From Basidiobolus meristosporus CBS 931.73 (taxonomy: Eukaryota > Fungi > Basidiobolomycota): a stretch of DNA of 61,729 nucleotides. The notes under the pieces are model-generated. The model did no database searches. It was given only the letters and a program-made list of their open reading frames with translations, and was not told where the DNA came from. Positions 1 through 61,729 of this stretch are shown here, piece after piece. The stretch is from positions 1 through 61,729 of the forward strand of contig MCFE01000528.1 of assembly GCA_002104905.1 (NCBI GenBank), read 5' to 3'. A program made the position numbers and the translations under genes. How positions within the stretch are numbered: the first letter of the stretch is position 1; the number at the start of each line of letters is the position of its first letter.

Positions 1-1809
1 GACCCTGCTCTTCGAAAGAACATGGTATCGGCCTTAATTCTTCTTCGTAACAGAGACATTATCTCCAGCACTAGTCTCCTATCCCTCTTCTTCACTCTCT
101 TCCGTTGTCACGACAAGAATCTTCGTGAGATGCTCTACTCGCACATTGTCAATGACATCCGCAATGCCAACACCAAACACAAGAACAACAAGCTCAACAA
201 AACATTGCAGAATTTCATGTACACCATGATTACTTCAGCCGAAGGTGCTGCCGATAACAGCAGCGAGAACGCCATCGCTGCCAAAAAGAGTTTAGATGTG
301 TGTATCGAGCTTTACAAAAAGAATGTTTGGCACGACGCCAAGACTGTCAACGTTGTTGTGGGCGCATGTTTCTCTCCCGTCACTAAGATCATGGTGACTG
401 CACTTCAGTTCTTCTTGGGAGCCGATGATGAGGAGGAATCCTCGGACGAGGACGAAGATGCGATTCCGGACATCCGTCGTATGCAACAGGTCAAGACTTT
501 TACCAAGAAAACTCGGGCCAAAAACAGAGCTCTGGACAAGGCAATTGCCACGGTGAAAAGAAAGGAGAGAAACAAGACGAAGGCGGAAAACTTCAATTTC
601 TCGGCCATTCACTTGGTGAACGATCCTCAAGGCTTCGTTGAGAAACTCTTCTCCCGTCTCAACAAAGCGTCGGAGAGATTTGAGGTCCGCTTGATGATTA
701 TGAAGTTGATCGCTCGTTTGATCGGTATCCACAAGCTCATCTTCTTGAATTTCTACACCTACCTTATTCGCTATCTTCAGCCACACCAACGCGATGTCAC
801 CCAAGTGCTGGCCTTGACCGCCCAGGCTTCCCACGAGCTGGTCCCACCTGATACTCTTGAGCCAGTCCTGATGGCCATTGCCAACAACTTCGTCACCGAG
901 AACATGTCTAGCGAAGTCATGTCCGCTGGTATGAATGGTATCCGTGAAATCTGCTCTCGCTGTCCGTTGGCCATGACCGAGACGCTTTTGCAAGACTTGA
1001 CTGAATACAAGGGTCACAGAGATAAGGGCATCATGATGGCCTCTAGGTCGTTGATTGGCCTGTTCCGTGAGATCAACCCAGAACTACTCAAGAAGAAGGA
1101 CAGAGGCAAGGGAGCCACCATGTCTCTGAAGGACTTCAAGCCTATCCAGTATGGTGAAGCGCGTGCTGCGGAGACAATTGACGGATTGGAGCTGTTGGCT
1201 AATGACAAGCCCGCCGAGGACGACGACGAGGCCGCCTGGGAGGGATGGGAGGTCGAGAGCGACGATTCCGATGGTGAGGGCGATTGGGTTGATGTACAGC
1301 ACTCGGATGATGATACCGGTGGTATCGAAGTGGCAATGGACTCTGACGATGAAGAGGAGAAACCCGTCGAAGAGGAGGAGAATAAGGAGCCCAAAGAAAA
1401 CATTGCTCTCACCAAGATCCTTACCCCTCAAGACTTTGCCAGACTTAACGAGCTGAAGATGATGAACAAGGCCGAACAGCTTACCGGTAAAAGAAAGCAA
1501 GACACCACCGAGGCCTCTGAGGAGATTGTGGACGAGTCCAGCATCCTGGGACCTAGAAAGAAGAAGAAGCAAGATTATGAAGAAAGAATTGAATCCATCA
1601 TGGCTGGTCGTGAAGGAAGACAGAAGTTCGGCTCATCTAAGGGCAAGGCTGACAGAGGCAGTACCACCAACAGAGAGAAGGCCAGAAACAAGGCCTTTAT
1701 GATGGTTGTCCACAAGCGGTCAGTCAAACAGAAGTCCAAGATGTCTCTACGTGAGAAACAGAAGCAACTCAGAACACACATCAACCATCAAAAGAAGAAG
1801 GGACACTGA
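1..1809 (+). CDS. SDA1: SDA1 (60S ribosome biogenesis protein), 5'-partial; the frame is open from base 1
   Basis: ORF 22..1809 continues in frame upstream (DPALRKNMVSALILLRN). SDA1-like motifs LFRCHDKxLR, KNVWHDAKTVN, NFSAIHLVNDPQGF, YLQPHQRDVT, acidic middle region, C-terminal STTNREKARNKAFMM. Confidence 0.93.
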   Translation, partial: DPALRKNMVSALILLRNRDIISSTSLLSLFFTLFRCHDKNLREMLYSHIVNDIRNANTKHKNNKLNKTLQNFMYTMITSAEGAADNSSENAIAAKKSLDVCIELYKKNVWHDAKTVNVVVGACFSPVTKIMVTALQFFLGADDEEESSDEDEDAIPDIRRMQQVKTFTKKTRAKNRALDKAIATVKRKERNKTKAENFNFSAIHLVNDPQGFVEKLFSRLNKASERFEVRLMIMKLIARLIGIHKLIFLNFYTYLIRYLQPHQRDVTQVLALTAQASHELVPPDTLEPVLMAIANNFVTENMSSEVMSAGMNGIREICSRCPLAMTETLLQDLTEYKGHRDKGIMMASRSLIGLFREINPELLKKKDRGKGATMSLKDFKPIQYGEARAAETIDGLELLANDKPAEDDDEAAWEGWEVESDDSDGEGDWVDVQHSDDDTGGIEVAMDSDDEEEKPVEEEENKEPKENIALTKILTPQDFARLNELKMMNKAEQLTGKRKQDTTEASEEIVDESSILGPRKKKKQDYEERIESIMAGREGRQKFGSSKGKADRGSTTNREKARNKAFMMVVHKRSVKQKSKMSLREKQKQLRTHINHQKKKGH

Positions 1810-2338
1810 TCACCCAGTCCAGTCGCCCTTGTTCTGGCTGATTGTTTGCTCATCCCAGTTCGAGTTGCCTTTGTTGGCTTGCTCAACTCAGTCCAGAATC
1901 TATGCATCTCTACATACAGCTACACCTTAATAGATAGATAAGTGGTTTTACCAATATTTCCCGTTCTTGTATGTATAAATTTTTGTAAAAATAAAGGAAT
2001 TTATCGAAATCCAATGGGAACAATTATGGGCTTTGGTGGGCCCCTTTGCGATCAACCTCAACAATAGGGATTTGTTTATTTATTGACTACTCAGTGACAC
2101 AATCCTAATTGATGTGGTGCTCCTTCATTTCCAAATTTACTAATTTATGAATGAATGAGAATAACATCACTGGAAGACAACCAACTCCTATTTTTCAGCT
2201 GCATTCATTGGCCTGGGTGGTCCAATCTTAGAATCTTGGATTGGTGGAATGGATTCCTTTTTTTCTGAATATCTTGTCTCATCAGCTGGCTTGGCTGTAC
2301 CTCACCTCTGCTTTTGTAACTTCCTGTCTTTCATTAAT

Positions 2339-3819
2339 ATGGAGCCACTGCAAAAGCCACGAAACGTCGCCCATCAATTGTACAAGCTTTATGGTTAGAT
2401 ATGGAATTCTCCACGGCCCCCCTTCCTGCCCACACTAACGCTACGCCACCTTTTCGCGTTTACAGACTTGTTAGATAGAGGCCTCATTGATTTAAGTATG
2501 GCCGTCCAGCTTCTCACCCTCCTCTTTCACCTGACTCATCTCTATTCTATTACTCTTACAGCTCCTGAATTCCAACGTGATGTGGTCTGGCCAGGTTGGT
2601 GTCTCTTTCATCTCTCCTAAAATATCTCCAGTTAGATGACTGAACCTATCCATGTAGAAAAGAAAATGTCTCATTTGATTGACTCAGTCTTGAAGAACTT
2701 TTACGTTCCGCCGGTCATTTTCTCGTGTAAGCGACTACCTGATGGGCGTGTTTTGAAGGTCTGCATTGATGGAAAACAAAGACTGACTGCCATTCGAAGG
2801 TAACTTGTGAATATCCACCTGGCAACCAAATAGACCCTGAAGTCTCAAACGCCCCTTTCCCACGAAAGATTTATGAGCAACGAAATTCCGCATCTCGATC
2901 CCTTCGAAGAAAGCTCGGTCAAGCGCTACTACAAAGAGGACCCAGCGTACCCCAAGCGGAAAACATTGACTCTCCGTGAGCAAGAAGATTTTCAATATTC
3001 CGAATTTGTGTGCAGTAGGTTTCGCTTTGATTCATCGTGCTCTGTTGTTCGTGTAGCTAACGGCGCCACTGTAGTTGAGTACACTGACTTGACGCCAACT
3101 CAAGAACACGAGATTTTCTCCAGAGTACAGTTAGGCGTTGCCCTGAGTGTTGCAGGTATGAGCTAACATCAATAAGAGAAGATATCGATCGGGATTAATT
3201 AGCTATTCCCCCACAAGAAAAACTACAGGCCATCGCCAGCCCGATGTCAAACTACGTCCGAACCATCATTGAGGACTATCCAGCACTCTCCACCATCATG
3301 GACACTAAGCGCGCACGCCCATTCCTACTAATTGGCCAAGCACTGCACATCATGCACAATGAGCCCGATCGCTTCATTTCCACCTCCCCAGCCATCGAGA
3401 AGTTCTTGAAGAGAGGGGACAATGTGGATCCCAACCTTCAAACCAAGGCGAAACGAACCTTTGAGACATACTCCACGCTGATTCGCACATACCCGGATAT
3501 ATTCGAGACACCCACTAAAATGGCCCCCATCGAGTTTGTCATGTTTTCTTATGTGATTGCTCGCTACCCAGAGCGTAACAACGAACAGCTCAGGCAAGAC
3601 CTCCGCAACATGAGAGACCATGTTCGCAACAAGTACATAGATATCCGGTTCAACACCGCAGTGTACAACTGCATCATGGACTTCATTGTTAACATCGACG
3701 ATGAAATGGAGCGTGAACCGGCGTACACCAATGGAGACAAGCGTGATTTGAGTGGCGACGAAGATAGCAGGCTAGAGTTCAAGCGCATCAAGGCTGAACC
3801 CGAAGAAGGTGAAAAGTAA
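2339..3819 (+). CDS. DUF262 (ParB/GmrS-like) domain protein, 7 exons
   Basis: Manual GT-AG splicing: exons 2339-2393, 2466-2495, 2562-2594, 2658-2799, 2869-3014, 3075-3155, 3218-3819. Gives MEPLQKPRNVAHQLYKLYDLLDRGLIDLTPEFQRDVVWPEKKMSHLIDSVLKNFYVPPVIFSC...VCIDGKQRLTAIRRF...EYTDLTPTQEHEIFSRVQLG, with the DUF262 motifs PxFQRxxVW, LIDS and DGxQRLT. Confidence 0.85.
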
Positions 3820-4807
3820 GCACCCTGATATCCCAAGCGCACCCATAGCCCATTAACCAACCACCACCTTTAGCGATACTCTGAGCTTCCAACCCATCAG
3901 TGGTAAGGTTACTCAGCGACCGCAGATGTTCTCAGCGGGGAAGGCGCCCAATGCTTAAGTAGCACTTTCCAGGAGCACCAAGTGTACATATGAATGATGG
4001 ATAGTCAAGACAAAAAGCCAAAAAGCCAAAAAAACTCGTTTAGGCAAGCGGGAGAGAAGATAGATGGTCGCTGAGTTGATTGCCGTTTTTGACCAAATTC
4101 AAAACCAAATTAGCATATTCTCGTATCCGAGTCGCACATCACTATTCTTTGGTCCTGCTTCCTTTTTTCCCATTTATTCCATCGGTACTTTTCCAGGTTT
4201 TGTCAGTGTCATGGATATCGCGTAATTTAAATAAACGTCAGTAACCTCCCGCACGCGTAGCTTGGCGATGACAGTAAACAGAGGCCCGTCAAATCCACTG
4301 GTAATGATGTTTTCATCACCAAACTCGCTTGATCTCAGCTATCCAGGAAGCCAGTGTCATTGGCAGAAAATTTTCTTTGGTAATGTTGTTGATGTACTCC
4401 ACCCACGCCACCAATCAAACCGAATGGTGCAACATTCAATAACACTCCTGGATTCCATGGTGCGCCGAGATTGGTCAACAGCACACAGTGTACATCTTGA
4501 ATCAGACCATATCAAGGAAATCCAGAGTCGGGTTATTTATATAATCTTCCAAATACAGTGGCCGTGTATTTTCATCTGTATCGTGGTTGCTGTGTGGATT
4601 AAAAATAGCACAGATCTGCTTCTATTCCTCTTCATTTGGGCCATATTGGGGTCCTTCGATTGTCAAATATTGGGAATTTTGATCATTCTACTAAGAATCC
4701 TTGTATTTTGGTTATCATTGGCAATTTGTTTATAAACTAGGCTTTAATCCCGGCTTTCTTTTCACATCGATTCCTGCTCCTTTCACACATCAAACTTCCC
4801 CCGAAGA

Positions 4808-6280
4808 ATGCCCGTTTCTATCAATCAAATCGAAAGCCTCAAGGAATTTTACACTGCCGCGGGACAGGGGCATGTGTTTAACTTCTTCGATGACCTTACC
4901 CACGACGAGCAACAGTCCTTGGTAGCCCAACTGAAAGATATCGACCCCTCCCTGATCAACCGAATTTTCACCAAGTTCACCGACCCCAAACAGACCCAGC
5001 AGCTGCCAAGCGATATCAAACCTTTCCCTGCCGAACGTTCTGGCTCCATTCTCTCCGCAGATAAGGATACCATTCAGGGCTGGGAGGACATTGGTTTGAA
5101 GGCTATTGCCCAAAACCAAGTCGCAGTCATCCTGATGGCTGGCGGCCAAGGTTCTCGCCTGGGTTCTCCAGGCCCCAAGGGTTGCTACGATATTGAACTC
5201 CCTTCCCACAAGACGCTCTTCCAGCTTCAGGCAGAGCGTATTATTCGACTACAGTCCCTTGCTCAACAATACGCCCAGGACGAAAGTCTGGATGTCGTAA
5301 TTCCTTGGTATATCATGACCTCGGGGCCAACACATACCGCTACTGTGGAGCACTTTGAGCAGCACAACTACTTTGGACTCCGGAAGTCCAATGTGGTTTT
5401 CTTCAACCAAGGACTCATGCCTAGTGTCTCCAACGACGGCAAGATTTTGCTGGAGACCAAATCAAAGGTAGCCCTCTCTCCCAACGGAAACGGTGGTATC
5501 TATGACGCACTCCGCCGTGACGGTGTTCTCGACGATCTTTCCGCTCGTGGTGTGCGCTACATCCACAGCTACTGCGTGGACAACTGCCTCGTCAAAGTAG
5601 CTGACCCCATCTTCATTGGTTACTGTATTGCCAAGAATGCCGACTGCGGCAACAAGGTTGTTCGTAAGGGCTATCCTACAGAGCCAATCGGGGTTGTTTC
5701 CATTTGTAACGGCAAGCCCAAGGTTGTGGAGTATTCCGAGATTGACCCTGCCATGGCTGCGTTGACTGATTCCGAAGGACAGTTGGTGTATAAGGCGGGC
5801 AACATCGTCAACCATTTCTACACCCTCGAGTTCCTTCAACGTGTCAAGACCTTTGAAGACAAGCTCGACTACCACATTGCCAGAAAGAAGATCAAGCACA
5901 TCGACCTTGAGACTGGCGAGAAGATCATTCCCACCACTCCGAACGGAATTAAATTTGAGGTGTTTGTCTTCGACGTGTTCCCTTTCACCGAAAACCTTGC
6001 TGTCTATGAGGTCGACCGTAAAGAGGACTTCTCCCCATTGAAGAACGCCCCTGGCTCCGGAGTGGATTGCCCAGAAACCAGTCTTCGCGATATCACCCAG
6101 CGAAGCCTCCGTTTCCTCCAGAATGCCGGGGCTATTGTCGAAAACATCAAGGATGATGTCATTCCCGTGGAAATCTCCCCATTGGTTTCATATAATGGCG
6201 AAGGCCTTGAGTGCCTTGCTGGCAAAGTATTAAGCGCACCCGTCTACCTCAACACCTTGGAGGACCTCTCTAGACTTTAA
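4808..6280 (+). CDS. UAP1: UDP-N-acetylglucosamine pyrophosphorylase, intronless
   Basis: 490-aa ORF with LMAGGQGSRLG..PKGCYDI, SPNGNGG, YCVDN, GNIVNHF, GIKFEVFVFDVF, EDFSPLKNA. Confidence 0.96.
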   Translation: MPVSINQIESLKEFYTAAGQGHVFNFFDDLTHDEQQSLVAQLKDIDPSLINRIFTKFTDPKQTQQLPSDIKPFPAERSGSILSADKDTIQGWEDIGLKAIAQNQVAVILMAGGQGSRLGSPGPKGCYDIELPSHKTLFQLQAERIIRLQSLAQQYAQDESLDVVIPWYIMTSGPTHTATVEHFEQHNYFGLRKSNVVFFNQGLMPSVSNDGKILLETKSKVALSPNGNGGIYDALRRDGVLDDLSARGVRYIHSYCVDNCLVKVADPIFIGYCIAKNADCGNKVVRKGYPTEPIGVVSICNGKPKVVEYSEIDPAMAALTDSEGQLVYKAGNIVNHFYTLEFLQRVKTFEDKLDYHIARKKIKHIDLETGEKIIPTTPNGIKFEVFVFDVFPFTENLAVYEVDRKEDFSPLKNAPGSGVDCPETSLRDITQRSLRFLQNAGAIVENIKDDVIPVEISPLVSYNGEGLECLAGKVLSAPVYLNTLEDLSRL

Positions 6281-6583
6281 GCCATCCACCATTATTCCCA
6301 CTTTTTTGTAACTAATTAGAACAACATTTCCGACCCTTGTGTACTATCTATTTATTTATGCTGCTACATTACTCCATTACTCACCACCATCAACAACAAT
6401 GCCGAATTCATTAAAGATCAGTATTGCCTCCCAAACTTTATCCCGATAAATTAATTTCTTGCGTACCTTAACCAAACTACACATGCCATGACGTCAAAAG
6501 ATGGTTAGGCTTGAATCAGGAATATAGAGCTGGCGTCAATTGGCATCACAACATCCTTCCCTCATAGCTCTTGTCCCCTTCGA

Positions 6584-9509
6584 ATGGAGAACACCATGGC
6601 CGAGTATCTTAGCAAAGCTGCGGCTTTTGCTCAAAGCGCAGCCAAGATATCCAAAAAGGTTTCGGAAGGGATTGTAGAGAACGCTCGCGAGTTTGGTTTC
6701 GATTCATCTGCCCATTTCTTTGATACTTCCGAGGTGAAGCTTCGTGAGATTCACAAGAATCTGGATTCGGGCAATGACCGGGAGAAATTAGACGGCCTGA
6801 AAAGGCTCATCGCCGTATGTATCCTATGGGCTCCTGTTTTGTCTTTCCTTCTCCTCCAGAATGCTCGGACTAATTCTTGTGTTTACAGATGATATCTAAA
6901 GGCCGAGATGTCTCGGAGTTTTTCCCAGACGTAGTAAAAAATGTGGCCTCCAGTAACTTGGAAATTCGAAAGCTAGTTTACATTTACCTCCTCAGATATG
7001 CGGAACAAGAGCCTGACCTGGCGCTACTTTCTGTAAATACGTTCCAAAAGGATCTCAGCGATCAAAACCAAGTGATTCGTGCGATGGCACTTCGTGTTAT
7101 GTCGGGTATTCGGGTCCCAGTGATCAGCCCTATCGTCATGTTGGCCATAAAGAAATGCGTTACCGATCTGTCTGCTTACGTCAGAAAAACTGCTGCTCAC
7201 GCCATTCCTAAATGCTACAGGTATTCCTTCAAACCTCCAACTCTTTTGCTACACAACACTAATTGCCTACACCTGCGGGTATAGCTTGGACCCATCCCAG
7301 AAAGAGAACCTTATTGAAATCATCGAAATCTTGCTCAAGGACAAATCCGCTTTCACCATCGGCAGCGTTATAATGGCTTTTAATGAGTTATGCCCTGACA
7401 GATTTGACCTGATTCACAAGCACTATCGCAAGCTGTGCTATATGTTGATCGATACTGACGAGTGGGGCCAGATCGCCATTCTTCGCTTGCTCCTCCGTTA
7501 CGCCAGGTAATCGAAGGCTCAATTTATTTACTGGAAGGCAAACCGACATTAACATTCTACTACAGAGCACATTTCCTTGATCCCAACCGCTACGTATGCG
7601 ATTTGAAGTTGTGTACTCTCAAGGTGAAACTGTAGCTTACCTCGCTTCTATCATTTAGATCAAGGTGAGCAAGCCAAAGACCAAAAAAGAGTCCTCCTTT
7701 TACTCCGATGATGATGACTCTGCCGAATCAGAGGATCATGAAGATATCGTAGATTATGACCTTGAATTCCTCTTGAAGTCGTCGGCACCCCTAATGCAGA
7801 GCCGTAACAGCGGTGTAAGTACATTATTATCAAACGTAACCGGGCGATTTAAGCGACTGACTAAGCGACAATAACTCAAGGTGGTTATGGCTGTCTGCTC
7901 TCTGTATTATCATGCTGCACCAGCCATGGAGGTCTTCAAGGTTGGAAAACCGCTCGTACGTCTTCTAAGAACACACCCCGAGATTCAATACGTTGTCTTG
8001 ACCAACATTGCTACAATGGCTCATGAAAAACCTGTATGCATTAATAGATTTGCTATGGAGTGGTGACAAAATACTAACTAGAACACTCTTCATCAGGAAA
8101 TCTTCGAGCCATACATACAACAGTTTTTCGTACGTTCCACCGATCCCGGGTTCGTACGTAGTTTGAAGCTTCGAATCCTTACCTCCTTGGCCAACGAGAG
8201 CAACGTTTCGACTTTACTGAGGGAGTTGCAGGATTACGTGAAGTCGTCAAATAAGGAGTTTGTGAAATCAGCCATTCAAGCTATAGGCCGATGTGCTACA
8301 ACCATTCCGGAAATTGCCGATAACTGCATCCGCGGACTGATGAACTTGATCACATACCAGAACGATGCGGTGGTCGCGGAGTCTGTGGTAGTTACTCGTC
8401 GGTTGTTGCAGAGCCGACCAAACGACAATGCCAGCATGATCACTCGATTGGTCAAATCACTGGATAATATCAAAGTACCAGAAGCTCGAGCTAGCATTTT
8501 CTGGTTGGTTGGACAATACTGCCACAACCTGGAAAAGATAGCTCCCGATACACTAAGAAAGGGTGCCAAAACATTTGTGGAGGAAGTATGTTGAGATCAT
8601 GTTCAATGCAATCGATATTGATGATATGTTGACTTTTATTTGACTTTAGAATGAATTCGTCAAGCTGCAGATAGTTACCCTCGCTGCCAAATTGATGTGT
8701 TCACTTCCAACCACGCCAAAGATGAACTTGCTTTACAAATACGTGTTTACACTTGCTCGTTATGACCTGAATTACGATGTCCGTGATCGTGCACGTTTCC
8801 TCAAAGCCCTAATGGCCACGAACAACGGGGATACAGAAGGCGCCGATCAGAGCGATGCCTTGCGAAGCTATGCCAAGGAAATATTGCTCTGTGAAAAGCC
8901 TGCACCGGCCACTGAAAATCCTCTAGCAGGTATGATCTACAGCTGTATGGTTTATCTGGCAAACAAACCGCCTAAAACCAGTTCGTTTAGGACGCGACAA
9001 ATACACCATTGGGTCTATGTCCATGGTGCTAAATTCGTCTGTATTCGGATACGAATCTTTGCCAGACTGGCCGGCGGTTCAACCGGATCCCTCCTTACGT
9101 GATACCCAGGTAGGACACAGTGATCGGCCCCGTGAAATCCAGTTAACTTACGATACCTTTGGTTTTCAGGACGATGTGTTGCCTAAATCTAACAACTTCG
9201 TCGATTCCACTCGTATCACCCAATCCAAGAACAAGGAAGATTATAGCCTTGATGCCTTCTATGATTCTGAGGAAGAGACGGCTGAAGGTAAGCTATACAT
9301 GTTGTTTAATTTCATTGAATTGATGATTGACAACCCTGATACAGATGAAACTGAGGAAGATGAAGAGGACGACGATGACGATGACGATGAGTGAGGGTGA
9401 CTCAAGTGAAGAAGGAACCGACGAATCTGAGGAGGACGATGGCTCAAGTGAAGAAGAGACATCTGAGGAATCTGATCAGGATGAGAAGGGCAACTTGATT
9501 CGAAAGTAG
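6584..9509 (+). CDS. APL6: AP-3 adaptor complex beta subunit, multi-exon; C-terminal acidic tail has an apparent frameshift at ~9390 (in-frame stop at 9394)
   Basis: Adaptin_N motifs across exons: [11 protein letters not shown]|[73 protein letters not shown]; followed by a D/E-rich tail. Confidence 0.9.
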
Positions 9510-10257
9510 CTACCCTCAACCGATACTTATGACACCCATACACATACTTGATCTACTCTTTGTACAATAATAAAGGCACCACCTCCATTCAGCCATCGGG
9601 CAGTTTAATCAGACTGATTAGTGACAGGATAGGGTTAAGCATGTTTGATGCGATTGGGAAGAGATCTAGATTGCCTGCAAGCACTACGCGTCAAAACCAT
9701 CAATGGACCATTCTAGTGAGTGTACATATTCTGGGAAAATGTCGCTTCCACTTCACCCGCCTAGCCTTCACTGATTCGAGGGGGGAGACGACGTTTTCGG
9801 CAGCGTAGCCATAAATGGCATGATTGATATATAAGGGAAATACAGGTGCCTCGTATCACTGGCTTGGAACCTTAATGGAGAATGATGATGAACGCATCAT
9901 ATGCGAACATTGGAAAAACTCTGTCTCCATGAAGGATGATTATCCATATCCTCTGAATATTCAGAGCCCACCATCTACCCGTAGCCTTAGCCAGTAGTTC
10001 ATTTAGCTTTAATTGGGAATGTTTTGAGTTGGTATTTGCGCAGAGTTAGCACTCACGGAAGTCTGATTTTCAGTTCCCTCAGATGATCATCTCGTCATAT
10101 TCATGTTTAAGATGGCGATTCGTATCATTGGTGACAGCGCTTTATCAGCCGATTTTTATGCTTCCTGGATATTTATCTCTCTACCACCAAGCTTTCGAGT
10201 ATTCTCAATACCTTTACTTTTAATAAAGCTTGAGCTGTTGCGTCGAAGGGAAAAATC

Positions 10258-13200
10258 ATGTCAAGTTCGACTGTGAAGCACTCCAAGTCGAATCATGGGA
10301 ACCCTTTTACCAGCCATCGTTCAGATCTATACGATCGCCCACCTTCACCAACCCCCTCTGTGAATTCCTTATCAGAGAAACGCGTCAAGAAAAGTAGGGA
10401 TGATTCGTTGTTCTCGTTCTTTTTCGGTTCCCACCGATCTTCCTCCGTAGATGGTAATGCGCCCGAGACAAGGGCCCCGGATTTTCAAACCAGGCAACCA
10501 GACCCTCAGAGGGAGCACTCTTCTCCCAGCACTCCGGGTTCGAGTATTTACTCGTCGCCTTTGGAAGGCTCTTCCAAAAGATCCGTGTTTCGTAACTCGA
10601 GTATCACCCTATCGAGCCTTTCCCATTTTTCCGAGGCTTCCAACAAGACCAGCAAGATCAAAAAGAAACTATTCCCCTTCGGAAGAAAAAAAAGCAAGGA
10701 CTACGATGAGCACAGCGAAGGTATTACCGGTCCCCTCCTACGGTGCTTGTGCAAGCTTCTCACCTGTGTTCTGTTTTAGCAGGTGCCAGAAAGGAGGACA
10801 ATCCACTTGGGGCCTTCCATCAAAGAGACGACTCTACGGAGTACTTGACTCGTTTCGGCACCAAAAATCAACGGTCCAAAGATTATCTGAAAAACCAGCA
10901 GCATACCATGAATGCGGTATAACTTACTTCCTAGCGTCCGTTTTTTCGCGTTTGCCTAATGCGTTGAATATTTCTCTAGCTTGAGGGGATCCGTGGTGGT
11001 TTCGAGCGTAAGTGCTCTGTTAGTTTTGTCAAGTTGGTTTAGATGCTTACCCTGGGTCTTTGTTCCCTAGTTGATATGGACGGTATCATAAGCCCGGAAG
11101 CTTTAGCTCAATCGCAGAATGGATCCCATACAGCCTCTTTTGTGGAACCCCCCGAATCTGATAATGTAGAGACGACTTTTACTCCAGATCTTTCCAAACA
11201 AGCGGTAGCCTGGACGGCGCCACAGTCGTGGTCAGTGGTGCCAATAACATCCGAGCAGCTGGAGCCTTCTGATGACGAAGACTGTGACTACTCCCCAGAA
11301 AAAGTGGTGCAAAAGGAGAAGCCATCAGTGTCGACTGAGCAGGTAATACACAATCGAGCCGCCCGCAAGGATTTAAAGGATTTAATGTTGACCATTTGCG
11401 CTCAAACACTAGCTTTGTATACGGGTATTCCGAGAAGACAGCACCTTTGGAACGGTTACTGTACCAGTGCACATAACTACCGCTGAACTCTGTAGTATAC
11501 TCGCTAGAAAGTTCTTTCTACCGGACGCTTCTAGATACAACCTATATGTGCAACGTAATGGATTAGGTAGGATGCGGGGTTTATTTCCAGGTGCATTAGA
11601 CCAGACATACTGATGGAAGATATACAGTTAGAATTCTTGGTCCGCAGGAACGGCCTATTTACCATTTTAAACGATTGCTTGAGCAAATTGGATACACATC
11701 GGAAGATCAACTTAAAGACCAAGGGCGTGAGGATAACACCTATCTTTGCCGGTTCACCTTTGGCTTGGCCAGCATCCAAACCATCAATATGGTATACAAG
11801 TCATGTCTATAGTTGAAGATCTCCAGCGGTCTCATCGATTTTCTTGTAGGAGAAGGAAAGCGAGCTCGGGAGTTTCCAGCATGTTGACCTGCATGAGAGA
11901 AACCTTCAAACGATTCCCATTGTGCTGTTTCGTCACGCCCCCACCATCGAAACTCTAGATATCTCGAAGAACCTGATGCTGGATTTGCCCTTAGATTTCG
12001 TCCAACTTTGTACAAGCTTACGAGAGATCAATCTGAGCGGAAATGCTTACAAATACATTCCAAGCAGTGTTCGCCACACGCCAAAATTGCTTCGCCTGGA
12101 CCTGTCAAACAACCGAATCAAAGAGATCGAGTCGGCACAGCTACACCACGCTAAGGATCTGACTCACCTGAATTTCCTCAACAACCGGATCAACTCGGTT
12201 CCTCGCGAGTTTGTCGAGCTTACATCCCTTTCGAGTCTTAATCTGTCGAACAACAAGTTCATGAGGTTCCCCTCGGCGATATGCAATCTGATAAGCCTAA
12301 AGGTTCTTGATTTGTCGATCAACAAAATCCCAACCATACCCGATGAAATCGGGAATCTGGTGCAACTGGAGCGCTTGTGCCTCGCGTCGAACTGTATATC
12401 AGGCTCCCTTCCTAAAGCCATCGAGTCACTGGCAAGCTTGAGAGAGCTGGATATCAGACAGAACAAGATATCAGATCTAGACGCGTTAGGAGCCCTTCCG
12501 AAGCTTGAGAAACTCATGAGCGACTACAACTCACTATCCAACATCAATACTCGCTTTCAAACGTTGAAGAGCATCAATCTGTGCAAGAACCACCTTACAC
12601 TGTTTACTTTGTCCTGCGCGTCCAACTCCCTGGTTGACTTGAACCTTTCTTCTTGTAAGCTAGCTACGCTACCGACGGATTTGTTCGAGGGGTTAGCAAG
12701 CCTGGAGCGCTTGGTCATGGATAACAATCATTTCGTCTCCATTCCTTCGTCGGTGTGCTCGCTTTCAAAGTTGAGATATTTCAGCTGCGTCAACAACCAA
12801 CTGGCATCGTTACCTTTGGATCTGGCTCGACTTCAAGAGCTAGAGCTGATCGATGTCCACAACAACAATCTCAAGTCCCTCCCCGCGCAGATATGGTGGT
12901 GTTCGAAGTTGACCTCTCTAAATGTCAGCTCCAACATTCTTGAGGCTTTTCCACACCCCACATTGGCGCCAGACGCCAAGCTAGACTCGGATACGAGTAG
13001 CGAGCAAAACATTCAGAATGTTCCACCCCCATTGTCCCTATGCCTCCGTGATCTCTATTTGGGAGACAACCGGCTGACGGATGAGATCTTCCTTCCGATC
13101 AGCTTTTTAACGGAGCTACGTGTGCTGAATGTCTCTTTCAATGATATTTACGACATCCCGTCGAATTCGCTGTTTGATCTAGTGAACCTAGTGGAGCTGT

Positions 13201-15903
13201 ACATCTCTGGGAATCAACTGAGCTCACTGCCCATCGATGAGATCGAGCGTCTTCGTAATCTCCGAGTTTTCCACCTCAATGGCAACAAACTCCAGACACT
13301 CCCGGCCGAGCTTGGGAAAATACGTCATCTGCAGGTGCTGGACGTAGGTAGTAATAATTTGAAGTATAACATCACTAATTGGCCTTACGATTGGAACTGG
13401 TATGTTGTTCACATGGCATATTCGGTGTAGTGGTTGATCTTAACGCTCGTTTTCCCGTTCATCAGGAACTACAATTTGGAGCTGAAGTATCTCAATCTGT
13501 CGGGCAACAAACGGCTGGAGATCCGAAACAACCTTACGGAATTCGACCGGAACCGGGAGAGAAACCTCACTGATTTCAGTGCGCTTACGGACTTGCGCGT
13601 CTTGGGGCTGATGGATGTTACTTTGATGGTCGGCGTTCCGGAGGAGACCATCACTCGCCGCATCCGAACCTCCACGTCGGAGGCGAATCGTATGGGATAC
13701 GGGATGGCCGATAGCCTGGGCACTTGTGGTCGTTTGTGTGCGTGGGATCTGGCGGTTCCTAGATTCCGAGGCTCCGATAAGGAATGTTTATTTGGGCTAT
13801 TCGACGCAAGAAACATCCAAGATGGCGGGGACAAGTTCTCCCAGTATCTGAATGACTGGTTCGCGTTTCATCTTGACACGGAGTTGAAGAAGCTGCCCGG
13901 CAACGATATGGTGGAGAATGCGTTGCGTCGCACTTTCCTTAGTCTGGAGAAGGAGCTGGGGGCAATCGCAATCAGCGAGGGAAGAAGAGGGGGTGCCACA
14001 GCCGTGGTGGCATATATCAACGATCACACCTTGTACATGGCCAATGTTGGCGATACTCTTGCCGTGATATCCCGTGGGGGCAGAGCCCGACTCGTCTCGA
14101 TGAAACACATCCCTTGGAATCCCGACGAGATCGATCGTGTTCGTGACGCGGCAGGCTGTATATCCTCGGATGGACTGATCGGAGGGAAACTGAGTGTCTC
14201 GAGAGGGTTCGGTTTCTTCCCCTTCCTCCCCGCCATGAATGCCAACCCAACCATTGAAAAGATCGAATTGTCGGAACAAGACGAGTTCATCATCATGGCC
14301 AGCAAGGGGCTTTGGGATTACATGTCGTACCAAACGGCCGTTGATATCGCCCGTACATCTCGAAACGACCTCTTGGTTGCTGCCCAAAAACTTCGGGATT
14401 TCGCCATAGCATACGGGGCCAAAGTCAATATCGTAGTGATGGTGATCGGTGTGCGTGACCTGTTCAAGAAGAAATCGAAGCCCGGAAACCGGTACTACAA
14501 TCATACCACCGGTGGCGGTCTGTTCGGCTTCGCTGACAATGAAGAGGAGACCAACCAAGGGTTTAAGAAGAATAGACGTGGAAAGGAGGAGTTACCTGGG
14601 GACTCGGTGCGTGCAAATATTTGTTGTCTTCCCTGTCCTGAAACACCTGATACTAACATCCTTATTACAAATTTAGACCCTGGCGCGTTTAGGAAGGGAG
14701 GTCCAGCCACCAGTAGGTCAAGTGGCGCTTGTCTTCACTGACATCAAAAACTCCACCTTTTTATGGGAAACCATGCCTGAGGCCATGCAGTCGGCCATTG
14801 GAATGCACAATTTGATCATGAGAAGATTGCTACGGAACATTGGAGGGTATGAGGTGAAGACGGAGGGAGACGCTTTCATGGTGTCGTTCCCTACCGTAAC
14901 ATCAGCCCTGTTCTGGTGTCTCAATGTTCAGATACAACTGCTGCAGGCCGATTGGCCCCAAACCATATTGGAGTGTGAGGATGGAAGAGAGATCTTCGGA
15001 CCAGGGCTCACAAATGAACTACTGTATCGTGGGCTCTCCGTCAGAATGGGGATCCACTGGGGCTCACCGGTATGCGAGGCTGACCCGATCACCCAGCGTA
15101 TGGACTACTTCGGACCCATGGTCAACCGTGCTGCTCGTATTTGCAATTGCGCGGATGGAGGACAGATCTTCGTCAGTTCAGATGTGGTATCTGCCATCAA
15201 GGAGGTGATGGAGAAGGATGACACGTTTGAGGAGGAGCACGGTGAGGAACCTATGGACCCGGATGTAGCTAGTGATGAAATGGCTCTCCAGCGGCTGGGG
15301 ATCCTGATTGTGGAGGTTGGCGAGCAGAAGCTAAAGGGCCTGGAGAATCCGGAAGTGCTGTCCATGATTTTCCCCAAGATCCTAGCCGGGCGTATCGACT
15401 TTTGGAAGAAGTCGCAAAACCCCACTGTGCAGATCTACGAGCCGAATATCTCCCAGACCATCGACCCTGGTTTGGTACGCTCCTTGGGCTACATCTGTCT
15501 TCGTCTGGAGCGGATTGCGGCCGACAGCATGATCCTGTCTACCGGCAGGTCGTCAAGGCTGTATTATCTGAACGGCCTTCTGGCCTCGCACATCCAAGAC
15601 AATGCTGACGACCAGGAGCTCTTGAAGATCATGGAGAGTTTGATTACCCGAATCGAGAATGCTTACTCCTCCATATACCTTGAAAGAATCCGCCCGGTTG
15701 CCGCAATCATCGACGAAGTACTGGGAAGCCATGAGGAGCATCTAGACCAGTTGGATCTGGAGCAACTCAAGCTCATTCTTAGAACGTATCAATCATCCCT
15801 TCGTCCTTCGCCGACACCACTGATGATCAGGGAGTGTGCCACCGATGAAGAGATAACCTCACCCCCGCCAGCTACTCCGCCAGCTACTCAACCTCTCCAA
15901 TAA
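10258..15903 (+). CDS. CYR1: Fungal adenylate cyclase (G-alpha-binding, RA, LRR, PP2C-like and catalytic domains), multi-exon
   Basis: WTAPQSW motif; Ras-association region (LEQIGYTSEDQLKDQGREDNTYLCRFTF); long LRR tract 11.9-13.4 kb ending YNITNWPYDWNW|NYNLELKYLNLSGN; PP2C-like domain; catalytic VFTDIKNST, GGYEVKTEGDAFMV, RMDYFGPMVNRAAR. Confidence 0.95.
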
Positions 15904-17161
15904 CCAATCCCATCTCTGCTGTATTACTAGTCTCCTCAATGTGCTGAATCTCTTGTAGGCCAGAATCCTCGACCAAAGCACCCCGCCCTGCCCATAACCT
16001 CATGTATATTCCTCTTCCCGAAATTGTTCATTCATCATAAAGCTATTCCAAATCTATCCTAAGCGATCAATCCTGACCGTAAATTTAGCCGGTGCCTCAG
16101 ATGGGCCTTCATCGATTGATCGACTTAAATTACCACGGAGGGGATTTACCTTAATCAGCGAACTAAGCAACAGGTTTCTGCTCATCGAAGGGCAACTCGT
16201 AATCACCCACTTGTTGGTTCTTGCGACAGACGTACACCAACCATTGGCTTATCTGCGAACCCTTCTTCACACCAGAGCAGCTTTCAAACAAACCAGATCA
16301 TGCTCTGACCAAGGTGAGGGATATTCTTACGGTCAGAGCGGCCCTGGCTGAGGTCAGTGAGGACGCGACGTGGCTGAGGGCGAGGATCGCCTTGAATTGG
16401 CCAGGTTCATGAGCAATTTGCGCGAGGGATATTTCTGCGGCGCGGGGGGAATTACCAAACGGTCATTACCAAGTGACCGTCAGGTCGATTAAATCATTTC
16501 GACACCTGACCAATCCGGGAATTTGTCGGGTGATCCGCGGTCACACCAATTGGTGCTCGCGGAGGATCACAACAATGCTAGACTGTGAATCATTCCTGGT
16601 TAGCACGCGCCGGGCCAGGTAACTGTATCGAGGATTAGCTGGATGCGGGGTAGCGATGGTCGAGTTGGGTGGGTGGGGGACCATGGTTTCAGCAATGCCC
16701 TCGAATCTGATCCTAAATGCCGCCACCGTCGGGTAGTGACTAATGATAGAGGTGGGTCGTAATTAATTGAGAGTATTTTTTGAGCCGGTTTCAAATTCAT
16801 GTCAGCCTCGCCTATGAAATGCAGCCAGGTAAATTAACTGATGGTGGGCCCAAAAATATTCACCGAACTCTTCTGGCATTCCCTAAGTGATTCATTCCGC
16901 ACCACACCCTTGGCTGACCCACCCTTTCACGGCCCTCTCAGAGCCGTCCCTTGTCTGCTTCCGGCGGATATTTCATTAATTTGATTCCCTAAAATGTGAC
17001 GGATGGTGAAGATTGGACGACGCTTCTGGCTAGCCGGGTGCTCGCGCGTTCGGTCAAGCCCTATAAAGACCGCGGTTCCGTGGTATCTCCCTCACCATAT
17101 TCAGTCAACTATCCTCTAGAAGGTCCACTTACTGGTTAAGAATCCGTACAGCAATCCCGTC

Positions 17162-17845
17162 ATGCAGAAATTTTGTAAAGAGCAGCAGTTCACCTTTCGT
17201 GTGTTCCCCCAGGTGCCACCATCCCAGGTGGCTGATAAACCCAGGGGCGCCGGCTCCTCGGTCCGTAAGCACATCTGTCACTTGTGTAGCAAGCGCTTCA
17301 ATAGGTCTGAGCATCTGAAGCGACACATTCGCACCCACACTGGGGAGAAGCCCTACCAATGCGGATTTCCCGATTGCCAGCGTAGCTTCTCTCGTTCCGA
17401 TGAGCTTGCGCGCCACACCCGGGTCCACGACAAATGCCCCACCCACAACAAACCACCCTCAATGATGAAGAGTCAACGTATCAGGATCTCCGACCCATAC
17501 CCACTCCGCATATCCTCCATGTTAACATCCAGCAGCTTCCATGCTCCATCTCGTAGACCATTCAATCCATTCCAGGATCAGCCCGCCGCACATTTCACAT
17601 TCCCCAGAAGGGCGTTCAGCATCGACGAGCCGAGTTGGTTGAACAGATGCGGAAGTACAACCACCGATAGTGAATCCTCCACCCCGGTCACCCCGGAGCT
17701 AAGGGGGTATGATCCCGTGCTGCTACCGCCGATCGGTTTCCCATCCGCACTTGGGGAGTTACTGAACTCCCCGTTCAACGCCACCTCATACGCCCCTCAG
17801 AAGAGCAGGTCTCTGATGAATATTCAGTCCATTCTGAACCATTAA
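17162..17845 (+). CDS. Two-finger C2H2 zinc-finger transcription factor, CreA/Mig1-like
   Basis: [51 protein letters not shown], low-complexity S/P tail, C-terminal MNIQSILN repressor-like motif. Confidence 0.85.
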
Positions 17846-18199
17846 ACCTTCCGGTAGTTCCGGTAGTTCGACCCATCATATTCCCTTGATTTCCACCATG
17901 TCTCACCGTCCCTTGTTCCCCCTTTGACTGATTGTATTCTAGCACATCTACTTGGCTAATAAATCATTTGCCCTACCTACCTTCGAACCAGGCTGTTCCT
18001 AGTGGTTCGATACGGTATGGAATAGACCATCGTTAGCCTTTCCCGAGGTTGAGGAGGGGTTATGTGGCATTCCAAATGGCGAGTGATGAACTTTTATTAA
18101 TTATTCGCCACCCTCAAGCGGGCGGTGCTTAAACAAGTGCTTAAAAATCAAAATGATTGCGTTCGTATGGAGGGGGTGGGTAGTCTCGACCGTCGCTCT

Positions 18200-18538
18200 C
18201 TACGAAAACTCCTGCATCTCCGGACCAAGCTGTTCCGTGCACACTGCCGCCACGATGCCGTGTCCGAAATGGTCGGCAACGCCAGTACATGGCACTTCCA
18301 ACGTGGTCGCCCTTTCTGATTGGGAATCTAATGAGGATTGAGACGGTCTGATCTGGGAGGGCGATGCTGGGGCCTTGGGGGCCGGACTGGTCCCCTCATA
18401 GACCGCTCTTTTCCCGAAGAATTCCTCCTCGTAAGACCAGGCCTCACTCTCCAGAATCTGAGGGCCTGAGGACTCGGGTACTGGCAAAGCGTAGGCGGCG
18501 CCCACGAGCAAAAGCAAGGATAGTGCGGTGGATCTCAT
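18200..18538 (-). CDS. Small secreted protein of unknown function (112 aa)
   Basis: Signal peptide MRSTALSLLLLVGAAYA-LP, dibasic KR site, two Cys, TATATA ~50 nt upstream of the ATG. Confidence 0.7.
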   Translation of the reverse strand: MRSTALSLLLLVGAAYALPVPESSGPQILESEAWSYEEEFFGKRAVYEGTSPAPKAPASPSQIRPSQSSLDSQSERATTLEVPCTGVADHFGHGIVAAVCTEQLGPEMQEFS

Positions 18539-18582
18539 CTTGATGCTAGTAAGCTGATTGATTTACGTGCAGTAAGTGGGGC

Positions 18583-18590
18583 TATATATA
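18583..18590 (-). promoter_or_regulatory. TATA box of the small secreted protein gene
   Basis: TATATATA 45-52 nt upstream of the ATG at 18538. Confidence 0.5.
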
Positions 18591-19084
18591 GGCATCCCCA
18601 ACCAACAGGGACATTGCACAAGCGACGGATTTAGTCCGACTATTGTTAGGACATTTCGAGACATGCTCTCCACAGATGCATCCACAGTACAATGGACCAG
18701 CATGGAAGTTGTAAGTATCGATTGTGCTCATATATACATCGTAGTCCAGAGCATCATGGGTTCAGAAGATGCATCTCCCGGACTACTCTATCGGTCAGAA
18801 CAAATCAAGCGAGAAGTAATGTTTCAACCAGATTTTCACTAGAGATAATACGAGAATAGTCACACAAAGACACACTATGAAAAGAAACACATCACTGAGT
18901 ACATTTCAATCGGAGGCATGGTTACTGGGGTGGAGAGAGAGGAGGGGAGGGGGCGAGAGTAATGTCGACGTTCCATAATGAATGTGGGAGGAAATAAACT
19001 CTGATTAGGCTTCTAATCCATGGGTAGTAAGGAAGAGTACGTGAGCTGGATGGTAGGTCAACTAAATTAACTTGGGGAGGGGAT

Positions 19085-20160
<1,076 letters not shown>

Positions 20161-20451
20161 GGCGGTGTCTTGTAGAGAAGGGTTTATTAAGGCTGGCGAG
20201 GGGGGGGGAGAAGACTAAACTATGAGGGCTTACGAAGCTAACTAGGGTGGTGGGTAAGTTAAACTCGTTCAGAGGAAAACAGTTAAGAGATTTTCTGATC
20301 GTTGAGTCATGGCGCACACCCGCTGGATATTATGTGGAATCTCAGGGTGCGTGAGGTATTTGTGGAGATTGGTCAAATTGGGCGAATGGATCCCTCGATT
20401 CCTCCCCCGGGGTTCCGGAGGGGGTCGAATCTTTATTAACAATCCATGGCA

Positions 20452-23400
20452 TCACTCCCTCATGAATCGCTTGCTGAAGTCTAGTCTCAGGAGGAACTCC
20501 TGGATGTAGGTGACCCCGTCCTTTCTATCTACATACTCGTGGGACGAGATGGCCGCCGACGTCGGCTGCCCGCCCGATCTGGGGTGGGCGTACTCGAGAC
20601 GAACCAGCCCCGCGAAGAGCTTCTCCCTGGATCCCTTGAATTCCTCGTAGAGCGCCGAGATGGCCGAGGGGTCCTGCAGGTATTGGGCCAGCTCGAGGAT
20701 CAGCTCGAAGATCTCGGTGATCACGTTCATGACGAAGGCCTGGTTGGGGAGCAGGAAGCAGCGATGTAGGATTCGATCGAGGACCATGTCATGGTACTCC
20801 ATCAGGGAGCGCAGGTCCAGGATGTGAAGGGTCTCCGTGTCGTCCTCGTTGTCGTGGATGTAGCGCTCGTACTGTTTCTGGAAGTCGTTCTCCTCGACGA
20901 TCTTGCCGATCACGTCGGAGAAGTGTTCCCAGGTCACCCCCACCGCGTAGTCAAACACGTACCCGCGGACGGCGTTGATGAACTGGTGGATCTCGAAGCG
21001 GAACTTCCACAGGATCTGCGTGGATCCCGGCTCCTCGTGCTGCAGGCGGGTTTGCCGGAAGATGTGTCGGGACACCGTGTCCACGCGCAGTATCCGGAGC
21101 AGGAAGTTGAACACTTGGTTGTATTTGGTGATGGATGTCGGGGTGATGATCACGTCGAGGGGATGGGGCGCGTGGTATTTGACTCGGATGAAGTCCAACG
21201 CCTCGATGCCTACATTGAAAATGCTTAGTTGTGGAATACCACCAGGGAGCGACTTGGACAGACGTACCTTCCGCCTCGATCTGCGAGGTGTCGAATCCCG
21301 TGAAGTTGGTCAGGAACTCGAGCCGCTCGTCCAGGTCCTTGATTTCGTTGACTCGCGTGCTGTCCATGAACTCCAGCGGCAAGTCGTCCGAGATCGTCTC
21401 CAAGAGCGCAGCCTTGAGCGCCGAGTTCAGTTTCCGCCCACTCAAGGGCCAGCCAAAGTGCTTGTTGAACCCGATGGCCGACATTTTCGCCCTGTCGTCC
21501 AGCTGCTGCTCGTCGGTGAACTCGTCCAGGTTTGCATCGTCGTCGAACAACGCCTGCACAATCCCGTTCACGTAGAATCCATTGCCGAGAAGCAGATACT
21601 GTCTTAGCACGTTGAGATGTCCAGTCAGGTTCATCTCGTGGAAGAAGAACGACAGCACTGACGAGTTGATCAGCCTGCAGTGCCGCTTTAGCGTGTGCAC
21701 AACTGTTAGCTGGTTGATGATGCTTAGGGGTGGAATGTAGTCTTCGGTGGGGTCTTCGTCGTTGTGCTGAGCCAGGTTTTGGAGCAACTTCCCAAAGGCC
21801 CCGTCTTTCTGTGTCAGAAGCCCCGGGCGGAAGCTACCGAAAGCGGTGGGCCCGTTTTGCTGCGAGAGATCCTCCGATGTAAGCTGGAATGAGCCCCGGC
21901 TACAAGGGCCTTTCTCGAGAGAAACAGCGGATTCCCTTCCTGAGCTTTTGAGGGAGAGTGGCTCGTCACGTGCTGTGGCGCCGTCAGAGTCACTGGCTTC
22001 AGATAGTTCTTCCTTTCGCTCATGCAGCTCACTTACACTCAGCGTTGAGATGTGATCCACCATTCCACCCACCTCCTCGTTTTCCGGTAGGTCAGGGGTG
22101 CCAGTAGATTGGTTTACTTCGGACCGAAGCGTTTCCTTGGAAGGAGAGGGGTGGTTGTGGGCCGCAGATCTCTTATGAGTCTGACTGTCGGCGTATTGTT
22201 GCTGCTCGGCCAGGAAATCCTAGAGCATTGGATGCGGTTAATGGAATGCATCCCACCGAGTCGTAGAATGTATAGCTACCATGATGCTTTTGCGGTAAGC
22301 CTCCTTTTTGTCGGCGATTATTTTCAGACGGCGGGCCCGCTCCTCTCGCATGGCCTTCATGGCAGTCTCCGCCTAGGAAAGGTCATGAATGATCGCGTAC
22401 TGGCGGTCCGGGAGAAACGCATTACCTTCTGCTTTTTCTGGATCCGTATTTCGCGCGATTGATCGATCTCCTTCTGCAACAAAAGCTTCCTCTCGATCTC
22501 TCTCTGGGCGATCAAAGATACCATGACCCGCTTATGCTCCATCAACAGCTTCTGATGTCTAGAGTATGTCAGTACGCTCCGAAGGTTGGCGAAATAAAGT
22601 GACCGCCGCTTACTCTTCGATCTCTTTGATTTTGAATAGCCAGCGAAGTGAGATGCTGCAGTGGCTGAACTCCTCCAACCCCTCCTCGTGATACTCTCCA
22701 CTGTCGGTATAGAGCGGGTGCTTCTTCCGGCATTCGTTCAATAGCCTCAGCGATTTGCCGGCCTCCAGCACCTCCCTAGCCAAAGTCTTCGAAACAAACG
22801 AGGGTGGGGTACTCGCGTCACTAATCTAGATCCAGGGTGGGGATTAGTACGCGCAAGGCCGAAGATCCGGAAGATCCTATGCCACTCCACCTGATACCCA
22901 TCCTCCCAATAGCCATCGCCATTTCTTTCAAGGAAGCTCTGCTTCAGATCGGTGTTGACGATGAAGAACTCATGATACGGATCCACCACGTCCCAATTGG
23001 TTTGAGTCAGCAGATTGTCCCAGCTGGTCCTTGGGTTCTCTTGGCTGCTCTTGAAGATGTCTACCCTCAGCCACTTGTCGATGAGCTGGAAGTAGGGGGC
23101 CGAGCTTTCGGACAAGATGGACAGGGCCAAGGGCCTCAGGAGCGTACCTGTGGATGAATCCAGTTCATATGCTTTCTCGTATATGTGTGATAGAAGATGA
23201 CTCCCATGTGGAATGTAGAATCCGCTCGCCACCCACTCTTCGTATTGCCTTTCGGTCAGGGTGTCTGATTGCAAGTCGTCTTGCAAGTCCTAAGGGCAAC
23301 CGTTAGCATCAACGATCGATCCCGCGCAGAATTCGACCGACACTCACGCAGTAGCAGAGGTTGGCTAACCACTGAAGAACCCCGGAGAGGTCTTGAGTAA

Positions 23401-25250
23401 AGTAGTAAAGCCTCAATATAGCTTGCTCGTCCCGGATCTTCTCTTCCCTCTCGTAGGTGCCTATAACCTCTCGAATGGACAGCAAAAACGAGGACAGCGA
23501 ATGTGCAAACGCCACTCCGGTGAGGCCAAATGTGCTATAAAGGGCAGAGTTAGCGCGAGTTGTTTAAGGTTCCCTCCATGTCTGCTACCTTGGGGAGCTC
23601 AGGATGGTGTTGACGACGTGCTCCAATCGTCGAAGTCGCGTTCCGAAGCTCATGAAATGCCTGAGGATGCTGCATCAAGAAAACATGTCAGCCGGGGGTT
23701 CAGGCGGCGAAATATCAAGCTCCAAAATCATTACCGCTGTAGGCTGGTGGCGCCGAGTCCTTGCACGCGAAAGTGAGGCACCCGGAACTCGAAAACCCGG
23801 CATTCCTGGTCGTAAACAAACAGCCTAGATACAATCCCGTTGGCCAGGTTCAAGAGCGCCTGAAGGAAGTCAGTCGGAATCTACAGCACATCGGAAACTC
23901 TCGTTCTCACCTCCATGAATGTCGACGTTTTGATGACAACACATTGGGTTTTCTCCCAGTTCCCGCCTCTGAAGTACCTGGGTCATGGTTAGCACCGAAG
24001 CACCGAGCGCGTTCAAGACAACACTTACTTCTGGTAAACCGCTTCGAAGGTTCGGGTATCCGACTCCGATATGTAAGGTGAGTGGCTAGCAGTGCTTGGC
24101 TCCCATGAATCTACAGTCTGATCAATGTGCCGTTGGTAAGTAGATTTCTGGCGTTTCTCCTAAAGCTGGCCCTACCCTTGTGTCGTCTTGGAGGTTGGCC
24201 AAGTTACGTGGAAACACGCATAGCGGTGGCGGCGATTGTTCGCGAGGCTGATGGCGCACGGAAGAAGGTGGATCGTCGGCTGGCCTAGATGCCTCTTCAG
24301 GTGCCAAGTCAAATCTCTTGTGAGGGACCTCGGGTAGCTCTGGAATCTCAAAATCCAGGCTGAACCCACCAAAGGCATCCATTTTTCTCTCTGGAATGCG
24401 ACGAGTGCCAGGTTAGCCAGTGAACCTACGTATATCATAGGCCGCATGACCCATCCTACCGGAAAGTGGCTTCAGTCCGCCAAAAAACGTGGGTCTTGCA
24501 ACGTCGGGCTCCGTCAGCTCTCCGTACCTGAAGAACTCTGCATGTCGGAAAGGTGCAAAATTGAATCTTTCTTGCTCGATGGACCAAAAGGGGACCATAG
24601 GCTTACCATTGCACTCCGAACGACTGGGATCGGCTGGGATCAGATCCTCTGGAAGCGTTTGCTTCGGTTCCTCTTGGAACAGTTCTTCGGGATATTGAAA
24701 ATATCCGTGGGCACTGCTCATGTTGATTCTTTGTGCGTTTTCGTAGTTAGAGATGCGGGTCCCGAAGAATTCCTCAGTGCTAGGCTGCGGCCGTAGTTGG
24801 AATTCCTTCTTTGCTAGCAACTTCTCCCCCTTGCTACACACGCGATACAGAAGGACAGCGAAAACAAGGGTGGTCAGAAAATGTCGGTCGCCTGATGGAA
24901 CGAATGCACCACTTCGTCACAAACCTTGAAAGCGTCGGTAGCGTGTTGTCAGTTGGGTTCGGGTCGGCCAACTTCGCTAGAAAGTACAGGATGCGTGGCA
25001 GCTCGGTGTATGTTGGGGGTTGTGCGTGTTCCGTGGTCTCCTGCACGCTGTCCACCAATATCTCCAACGCATCTGCTTTGTCGTATAATTGCCGATTCCT
25101 CAATGCATATCCGTATCCAGCGTATGTGTCAACAACCTTGTCCCACTCTATACTCTCGTCGTTTGTCTTCTTATGAAACCTCAGAGCCTCGAAGTATTGA
25201 GTATAGTAGTCAGACAAGCCTAATCTCACAAAAGTTTGGGCGAAAGACAT
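20452..25250 (-). CDS. TUBGCP6: Gamma-tubulin complex component of the Spc97/Spc98 (GCP) family, most like GCP6; multi-exon
   Basis: GRIP-type motifs (PSFVSKTLAREVLEAGKSLRLL; HLNVLRQYLLLGNG; LDFIRVKYHAPHPLDVIIT..YNQVFNFLLRI) with a long coiled-coil/low-complexity insertion between GRIP1 and GRIP2, typical of GCP6. Subfamily assignment is inference. Confidence 0.8.
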
Positions 25251-25495
25251 GAAGCAGACTCTGAAAGTTCTCTGGTGGTTGGGCCGACAACTATAGCCAA
25301 GGTAGACAGGTGCGGTTCAAGGATACACAAGTGCGGATGTTTATTTACATTCATCAACTATTCCGGATTAAATGTAAACCAGGTTGGTTTAATACAAAAA
25401 AAATTCCATTCCGATCAATGCCGGATAATTCAAGTGGATCGGTGGGATAACGCGTTTCTTCAACCATTCACTGCCTCTGACGTCCTTCCACAGTA

Positions 25496-26366
25496 ATGAG
25501 CGATTCCAGAAACCCAGTTGTGTTCTTCGACATCTCCATCGGCGGCCAGCCAGCGGGTCGCATGAAGATGGAGCTCTTCAAAGACGCCGTTCCCAAAACC
25601 GCAGAGAACTTCAGGTTAGCCTCTTGGTTACTTTGAGCCCGCTTCCCCCATATACTCACGCCCGTTTCGTTGTGGTTCAGACAACTGTGTACTGGCGAAT
25701 ACAGGTAAACGAGCACTTCCCACCGCATTACCTATGTTTTGCTGATCACCCTCTCCAGAAAGAACGGTGTCCCTCAAGGATACAAGAATTGCACCTTTCA
25801 CAGGTATTCGTGATATTCCCCATTACAGCAGGTGCCCTATTACTTACAACAGCTTGCAGAGTCATCAAGGATTTCATGGTTCAAGGAGGTGACTTCGTCA
25901 AGGTAGTGGCGCCATATTCTATTGGTATGCTCTGCACAGCTCCTAATGGGTATTATGTCTAGGGAGACGGAACTGGTATGCTGAGCATCTATGGGGAGAG
26001 CTTTGAGGATGAGAGTTTTACTCTGAAGCACAGTGGGCCTGGTCTCTTGTCTATGGTATGTTTTTCGAAGAGTTAGCAATCGCGGCGATTTCCTAATTCA
26101 ACTCTGTCCACTCCAGGCTAACAGTGGGCCCAACACAAATGGATGCCAGGTAATTGCACTGTCCACGGTTTCGATGAACCCTATTAACACTCGTATGCTA
26201 GTTCTTCATCACATGCGCCAAATGTGATTTCTTGGATGGCAAGCACGTCGTGTTTGGCAAATTGGTCGACGGTCTTCTGACGCTGAGAAAAATCGAGAAC
26301 GTCATGACCGGGCCCAACAACCGACCCAAATTGCCGGTCGTCATTACCGAATGTGGAGAGATGTAG
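25496..26366 (+). CDS. PPIH: Cyclophilin H (U4/U6 snRNP-associated PPIase), 7 exons
   Basis: Spliced [17 protein letters not shown]...PKTAENFR|QLCTGEYR|[15 protein letters not shown]|[14 protein letters not shown]|GDGTG...LLSM|[11 protein letters not shown]|FFITC...[27 protein letters not shown] and the C-terminus are characteristic of CypH. Confidence 0.9.
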
Positions 26367-26423
26367 ATAGGATTTGTTGGACTGAAGCAATAAACAGCAA
26401 CCACTCTTTATTTATATTACAGT

Positions 26424-27954
26424 TCAGGATTCCATGGGAGTGGAGGGCGCAGTGGTGATGCTGGGAGTCGGGCTGGGTGTGATGTTTGGGGTGTTCTCGC
26501 TTGTTCCGTTAGTTCCTAATGCTCTATAATGTTCCAGACGCTCTTGGATTTTCGCAGTGTTCTCATCTATTTCTAGTAGTCGGGTTTGAGATTGCTGCAA
26601 ATCGTGGTCAATCTGTGCCAACTCCTTGCTGTGTGTTTCTTGGGTTTCTTGTAGCATCGATAAGCTGTTTTCAAACATCTTCTGTACATCGCCGATAGTA
26701 GGTATGGGGGTTGCATTGGGAACTAGGTGGGGATTAGGCGTAAGAGTATGAATCATTCAATATCGCGTGGATGGCGACTTACTTTTGGTTTCTTTACGTG
26801 GGCGCGCAGTGCTTTTTTAACATGGAGATCAGCCTCGATGCGGCAGTGGTGATGGCATGATCGTGAGTACTTACCTCGGTTCAGAAAACTTGGCTCCAGC
26901 CACTTTACGGATCTGTAATGCTTCCCATCGTCGCAATTCCTCGTCGTTCTCGTCCAGTTCACTACAGTTCAATTAGCCATTTGGGTGCTCTACAATGATA
27001 TGTGATATGAGGCTCACTTACGCTTCTTCGATCATTTCCTCAAGGTCGTGGCGATGACGGCTTTGCGCCCTTTTGGCTGCGTTTTTGCCAAGGACCAATT
27101 TATCACCCATAGCAGACTCGAATTCTACAAGGATGCCATGTTATCGCTACAATCCATCCCCATATGCCATCGCTTGAGATTACCTTCGTCGCCCTCTCCA
27201 ACCTCATCTTCCTCTCTGACTAGTCTGGAATCCCCGTGGGTGTCCTGGATTCCAAGGGAAATTAAAACATGCATTGCTGGTGTACTTCATTCAAAGCCTT
27301 ACCGCCCCATCGTCTAATGGAATAAAGTCACCAGAGACTCGACCAGACCGTAATTCTTCGCGCTTCTTCTTAGCGAGAAGCACCATATGTTCGTCTGGTA
27401 TTCCCTCTGGTCGATCGAATTTGTCATAAATTCGTTGCTGGTTGAATGACTCTTTCTTAAGTGCCTCTAGATGGTCCTTCGAATAATTAACCCGTTCCTC
27501 AAGCACGGGCTCCGGCGTATCACGTAATACATCTTCTCTATTTGAGCCATTAGTCTCTCAATATTGATATCTAACACCTTGCAAGAAAGAGTACCTCAAT
27601 TTAAATTTCCTTTCCTTTGATTTCTTTAGTTCTATACTGGCTGCGCTTTTCTTCAGGTTAAAAGATTCTTCTGCCTCTTCCTGACACGAGCAACATTGAG
27701 CATTCGGGACCGGGAAGTGGTCTATGACAGTAAACACTTACATCGTCGTTAAAACTTAACACCGGAGTAGCTTTTTTGGCCTTGTTAGTTTTGGGCTTCG
27801 AGCGTTGGATGATCACTGAAAAAAATTAGCCATCGGGTTGGGATGAATAGGTTAAGTTGCAGTTACCCGGTGCTGGTTCTGGTTCTTCATCCGCTTCAAC
27901 CTTCTTTCTAATTTGGCGCTTTGTGCTCTTCTTGGTAAAGGTGATGTCTGCCAT
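26424..27954 (-). CDS. NTR2: NTR2/GCFC2-like spliceosome disassembly factor, multi-exon
   Basis: ATG 27954 (MADITFTKKSTKRQIRKK). Motifs YSKDHLEALKK, IPDEHMVLLAKKKR, DFIPLDD, ESRLVREED, WEALQIRK and a C-terminal coiled coil resemble the fungal NTR2 domain. Confidence 0.7.
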
Positions 27955-28306
27955 CAAGACTGATTTTCACTAAGCTGAGGGAAAAGCGACAGCTCAAGGC
28001 GATAGATATGAATAGTATCCGCAAACGTACTTTAGCAATCGCGCAGTTTATTATCGGAGCCAATTCTAGAATACTCGAAATATATGGGAATCATCCATGA
28101 CAAAATCAGATTGTATTCAGGAATAAACAGGGAGGTCACTAAGAACAGATCAGAAGCATGTAAATTCACCCTCCATTTGCACATCGAGTACTAATAGATC
28201 TCGGTTACGATTGCCATCGACTAGATATCCAAACTCCTGGACCCTGAATAGTTTCCACAGCTCTGAACGAAGAGTATTCCACGAAAAACGATAACTGGAA
28301 TCTAGC

Positions 28307-31086
28307 ATGTCTTCTCGCGCCTATAAAAAACTATTAAGAGAAAAAGAATTGAATTCTTTGGAGGTTGCGGAGGTGTCCAGCGAAGAGGAAGAAGTAAAAA
28401 CCGTTAAACCAGCAATGAATGCTTTTGCCATGGTGGGATTTCAGTGTATTGTCTTGGCAATCTTGATGCGGGGCTTTTCTAAACTCGGAACCCTCCACAT
28501 TTGTTTGTATATTAGCTGGGCGGCGATGATATAGCTGAGAGCGAAGAAGACGAAGTCGAAGAGCCTGAAGAGAATGTCCAAGCTGTAGCGGAAAAGGAAC
28601 ATGTGGTATTTCGCTTGTCAAGAGTATTTTGAATTATTGTTGACATGGTAGTAAAAATTGAATATCGCCTTGCAAGGCTCCTTCCCCAAATCCGTCTGGC
28701 CCCAAGAAGAAGAACAAGAAAAAGAACAAATCTAAAGAGGTGGTCCTACCTGTCGTAGAGTCCAAAAAATCCAAGAAGAAGAAGAAGAAAGGAAAATTGG
28801 AGCCCTCAGAGTTGAGCTTAGAAGAGTTTGAGCAAGCTCTAACTGAGATCAGTAACCAGTGAGACGACCGTGGCTTTCATGAACGTAGAATCGAGCAGTT
28901 GATCTAATTCCTGGGTATTTTAGACTAAACGAAACCGCACCTATACAAGTTGATGCCAGCGCCAACACGCGCGTCCAGAAAATCCAAAGCAAGGCTCAAA
29001 AATCACTACTTACCGTGGATCCACGAGCCTTAGATGCGGATGCAGAGATGAAGCGCATATTTGGCTCCAAAATTGTATGCAACCTTTCCGGTCCCGGTAC
29101 ACTACGAAAAAACTTAGCATTTTTCCTTGATAGGTCAACGAGGAGCTTAAAAAGAGAAGACAAGCTCGGTAAGTATCGGTAGCTCAAACTCGATCCTTAA
29201 ACTCCACTAACCCCTTACGCTTCTAGCAACTTCAAAAAAACCATCTTAGCCGTACCTACGGATTCGTGGCCTCGCCTAGACAAACTCGGCCTCTCAATGG
29301 AGCTCTTAGAAAACAACCAAAGTAACCGCTGAGTAGTCTTCATAGATTGGCGCAACTTCTGACCGCTTTCCTAGATACCCTTCATTTCAAGTTCGTCCAC
29401 AATCTTCTCTACCAAACAATTCAGTTCAAGTTTTTGGATTGTGTCATTAGCCATGACCCAAACAACATTGCTCGCCTGAGCCACATGTATCCATACCATG
29501 CGGATACACTTCTCCAGCTTTCGGAGATCGCTAAACACAGTGGTGACATCGCAATGGCCGCAGAGCTTATTGGTTGGTACTTGGTCGTCGGTAACAGCTT
29601 TCCGCCTGCTGACCTTTCTGTTCTTACTTCTCATAGAGCGTGCATTGTACGGGTTTGAAAGAAGTTTCCACAGCCAATTTAACCTGACCACCGGTGCATG
29701 CCGATTAGACTACAGAATTGGCGAAAACAGATCATTCTTCCTGGCGATATGCCGCCATTTACAATTCCTAGCCAGAAGAGGCTGCTGGAGGACAGCATTT
29801 GAATTCAACAAACTCCTTTTGAGCCTGAGCCCGGATGAGGATCCTTTGGGCGCTCTGCTCTCGCTTGATTTCTACGCATTGAAGAGCCAGGATTACGAAT
29901 ACCTTCTCAAATTCTACTCCGAATGGGATTCTGATCTTTCTAGATATCCCAGCTTCTTGTACTCCTGCGCGTTAGCCCAATTCAAGCTTGAATCGAAATC
30001 TAACATGAAGGGGCACCAAGAGAGCTTGGCCATGCTTTCCAAGGCGATTCTCCGCTTCCCTGCCGTCCTGATAATTCTCTTTGAGAAATGCGGAACTCAT
30101 CTTGAAACCGATATCACCAATAATCCATTTTTCAAAGAGGACTGCAAGTTTGTCAAGTAAGAGATGGTGGTTTTCTTCTGCTCTGGCGATCTTTATTGAC
30201 TTGGGTTTCTGCTCATATAGCCAGTCCTCTGGAAGCCCCCTCAAAATCTTGATTGACCTGTTCGTGGAGCGCAACTATTCTCTTTGGAAGGAGCCCGAGG
30301 TAATGGACAAATGGTTCCTGCTATTCCCGCCAACATCATCTCAACTCTACCTTGATTCCAGGTCATCTCGTGGGTGAAAGAAGCCATCCCCTTAGCTCTC
30401 TCTCAGTCCAACAGCACCTCTAGCCACGATTTATTAGAGGGAAGCCAAATCCGGGTGGAGTTAGCTGATAGCAGGAGTATGGAAAACCTCTCAAGACATG
30501 TGATCATTTCAGGTAATGTTCCATTGTGGTTTCTCGTCACACACATCGGAGACATTTCACAAACACAACACCCCATAGATTTCCAGAACTTAATGGCGGA
30601 CCTACCGAAGGAGGTCAAATCAGCCGTGATGTATGCGCACGACCCTTTGCCACCCCGAGATGGAGAGAATATATACCATGAGCACCCCAGCTATCGCGGC
30701 CTATCAACAGATTACGAAGGCAATTGGGAATCCAACGGTGGAATTCTGGAGAACCTTTTAGGTAGGTTTGGCTGGACTCGTGGTGGGGAGGACCGGGCTG
30801 AAGAAGTCCATACTACGGACGACGAAGAGTTTGAGGAGGAATTGAATCAACTACGCTCCCAGGACGGTAACAGGTAACCTAAGAGCATTCCGATACAACC
30901 CAACGAAGACGCACTCACACTTTCATCAGCGACTTGATCGGCTCCTTGTGGAGTGTGATTGACCGGCTATTGCACCAGCAACGTAGCCAGGAAAATGGCG
31001 AGCAGTCCCGAGCAGAAGGCGATGAATCGGAGCCCGAGCAGCAGGAGAACGAGCCCGATAACACACAAAACGAGCATCAGGAGTGA
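28307..31086 (+). CDS. RQC1: RQC1/TCF25 ribosome quality control protein, multi-exon, with a terminal exon (30930-31086) not visible in the ORF track
   Basis: MSSRAYKKL; LTVDPRALDADAEMKRIFGSK; YPYHADTLLQ; RLDYRIGENRSFFLA; RRGCWRTAFEFNKLLLSL. The ORF-track stop at 30877 lies within a GTAACC donor; intron 30874-30929 (CTCAC branch, CAG) leads to SDLIGSLWSVIDRLL...HQE*. Confidence 0.88.
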
Positions 31087-31428
31087 TGCGTGACCACCCT
31101 CCATATGAACCCTGTGGCTTGTTGCGCTCTTCGTGTATGCGTTTACCTAGAAAATGCAAGCAGCCCATGCATACACGCTGACCTAATCAAGCACAATAAA
31201 CTGATTGAATAGATATTGGTTGGGAAATCTTTTTGTAATTGTATCTGAAAACGATCACTACTCGGGGTCACGAAGCACCCAATTTTTTGCTTGGGCGATC
31301 GGGGGTGTATAAGACTTTTTTCAATTGCAGCCAGGAATTCTTTCTCTTTTAACTTCCTGTTGGAAACGCGGCTTAGATCCTTCTCACCCCATTTGGATTC
31401 CTAGAGGAAGAGAATTTCTTGTATCATA

Positions 31429-32106
31429 ATGAGCACTTTCGAAAAGGTAGATATTTCCCGGATGGATGGAACGTTTTGCTGTGCCCGATAGAATAACCAT
31501 TCTCCTTCATCTCAGGTTGTTGTCATCGATGGCAGAGGTCATCTCCTCGGTCGCCTTGCTTCTATCATCTCCAAGCAAATCCTCACCGGTCAAAAGGTTG
31601 TTGTTGTCCGTTGCGAAGAATTGAACGTCACCGGTTCTTTCTTCAGAAACAAGATCAAGTACCACGCTTTCCTCCGTAAGCGTTGTGTTGTCAACCCTTC
31701 CAAGGGACCTTATCACTTCCGTGCTCCTTCCCGTATCCTCTGGCGCACCATCCGTGGTATGATCCCCCACAAGACTGCCCGCGGTACCGCCGCCATGGAG
31801 CGTCTTAAGCTCTTCGAGGGTGTCCCTCCTCCTTATGATACCATGAAGCGTATGGTTGTCCCCGCCGCTCTTCGTGTTCTCCGTCTTAAGCCCGGTCGCA
31901 AGTACACCACCATCAGCCGTTTGAGCAGAGAGGTCGGCTGGAAGTACGAGGACGTTGTCAAGAAGCTCGAGGAGAAGCGCAAGGTCAAGTCCAAGGCTTA
32001 CTACGAGCGCAAGAAGGCCATTCTCAACTTGAAGAACAAGGCTGCTGCCGCCAAGGCCGAGGAATTGAAGAACATCAACGAGTCTTTGGCTGCTTACGGT
32101 TATTAA
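31429..32106 (+). CDS. RPL16: 60S ribosomal protein uL13 (L16/L13A), 2 exons (31429-31446, 31516-32106)
   Basis: MSTFEK|[16 protein letters not shown]...[28 protein letters not shown]; strong codon bias. Confidence 0.97.
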
Positions 32107-32514
32107 GTTATCCAAACTTGTCTTCAATAATAAATAATAAATCAAATCCTTTTCACAACAAACATCCCATGTGTCCTACTCGCTAATATCCATTGCCGCT
32201 AGCAACCATCCATTCGATTTGGTTGCCTGCTCTGTCACCTTTCTGCTCCTACGCTGTTGGTTAAGGCAGCCAAATCCCTCTGGGCTCCTAGCTACCTGGC
32301 TCTGCTGACCATTAATCGCTTTAGGTGGGATATTCTACTGTTGCACTTGTGGAAGGCTACCATGTGGGCATTGCAGCTCCGACTCCCAGGTGTTCTGGTT
32401 TGTCTGGAATCGACGTAAAGATTGCCATTCATTTAAACGGACGTGAGGTTTTTTACTGAACTTTTTTAATTGATGTCAAAATTTAGGCAAAATATTTAAT
32501 CTCCTAATCGGTGG

Positions 32515-33007
32515 TTATTCAAAATTGGCCATGAGTTCGATGACCATGTCCACCTCAGCCTGATCGTGGTTACTCCAGCTTGGATTCACAATGCTCGATA
32601 TGGATTCAGTCGCACCAACCATCTCCTGGAAGAGGGCCCTCTCTTCACACATCTCCCACAAGAGATCGTCCCCTTCACAGTCCAGCACCTCCCACTCGGA
32701 GATGAGTGTGTTCAGCGAGTCAAAGAGCGCATCCTGTGCTACACTGAGTTCTGTAATGGTGAGCATTAGCAAGTGTTCACACAAATCCAGGGGAAAGAGC
32801 AGGCCAACACTTACCATCAATCATATGGAGAAGATCCTCCGCCTTCCTACTGGTTGCCAAAATCAAGATACTCTGGTAGTCAGCCCCACGAATAGCCCCG
32901 TAGAAGCTAGGATCGATCACTGAAGCAGAGCTGATCAGGTTGGATACTGCTCTGATCAAGCGCAGACTAACAGTGGAGCGACGCTTGGTAGTACGAGTGA
33001 AGTGCAT
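32515..33007 (-). CDS. Orphan 142-aa protein, left copy of the palindromic pair (exons 33007-32815, 32750-32515)
   Basis: ATG..GATG|GTAAGT, 64-nt intron with CTAA branch and TACAG acceptor, frame joined to ...DLLWEM...VDMVIELMANFE-TAA. Confidence 0.72.
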
Positions 33008-33598
33008 GGTTGTTGTGGATGCTGCTTCAACAACCGAGTGGAAGGTATTTATGGTACCTCGACTTGCTTGGGTGTCGAAGACAGGTTTGTGATAACATCC
33101 TACATTGGCATTGTTGCTCCTTCGAGACGAGAACGCGACCAAGTCGGTGTGAAATCAGGAGATGAGAAGTCAGCTGGCCAAGCGAGAGGCGGATTCCAGA
33201 TACAATAGTCCGATCCTATTATTCATTGTGGGGTTAGGGTTCATCAAACAAGTGTGTAAGATCTTAAACTTGAATGATCGTCATCAAGCATACACGTTTG
33301 AATATCCAGGGTGGCATGGCAGTAGTGAAGGCAAAAGCTGCCATGGATTTTTCTAGTTCGATATGACTGAAGTACAATTGTCAAGGTATATTACGTAACT
33401 CTGGATCGAACAACTGTACCTGGAATGGCCAGCTGACTTTTCATCTCCTGATTTCACACAGACTTGGTCACGTTCTCGTCTCGAAGTAGCAACAATGCCA
33501 ATGTAGGATGTTATCACAAACCTGTCTTCGACACCCAAGCAAGTCGAGGTACCATAAATACCTTCCACTCGGTTGTTGAAGCAGCATCCACAACAACC

Positions 33599-34091
33599 AT
33601 GCACTTCACTCGTACTACCAAGCGTCGCTCCACTGTTAGTCTGCGCTTGATCAGAGCAGTATCCAACCTGATCAGCTCTGCTTCAGTGATCGATCCTAGC
33701 TTCTACGGGGCTATTCGTGGGGCTGACTACCAGAGTATCTTGATTTTGGCAACCAGTAGGAAGGCGGAGGATCTTCTCCATATGATTGATGGTAAGTGTT
33801 GGCCTGCTCTTTCCCCTGGATTTGTGTGAACACTTGCTAATGCCCACCATTACAGAACTCAGTGTAGCACAGGATGCGCTCTTTGACTCGCTGAACACAC
33901 TCATCTCCGAGTGGGAGGTGCTGGACTGTGAAGGGGACGATCTCTTGAGGGAGATGTGTGAAGAGAGGGCCCTCTTCCAGGAGATGGTTGGTGCGACTGA
34001 ATCCATATCGAGCATTGTGAATCCAAGCTGGAGTAACCACGATCAGGCTGAGGTGGATATGGCCATCGAGCTTATGGCCAATTTTGACTGA
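33599..34091 (+). CDS. Orphan 142-aa protein, right copy of the palindromic pair (exons 33599-33791, 33856-34091)
   Basis: MHFTRTTKRRSTVSLRLIRAVSNLISSASVIDPSFYGAIRGADYQSILILATSRKAEDLLHMID|ELSVAQDALFDSLNTLISEWEVLDCEGDDLLREMCEERALFQEMVGATESISSIVNPSWSNHDQAEVDMAIELMANFD-TGA; canonical 64-nt intron. Confidence 0.72.
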
Positions 34092-34278
34092 AAATTTTGA
34101 GTCCTGTAAGCAGGTCATTGATTGACCCGACTTCAAAAATAAACCAACCATTACTGCTAGATTTGCAGCACAATAGAAATACGTTTACAAGCTGATGCAT
34201 ACTGATGCAAGATTTCTTATTCAATATTATTATCTTGTTGGAATGGGGCTTGGTATAGACCAATCACTGATTTCAATT

Positions 34279-34686
34279 AATTCCAGTAATAGCAATAGTA
34301 GACATTGCAGAGAGTGACAGCTTGGGGCTCATAACATGTTGTAAGAGTCTTGGAGATATTGGAAGTGATTTGGAGAACAAGTAGATTATGTGGTTTGCAC
34401 TTGATGATTTATTGAATGTAAAAGTAGTATTTATACTTTTACCTGGTCTTTGCATTACAAACCTGTAGAATAGGTAAGGGAAGGTCCCAAGAGCATGTGT
34501 GCAAAGTTTGGGGCTGTTTGGACAACTTTGAGAATTTTCATGTTCTGGGTACCTGGTATTTTTGGTGAAAATATTCTAAGTAAATCCCAACAAGGAATTT
34601 GGTCAGTATTCTCTAGGATTTGAGGGTAATGATCTAAGTGACTAAGTTAGGTGAATATTTAGGTGGAATTACAAATTTTTACAACA
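34279..34686 (-). mobile_element. Copia 5' fragment in reverse orientation: complete ~350-nt LTR (34337-34686), PBS and first ~18 gag codons
   Basis: Reverse complement is TGTTGTAA...TTACAACA, ~90% similar by eye to the LTR at 38307-38653, followed by a PBS-like (T)GTTATGAGCCC and MSPKLSLSAMST. Confidence 0.88.
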
Positions 34687-34728
34687 GTTCTCCTAATCAC
34701 TTCCAATATCTCCAAGACTCTTACAACA

Positions 34729-34740
34729 GGTTATGAGCCC
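34729..34740 (+). other. Primer-binding site GGTTATGAGCCC, complementary to the anticodon arm of initiator tRNA-Met
   Basis: Immediately follows the LTR end TTACAACA; reverse complement of GGGCTCATAACC; contains the gag ATG (34733). Confidence 0.85.
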
Positions 34741-37700
34741 CAAGCTGTCACTCTCTGCAATGTCTACTACTGCTACTACTGGAATTTTCTCCTCTGCTCA
34801 AAAATTGGATGGATCTAACTACCAAGTGTGGAAGGTGAAGATGACAATGCTGCTACAAGAAAGAGGCCTTTGGGATATTGTCATGGGAGAAGAATTCCCT
34901 CCTAAAAACATGGGAGAAGAAGCTTTAAAGCACCAGAAGAAAGAACAAAGTGCCTTTAACTGCATTTGCCTTAATGTGAAAGACAAGTTGCTAATTCAAT
35001 GCTCACAAGCAAAAACAGCAAAGAATGCCTGGAAGGCATTAGAAGACACCTACCAGTCATGTTCAGCTGCTAAGAAAATGTATCTAAGACAAAAATTCTT
35101 TGCTACAAAGGCGCTGTCACAAGAAGAAATGAAAAATCTAATTTACAGAATTACCCTACTGGTAGATGAGATGGAATCAGTGGGTGCACCAACTACTGAT
35201 GAGGATGTGATATTTACTAGCCCTAGAGTCCAGAGCTGAAGATTTGGCCTTAAATTACGTATATGGAAGGCTCCCAGATGAAGAATTTAGAAAATCAAGC
35301 GTCAATAGGAAGGAAGAAAAAAATGCTTTAATAAGCAATGATAACCAACCAAGGAGGTACCCAACACCCTACAAAGGCACCAGCAACCTGTTATACAACT
35401 ACTGCTCTCTGTAAGCAAGGCCACAGCAGAAGGATTCAGTTTCAGCTTTGAAAATTCCGGATGCAAGATCACTGATCAAATAGTGCCCATATTGCTTTGG
35501 GTATCAGACATCAAAATCTATACATGTTGACTTATATTCCATCATATTTGGAGGCCAACATAAGTAACTTAGATGAAGAAACACCAATGCTTTGGCACAG
35601 GAGATTTGGACATCAATTTTGATTATTTGCACAAAATGATCAAAGATCAGCTAATTTCTGGAGTAAAAATTGATCCCCCAGCTAATTTGGAGCACTGTGA
35701 AGCCTGCATATATGGCAAACAAGCCAGACAGCCGTTCAAGAGCTCTGGGTTGATCAAAACTCAGGGAAAATTAGATCTAATTCACTCAGATCTGTGTGGA
35801 CCTATGCAAAATTTATCCTTAGGTGGGATGAAGTATTTAATCACTTTCATTGATGATTATACAAGATAAACATGGGTCTACTTCATGGAGAGAAAGGAAG
35901 AAGCTCTGTCTAAGTCCAGGGAGTTTAAAGCCATGGTGCAGAGAGAAACTGGTGAAAAAATCAAGAAAATACGCTGCAACAATAGTAGAGAATATCCCTC
36001 AAAACTCTTCATCTACTTCAGCAGAAATTCATGGGATAAAGCAAGAGACTGCTGTACTATACTCCCCACAGCAAAATGAAGTAGCAGAATGTGCTAACAG
36101 ATCAATAATTGATATGGCAAGATCTATGATCCATGATCAAAAATTATCCTATGACTTTTGAGCAGAATCAATTGCCACTGCTGTATATCTTAAAAATTGG
36201 AGTTATAGCAGGATACTTTGTGGTCCTACTCCATTTGAAGCATGGTATGGGTACAGACCAAGTGCAGAACATCTAAGAATATTTAGGTATACAGCATATG
36301 CCAAGAAACTGACCGGAAATCAGGCAAAATTTGAGCCAAAAATTGTAAAATGCATATTTTTGGGTTACTGCAATGTGAGTAAAGCATACAGACTCTGCAA
36401 TATCAAAGCAAAGAAGCTAATCAAGTCCAGTGATGTGTTGTTTGATGCAAATTCAAAATTTTCACAAATAATGACATCAGATGATGACAAAAAACTGATC
36501 TTAAGTCCATCAATTGTCAGCACTGAATCAGAGCAAAACAATGAAATTTTTTCACTCCATAGGGCTCTGCAACCGTTGTTCAGCCAGAGTTTGAGCCCAG
36601 GAATATCACAGAAGTGATCATTCCAGTATCAAATGCCTGGAGATCCAATTGGACAAGAAATAGCTCAAATTACTTTATCAATGAGGGTACAAACTTAGCT
36701 TATGCCTATTCAGTCCATATTGATGAGCCCCAGACTGTAAAAGAGGCCCTAAGTAGCCCTCAGACAAAGTTTTGGAGATCTGCAATGACTGAGGAATATC
36801 AGGCCCTGATGGAAAATCAAACTTGGGACTTGGTCAAATTACCAATCAACCAAAAATCAATTGGATGCAGATAGGTCTTCAAGACAACAAACAAGACTAA
36901 TTGTACAATTGAAAGATACAAAGCAAGACTTGTGGCCAAAGGATACTTTCAAACAAAAGGACTTGACTATACTGAGACCTTTGCACTGGTAGCCAAGTTT
37001 AATTCCATCAGACTAATATTGGCTATTGCAGCCAAATATGAGTTTTTATTCATCAAATGGATGTAAAAGCTGCATCTTTAAATGGAGAGCTTGATGAAAA
37101 TGTGTATATGGACCAGTCAGATGGATTTGTTGACCAAAGATAACCCCCATTTGGTCTGTGAGCTTAAAAAGTCACTATATGGTCTCAGACAATCACCACA
37201 AGCCTGGAATTGCAAGATAGATTCTTATTTGGAATCTTTGAGTTTCAAAAGGAGCAATGCTGCCTATAGTATAAGCTGTAAGCCAGATAGAGCAAATTCA
37301 GTTCTATTAGCGCTATATGTGGATGATCTTATTATAGCCGCCAATAACCTAGAAACATTGGAAGAGACTAAATTCAGCCTATCTAAGGAGTTCAAGATGT
37401 CGGATCTAGGAGAACTTAGTTACTACTTTGGGAATAAGTTCTCCATAGACAGAAGTACCCAGACAATTCCCCTAAGCCAATCCAAGTATATTCAAGATAT
37501 ACTAAAGAAGTCCAAATGGAAGACTGTAAACCGGCAGCTACCCCAATGGAGACAAACCTTAAAATGGTCAAAACTCAACCAAATCAAAAGAGCTTGGTGC
37601 CATCTGAAAGCCCTAACTTTCCTTATCAATCTATAGTTGGCAGTCTGATGTATATTATGCTTGGACCACGTCCAGATATCTAATATTCAGTGGGAGTTGT

Positions 37701-38306
37701 CAGCCAACATAATCAGAATTATGAATCAGATCATATTGCAGCAGTTAAGCGGATTTTTAGATACCTAAAAGAAACAGCTGATATCTGATTAAGATACACT
37801 TATAAGGATGCAGAGCAGGATCTTGTGGGATACTCTGATGCTGATTGGGGACAAAATTTGAAAGACAGAAGATCTACCACAGAATACACCTTTCTTTACT
37901 GTGAAGGAGCAATTTCATGGAATTCAAGAAAGCAACCAACCATAGCACTTTCTACCACAGAGGCAGAGTACATGGCAGCCTGTGGAGCTACAAAAGAAGC
38001 AATGTGGTTAAGAAAGCTTTTTACAGAGTTAGGCCTATGTCAAAAAATGCCTATTCCTTTATTTCAAGATAATCAAGGATGTATACAACTAGGTAGAAAT
38101 CCAACTTTTCATGCTAGAACTAAGCACATAGACATTAGACATCATTTCATACGTGAAGCTATAGAGAATAACTTAGTTTGCTTAGTTTACTGTCCTACAG
38201 ATGAAATGATTGCGGACATATTTACCAAACCATTAGCTAGAGACAAGTTTGAATATCTTAGGTCAAAATTAGGACTAGTCAGTATGAGCATTTAGCTGAG
38301 TGGGAG

Positions 38307-38653
38307 TGTTGTAAAGCTTGTAATTCCACCTAAATATTCACCTAACTTAGTCACTTAGATCATTACCCTCAAATCCTAGAGAATACCAACCAAATTCCTT
38401 GTTGGAATTTACTTACAATATTTTCACCAAAATACCAGGTACCCAGAACATGAAAGTTCTCAAAGGTGTCCAAGCAGCCCCAAACTTTGCACACATGTTT
38501 TTGGACCTTTTTTAACCTATTCTACATGTTTGTAATGCCAAGACTATGTAAATGTATAAATACTACTTTTTCATTCAATTAATCATTAAGTGAGAACCAC
38601 ATAGTCTGCTTGTTCTTCCAAGCACTTGCAATATCTCCAAGACTCTTACAACA
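38307..38653 (+). repeat. Copia A 3' LTR (347 nt)
   Basis: TGTTGTAA...TTACAACA, preceded by purine tract TGAGTGGGAG; internal TATAAATA. Confidence 0.92.
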
Positions 38654-41430
38654 AATTCTGCTACAACACACAGGCCTTTGGGATATTGTCATGGGAGAAG
38701 AATAACATCATAAAACATGGGAGAGGGAGTCTTAATGCACCGGAGGAAAGAACAAAGTGCTTTTAACTGCATTTGCCTTTGTTATATCCAAGAGAGAATT
38801 GTAGTAGAACTCTTGAATGATTTAACTGATCCCAATTGACAGCTAATACAGAATCTTAAAATTGTTAAGGGTGACAGAAATATTAGCAGAGAAGTTCAGG
38901 TCTAATCTTGGTCTTGTATGTAGTTGAGTTGGGCTATAAAGGCAACAGAGTTGGTTTACTATACAGGCTAGTCTTTGTGTTCTTGGGAATGCTAGATATG
39001 CTAGGCTTAATTGGAAACTAGAATAGAATTGCTGAATCTTAATTTTATTGAGACACACACTGAATCAAAAGGCTCAGTAATCTCTATTTATATTTTTCTG
39101 ATCAAGTTGAATTAGTAAGTGCCAAGAGACTGGACTGATTGAAATCTGTTGGGGTGTTGATAGGTGCATAAGATAAATGAAAAGTGCATCATTAATCAGC
39201 TGATGTCTTGGCAACCACTAAGTGGTAGGATGGATCTCAGATGACTAATCCTTTGGAAAGGCTTAGCAGATCAGTTGAGGATATAATGACCACTTGAAAC
39301 TTGATCAGGTGACAGCTAAAAACAGTTTCTGAGAAGTGATAAAATAAACTATAACAGGGATTAGTTATGCTTGGGTTAGGGAAAAGTAGCTAGGGTACTA
39401 GATTTTCTAACAGAGTCAAATTGGCTAAGTTTTAAATAGTGATGCACAACAGCCTCAAAGTCAACTACAAATTGCCAATTTGATCCTCAAGATCAAAAGC
39501 AGCAAAGAATGCCTGGATGGCATTAGAAGACACCTACCAGTCATGTTCAGCTGCTAAGAAAATGTACCCTAGACAAGAATTTGTTACTACAAAGAAGCGG
39601 CCAGGAGAATAAATGAAAAATCTGACTGATAGAATTACTCCACTGGTGGAAGAGATTGAACCTGTTAATGTACCAACAACTGATGAGTATGTGATAGTTA
39701 GCATCCTGAATAGCCTGACAGACAAGCTACAGGGCCTTGTATAAGCCCTAGAATCCAGAACTGAATATTTGACCTTAAGTTACATAAACAGAAGGCTTCC
39801 AGAATAATAATTAAGAAAATCAAGTGCCAATAGGAAGGAAGAAGATTTTGCTTTAATAAGCAATGTTAGCCAGCAAAGGAAATGCCCTAAACCCTTCAAG
39901 GGTAACAGAAACCTGTTTTGCAACTACTACAAAAGCTAAGGACACATATCAGACCAGTGCTTCAAAAGGGAGAAAATTAGCAAAAGAAACTTGAGCATGG
40001 ATATACTGCAACAACCAAAGATAGACTATTCATAACTACACTGTATATGACCATAAACAAGGACTTTGAGATGCAGTATATTGACTCTGGAACATCTTAA
40101 CACTATACAAACCAAAACAAGCTTTTTACCTAATATTAAGAAATCCAATTTGGAAGGTTTTCATAGGTGAAAATAGAACACTTGATGCAGTTTGAGAAGG
40201 AACCATCTAGGTATGCTATAGAATCAGTGAAGGAAGTCAGACACCTACCCTGACAAAAGTACTTCATATACCAGAAATAGCCAAGAACCTACTATCTGTA
40301 AGCAAGGACACTGCCAAAGGACTCAGTTTCAGCTTTGACAATCTTGGACACTGGATCACTGATCAGAATGGTGCCTATATTGCTTTGGGTATCAGAGATT
40401 GGAATCTGAATAAGTTGACTTATAGTCCATCATATATGAAAGCTAATATAGGTTACTTAAGTTTAGAAACATCATGCTTTGGCACAGGAGGTTTGGACAC
40501 ATCAATTTTGCTAAATTTGAGCAAAATGATCATAGATCAGCTAGTTTCCAGAGTAAATACTGATCCCCCAGCTGATTGAAGCATTGTGAAGCCTGCACAT
40601 ATGAGAAGAAAGCCCAACAGCTGTTCAACAGCTCTAATTTAATCAAAACTAGGAAAAAATTAGAGCTGATTCACTCAGACCTGAGTGGACTTATAAAAAA
40701 TATATATCATTATGCTGGATGAACCATTAAATCACTTTTGTGGATATTTGTACAGGATACATATAGGCCTACTTCATGAAAAGAAAGGAAGAAGCTCAGT
40801 CTAAGTTAAGGGAGTTTAAAGCCATGGTGGAGAGAGAAACTGGTGAAAAAATCAAGAAAATATACTACAATGTTGGTGGAGAATATATCTCAAAGCTTTT
40901 CATCTAGTTCTTGAAAACTCTTGGGATAAAGCTAGAGACAACTGTACCATACCCCACACAGCAAAATGGAGTAGCAGAACATGCAAACAGATCAATAATT
41001 GATATGAGAGGAACCATGATCCATGATCAGAAATTATCCCATGTTTTTTAGTAGAATCAGTTGCAACAGCTGTGTGCCTTAAAAGTAGGAGCTATAACAG
41101 AACACTTTGTGATTGTACTCCATCTGAAGCCTGGTATTGATACAGACCAAGCACAGAACATCTAAGAATATTTGAGTTTACAGCATAAGCCAAGAAACTG
41201 CCCAGAAATTGGTCAAAATTTGAGCCAAAAAGTGTGAAATGCATATTTTAGGGCTACTGCAATGAGAGTAAGCCATACAGACTCTATAATACCAAAGCAA
41301 AGAAGCTAATCAAGTCCAAAGATGTGCTGTTTGATGAAAAATAAAAATACTCAACAAAAATGACATTGGATGATGCCAAAAATCAGATCCAAGTTCACCA
41401 ATTGTCAGGATTGAGTCAGAGCAAAACAAT
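38654..41430 (+). mobile_element. Copia remnant B of the same family: gag, protease, integrase; heavily mutated and interrupted by a solo LTR
   Basis: DNA similarity to the gag of A (gggatattgtcatgggagaag, aagaatgcctggatggcattagaagacacc), degenerate DSG protease motif near 40.08 kb, integrase-like DNA at 40.6-41.3 kb. Confidence 0.85.
38780..39451. mobile_element. Probable solo LTR of a different family inserted into the gag of copia B
   Basis: TGTT...AACA ends; flanks GCCTT/GCCTC form a 5-bp TSD with one mismatch; copia gag resumes seamlessly afterwards. Confidence 0.65.
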
Positions 41431-41445
41431 GCAATGCAGCCTATA

Positions 41446-41610
41446 TCCTAAGTTTGAATTTCCATAAGGGCCTGATATTCCTCAGTCATTGCAGATCTCC
41501 AAAACTTTGCCTGAGGGCTATTTGGTGCCTCTTTTACATTCTGGGGCTCATCAATATGGCCTGAATAGGCATAGGCTTAGTTTGTTCCCTCATTGATATA
41601 GTTGTTTGAG
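41446..41610 (-). mobile_element. Inverted copia fragment (start of the RT region)
   Basis: Reverse complement matches 42580-42740 and 36670-36830 (gagccccagaatgtaaaagaggc...ttttggagatctgcaatgactgaggaatatcaggccc). Confidence 0.85.
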
Positions 41611-44211
41611 TAAAAATTGATCCCCAAGCTAGTTTGGAGCACTGTGAGGCCTGCATGAATGGGAAACAAGCCAGACAACCATTTAAGAGCTAACTCACTC
41701 AGATCTGTGTGGACCTCTGCAGAATATATACTTAGGCTGGATAAAGTATTTAATCACTTCTACTGATGATTATACAAGAGACACATGGGTCTACTACATA
41801 GAGAGAAAGGAAGAAGCTCTATCTAAGTTCAGGTAGTTTAAAGCCATGGCGGAGATAGAAACTGGTGAAGAAATCAAGAAAATATGCTCTTACAATTGTA
41901 GAGAATATACCTCAAAATCCTTCATCAACTTCTGCAAAATTCATGGGATAAAGCAAGAGACTACTGTACCATACTCCCCACAGTAAAATGGAGTAGGAGA
42001 ATGTGCAAACAGATCAATAATGGATATGGCAAGATCTATGATCCATGCTCAAAGATTATCCCATGATTTTTGGGCAGAATCAGTTGCCACAGCTGCAAAC
42101 TCAAAATTGGAGTTATAACCAAATACTTTGCAATTTACTCCATTTGAAGCATGGTATGGATATAGACCAAGTGCAGAACAGCTCAGAATATTTGGGTATA
42201 CAGCATATGCCAAGAATTTGCATGAAAATAAGTCAAAATTTGAGCCAAAAAGTGTGAAATGCAAATTTTTGGGCTACTACAATGAGAGTGAAGCATACAT
42301 ACTCTACAATACCAAAGCAAAGATGCTGACTAAGTCCATGAATGGGATGTTTGATAAAAAAACCAAAATTTTCATACAAATGACAACAGGTGATGACAAA
42401 AATATGATCTCAAGTCTACCAATAGCCAGGATTGAAGCAGAGCAAAATAATAAAGACCTTTCACTCCAAAGGACCCTACAACCATGGTTCAGCCTAAATC
42501 ATTGCCCAAAAACATTCTAGATGTGATCATTCCAGTATCAAATGCCTGGATATATAACTGGACAAGAAATAACCCAAATTACTATATCAATGAGGGTTCA
42601 AACTTGGCCTATGCCTATGCAGACCATATCAATGAGCCCCAGAATGTGAAAGAGGCACTGAATAGCCCGCAGGCAAAGTTTTGGAGATCTGCAATTATTG
42701 AGGAATATCAGGCCCTTATGGAAAATCAAACTTGGGACTTAGTCAAATTACCAAACAACCCAAAATCAATTGGATGCAGATGGGTCTTCAAGACAACATA
42801 CAAGGCTAATTGTACAATCAAAAGTTGCAAAGCAATACTTATGGCCAAAGAATACTCTCAAACAAAAGGACTTGACTATATTGAGACCTTTGTGCTGGTA
42901 GGCAAGTTTAATTCCATCAGATTGGTACTGGCTGTTGCCACCAAATATACATTTTTTGTACATCAAGTGGATTTAACTGCTTCTTTGAATGGTGAACTTG
43001 ATGAGGACATGTATCAGCACCAGCTTGATGGGTTTGTTGTCCAAGATAACCCCCATTGGGTCTGCAGCTTAAAAAGTCTTTCTATGGACTCAAACAATCA
43101 CTATGAGCCTAGAATTGCAAAATAGGTTCTTTTTTGGAATCATTGAGTTTCAAGGAGAGTAATACTGACTATAGTTCATACTATAAGCCAGGTAGAGCAA
43201 ATCCAGTTCTATTAGCTCTATATGTGGATGATCCTATTTCAGCTGCCAATAACCTAGAAACATTAGAGGAGACTAAATCCAGCCTGTCTAAGGAGTTCAA
43301 GATGTCAGATCTAGGAGAACCTAGTTACTACTTAGGGATTAAGTTCTCCATAGACAGAAGTACCCATACTATCACCCTAAGCCAATCCAAGAGAATTCAG
43401 GATGAACTAAAGAAGTATCAAATGGAAGACTGTACACTGGCTGCTACCCCAATGAAGACAAACCTTAACTAGGTCAAAGCTCAACCAAATCGAGAGAGCT
43501 TGGTGCCATCTGAAAGCCCTGACTTTCCTTATAAGTCTAAAGTTGGCAGTCTAATGTATATTATGCATGGAACAGGTCCTAATATATCACATTCAGTGGT
43601 AGTTGTCAGCCAGCATAATCAGCACTATGGGTCTGATCATATTGCATCAGTTAAGCAGATTTTTAGATATCTGAAAGGAACCACTGATGTCTACGTAAGA
43701 TACACTTATAAGGATTCTGAACAGAATCTTGTGGGATACTCTGATGCTGATTGGGGACAAAATTTGGAGGATAGAAGATCCATTGCAGGATACACCTTTC
43801 TTTACTGCAAGGGATTAATTTCATGGAATTCAAGAAAGCAACAAACTGTAGCACTTTGTACCACAGAGGCAGAGTATATGGCAGCCTGTGAGGATACAAA
43901 AGAAGCAATGTGGTTACAGAAGCTTCTTACAGAGTTAGGCATATGTCAAAATATGCCTATTACTTTAAATCACAATAACCAAGGATGTATACATTAGGTA
44001 GATATCCAACTTTTCATGCTAGAAGTAAGCACATAGATATTAGATATCATTTCATATGTGAAGCTATAGAGTACAACATAGCTAATGTATCCTACGGTCC
44101 TACAGATGAAATGATTGCAGACATATTTACCAAACTATTGGCTAGAGACAAGCGCAAATATCTTAGGTCCAGATTAGGACCAGTCATTATGAGTGTTTAG
44201 ATGAGTGGGGG

Positions 44212-44774
44212 TGTTGTAGAAACTTGTAATACCACCTATATACTCATCAACCTTAGTCACTTGGATCATTACATTCAAATCCTTGGGAATACTGATCAAA
44301 TTCCTTGTTGGGATTTATTCAGAATATTTTTACCAAAATACCAGGCACCAAGAACATGAAAATTCTCAATGTTGTCCAAACAGCCCCAAACTTTGCACAC
44401 ATGCTCTTGAGACTATTCTGAGCCTATTCTATGTGCTTGCTATGCCAAGACTACTCAAAAGTATAAATACTATATTTGCATTCAATAAATAGACTTGTTA
44501 CATCACTCCAGCTGATCATAGTGCCCAATAGTACCATAGCATGCTAGATGGTGCCTGATTGTGCCACAGAGTGCCACATGGTGCCATACAGTGCCAATAT
44601 GGGATCAAAATTGACATGCATATGACCCTAAAATATCAAATTAATAACAAAATATAGAGCACTTTCTGGCACTATGATCAATGACACAATGGAACAAGTC
44701 TTATCATTAAGTGAAAGCCACAAAATCTGCTTGTTCTCCCAATCACTTCCAATATCTCCTAGACTTTTACAGCA
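44212..44774 (+). repeat. Copia LTR shared by elements C (as 3' LTR) and D (as 5' LTR); carries a 211-nt insertion
   Basis: Preceded by a PPT and followed by the PBS GGTTATGTGCCC and gag. Confidence 0.85.
44491..44701. mobile_element. MITE-like non-autonomous DNA transposon (211 nt)
   Basis: Imperfect ~34-nt TIRs (AGACTTGTT..TGATCATAGTGCC / GGCACTATGATCA..AACAAGTCT); absent from the other two LTR copies; possible 3-bp TSD (AAT/TAT). Confidence 0.78.
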
Positions 44775-47700
44775 GGTTATGTGCCCCCAGCTGTCTCTCT
44801 CTGCAATGTTTACTACTGCTATTACTGGAACCTTTCCCTCTGCTGATCAGTTGGGTTGATCTAAATACCAAGTATGGAATGCAAAGTTGAAGATGCTGCT
44901 ACACAAAAGAGGCTTTTGAGATATTGCCATAAGAGAAGAATGCCCTCCTAAGAATGTGAGTGAGGAAGCCTTAAGGTACCAGAACAAAGAACAAAGTGCC
45001 TTCAACTGCATTTGCCTTAATGTTGAGGACAAACTTCTAATTCAATGCTCAAGAGCAAAAATGGCAGAGAATACCTGGGAAGCATTAGATGACACCTACT
45101 AGTCATGCTCAGCTGCCAAGGAAATATATCTTAGGCAAAAACTCTTTACTACAAAGGTGCAGCCAGAAGAAGAAATGAAAAATCTAATTAGTAGATTTAT
45201 CCTGCTTATGGATGAGATGGAATCAGTAGGCACATCAACTACTGATGAGGATGTGATAGTGACCATCCTGAATAGTGTGACTGACAGGTTTCAGGGCCTT
45301 GTGTCAGCTGTAGAGTCTGGAACTGAAGATTTGACTTTGAATATGTAAATGTAATGCTCCAGGATGAAGAATTAAGGAAATCAAGCACCAAAAAGAGGGA
45401 AGAAGAAAATGCTTTATTAAGCAATGCTAACCAGCAAAGGAGATACCCAAGACCTTTTAAAGGCAATAGCAACTTGTTTTGCAACTACTGCAAAAGGAAA
45501 GAACATATATCAGACCAGTGCTTCAAGTAGAATGACAGTCAGCAGCAAAGGTCAGAATATGGAAATGCTTCTACAACTGAAGATAGACTATATAAATCTG
45601 CACCAAATATGACCATAAACAAGAATCCTCAGTTGTGCTATAATGACTCTGGAGCATCTTAACACTTTACACACCAAAAAGGACTTTTTACTTAATATCA
45701 AGAAATTTCAGTCAAGAGGTTATTATGGATGATAATAAATACGTGATGCTGTGGGAAAAGAAACTATCAAAGTAAACCTTAGAAGCAGTGAAAGAAGCCA
45801 TGCACAGACCTTTCAAGAAGTACTCTATGTACCAGAAATTGCCAAGAACCTACTATCTGTAAGCAAGGCCATCACACAAGGACTTAGTTTCAGCTTTGAC
45901 AAATCTGGATTCAGGATCACTAATCAAATAGTGCAGATATTGCTTTGGGTATCAAAGATCAGAGTCTATATAAGTTGACTTATATTCACCATATCTGGAA
46001 GTCAATATTAGTGACTTGAATGAAGAAGTATCAATGCTTTGGCACAGGAGATTTGGACACATCAATTTTCATTATTTGCACAAAATGATCAATCATCAGC
46101 TGATTCCCAGAGTAAAAGTTAATTTCTCAGCTAGTTTGGAGCACTGTAAAGTCTACATATAAGGGAAACAAGCCAGACAACTGTTCAAGAGCTCTGATTT
46201 ATCAGAACCAAGAAAAAATTAAATCCAATTCACCCAGATCTGTGCAGACCTATGCATGATTTATCCTTAGGTGGTATGAGTATTTAATCACTTTTGTTGA
46301 TAATTATACAAGATACATATGGGTCTACTTCATGGAGAGAAAGGAAGCAGCTCAGTTTAAGTTCAGAGAGCTTAAAACCATGGTGGATAGTGCAACAGGT
46401 GAAAAAATCAAGAAATTAAACTGTGAGAATGGTTGAGAAAATACCTCAAAACTCTTCATCCACTTCTTCAAAATTAATGGGATGAAGCAGGAGGCCACTG
46501 CACCATACTCCCAGCAGCAAAATAGAGTAACAGAATGTGAAAACAGACCAATAATAGATATGGCAAGATCTAAGATCCATGTTCAAATATTATCCTATGA
46601 TTGTTGGGCAGAATCAGTTGCCACTGCTGTATACCTTAAAAATAGGAGTTATGACTGTGTACTCTGTGGTTCTATTCTGCTTCAAGCATGACATCAATAC
46701 AGACCAAGTGCAGAGCATCTAAGAATATTTAGGTGTACAACCTATGCCAAGAATCTGCCTAAAAATCAGTCAAAATTTGAGCCAACAAGTGGTGAATGAA
46801 GATTATAGGGCTATTGCAATGAGAGTAAAGCATATAGACTCTACAGCACTAAAGCACAGAGGCTGATAGAGTCCAGGGATGTGTTGTTTGATGAAAGTGC
46901 AAGATTTTCACACAAAATGATGTCAGATTATGACAAAAACCTGATCTCAAGTCCACCAGTTGTCAGGATTGAAACAGAGCAACACAATTAAAATTTTTTC
47001 ACTCCAGCAGACTCTGCAACTGTAGTTCAGCCTGAAGCAGTGCCTAGGAATATCCTAAAAGTGGTCATTACTGTACCAAATGTGCAAAGAGCCAGCCAGG
47101 CAAGAAATAGCCTAAGCTACTGCATCAATGAGTGTACCAGCTTAGCCTATGCCTATTCAGTCCATATTAATGAGCCCAGACTGTAAAAGAGGCTGTAAAA
47201 GCCCTCAGACAGAGTTTTGGAGATGTTCAATGACCCAGGAATATCAGGCCCAAATGGAAAATCAAACCTGGGACTTGATCAAATTAGCAAAACCCCAAAT
47301 CAATTGGATGCAGGTGGGTCTTCAAGACAAAGTACAAGGCTGATGGTACAATTGAAAGATACAAAGCAAGACTTGTGGCTAAAGGATACTCATGGACAAA
47401 AGCACTTGAACATACTGAGACCTTTCCACTGGTAGCCAAATTTAATTCCATCAGACTAATTTAGGCTATTGCAGCCAAATATAAGTATTTTATTCATCAA
47501 ATGAATATGAATACCGCATTTTTGAAAGAAGAGCTTGACTAGGATGTGTATATGAGCCAGTCTGATGGGTTTTTTTGACCAAGATAGCCCCTATTTGGTC
47601 TGCAAGCTATAAAAGTCTTTATATGGACCAAGACAATCACCAGGAACCCGGAATTGGAAAATAGATTCTTATTTGGAATCTTTAAGCTTCAGATGGAGTA

Positions 47701-49570
47701 ATGCTGACTATAGTATATACTGTAAGCCAGATAGGACAAATCCAGTACTATTAGCTCCATATGTGAATGATCTTATTTTAACTGCCAATAACCTCAAGAC
47801 ATTGGAAGAGACTAAATCCAGCCTATCTAAAGAGCTCTGTGGTTATGGAAAGTATTCCACTGCTACATATCTCAAAACTAATATTGCACTCATTTCTTTA
47901 TTTTGCTTTTTGCTATTGTAACATACAAGCAAAAGATCAGGAATTTCCAACTATAAAGGACAAATGCTCCAGACCCTGACAAGCAATCCACCCAAGAATA
48001 TTAAGTCATGCAGAACACTCAGTAGTCAACACCTACTTCAAATTACAGCTCATTTAAAGCAGTACTTAAGGGGTTATGATCAAAAAAGTTTAATTGTCAT
48101 ATGCACTAGGCCTCTATTACTATGATTACTATGGTGACTTTGATTGCATGTAACTTTTGAGCTAGACAATACAATCACCTGAAAGTCTCACGGATGCTTT
48201 GCCAATGTCCAATCTGTGCTTCTGCAAAATTTTAGCTTTGTCTCTTGTATCTTGCTTGCGCAAATGCCCAAAAATTTTGATCCTTCAGAATTTTCATATA
48301 TATGACTTCTCCAGCTGAAATATAAAGGAGAGCCACTCTTTCCAGAATCTCCACACCACAATTATAAGTTTAAAGATTATAAGACTTCCCCTGCATCACT
48401 TGACTGTTGCGTATTCTGACTTTGATTGGTACTACATCAGTAAAGTGACTGCAAAGCTCACAAGAAGCCAATCTAAGTTCTACAAGAAAACTACCACTTT
48501 TCTGCTGGAAAAGTCCCCTCTAAGAAACCCCTTTAATCTAAAGACACTACTGCAGACACCCCTTTAGTCTAAAGACCCCTTTAGAGAACCCTCCAAGAAG
48601 CCCCTTTACTCTAAAGAAGCCCCTTTGGGCACCCCTTTAGTGTAAAGTCCACTTGGGAGACCACTACAAGAAGCCCTTTACTCTAAATACACCCTTTTAG
48701 ACACCCCATTAGGTCTAAAGTCCCCTTTAGAGACTTCTACACCACACCCATTTAGGTTAAAGGGGAGTTTAGCATTTCCATATTGAGAAATGTTTTCTTG
48801 GAAAGGATAGTGACTTCCAAATAAGGAAAAGCTACTCTAAGAATAAATAAGCCCAATAGTTGACAGAAGGTCAGAACACCACTGTAGAAGTGAGAATCAT
48901 AGCCCATAGTATACTTTGAGCCTAAGGTAGAGGGTATTAGTGAAAGTTATGTCTTCTATTGGTATATCAAACTCCCAAAAAATAATATCAGTATTGGCAT
49001 ACTGGGAGTTGTTGTATATTGTTGATTAGCCTCTACATTGCAGTACAAGCCCCAAACTATTCATAATACAAACAACAGCTCAAGATGTCCAATCTTGGAG
49101 AGCTCAGTTACTGCTTGGGAATAAAGTTTTCCATAGACATATGTACCCAGACCATCATCCTAAGCCAATCCTGGTATACTTGAGATATACTTGAGAAGTA
49201 CCTGATGGATAACTGTAAACAGGCAACTGCTAAAATGCAGACAAACTTGACTTGTCATAACACAACAAATTAAGAGAGCTAGTGCCACCTGAAAGCCTAA
49301 CTTTCCTTATCATTCTATGCTCAGTAGTCAACCTATGCATGCTTGAACACATCTAGATATCTTATTCAGTGGAGTTGTCAGCCAGCATAAACAAACTATG
49401 GATCTAATCAAATTGTAGCAGTTAAGCAGACTTTAGATACCTAAAAGAGCTGCTGATATATGCTTAAGATATACTTATAAGATTCAGAGCAGAATCTTTA
49501 GGATACTGTGATGCAGATTGGGACAAATTTGAAGACAGAAGATCCACACAGATACACCTTCTTCACTGTA
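44775..49570 (+). mobile_element. Copia remnant D: gag, protease, integrase, RT and partial RNase H, interrupted by a solo LTR at 47838-49077
   Basis: PBS, gag, DSGAS-like protease DNA at ~45650, integrase and RT similarity; RT DNA resumes at 49082; GYCDADW near 49500; the right end is approximate. Confidence 0.85.
47838..49077. mobile_element. Solo LTR (1240 nt), family X copy 1
   Basis: TGTGGT...ACAACA ends; exact 4-bp TSD GCTC (47834-47837, 49078-49081); collinear with 53861-54957. Confidence 0.88.
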
Positions 49571-50029
49571 CTTATAAAAATTATTGTGTGATCCATCAAA
49601 GGACATCACAGATTCTAAGTCTGTGACTAAGAGTATTGATTCATCAGGACACCATTCAAAGACTGTCAAATATATTTGTACTCAGATTTCATAAAAATTG
49701 GTCAAAACTTTGATAAGAACAAACAAAATGGCTTTTAATTGTTCTCTGCCAATTTTCTCACTTACTAATCTTGGGCACTGTATCACCTCCTACATTTGTG
49801 TACATTGATTGGCTATTGCCTCTTTTTCACATTCCTTAATACCTGACTCAATTGTTTCTCTTATTTTTCATGCATACAAGTTGATTTATTTCCACTGAAA
49901 CTTCAGTTGTACCTCAATTGCCAATTGTACTGATCTATACAAGTCCCTATACCCTACACTAACATTAAGCTCAATTCCACACTCAACAAGTAACTCCATT
50001 AAGATCCACCTCTCAATCAGTATTTTTGC

Positions 50030-53000
50030 TGTAATGTGCTGTTTCCATGACTTTGGCAGGAATGCTACAGCTTTATGCCATTGTTATTCAGTGGTTCCCA
50101 TGCATCCTGGTCTTCAGCCAGCACTGCAAGGTCTAGCACCTCATCTGCTAGTCTTTGCAATACGTCCTTGCAAAACTCAACTATGTTTCTTGAGCACTGC
50201 TCTTGAAGAAGTGCTGCAACCTCATGGTGTGCCCAATAAAGTTCCAAAATTCCACTGAAGGCATTATGATAGTCTTTGGAGTTCTTGATGTTGTAGCTTT
50301 GTCTCTCAGCGGGATCTCCACTATGTCAAAGATGAAAGATGTGGAGGCTGTGGTAGATAGATTGCCTTTCATTGCAACCTTAACTACCTCACAGGATTAT
50401 AGCTCAACTTGCTGTGCTACCAACTCCTGTGAAAGCAGCTGTTTTCTTGATGGTAGTTTTTTTGGCTATGCTGGGATTCAATCTGCTGTGGGCTTACAGT
50501 GTTGATTGGCAAGAGCTGCAGCTTTTTCTTACGCTTCCCTGTCTCTGGCTTGTGTAGACTTCTTCCCCTTTACCTTATTGTTTATCACTATCAGGTCTTT
50601 CGCAGCTACTTTTTCTGAGTGCTTCTTGTATTGAACTATGTTTTCTCTTTAATAAATGCTGCTCTGATACATTTGTTTTGGCCAGCTTGTCCCTTGCTGG
50701 GACTCTGCAGGCAACCTGTTGCTTCTTTCCTGCTTGTTTCAAGCTCTCAGCTCACACTGTGACAGGCTCCTGAAGTAGCCACTTGTTTTTATCACTGCAG
50801 GTCCTTCACTGCTACTTTGATTGAGTGCTTCTTGAGTAGAAATACACTTTTTCCTTGGTAAATGTTGTGCTGGTGCATCAGTATCTGCCTGCTTTTCCCT
50901 TGTTGGCACTCTTCCAGCTACCTGATCCCTCTTTGATGATTGTTTGGAGCTTTTGGCCCTGCTTGCAATGGGCTCTTGAGGAGGCTGCTGGTTTTTATCT
51001 ATTGCACCCTTGTTCTTCTGCCTGTGATAGTTTCTGCTATTCTTGAGATACTTTCTTATCATACCAATGCTGGTCCAAGAAATGTTTGCTTGTCTGAATC
51101 CTGGACAATGCTCATGGAGCAAGTCAAGTGCATTCTGCTAGGCCTTGAGCTTCTGATGGTCCCATGGTATGCCAGCCTTAAGGTGTTGGAGTACTAGACT
51201 TCTGAGAGCCTCTTGAATATTAGCCCACTCTTCATCATTGCACCCAATGGCTACATGAATCCTCAATGTCTTTTGATCTTTAGCCTCTGGTATAAATACT
51301 ACATTTTCTCCCTCACATGCTGGGATAGGCTATTCTGTGGGCTATATCCTTGGGTGCTGTTGTTGTGCTTCAAAGACTGTACAGTGTTACTGTGCTATTG
51401 CATTTGGAAATGGCAAAGTTCTTGGCTGTGACATTGATATACTTGAGTTCCCTCATTGTCACAAAAATACTACTTTCTCTAACTGGGGTATTGATTGCTC
51501 TACACATATTATGCACTCATTCTGTTTCTGGACTATTTCCTGATTTCTCTGGGCCATTGCATCTATACAATTAGCCAATGCACCTAATGGCCACATTAAT
51601 GCTTTGGTATGAGCTAACATCATACTTGCTAATACAGGTGGTGGTGATGTTATGACAGCCACTTGCTGGTCTTCAACTGAAGGTACTGCTTGTGCTATAT
51701 CTTCATCTACCTCAGCAATATGGCCAGCTAGTAGCTCTGCAGAGATTCACAATTGCCAACTTGACTGAGAACCTGAGGAGTATGCATTATTCACTTCAGT
51801 AGGCATACTCTCTGCAGTGCCTTTATTGGTTGTAGCCCCACCTGTTACACTAAATGTCAATGCAAGCTGTTGTCAAACAATTCTTCTACTGCTGTCAGTG
51901 GTGGGGTTTGGTTGAGAACCAGACAACTTTGCTTTATTTCTTAGCAGCATACATATTGAAGTGAGTAAACCAAAGGGTAAAATGATACCTATGTGGGTTA
52001 TTACTGACTGTACTTGGTGAGTGGGAGAGCATGTAGATCAAGTCATTACCATTTGGTTCAGAATAGCTTCCAATAAAAGGTAGCAAGGTAATAAAGACTT
52101 ATGTTCATTCCATCCAAATCTTGTTGTTCTCTCACAGGGTTAAATCAGATATATATATCATTTGGAGGGACTTAGATAATAGACAATGTGTTATAAAATA
52201 CGGGTGTGAACTCCTTCTTGCTATGGTAAGTGTTCTGAATAGATAAGGGCAGGAATAGGAGGGAGGACATGTTGGGCAATCCTAGGGAGGACACCTGGGG
52301 GACTTTCAGTAGGACTCTGGGAAGAAACTCTTGGGCAGAGAGTGGGTATTATATTTAGTACTCAGATATCCTGGAGGTTAAGAGGGAGATTTGTCCACAA
52401 AGTTCTTTGACTAATTTGCTTCTCCAGGGTTCAATTAGTTTGCATAGCATGAGGAGTCACCATAGTACCATTGCTGGTTGTCACTTGCAAGGGGGTTGTG
52501 GGCAAGTATCTGATACTATTTGGCTGCAGAGTGGGGTGTGGCTTGCATTGCTTGAGGGATGTCTTCCACAGAGCCACACAATTGGCAAACTATAGGGCTC
52601 TGGGTAAGCTCCTTATGAGGGTCAAAGAACAAGAAGAGATGCGATAATGTGATGAAGTCTTTCTTCTTTATCTTGCAAGCATTGTTTAGGCATGTCCTTG
52701 TATGTTCAATATGACAGCAGGGGCCCTTTTGAAGAGAGTTTACACTTGGTCAGCAGTCACCTGTTGTTGATAACATGTTTTTGCTTCTTCCAAGACATAT
52801 TCTAGTTCTTCTATAGAGACTGTGGCACAACCAAGGCGCTTTTGCACTTGCCTCATGGTTTCTACAGAGTCCGTGGCGTTACTTTGGCTTCTTGGAGTTG
52901 GACTTTGTACTGGTTCCTGAGGTGTCCTATAGAAAACCACTTTATAAGTTATAGCTCAGCAACTTAGTGGATTGCATGGGCTAACTGGCTGGTATATTTA

Positions 53001-56000
53001 ATCTGTTTGTGTATCTTTTCTAGGATGGTTCCTTCTTGGATATGTGGTTTGAGATGTTTGCAAATTTCTTTGAGGAGTCCTTCAATTGGGAGCTCTACTT
53101 CTGGTGCTCTTGCAGCTTGTACCAGGTCTGCATATACCTCAACAACTGTGGTACCTGTTAGTGGAAAGTATGCAATGAAACAGGGGGGCTCTAGAGGCCT
53201 TGTGAGGGCGCAACAGTTGATTCCTTGTGTCTTCTGCCTGACTGTGTCCAGTATGAATATGGGAATCAGTGTGGTGTCTTTCTCCTTAGTGATCAAGGAA
53301 CCTCCTCTCAGGTGGTGCACAGTCCTCTTGGGTAGTATCTCCATACTTTGTATTGGAGTGGATAACCTGTCTTGTCCCTCTCTGATTGTGTCTTGATCAA
53401 CATTACTGCTCTGGCAAACAACTTTTCATAGGTGGCTCTTGTCACATGTAATGCTTGTATCATATCTCTCAACACTTGCAGGTTGTTCTTGTTTTTGATA
53501 TCATCCTGATTCTTGCTAGTGGGAGGGGTATTGCCAGCTCTGGGTGAGCTGTTTCCTTTGACACTTCCCATATGCATTCTTTTGTTCTCCCTTTTGGGCA
53601 AACTTGCTTGTGCATATCATTTGTACCTATATTGACTAAAATCTTCTCTAATAAACTTTGTATGTAACCTGTGTCTTCCTCTATCCTTGACCTGATAATT
53701 GTTTAATCACACTTTGGTTTCAGTGATGATTGGTGGATCATCATGAGATGGTTTCAGATGGCTGGTACTACATTGCTGATTGTCTTATTATTCAGGGTGA
53801 TGGTGGACTTTGGTCTGTGGTCCAAGCTAATAACAGTGCCAGGGCCAATCCATTGGGATGTGTGGTAATGGAAAGTATTTCATTACTACAATATATCTAA
53901 ACCAATATTGCACTCATTTCTTTATTTTGCTTTTGCTATTGCAACACACAAGTGAAAGATCAAGAATATCCAACCTTGAAGAACAAATGCTCCAGACCCT
54001 GACAAGCAACTCACCCAAGAATATTATGTCATACAGAACATGTAGTAGCCAACACATGTTTCAAATTAAAGCTCATTTGAAGCAGTACTTGAGGAGTTAT
54101 GACTAAAAGAGTCCAATTACTATATAAACTATGCCTTATTGCTAGAATTACTATGGTGGCTTTGATTGTGTGTAACTTTTGAACCAGCCAATCAAATCAC
54201 GTGAAATTTTCACAAGTGCTGCGTCTATGTCCAATCTGCGCCACTAGAAATTATTAGCTTTGTATCACGTGTATTGCTTGTGCCATCACCCAAAAACTTT
54301 GATCCTTCAAAATTTTCATATATATGACTTACCCAGCTGAAAAATTAAGAGGGAGCCTCTCTTTCCAGAACCTCCACACTACAATTTCAAGTTTAAAGAT
54401 TATAAGACTTCCCCTGTATCACTTGCACTATTGAGTATTCTGACTTTGATTGGTACTACATCAGTAAAGAGACTGCAAAGCTCACAAGAATCTAATCTAA
54501 GTTCTACAAGAAGCTACCACTTTTCTGTCAGAAAAGTCCCCTCTAAGAAACCCCTTTAAGAAATCCCTTTACTCTAAAGACACCCCTTTAGGTCTAAAGA
54601 CCCCTTTAGAGACTTCTACAACACACCCCTTTAGGTTAAAGGGGAGTTCAGAATTTCCATATTAGGAAATATTTTCTCAGAAAGGAAAGTTACTTCCAAA
54701 TAAGGAAAAGTTACTATAAATATAAATAAGCCCATTAGTTCACAGAAGGTCAGAACAATGCTGTAGAAGTGATAAGCACTGCCTACAGTATATTTCAAGC
54801 CTAAGATTGAGGAAATTAGTGAAAGTTATATCTTCTATTGGTATATCAAACTCCCAATAAACTATTTCAGTATTAGCATACTGGAGGTTGTTGTATATTG
54901 TTGATTAGCCTCTACATTGTAGAACAAGCCCCAAACTAATCATAATAAAACACAACAGACGTAACTAGTGGGCAAAACTTGAGGCCTGCAACAGTTTGGT
55001 TGTACCACACCTTATTGCCTGGTTTTGACTTTCATCCTGTTAGTTTCTCATTTTTGGGTGGAGGGGGAAGGTGCTTGTCAACATTTTCCCAATACTTTTA
55101 TGTAAAGCTGGGCAATATAGTGTATCAACCATTCTACATAGTTGTTATGTGTTGTCAAGGGGACACCTTACATTGTCAATCCAGCTTCTTCATGCCACTT
55201 GGGCCTTTGTCCATGCAGAACTTTGTACAGGGAGAAACCTATCATTTTATTTGGTATTGTATGCATTGCTAGGAGTGTCAGTGGGAGCAGCTTGGCCCAT
55301 AACTGGGTAAGTTCCCAGTGAAGTTTCTCTAGTATGCGGGCAAACTGTCTGGTTCATCCTCTTGGTTAATCCATTGATCTGGGGGTGATATGCAGCTGTG
55401 AAGACCAGTTTCATGCTCATCATTTTGCACAAATGGGCCATGGTGTTGTTCAGGAAGGAACCACCATTGTCAGACAGGAGTATCTGAGGATATCTGTGCC
55501 AGCAGATAAGGTGTTCTTGGATGAATTGGGTGGTTGTCTTCTGGTCTTTATTTTGAACGGCTTGGGCTTCAGCCCACTTTGAGAAATAATTGGTAGCTGC
55601 TATTACATATTCTTCTCCCTTCTTTGTTTTCATAAAGGGGCCAACAAAGTTGATCCCTTCCCAGCGGAAGGGTAGGTCAACTGGTGTTGGCTTGGTTGTC
55701 CCTATCATGTTACTTCTGTTATATCTTTTGCAGGTGGAGCATCTTTGTAATGTATTTGTGACATTGGTCATCATTTTTTTCCATTGAAGCATCTTTCTTA
55801 GCATCTTATATGTTCTTATTGGGTTAGCAGGTCCTAATGACATATATCTTTCTCTTATGACTTCTTCACAGGCAGTGACCAGGTGTGCCATGACTCTGAG
55901 CTGTCCTTAGAGGAGCCATAATTGGTTTTCTTGTAGTTTGTACTGACACCATTTCCTTCAAAAGTCTCTCTTCTGCTTGTTTGTCACAACATGTTTGGGG

Positions 56001-57880
56001 TACTTTCCCTTTCTTTTAAAGCAGATAATGTCCTTGTAGTCATTGCTGATGCATACTTGGCACACAGGATAGCAACTGAGAAAGTCTGCATCCTGGTGTT
56101 TTTGCCAGCCAATGAATTATTTTAAAGTTGTATTCTTGTAGTCAGAGGGCCCAACATGCTAGTAGACCGGTACAGTCTTTAGTTTTCATTGGCCAGACCA
56201 GTGTGCTGTGATCCATTATTTTTATGAAATGGCAACCATGTATGTATGTATAGAATCTTTAATTGAATAAACAACAAACAGACATTCTATCTCAGCAATA
56301 GGTTAGTGATGTTTGTGTTTGCTTAGCAAACAGCTCACATAACAATTTGGGTCAAATTTGCCAGGTTGGTGGTATTGTCCCAGTACAGCACCTGTACAGG
56401 TGAGACTTCCATCACAGTTAATGACAAATCTTGCATCCTAATTGGGAAAACCTACACTGGCGGTGACTTCAGGAAAAGTTTCAGCTGATTGAATGCTCTC
56501 TTTTGAGGCTCCAACCACACAAAACACTGGCCTTTTTGCATCAATTTGTCTAGGAGGGCTGCTAAAGTTGCAAAGTTTTTGACAAAGTGGCAATAGCAGC
56601 TGGTTAATCCTAGGAATCCTAACACTGCATTGATATTCTTTGGTGCAGGTGTGTCTTGAATGGCTTTTGGGAGTAAATTAGATGGGTATATCCCATCTGC
56701 CAAGATCTCATGGCCCAAGAACAACAATTTTGTATACAGGAAATGGCACTTCTTGGGATGTAGTTTGAGTTGGTTTTCAAGGAGGGCTGTCAGGATATGT
56801 TGCACATTGTGTATATGCTCTTCTACATTGGGGGAATATATTGTGATGCCATCCAAATACACAAGAGCACATTCTCATTGTAAATTTCCTAGTACCTTGT
56901 TGATCATCCTTTGGAACGTAGCTGGAGCATTGCACAAGCCAAAGGGTAGTCAGTTCCATTTGTATAATCCAAACAATGCTATAAAAGCGGTTTTGGGTGA
57001 ATATTCTGGGGCTACTTCTACTTGCCTATACCCAGAGATTAAGTCAAGAGAGCTAAAATATTTAGCTCCAATTAATCTGTTCAAGAGGATGTCTATTTTC
57101 AGCAGTGGATACACATCCTTCTGGGTGACGGCATTCAATTTTTGGTAGTCAATGCAAAAACATTGCTTTCTGTCTTTCTTCAGGACTATCACTACAGGGG
57201 AGGCCTACAGAGAATGGCTTTTGGTGATGATGTTGTCTTTTAATAAAGTTTCAATTGTCTCTTTGATATAGTCTGTGTCAATTTTTGAGTTCCTATAGGC
57301 TTTTTGCTTAATGGGGTATTTGGTGATATACCCTAGGTATATTATCAATTACTTGGTTCTTAAAGAATACTTGGGTAAGCAGGTGTATTCCTTATAACCA
57401 CTAAGCACTTCAGACTTTGCATTTCATATTTTGGCGGTATCCATACTTTGGGAATTGAGATTCCTTCCAGTTGCTTGGATACTTTTGTTGCGGTTATCAT
57501 ACTTCCACTTGTTAAATGATCTATTGATGTCCCTAATGGGATCACCATCTCACTGGTGGGTGGTATTCTTATCACCTTTTGTGTGATGATTGGAGACTGC
57601 AACAATTTCACCTCTTCAATTGTCACAATGTTGCTACATGCCTGAATACTCTTGCTATCCCACCTGAGCTCAGACGCACTGTAGACTATGTGCATCTTAT
57701 GTTGGATAAATCAACTCTTGCCAATGAGTAAGTTTCTGGCTGCAATGGGTAGGACCACAACATCTTGGTGTATAATCAAGTTGCCTAGCCAGATGGGGCA
57801 ATTAGGCGCTGTAGTGGGGTCACAGTGACACCCACAGGCAGATGTGCTCATTCTTATGCGTTCACTTCCCTAAAAAGGAT
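50030..57880 (-). mobile_element. Degenerate Ty3/gypsy element E: protease end, RT, RNase H, integrase, plus ~3.8 kb of extra degenerate ORFs downstream of pol; boundaries approximate
   Basis: RT: FCIDYQKLN, FSSLDLISGYRQV, PFGLCNAPATFQRM-like DNA, YLDG (decayed YLDD). Integrase: C..C zinc finger, EYVIAATNYFSKWAEA, LSDNGGSF, AYHPQINGL. GPY/F-like WIGPG on the far side of the inserted LTR. Confidence 0.85.
53861..54957. mobile_element. Solo LTR (1097 nt), family X copy 2, inserted into the integrase C-terminus of element E
   Basis: Same ends and internal sequence as 47838-49077; flanks GATG/GACG form a 4-bp TSD with one CpG transition. Confidence 0.86.
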
Positions 57881-57935
57881 TACCCCGCCTATATTATTAT
57901 CATCCCAAATTTGCAATATTTCCTATTTTTGTCTA

Positions 57936-58888
57936 TGTGATTATTACTATGCAACCTGACAAACTATTTGTCCCTATTAACCCATTGCACAAGCTATTCT
58001 TATTCCTTGCCGAGATGCCAAGATAAGATAGTTACCTTATAAGGCAAGTACCCCAACAGTGCCCATGTCACATGACCATCTTGGTTTCATAATCCCCCAT
58101 CTCACTACCATAAGAGGCAACCACATGACACAGAGGTTTCATGTTACCACTACCTGATTAGCTAGGTACTACTATGTCTCATGGAACAATCCGCCAAGAA
58201 TTTGCGCTATTTTTAGTACACAAAGACATGATTGGTTGTCTACTACCTTCTGGAAACTTCCGGAAAGTATTTTCTAGCAAGAAATTGAGCAGCAAAAAAG
58301 TATATAAGGGAGGCTATCCCTTAAAATAAATCATCCCTCTTCCAATATTCCGACTTATTGATTAGTGAGATCACCGCTACCTATTACCACTATTTTCTGA
58401 CTCAGATCTGACGACACTCCCAGGAAACCGCGCTGACAGCCAACTGACCTTGGAGGCACTACTTGTGAGGAATACTCAGAGTAGGTATATTTTATTATAT
58501 TTGTTTGTTTTCCCAAGTTTGTTCTTGTACAGGCAAAGATACTTTTCAGTCTTTGTAACTATTGGTCAAAGCTGCATTCTTATCAAGTCCCTGTTGGTGG
58601 AGTTTACAGTTGTTTTGACTTTGGAAGCTTTAGTACATTGTCATCTCAAAGGACGTCAAAGCCATTATAAACTTTTGTTAAGACGCCAACTAAGTTGGGG
58701 ATTGTAGTTCAATAGTTTTCCCTTGACAAGCTTGAGGCTTTATCCCCCATCACTTAGATTAGATAAAAGACCCAGTATTCCTAGCAAGCTTTTGCCAGAG
58801 GTTATCGCACCCAGTGAACACCCCACACACATTCACACTTGAGAAGTGTTGGCCGTATTTTGCCCCTTTGGACTTATACACCACCACA
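57936..58888 (+). repeat. Probable 5' LTR of gypsy element F (3' end firm, 5' end tentative)
   Basis: Ends ...ACCACA just before the PBS; TATATAAG at ~58.3 kb; TGTGATT chosen as the likely start only from terminal complementarity. Confidence 0.5.
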
Positions 58889-58892
58889 TAAT

Positions 58893-58909
58893 TGGCACCC
58901 AACGTGGGG
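58893..58909 (+). other. Primer-binding site TGGCACCCAACGTGGGG, tRNA-Lys(CUU)-type
   Basis: One mismatch (a CpG to CpA change) from the known Lys1,2 PBS TGGCGCCCAACGTGGGG; lies 4 nt after the LTR end and 120 nt before gag. Confidence 0.75.
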
Positions 58910-59028
58910 GGTTCATACAAGCTCCCTAGGACCCAACAAGATTTACCTGAAGATTTGAGCCGTCACCCATTTATTGAAACAAGACTACCGATATTATCAA
59001 GACTATAACACCAACCTACGTACCCAAA

Positions 59029-61729
59029 ATGAACTCTATGCCGTTACCACTCTCACATGGAGCCCCACAGTTTGATGGAAAGAATGTGGAGAGCTTCATA
59101 TTCAAATGGGAGAAGCTCTGCAAGATGTGCAGCCTATCTGAACAAGAAATGGCTGAAGACTTCCCCTACTACTGCACTGATGATATTACTACCAAGCTTC
59201 TCAGACAAGGAGACATTCTGACTGACTGGACCTTAATGAAGACCTACCTACAGGCCGAGTATGGCAGACCCCAGATATACTATGGAATTGAAGACCTCAG
59301 ACACTTTGGGAGGATGGGACTCTCCAAGCTACCAATTGAAGAGTTCATTCAACAATATGAAGATATGGCCAAGCCACTCCTAGAGTCCCAGGCAATAACT
59401 GAGTTTACCATGACACTTTACCTTGCACAAGGGCTTCCCCAGGAGTTGGCAAGGAAAGTTGACCTACATGCAGCCAAGGATGACAAGTCTGGCATTCCTT
59501 GCTTTGCAGAGATGAAACGTGTACTCCTAGAGGCAAAGCAAACTTCTACCTTTATGAGACTCCTGACATCTAATCTGCCAGACCAGCCAACCAAGGAGCT
59601 AAAGAGTGCTGTTGCTGACAATCAGACCTACACTACCGACAGAATTGACCAACTTGCTGAACAGCTACAAAAGCTAGCCCTCAAGGTTAACGGCTCAGCT
59701 GAGGTAGCTACTGAGGGCCAAAGAGCTTTGCCTAGACACTGCATTTGGTGTGACTCTACTCAGCATGCCAGACGTGAATGCTCAGAGCTTAGCCAGCTAC
59801 TTAGAGAAGGAACAGTACAGTTTGATGCTGATGGAATGCTTGCTGATAAGGAAGGAAAAAGGATTCCCACTAATTTCCGAAGAGGCGGAATGAGAGCCCT
59901 TTTCCAGAAGTCTGACTCAGCAACTAGAAAGATTACTGTTGATGCCCCTATTGAGACTCATACAGTGAGTCCAAACAGCCCTGACAACAGAAAATACGAA
60001 GTAGACACCTTTGCTACTAAGAGACACCTTCCTGAAGAACCTGTCAAACCCATCCTTAGAAGACCACGATTTGAAGAGCCTGAGGTTATTATTGACAAGA
60101 GGCCTGGAACACTGCCTACCCAAGACCCATTACCTCACTTTCAGATGACCTCAAAGATAGCAGGCTACTCAAGCCCCCAATTGATTACTGAGAAACTACT
60201 GAAGCAGAACCTCACTTTGTCAGTTGGAGAAATCATGAGTGTATCACCGTCTGTTAGGAAGACCTTTGATGAGCAGCTTAGAACAAGAAGACAAGCTGTT
60301 GAACATATGGACACCCATATAATCCAGACAAACCATGAAGACCACAAAAAGGATGACAACGCTACCAAATATAAGACCTTTTACTCAGTTGCAACTGCTG
60401 TGGTGAAAGGGTATATACATGATGACCCTGTTGACTGCCATATTGACAGTGGTTCAGAGATTTGTGTTATGCCGCTAGACTTCTGGAAGACACTTAGAAG
60501 CAAGGAGCTACTGCCTGTTGATAGAGATATTGGATGGAACATGACTGATGCAAACTCAGGGTCTAGCCCACTCTATGGTGTAGTGCACAAGTTCCCTATT
60601 GAGGTACAAGGAATCAAGGTCTGGCTTCCCCTCTTTATCTGCCAGAAGGCAAACTTTGACCTTCTGTTAGGCAGACCATGGGAGACCAGTACTAAGGCTA
60701 CAACTACCAACTATTCTGATGGGTCAGTGTGGTACACTATACAAGGATCCAACCCAGGACTACAGTCAACATTCTGTGGGGTAACACCCAACAATAAGAG
60801 GACACATACCGCTTGCCAGAAGACACATCTTGTTATAGAAGAAGATGAGGAGCCTGACAGTATACACCCTAACAGTTGGAGCTGCTCATTAGGTATACAG
60901 GAGCAGTCAGCTATGGTTTGCACAAAATACAAGACAGTGGAACAGAAGATTAGACCATCACTTACACCTTTAACTGATGGGTCTCGACCTGCTGATTACA
61001 TCAGACCACCAGAAGGAACATCAGAAGATATACAACTTACACCTGAGAGACTTAAGCAACTTATCATTGGTGATGGAAACCTAACACCGGAGGAGATCTT
61101 ACTATTTGAAGAAACCCTGAAAAGGCATGATAAGGTTTTCTCATATAACGACAAGGAGATGGGACTCTTAAAGACATCGGTTGAAAAACCTATCAAAATT
61201 CATACAGTGCCCCACACACCCTGGTCATTTAAACCTTACCCACTGCCTAGAGGACTCCAAGCTGATGTGCATGACCTACTTAAGAAGAAGATTGAAGCTG
61301 GTATCCTAGAACCTTGCCATGGACCTTATGCTAACAGATGGTTTGTGACCAAAAAGAAGAATGGGAAGCTCCGATTCATTCAAGACATGCAACCTGCAAA
61401 TGCTGTCACTATCAGAGATGCCGCAATACCTCCGTCTATTGATGACTTTGCAGAAAGCTTTAGTGGTCACTCCATCTACTCAACATATGATCTCTACTCA
61501 GGATATGACCAGATTCCCCTAGATGAGACATCAAGAGATATGTTTGCACTCCAGACACCATTTGGACTGTTAAGAATGACAAGACTTAGCCAAGGGGCAA
61601 CAAACTCCGTGGCTCAGTTCCAGCGGTGCATGGTAAATGTGCTCTACCGGTTTATACCTGAGAAACTTGCTGTCTTTGTTGATGACATAGGCATCAAAGG
61701 ACCAAAACTCCGGGACACAACCGAAGTTA
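59029..61729 (+). CDS. Ty3/gypsy element F gag-pol polyprotein, single open frame of at least 900 codons, 3'-partial (runs off the window)
   Basis: Manual translation from ATG 59029 found no stop: gag (PQFDGKNVESF), zinc knuckle CIWCDSTQHARREC, protease HIDSGSEICVM..DLLLGRPW, RT (PYANRWFVTKKKNGKLRFIQDM, YDLYSGYDQI, FVDDIGIKG). Confidence 0.92.
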   Translation, partial: MNSMPLPLSHGAPQFDGKNVESFIFKWEKLCKMCSLSEQEMAEDFPYYCTDDITTKLLRQGDILTDWTLMKTYLQAEYGRPQIYYGIEDLRHFGRMGLSKLPIEEFIQQYEDMAKPLLESQAITEFTMTLYLAQGLPQELARKVDLHAAKDDKSGIPCFAEMKRVLLEAKQTSTFMRLLTSNLPDQPTKELKSAVADNQTYTTDRIDQLAEQLQKLALKVNGSAEVATEGQRALPRHCIWCDSTQHARRECSELSQLLREGTVQFDADGMLADKEGKRIPTNFRRGGMRALFQKSDSATRKITVDAPIETHTVSPNSPDNRKYEVDTFATKRHLPEEPVKPILRRPRFEEPEVIIDKRPGTLPTQDPLPHFQMTSKIAGYSSPQLITEKLLKQNLTLSVGEIMSVSPSVRKTFDEQLRTRRQAVEHMDTHIIQTNHEDHKKDDNATKYKTFYSVATAVVKGYIHDDPVDCHIDSGSEICVMPLDFWKTLRSKELLPVDRDIGWNMTDANSGSSPLYGVVHKFPIEVQGIKVWLPLFICQKANFDLLLGRPWETSTKATTTNYSDGSVWYTIQGSNPGLQSTFCGVTPNNKRTHTACQKTHLVIEEDEEPDSIHPNSWSCSLGIQEQSAMVCTKYKTVEQKIRPSLTPLTDGSRPADYIRPPEGTSEDIQLTPERLKQLIIGDGNLTPEEILLFEETLKRHDKVFSYNDKEMGLLKTSVEKPIKIHTVPHTPWSFKPYPLPRGLQADVHDLLKKKIEAGILEPCHGPYANRWFVTKKKNGKLRFIQDMQPANAVTIRDAAIPPSIDDFAESFSGHSIYSTYDLYSGYDQIPLDETSRDMFALQTPFGLLRMTRLSQGATNSVAQFQRCMVNVLYRFIPEKLAVFVDDIGIKGPKLRDTTEV

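Follow-up and report, generated by a model that had tools for sequence, protein, structure and literature searches.

Nearly identical gene copies facing away from each other can be a recent duplication, an assembly error, part of a mobile element, or an older structure whose arms are kept alike, and the locus described here raises the question of which of these applies. It lies in Basidiobolus meristosporus CBS 931.73 on contig MCFE01000528.1; the window analysed is this whole scaffold (61,729 nt), and positions refer to it. A repeat search found inverted arms at 32519–33180 and 33426–34087, 662 nt each and 98.5% identical (10 mismatches), and each arm holds an intact two-exon gene with a 142-aa product. 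The original prediction was of a head-to-head pair of spliced 142-aa genes, and recomputing the arms, exons, 64-nt introns and 142-aa translations confirmed it. The two ATGs are 591 nt apart, in keeping with the predicted centre of ~590 nt, but 173 nt per side lie within the arms rather than the ~200 nt proposed. Arm similarity had also been said to end at the stop codons, and the arm alignment bears this out, with identity lost within a few bases of them. The main features are as follows.

32519–33180, reverse strand: left arm, copy A; ~173 nt of promoter/5′ region and the gene to its last codons (repeat search, 98%)
32515–32750, reverse strand: copy A exon 2, 236 nt, stop TAA at 32517–32515
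32751–32814, reverse strand: copy A intron, 64 nt, phase 1, GTAAGT...CTAAT...ACAG
32815–33007, reverse strand: copy A exon 1, 193 nt, ATG at 33007–33005; the spliced translation equals annotated ORX88466.1
33181–33425, no strand: spacer, 245 nt, unique and asymmetric
33426–34087, forward strand: right arm, copy B (repeat search, arm alignment)
33444–33457, forward strand: conserved upstream box TCTCCTGATTTCAC, by the inner arm edge; mirror at 33149–33162, reverse strand
33512–33529, forward strand: conserved upstream box TATCACAAACCTGTCTTC; mirror at 33077–33094, reverse strand
33552–33562, forward strand: TATA-like box CCATAAATACC, 47 nt upstream of the copy B ATG; copy A mirror at 33044–33054, reverse strand
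33599–33791, forward strand: copy B exon 1, 193 nt
33792–33855, forward strand: copy B intron, 64 nt, phase 1, GTAAGT...CTAAT...ACAG
33856–34091, forward strand: copy B exon 2, 236 nt, stop TGA at 34089–34091

The left copy is already in the JGI/NCBI annotation with an identical 142-aa product (ORX88466.1), while the right one is annotated as ORX88467.1, a partial model of 183 aa with an added upstream extension. This N-terminal extension was rejected as non-coding because the indels found there between the loci compared below, of 5 and 3 nt, do not keep to multiples of three. The sequence CCATAAATACC has only two matches in the whole window; the TATA-like box is present at all four B. meristosporus loci, and in B. 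ranarum it takes the form (A/G)ATAAATAC. Neither Rfam nor tRNA scanning of the window gave a match.

Low-depth RNA contigs fall on 32576–33315, covering left arm and spacer; the run they come from is taken as RNA because its contig for a neighbouring gene is spliced. One contig covers 33121–33315, which takes in part of the spacer. The joint of the 64-nt intron is absent among the RNA-contig joints listed, and support for splicing is comparative: the intron site is constant across copies while the intron sequence diverges. By every comparative criterion the gene in the window is real and spliced, as had been claimed.

Two further B. meristosporus loci carry this head-to-head palindrome, L001 (arms of 699 nt, 97% identical) and L002 (606 nt, 99%). 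At a fourth, L003, the first base of the contig lies 164 nt ahead of the ATG, at the expected start of an arm, so that the module is present at three loci at least and probably at four. All four loci come from one assembly of one strain; their DNA identity to each other is 72–79% (BLAST). The seven B. meristosporus copies are all intact, and each has its intron at one phase-1 site. Introns are 59–65 nt long and diverged in sequence, with the site constant in these seven copies and in six extracted from B. ranarum. The suggestion that the gene is kept as a palindromic unit is thus upheld, since the module recurs at three to four loci, and similarity between arms greatly exceeds that between loci.

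Between loci, dS is 0.24–0.92 and dN/dS 0.17–0.32, whereas within a locus dS is 0.02–0.05 (Nei-Gojobori); diverged palindromes with near-identical arms inside each are what a structure older than the loci would give. Fisher tests of pS against pN gave P from 1e-4 to 1e-9. That the reading frame is under selection had first been argued from differences between the two window arms, which comprise three synonymous changes, three non-synonymous ones (R/W, A/V, D/E) and the stop codon. These are too few to show selection by themselves, but the between-locus comparisons do support the claim, and the selection is purifying.

In a tree of coding sequences the copies cluster by locus. Their 3′ flanks sort into two types that match between loci, with z = 12.7, 14.7 and 5.7 for A tails and 7.9 for B tails; type A follows a TAA or TAG stop and type B has a GAC-TGA-A context. 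Flank and spacer scores were calibrated by shuffling, with the length of BLAST extensions as a second criterion; global-alignment identity of 80-nt flanks was dropped as a measure because AT-rich controls reach 0.6–0.7. In BLAST, like-with-like pairings (A–A and B–B) outreach mixed A–B pairings by ~45–65 nt in the flank and by ~140 nt in the spacer. In local alignments, the spacers of L001 and L002 match in the same polarity (z = 81, vs. 0 when flipped), and so do those of the window and L002 (z = 7.3 vs. 1.8). The corresponding parts of the window are:

32435–32514, reverse strand: copy A 3′ flank, a type-A tail after TAA; aligns weakly to other type-A tails (z = 3.4 to L001)
~33201–33256: spacer half beside copy A, with GGGGTTAGGGTT at 33230–33241; conserved in the same polarity at other loci
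34092–34171, forward strand: copy B 3′ flank, with GAC TGA A context and AAATAAA (z = 5.0 to L001 type B)

Tail typing is weak for the window, with these z values of 3.4 and 5.0 and one conflicting BLAST extension to the B side of L002, and the assignment of its copies to A and B leans mainly on stop-codon context and spacer. The GAC TGA A stop context of copy B recurs in the type-B copies at L001 and L002, and the BLAST alignment of copy A with L001 reaches 39 nt past the stop in the A-to-A pairing only. Overall, the match of tails and spacer across loci appears clear for L001 and L002 and moderate for the window.

The encoded protein belongs to a small family. Among 1.84 billion protein representatives, a profile HMM search found two clusters only, both from Basidiobolus; a word-based protein search found 13 proteins, all from B. 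meristosporus or B. ranarum; and a metagenome scan with the family alignment found no relative. As judged from these searches, the family is restricted to Basidiobolus, and the original description of a lineage-specific gene holds. It is multi-copy in both species examined. In B. ranarum the genes have the same intron site and show strong purifying selection (dS 0.27–0.92, dN/dS 0.06–0.25), but they stand in direct tandem arrays.

Family proteins are 131–142 aa long, and those of B. meristosporus and B. ranarum have long invariant motifs in common. The first 31 residues carry a net charge of +6 and lack D and E in both species, are unusually conserved between them, and include an RRxS/T-VSL-LI motif and a predicted helix at 15–28; the body after residue 31 is strongly acidic, with a net charge of −17 to −24. 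Mitochondrial presequences are N-terminal segments of 20–40 residues that are rich in Arg, Ser and Leu, lack acidic residues and can fold into an amphipathic helix. No transmembrane segments were found, and no 18-residue window has a mean hydropathy above 1.12. Nothing exceeded the Pfam threshold for the exons, the whole proteins or all 15 family members (AAA_5, HRDC and YKL104W-A appeared as sub-threshold noise), and a PDB profile search gave no matches at E ≤ 10. AlphaFold models with 7 and 15 sequences reached a pLDDT of 51 and 46, usable solely for the statement that the protein is helical; a Foldseek search of PDB with the better of these low-confidence models gave a meaningless best E of 1.0, and an ESM Atlas feature search with proteins of both species gave scores at chance level (≤0.72). 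The protein is thus predicted, with low confidence, to be all-helical and intracellular. A best guess is that it may be a small regulatory or adaptor protein, directed to an organelle or the nucleus by its basic N-terminus.

Several other accounts of the palindrome were weighed. One is an assembly error that turned a single gene into an inverted pair. The right arm is nearly without unitigs of its own (Logan depth 0–9 in 33680–34047), and the L003 contig breaks at an arm edge. The hole on the right arm, however, is explained by the placing of identical stretches on one arm only, and Logan unitigs from two DNA runs, which may underlie the assembly, span the spacer with both inner arm ends (33115–33459) and the outer junctions (31989–32578 and 34028–34282), crossing into different unique flanks. 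With private arm differences, different stop codons and the same structure on three scaffolds, an artefact is extremely unlikely. A real palindrome could still have arisen by a separate, recent inverted duplication at each locus, the arms being alike through youth and without conversion, and the within-locus dS of just 0.02–0.05 would fit. This is nonetheless very unlikely, as it calls for three or four events that each produced the same layout, stop-codon boundary, tail types and spacer polarity. Arm differences also bunch at the edges instead of being evenly spread: in the window 8 of the 10 mismatches are no more than 70 nt from an arm edge (P = 1e-4), and at L001 17 of 21 differences are at the edges (P = 3.5e-9).

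The module might instead be a mobile element, or ride on one, and reach unrelated sites as a compact 2-kb unit, either of foldback type or as a copia passenger. The four loci have no flanking genes in common, copia LTR fragments lie 125–285 nt from one gene end at three of them, and a telomere lies 6.7 kb from one locus. In the window, the adjoining 350-nt repeat is a Ty1/copia LTR that starts at ~34279–34337, 190–250 nt past the copy B stop, with copia gag and RT from 34733 onward. The module is not enclosed by LTRs, however: the gene is outside them, with a ribosomal uL13 gene on the opposite side, and a Ty1/copia passenger gene was rejected on these grounds. The LTR side is also inconsistent, being B in the window and L001 and A in L003, and at L002 the LTR is 5.5 kb off; one module locus is flanked by ordinary genes. 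The adjoining copia elements are not part of the module, and its placement at a transposon border, to which the original prediction gave meaning, is incidental. Like foldback elements, the palindromes have long inverted arms, a short spacer and several genomic sites, but homology between loci continues 40–110 nt past the arms and fades gradually, which led to the rejection of foldback or TIR ends, and the aligned flanks of the compared loci show neither a terminal motif nor a target-site duplication. The four loci examined are also diverged rather than near-identical, and these few, old copies encode a spliced gene with a conserved intron, under purifying selection, whose proteins show no transposase or reverse-transcriptase similarity. 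A mobile origin is accordingly improbable. The family could also be one of selfish or conflict genes, such as spore killers, meiotic drivers or incompatibility factors, that has expanded into palindromes and arrays. It is genus-specific, multi-copy and palindromic or tandem, some loci are near transposable elements or a telomere, and expression was low in one RNA run. Poison-antidote drivers, however, show rapid diversification of paralogues, with transmembrane segments in wtf and nuclease and kinase domains in Spok. Here dN/dS is 0.06–0.32 over paralogues with dS up to 0.9, which argues against an arms race; hydropathy does not exceed 1.12, no Pfam domain or similarity to a solved structure is seen, and long motifs are invariant between species. 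A conflict family is distinctly improbable, and the drive, incompatibility, boundary and stress roles once raised as possibilities are left without support.

The account that best fits these observations, and is probably correct as a whole, is of an old recurrent module that predates the split of the loci, is homogenised by conversion and encodes a selected, Basidiobolus-only protein. The combination of diverged loci, near-identical arms and type-matched tails and spacer argues for this age, demonstrably for L001 and L002 on the alignments available and with moderate support for the window, and for arms homogenised by gene conversion, a process read from the pattern. The module is 1.6–1.9 kb long, with two two-exon genes transcribed away from a central region and each arm bearing its own conserved promoter/5′ region of ~170–200 nt with a TATA-like box at −47; the asymmetric spacer and the two different 3′ tails were in place before the loci diverged, with the same difference in support between the loci. 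Recurrent intrachromosomal gene conversion, mostly without crossover, would then keep the arms 97–99% identical, introns and synonymous sites included, with tracts fading where homology ends, outwards near the stop codon and inwards ~125–200 nt ahead of the ATG. The protein is perhaps needed from several gene copies, and their unlike tails and spacer halves may give the two in a module separate regulation. Since the different 3′ flanks and asymmetric spacer are kept across loci, they suggest two differently regulated copies of one protein; the dosage doubling first proposed gives this picture only in part. A bolder reading, possible but rather doubtful, is that the palindrome is a selected device: an old module giving one genus-specific protein from two differently regulated copies, set apart by their conserved 3′ tails and an asymmetric, partly transcribed spacer, with conversion keeping the coding sequence free of errors, as one case of a genome-wide, coding-bounded conversion in Basidiobolus, the protein being new, dose-sensitive, helical and essential to the genus.

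A literature search with the locus tags and accessions found no paper, and, as judged from the literature searches made, such structures are undescribed in this early-diverging fungus; a preprint on 19 Basidiobolus genomes makes no mention of palindromes, duplication or conversion. What has been defined here is a genus-restricted multi-copy family, in palindromic pairs in B. meristosporus and tandem arrays in B. ranarum, and, as it is under clear purifying selection, a reasonable target for knock-out or localisation.

Gene palindromes on primate sex chromosomes have arms of 9 kb to 1.45 Mb that are more than 99% identical through arm-to-arm gene conversion (PMC3723533, PMC8981503, PMC3403216). 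The Basidiobolus palindromes are like them in having inverted gene-bearing arms around a unique spacer, arm identity far above that expected from the age of the structure, homogenisation, and rare or absent spacer inversion. They differ in size, with arms of 0.66 kb (100–1000 times smaller), each roughly one gene ending at its stop codon; in their occurrence as three to four diverged paralogous modules in one genome; and in that a sex-chromosome location is not known for them. The Drosophila hsp70 pair at 87A is a small divergent inverted gene pair under concerted evolution, in which each gene has its own promoter copy and coding sequence and proximal promoter are homogenised while distal flanks differ. 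The likeness extends to short head-to-head copies, own promoters, a homogenised core and differing distal flanks; in Basidiobolus, however, the gene is an orphan with an intron, the unit is found at several loci, and a sister species, B. ranarum, has direct tandem arrays instead. The pair offers a clear instance of palindrome arm conversion, a process familiar from other genomes, acting on an uncharacterised genus-specific gene, and one in which the genome itself gives the palindrome's age, as the paralogous modules serve as internal outgroups for concerted evolution: coding arms cluster by locus, whereas tails and spacer cluster by type at L001 and L002.

The window, 61,729 nt long, is the whole of scaffold MCFE01000528.1 from Basidiobolus meristosporus CBS 931.73. 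A repeat search found a single large inverted repeat in it, with arms of 662 nt that are 98% complementary and 245 nt between them. Splicing both arms gives two complete 429-nt reading frames, bearing out the original prediction of a palindromic, head-to-head pair of spliced 142-aa genes:

32519-33180, left arm (inverted-repeat search)
33426-34087, right arm (inverted-repeat search)
33007-32815 and 32750-32515, minus strand, coding sequence of the left copy (copy A), stop TAA (spliced translation)
33599-33791 and 33856-34091, plus strand, coding sequence of the right copy (copy B), stop TGA (spliced translation)

Each intron is 64 nt long (GTAAGT...CTAAT...ACAG, phase 1), and the two proteins differ at three residues. 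A duplicated centre is present on each side as expected, at 173 nt per side rather than about 200. The copy A product is identical throughout to the annotated hypothetical protein ORX88466.1. For copy B the annotation gives a "partial" model of 183 aa that is extended upstream, and this extension was ruled out as coding because indels of 5 and 3 nt separate the loci there.

Protein searches found three more clusters of 142-aa paralogues, all in B. meristosporus, with 62-66% identity over exon 2; two of the three contain adjacent gene pairs. The loci and their flanking genes, none of which is shared between loci, are:

Window, flanked by Tcf25 and ribosomal uL13 genes
L001, genes at 6616-7109 (minus) and 8001-8494 (plus), arms 699 nt at 97%, spacer 491 nt; ribosomal L37e and L30 and a homeobox gene, telomere 6.7 kb away
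L002, genes at 6608-7095 (minus) and 8001-8488 (plus), arms 606 nt at 99% plus an 85-nt continuation, spacer about 500 nt; GH16 and NRPS-like genes
L003, single copy at 165-652 (plus), arms and spacer not applicable; 14-3-3 and Sec7 genes

The L003 contig starts 164 nt upstream of the ATG, exactly where the arms start at the other loci, so its partner copy was probably lost at the contig break. The L001 pair is subtelomeric, its scaffold terminating in (TTAGGG)n (15206-15432), with copia fragments between pair and telomere. At L002 one copy of the pair lies 340 nt from the end of the NRPS-like gene (8828-14039; 1575 aa, with AMP-binding and PP-binding domains), and the GH16 gene is on the opposite side.

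An assembly artefact, in which the window would hold only one real copy, is unlikely. Logan unitigs from two DNA runs, possibly the assembly's own data, span the entire spacer and both inner arm ends (33115-33459), and others from the same runs extend through both outer junctions, reaching unique flanks that differ between the two sides. More telling is the recurrence of the structure on two further scaffolds.

All seven B. meristosporus copies are intact, with an intron after nucleotide 193. Intron lengths by locus are 64, 65, 59, and 59 nt, and the sequences have diverged, with GT..AG and a branch-site-like motif kept in all. Between loci, Nei-Gojobori estimates are dS 0.24-0.92, dN 0.06-0.18, and dN/dS 0.17-0.32, and the synonymous excess is significant (P from 1e-4 to 1e-9), as anticipated for a frame under selection. 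A conflict gene is disfavoured by this low dN/dS. The two-exon splicing, judged by sequence comparison, is that of a real, spliced gene. A spliced contig over the adjacent Tcf25 gene identifies run X3 as RNA. Contigs of this run cover 32576-33315 at low depth, and the 64-nt intron joint is not among the joints listed for this one run.

The expectation of a lineage-specific gene held: searches returned Basidiobolus proteins only. A profile HMM search of 1.84 billion representative proteins matched the B. meristosporus family and one other cluster, a B. ranarum protein of 131 aa, and nothing else; a word-based search gave nine B. ranarum clusters; and a scan of metagenome contigs found no family member. 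As to whether relatives in other species are also palindromic pairs, neighbouring B. ranarum copies on the contigs fetched are direct tandem repeats 1.1-1.6 kb apart, never inverted. These tandem copies have the identical phase-1 intron site, with dS 0.27-0.92 and dN/dS 0.06-0.25 among themselves. The family is therefore long established within Basidiobolus, present in several copies in both species, and under strong constraint. The B. ranarum contigs (L004-L007, GCA_040143965.1) are very short (1.1-3.6 kb), with tandem neighbours at 80-91% DNA identity, and the assembled arrays probably fall short of the real ones. Among the B. ranarum models, P0016 is truncated (84 aa), and both it and P0013 have an upstream extension. 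The family is probably present in a third lineage, since window 33496-33679 (promoter and part of exon 1) is matched, at 90% identity or more, by a contig of run X4, which comes from a different Basidiobolus sample (organism C). X4 also has diverged contigs on the uL13 gene.

Copies within a locus are nearly identical (dS 0.02-0.05), including the intron and 125-200 nt upstream; between loci these stretches either cannot be aligned or have diverged greatly. The sequences that border the arms on the outside are of two kinds, each matching across loci. The type-B end (...GAC TGA A, then a tail with an AATAAA-like motif) is found at window right, L001 right, and L002 left, and the type-A end (TAA or TAG, then a tail with AATTTTGATAAAC) at window left (weakly), L001 left, L002 right, and L003. 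Shuffle-calibrated scores among the three type-A tails (L001, L002, and L003) are z=12.7, 14.7, and 5.7; the L001 and L002 type-B tails give z=7.9 with each other, and the window tails give z=3.4 and 5.0 against those of L001. BLAST pairings of like type (A-A or B-B) extend beyond A-B pairings by about 45-65 nt in the flank and by about 140 nt in the spacer. One extension conflicts, the alignment of the window left flank running on for about 40 nt in the B-type flank of L002, and the A/B assignment of the window alone is only moderately supported. The spacer is asymmetric, with a conserved polarity as the tails predict (L001 vs L002, z=81 in the same polarity and 0 flipped; window vs L002, 7.3 and 1.8). 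Arm differences lie mostly within 70 nt of an arm edge (8 of 10 in the window, P=1e-4; 17 of 21 in L001, P=3.5e-9), and this leaves uninterrupted identical blocks of 356 nt (window), 533 nt (L001), and 424 nt (L002). A tree of coding sequences clusters copies by locus; tails cluster by type.

Independent duplications at each locus are unlikely, since tail types and spacer polarity are common across loci and arm differences cluster at the edges. The same three patterns show, as far as sequence comparison can, that the likeness of the arms reflects homogenisation, not youth. The simplest history would start from one ancestral module (A-gene, spacer, B-gene) whose copies came to lie at several sites; since then its arms would have undergone repeated conversion against one another, with conversion tracts fading out at the ends of homology. 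The unchanged spacer polarity is consistent with conversion without crossover, as weak evidence from three loci.

At about 34 kb GC drops from about 0.47-0.55 to 0.37-0.39, and a Ty1/copia cluster begins, extending over 34279-50000:

34337-34686, 350-nt repeat, the copia LTR
34733-35239, gag
37082-37636 and 42484-43125, RVT_2 (RT)
35402, 40289, and 45850, repeated 1.1-kb segments

Summed contig depth over the LTR is in the millions in the DNA runs, and the RNA run contains the LTR as well. Two LTR pieces of 100 nt each, at 34279-34378 and 34687-34786, are inverted repeats of one another. Copia LTR fragments occur near all four loci. Carriage of the module by a transposable element is nevertheless unlikely: the fragments differ by locus in side and distance, no transposon protein, terminal motif, or target-site duplication was found in the module, and the gene had no transposon-borne match.

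Three upstream blocks are conserved in each arm at the four loci, each found in the window at its two arm positions only:

33444-33457, mirrored at 33149-33162, TCTCCTGATTTCAC
33512-33529, mirrored at 33077-33094, TATCACAAACCTGTCTTC
33552-33562, mirrored at 33044-33054, TATA-like CCATAAATACC, 47 nt before the ATG

Because each arm carries these blocks, each gene has its own predicted core promoter, and one promoter would not be shared in the strict sense. Upstream of the ATG, the B. ranarum copies retain an (A/G)ATAAATAC box together with a CATCAACAAC element. The conserved tail and spacer differences suggest that the two copies are regulated differently. An RNA contig on the copy-A half of the spacer (33121-33315) has about twice the depth of the arms (17 vs 8-9), and within this stretch lies a telomere-like GGGGTTAGGGTT (33230-33241) that is conserved; RNA contigs are almost absent from the copy-B half (33316-33425). 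Lying well upstream of the TATA-like box, this RNA could represent an extended 5' leader of copy A, or else an independent transcript. Expression of the uL13 gene adjoining the palindrome (31472-32147) is very high, with a depth of up to about 200,000 in the RNA run, and a second variant contig in the DNA runs, roughly 9% diverged, indicates a paralogous copy elsewhere in the genome.

The protein remains unrecognised, as first reported: no match was found in Pfam, solved structures, or a fold search, Atlas look-alikes score at chance level only, and the AlphaFold model is all-helical with low confidence. Residues 1-31 have a net charge of +6 and no acidic residues in both species, with an invariant R..VSL.LI..VS pattern preceded by RR(S/Q/F)(S/T/P); beyond residue 31 the net charge is -17 to -24. 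Conservation is strong in two blocks, LLH.IDEL..AQDALFDSLN.LIS.WE and W..DQAE.DM.IEL, and no signal peptide-like or transmembrane stretch was found. These features are compatible with a putative mitochondrial presequence, a nuclear targeting or nucleic-acid-binding segment, or a regulatory segment bearing a kinase site.

Homogenisation between arms occurs in small inverted gene pairs such as Drosophila hsp70. It is also known from primate sex-chromosome palindromes (PMC3723533, PMC8981503, PMC3403216). The module is a confirmed, well-delimited feature carrying an uncharacterised genus-specific gene, and the process proposed for it is an already known one. What sets the Basidiobolus module apart is its miniature scale, with one gene per arm and a boundary at the stop codon, and its orphan protein; the sister species B. 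ranarum has switched to direct tandem arrays, and B. meristosporus has a set of paralogous palindromes that have diverged from one another, so that a single genome suffices to date the structure.
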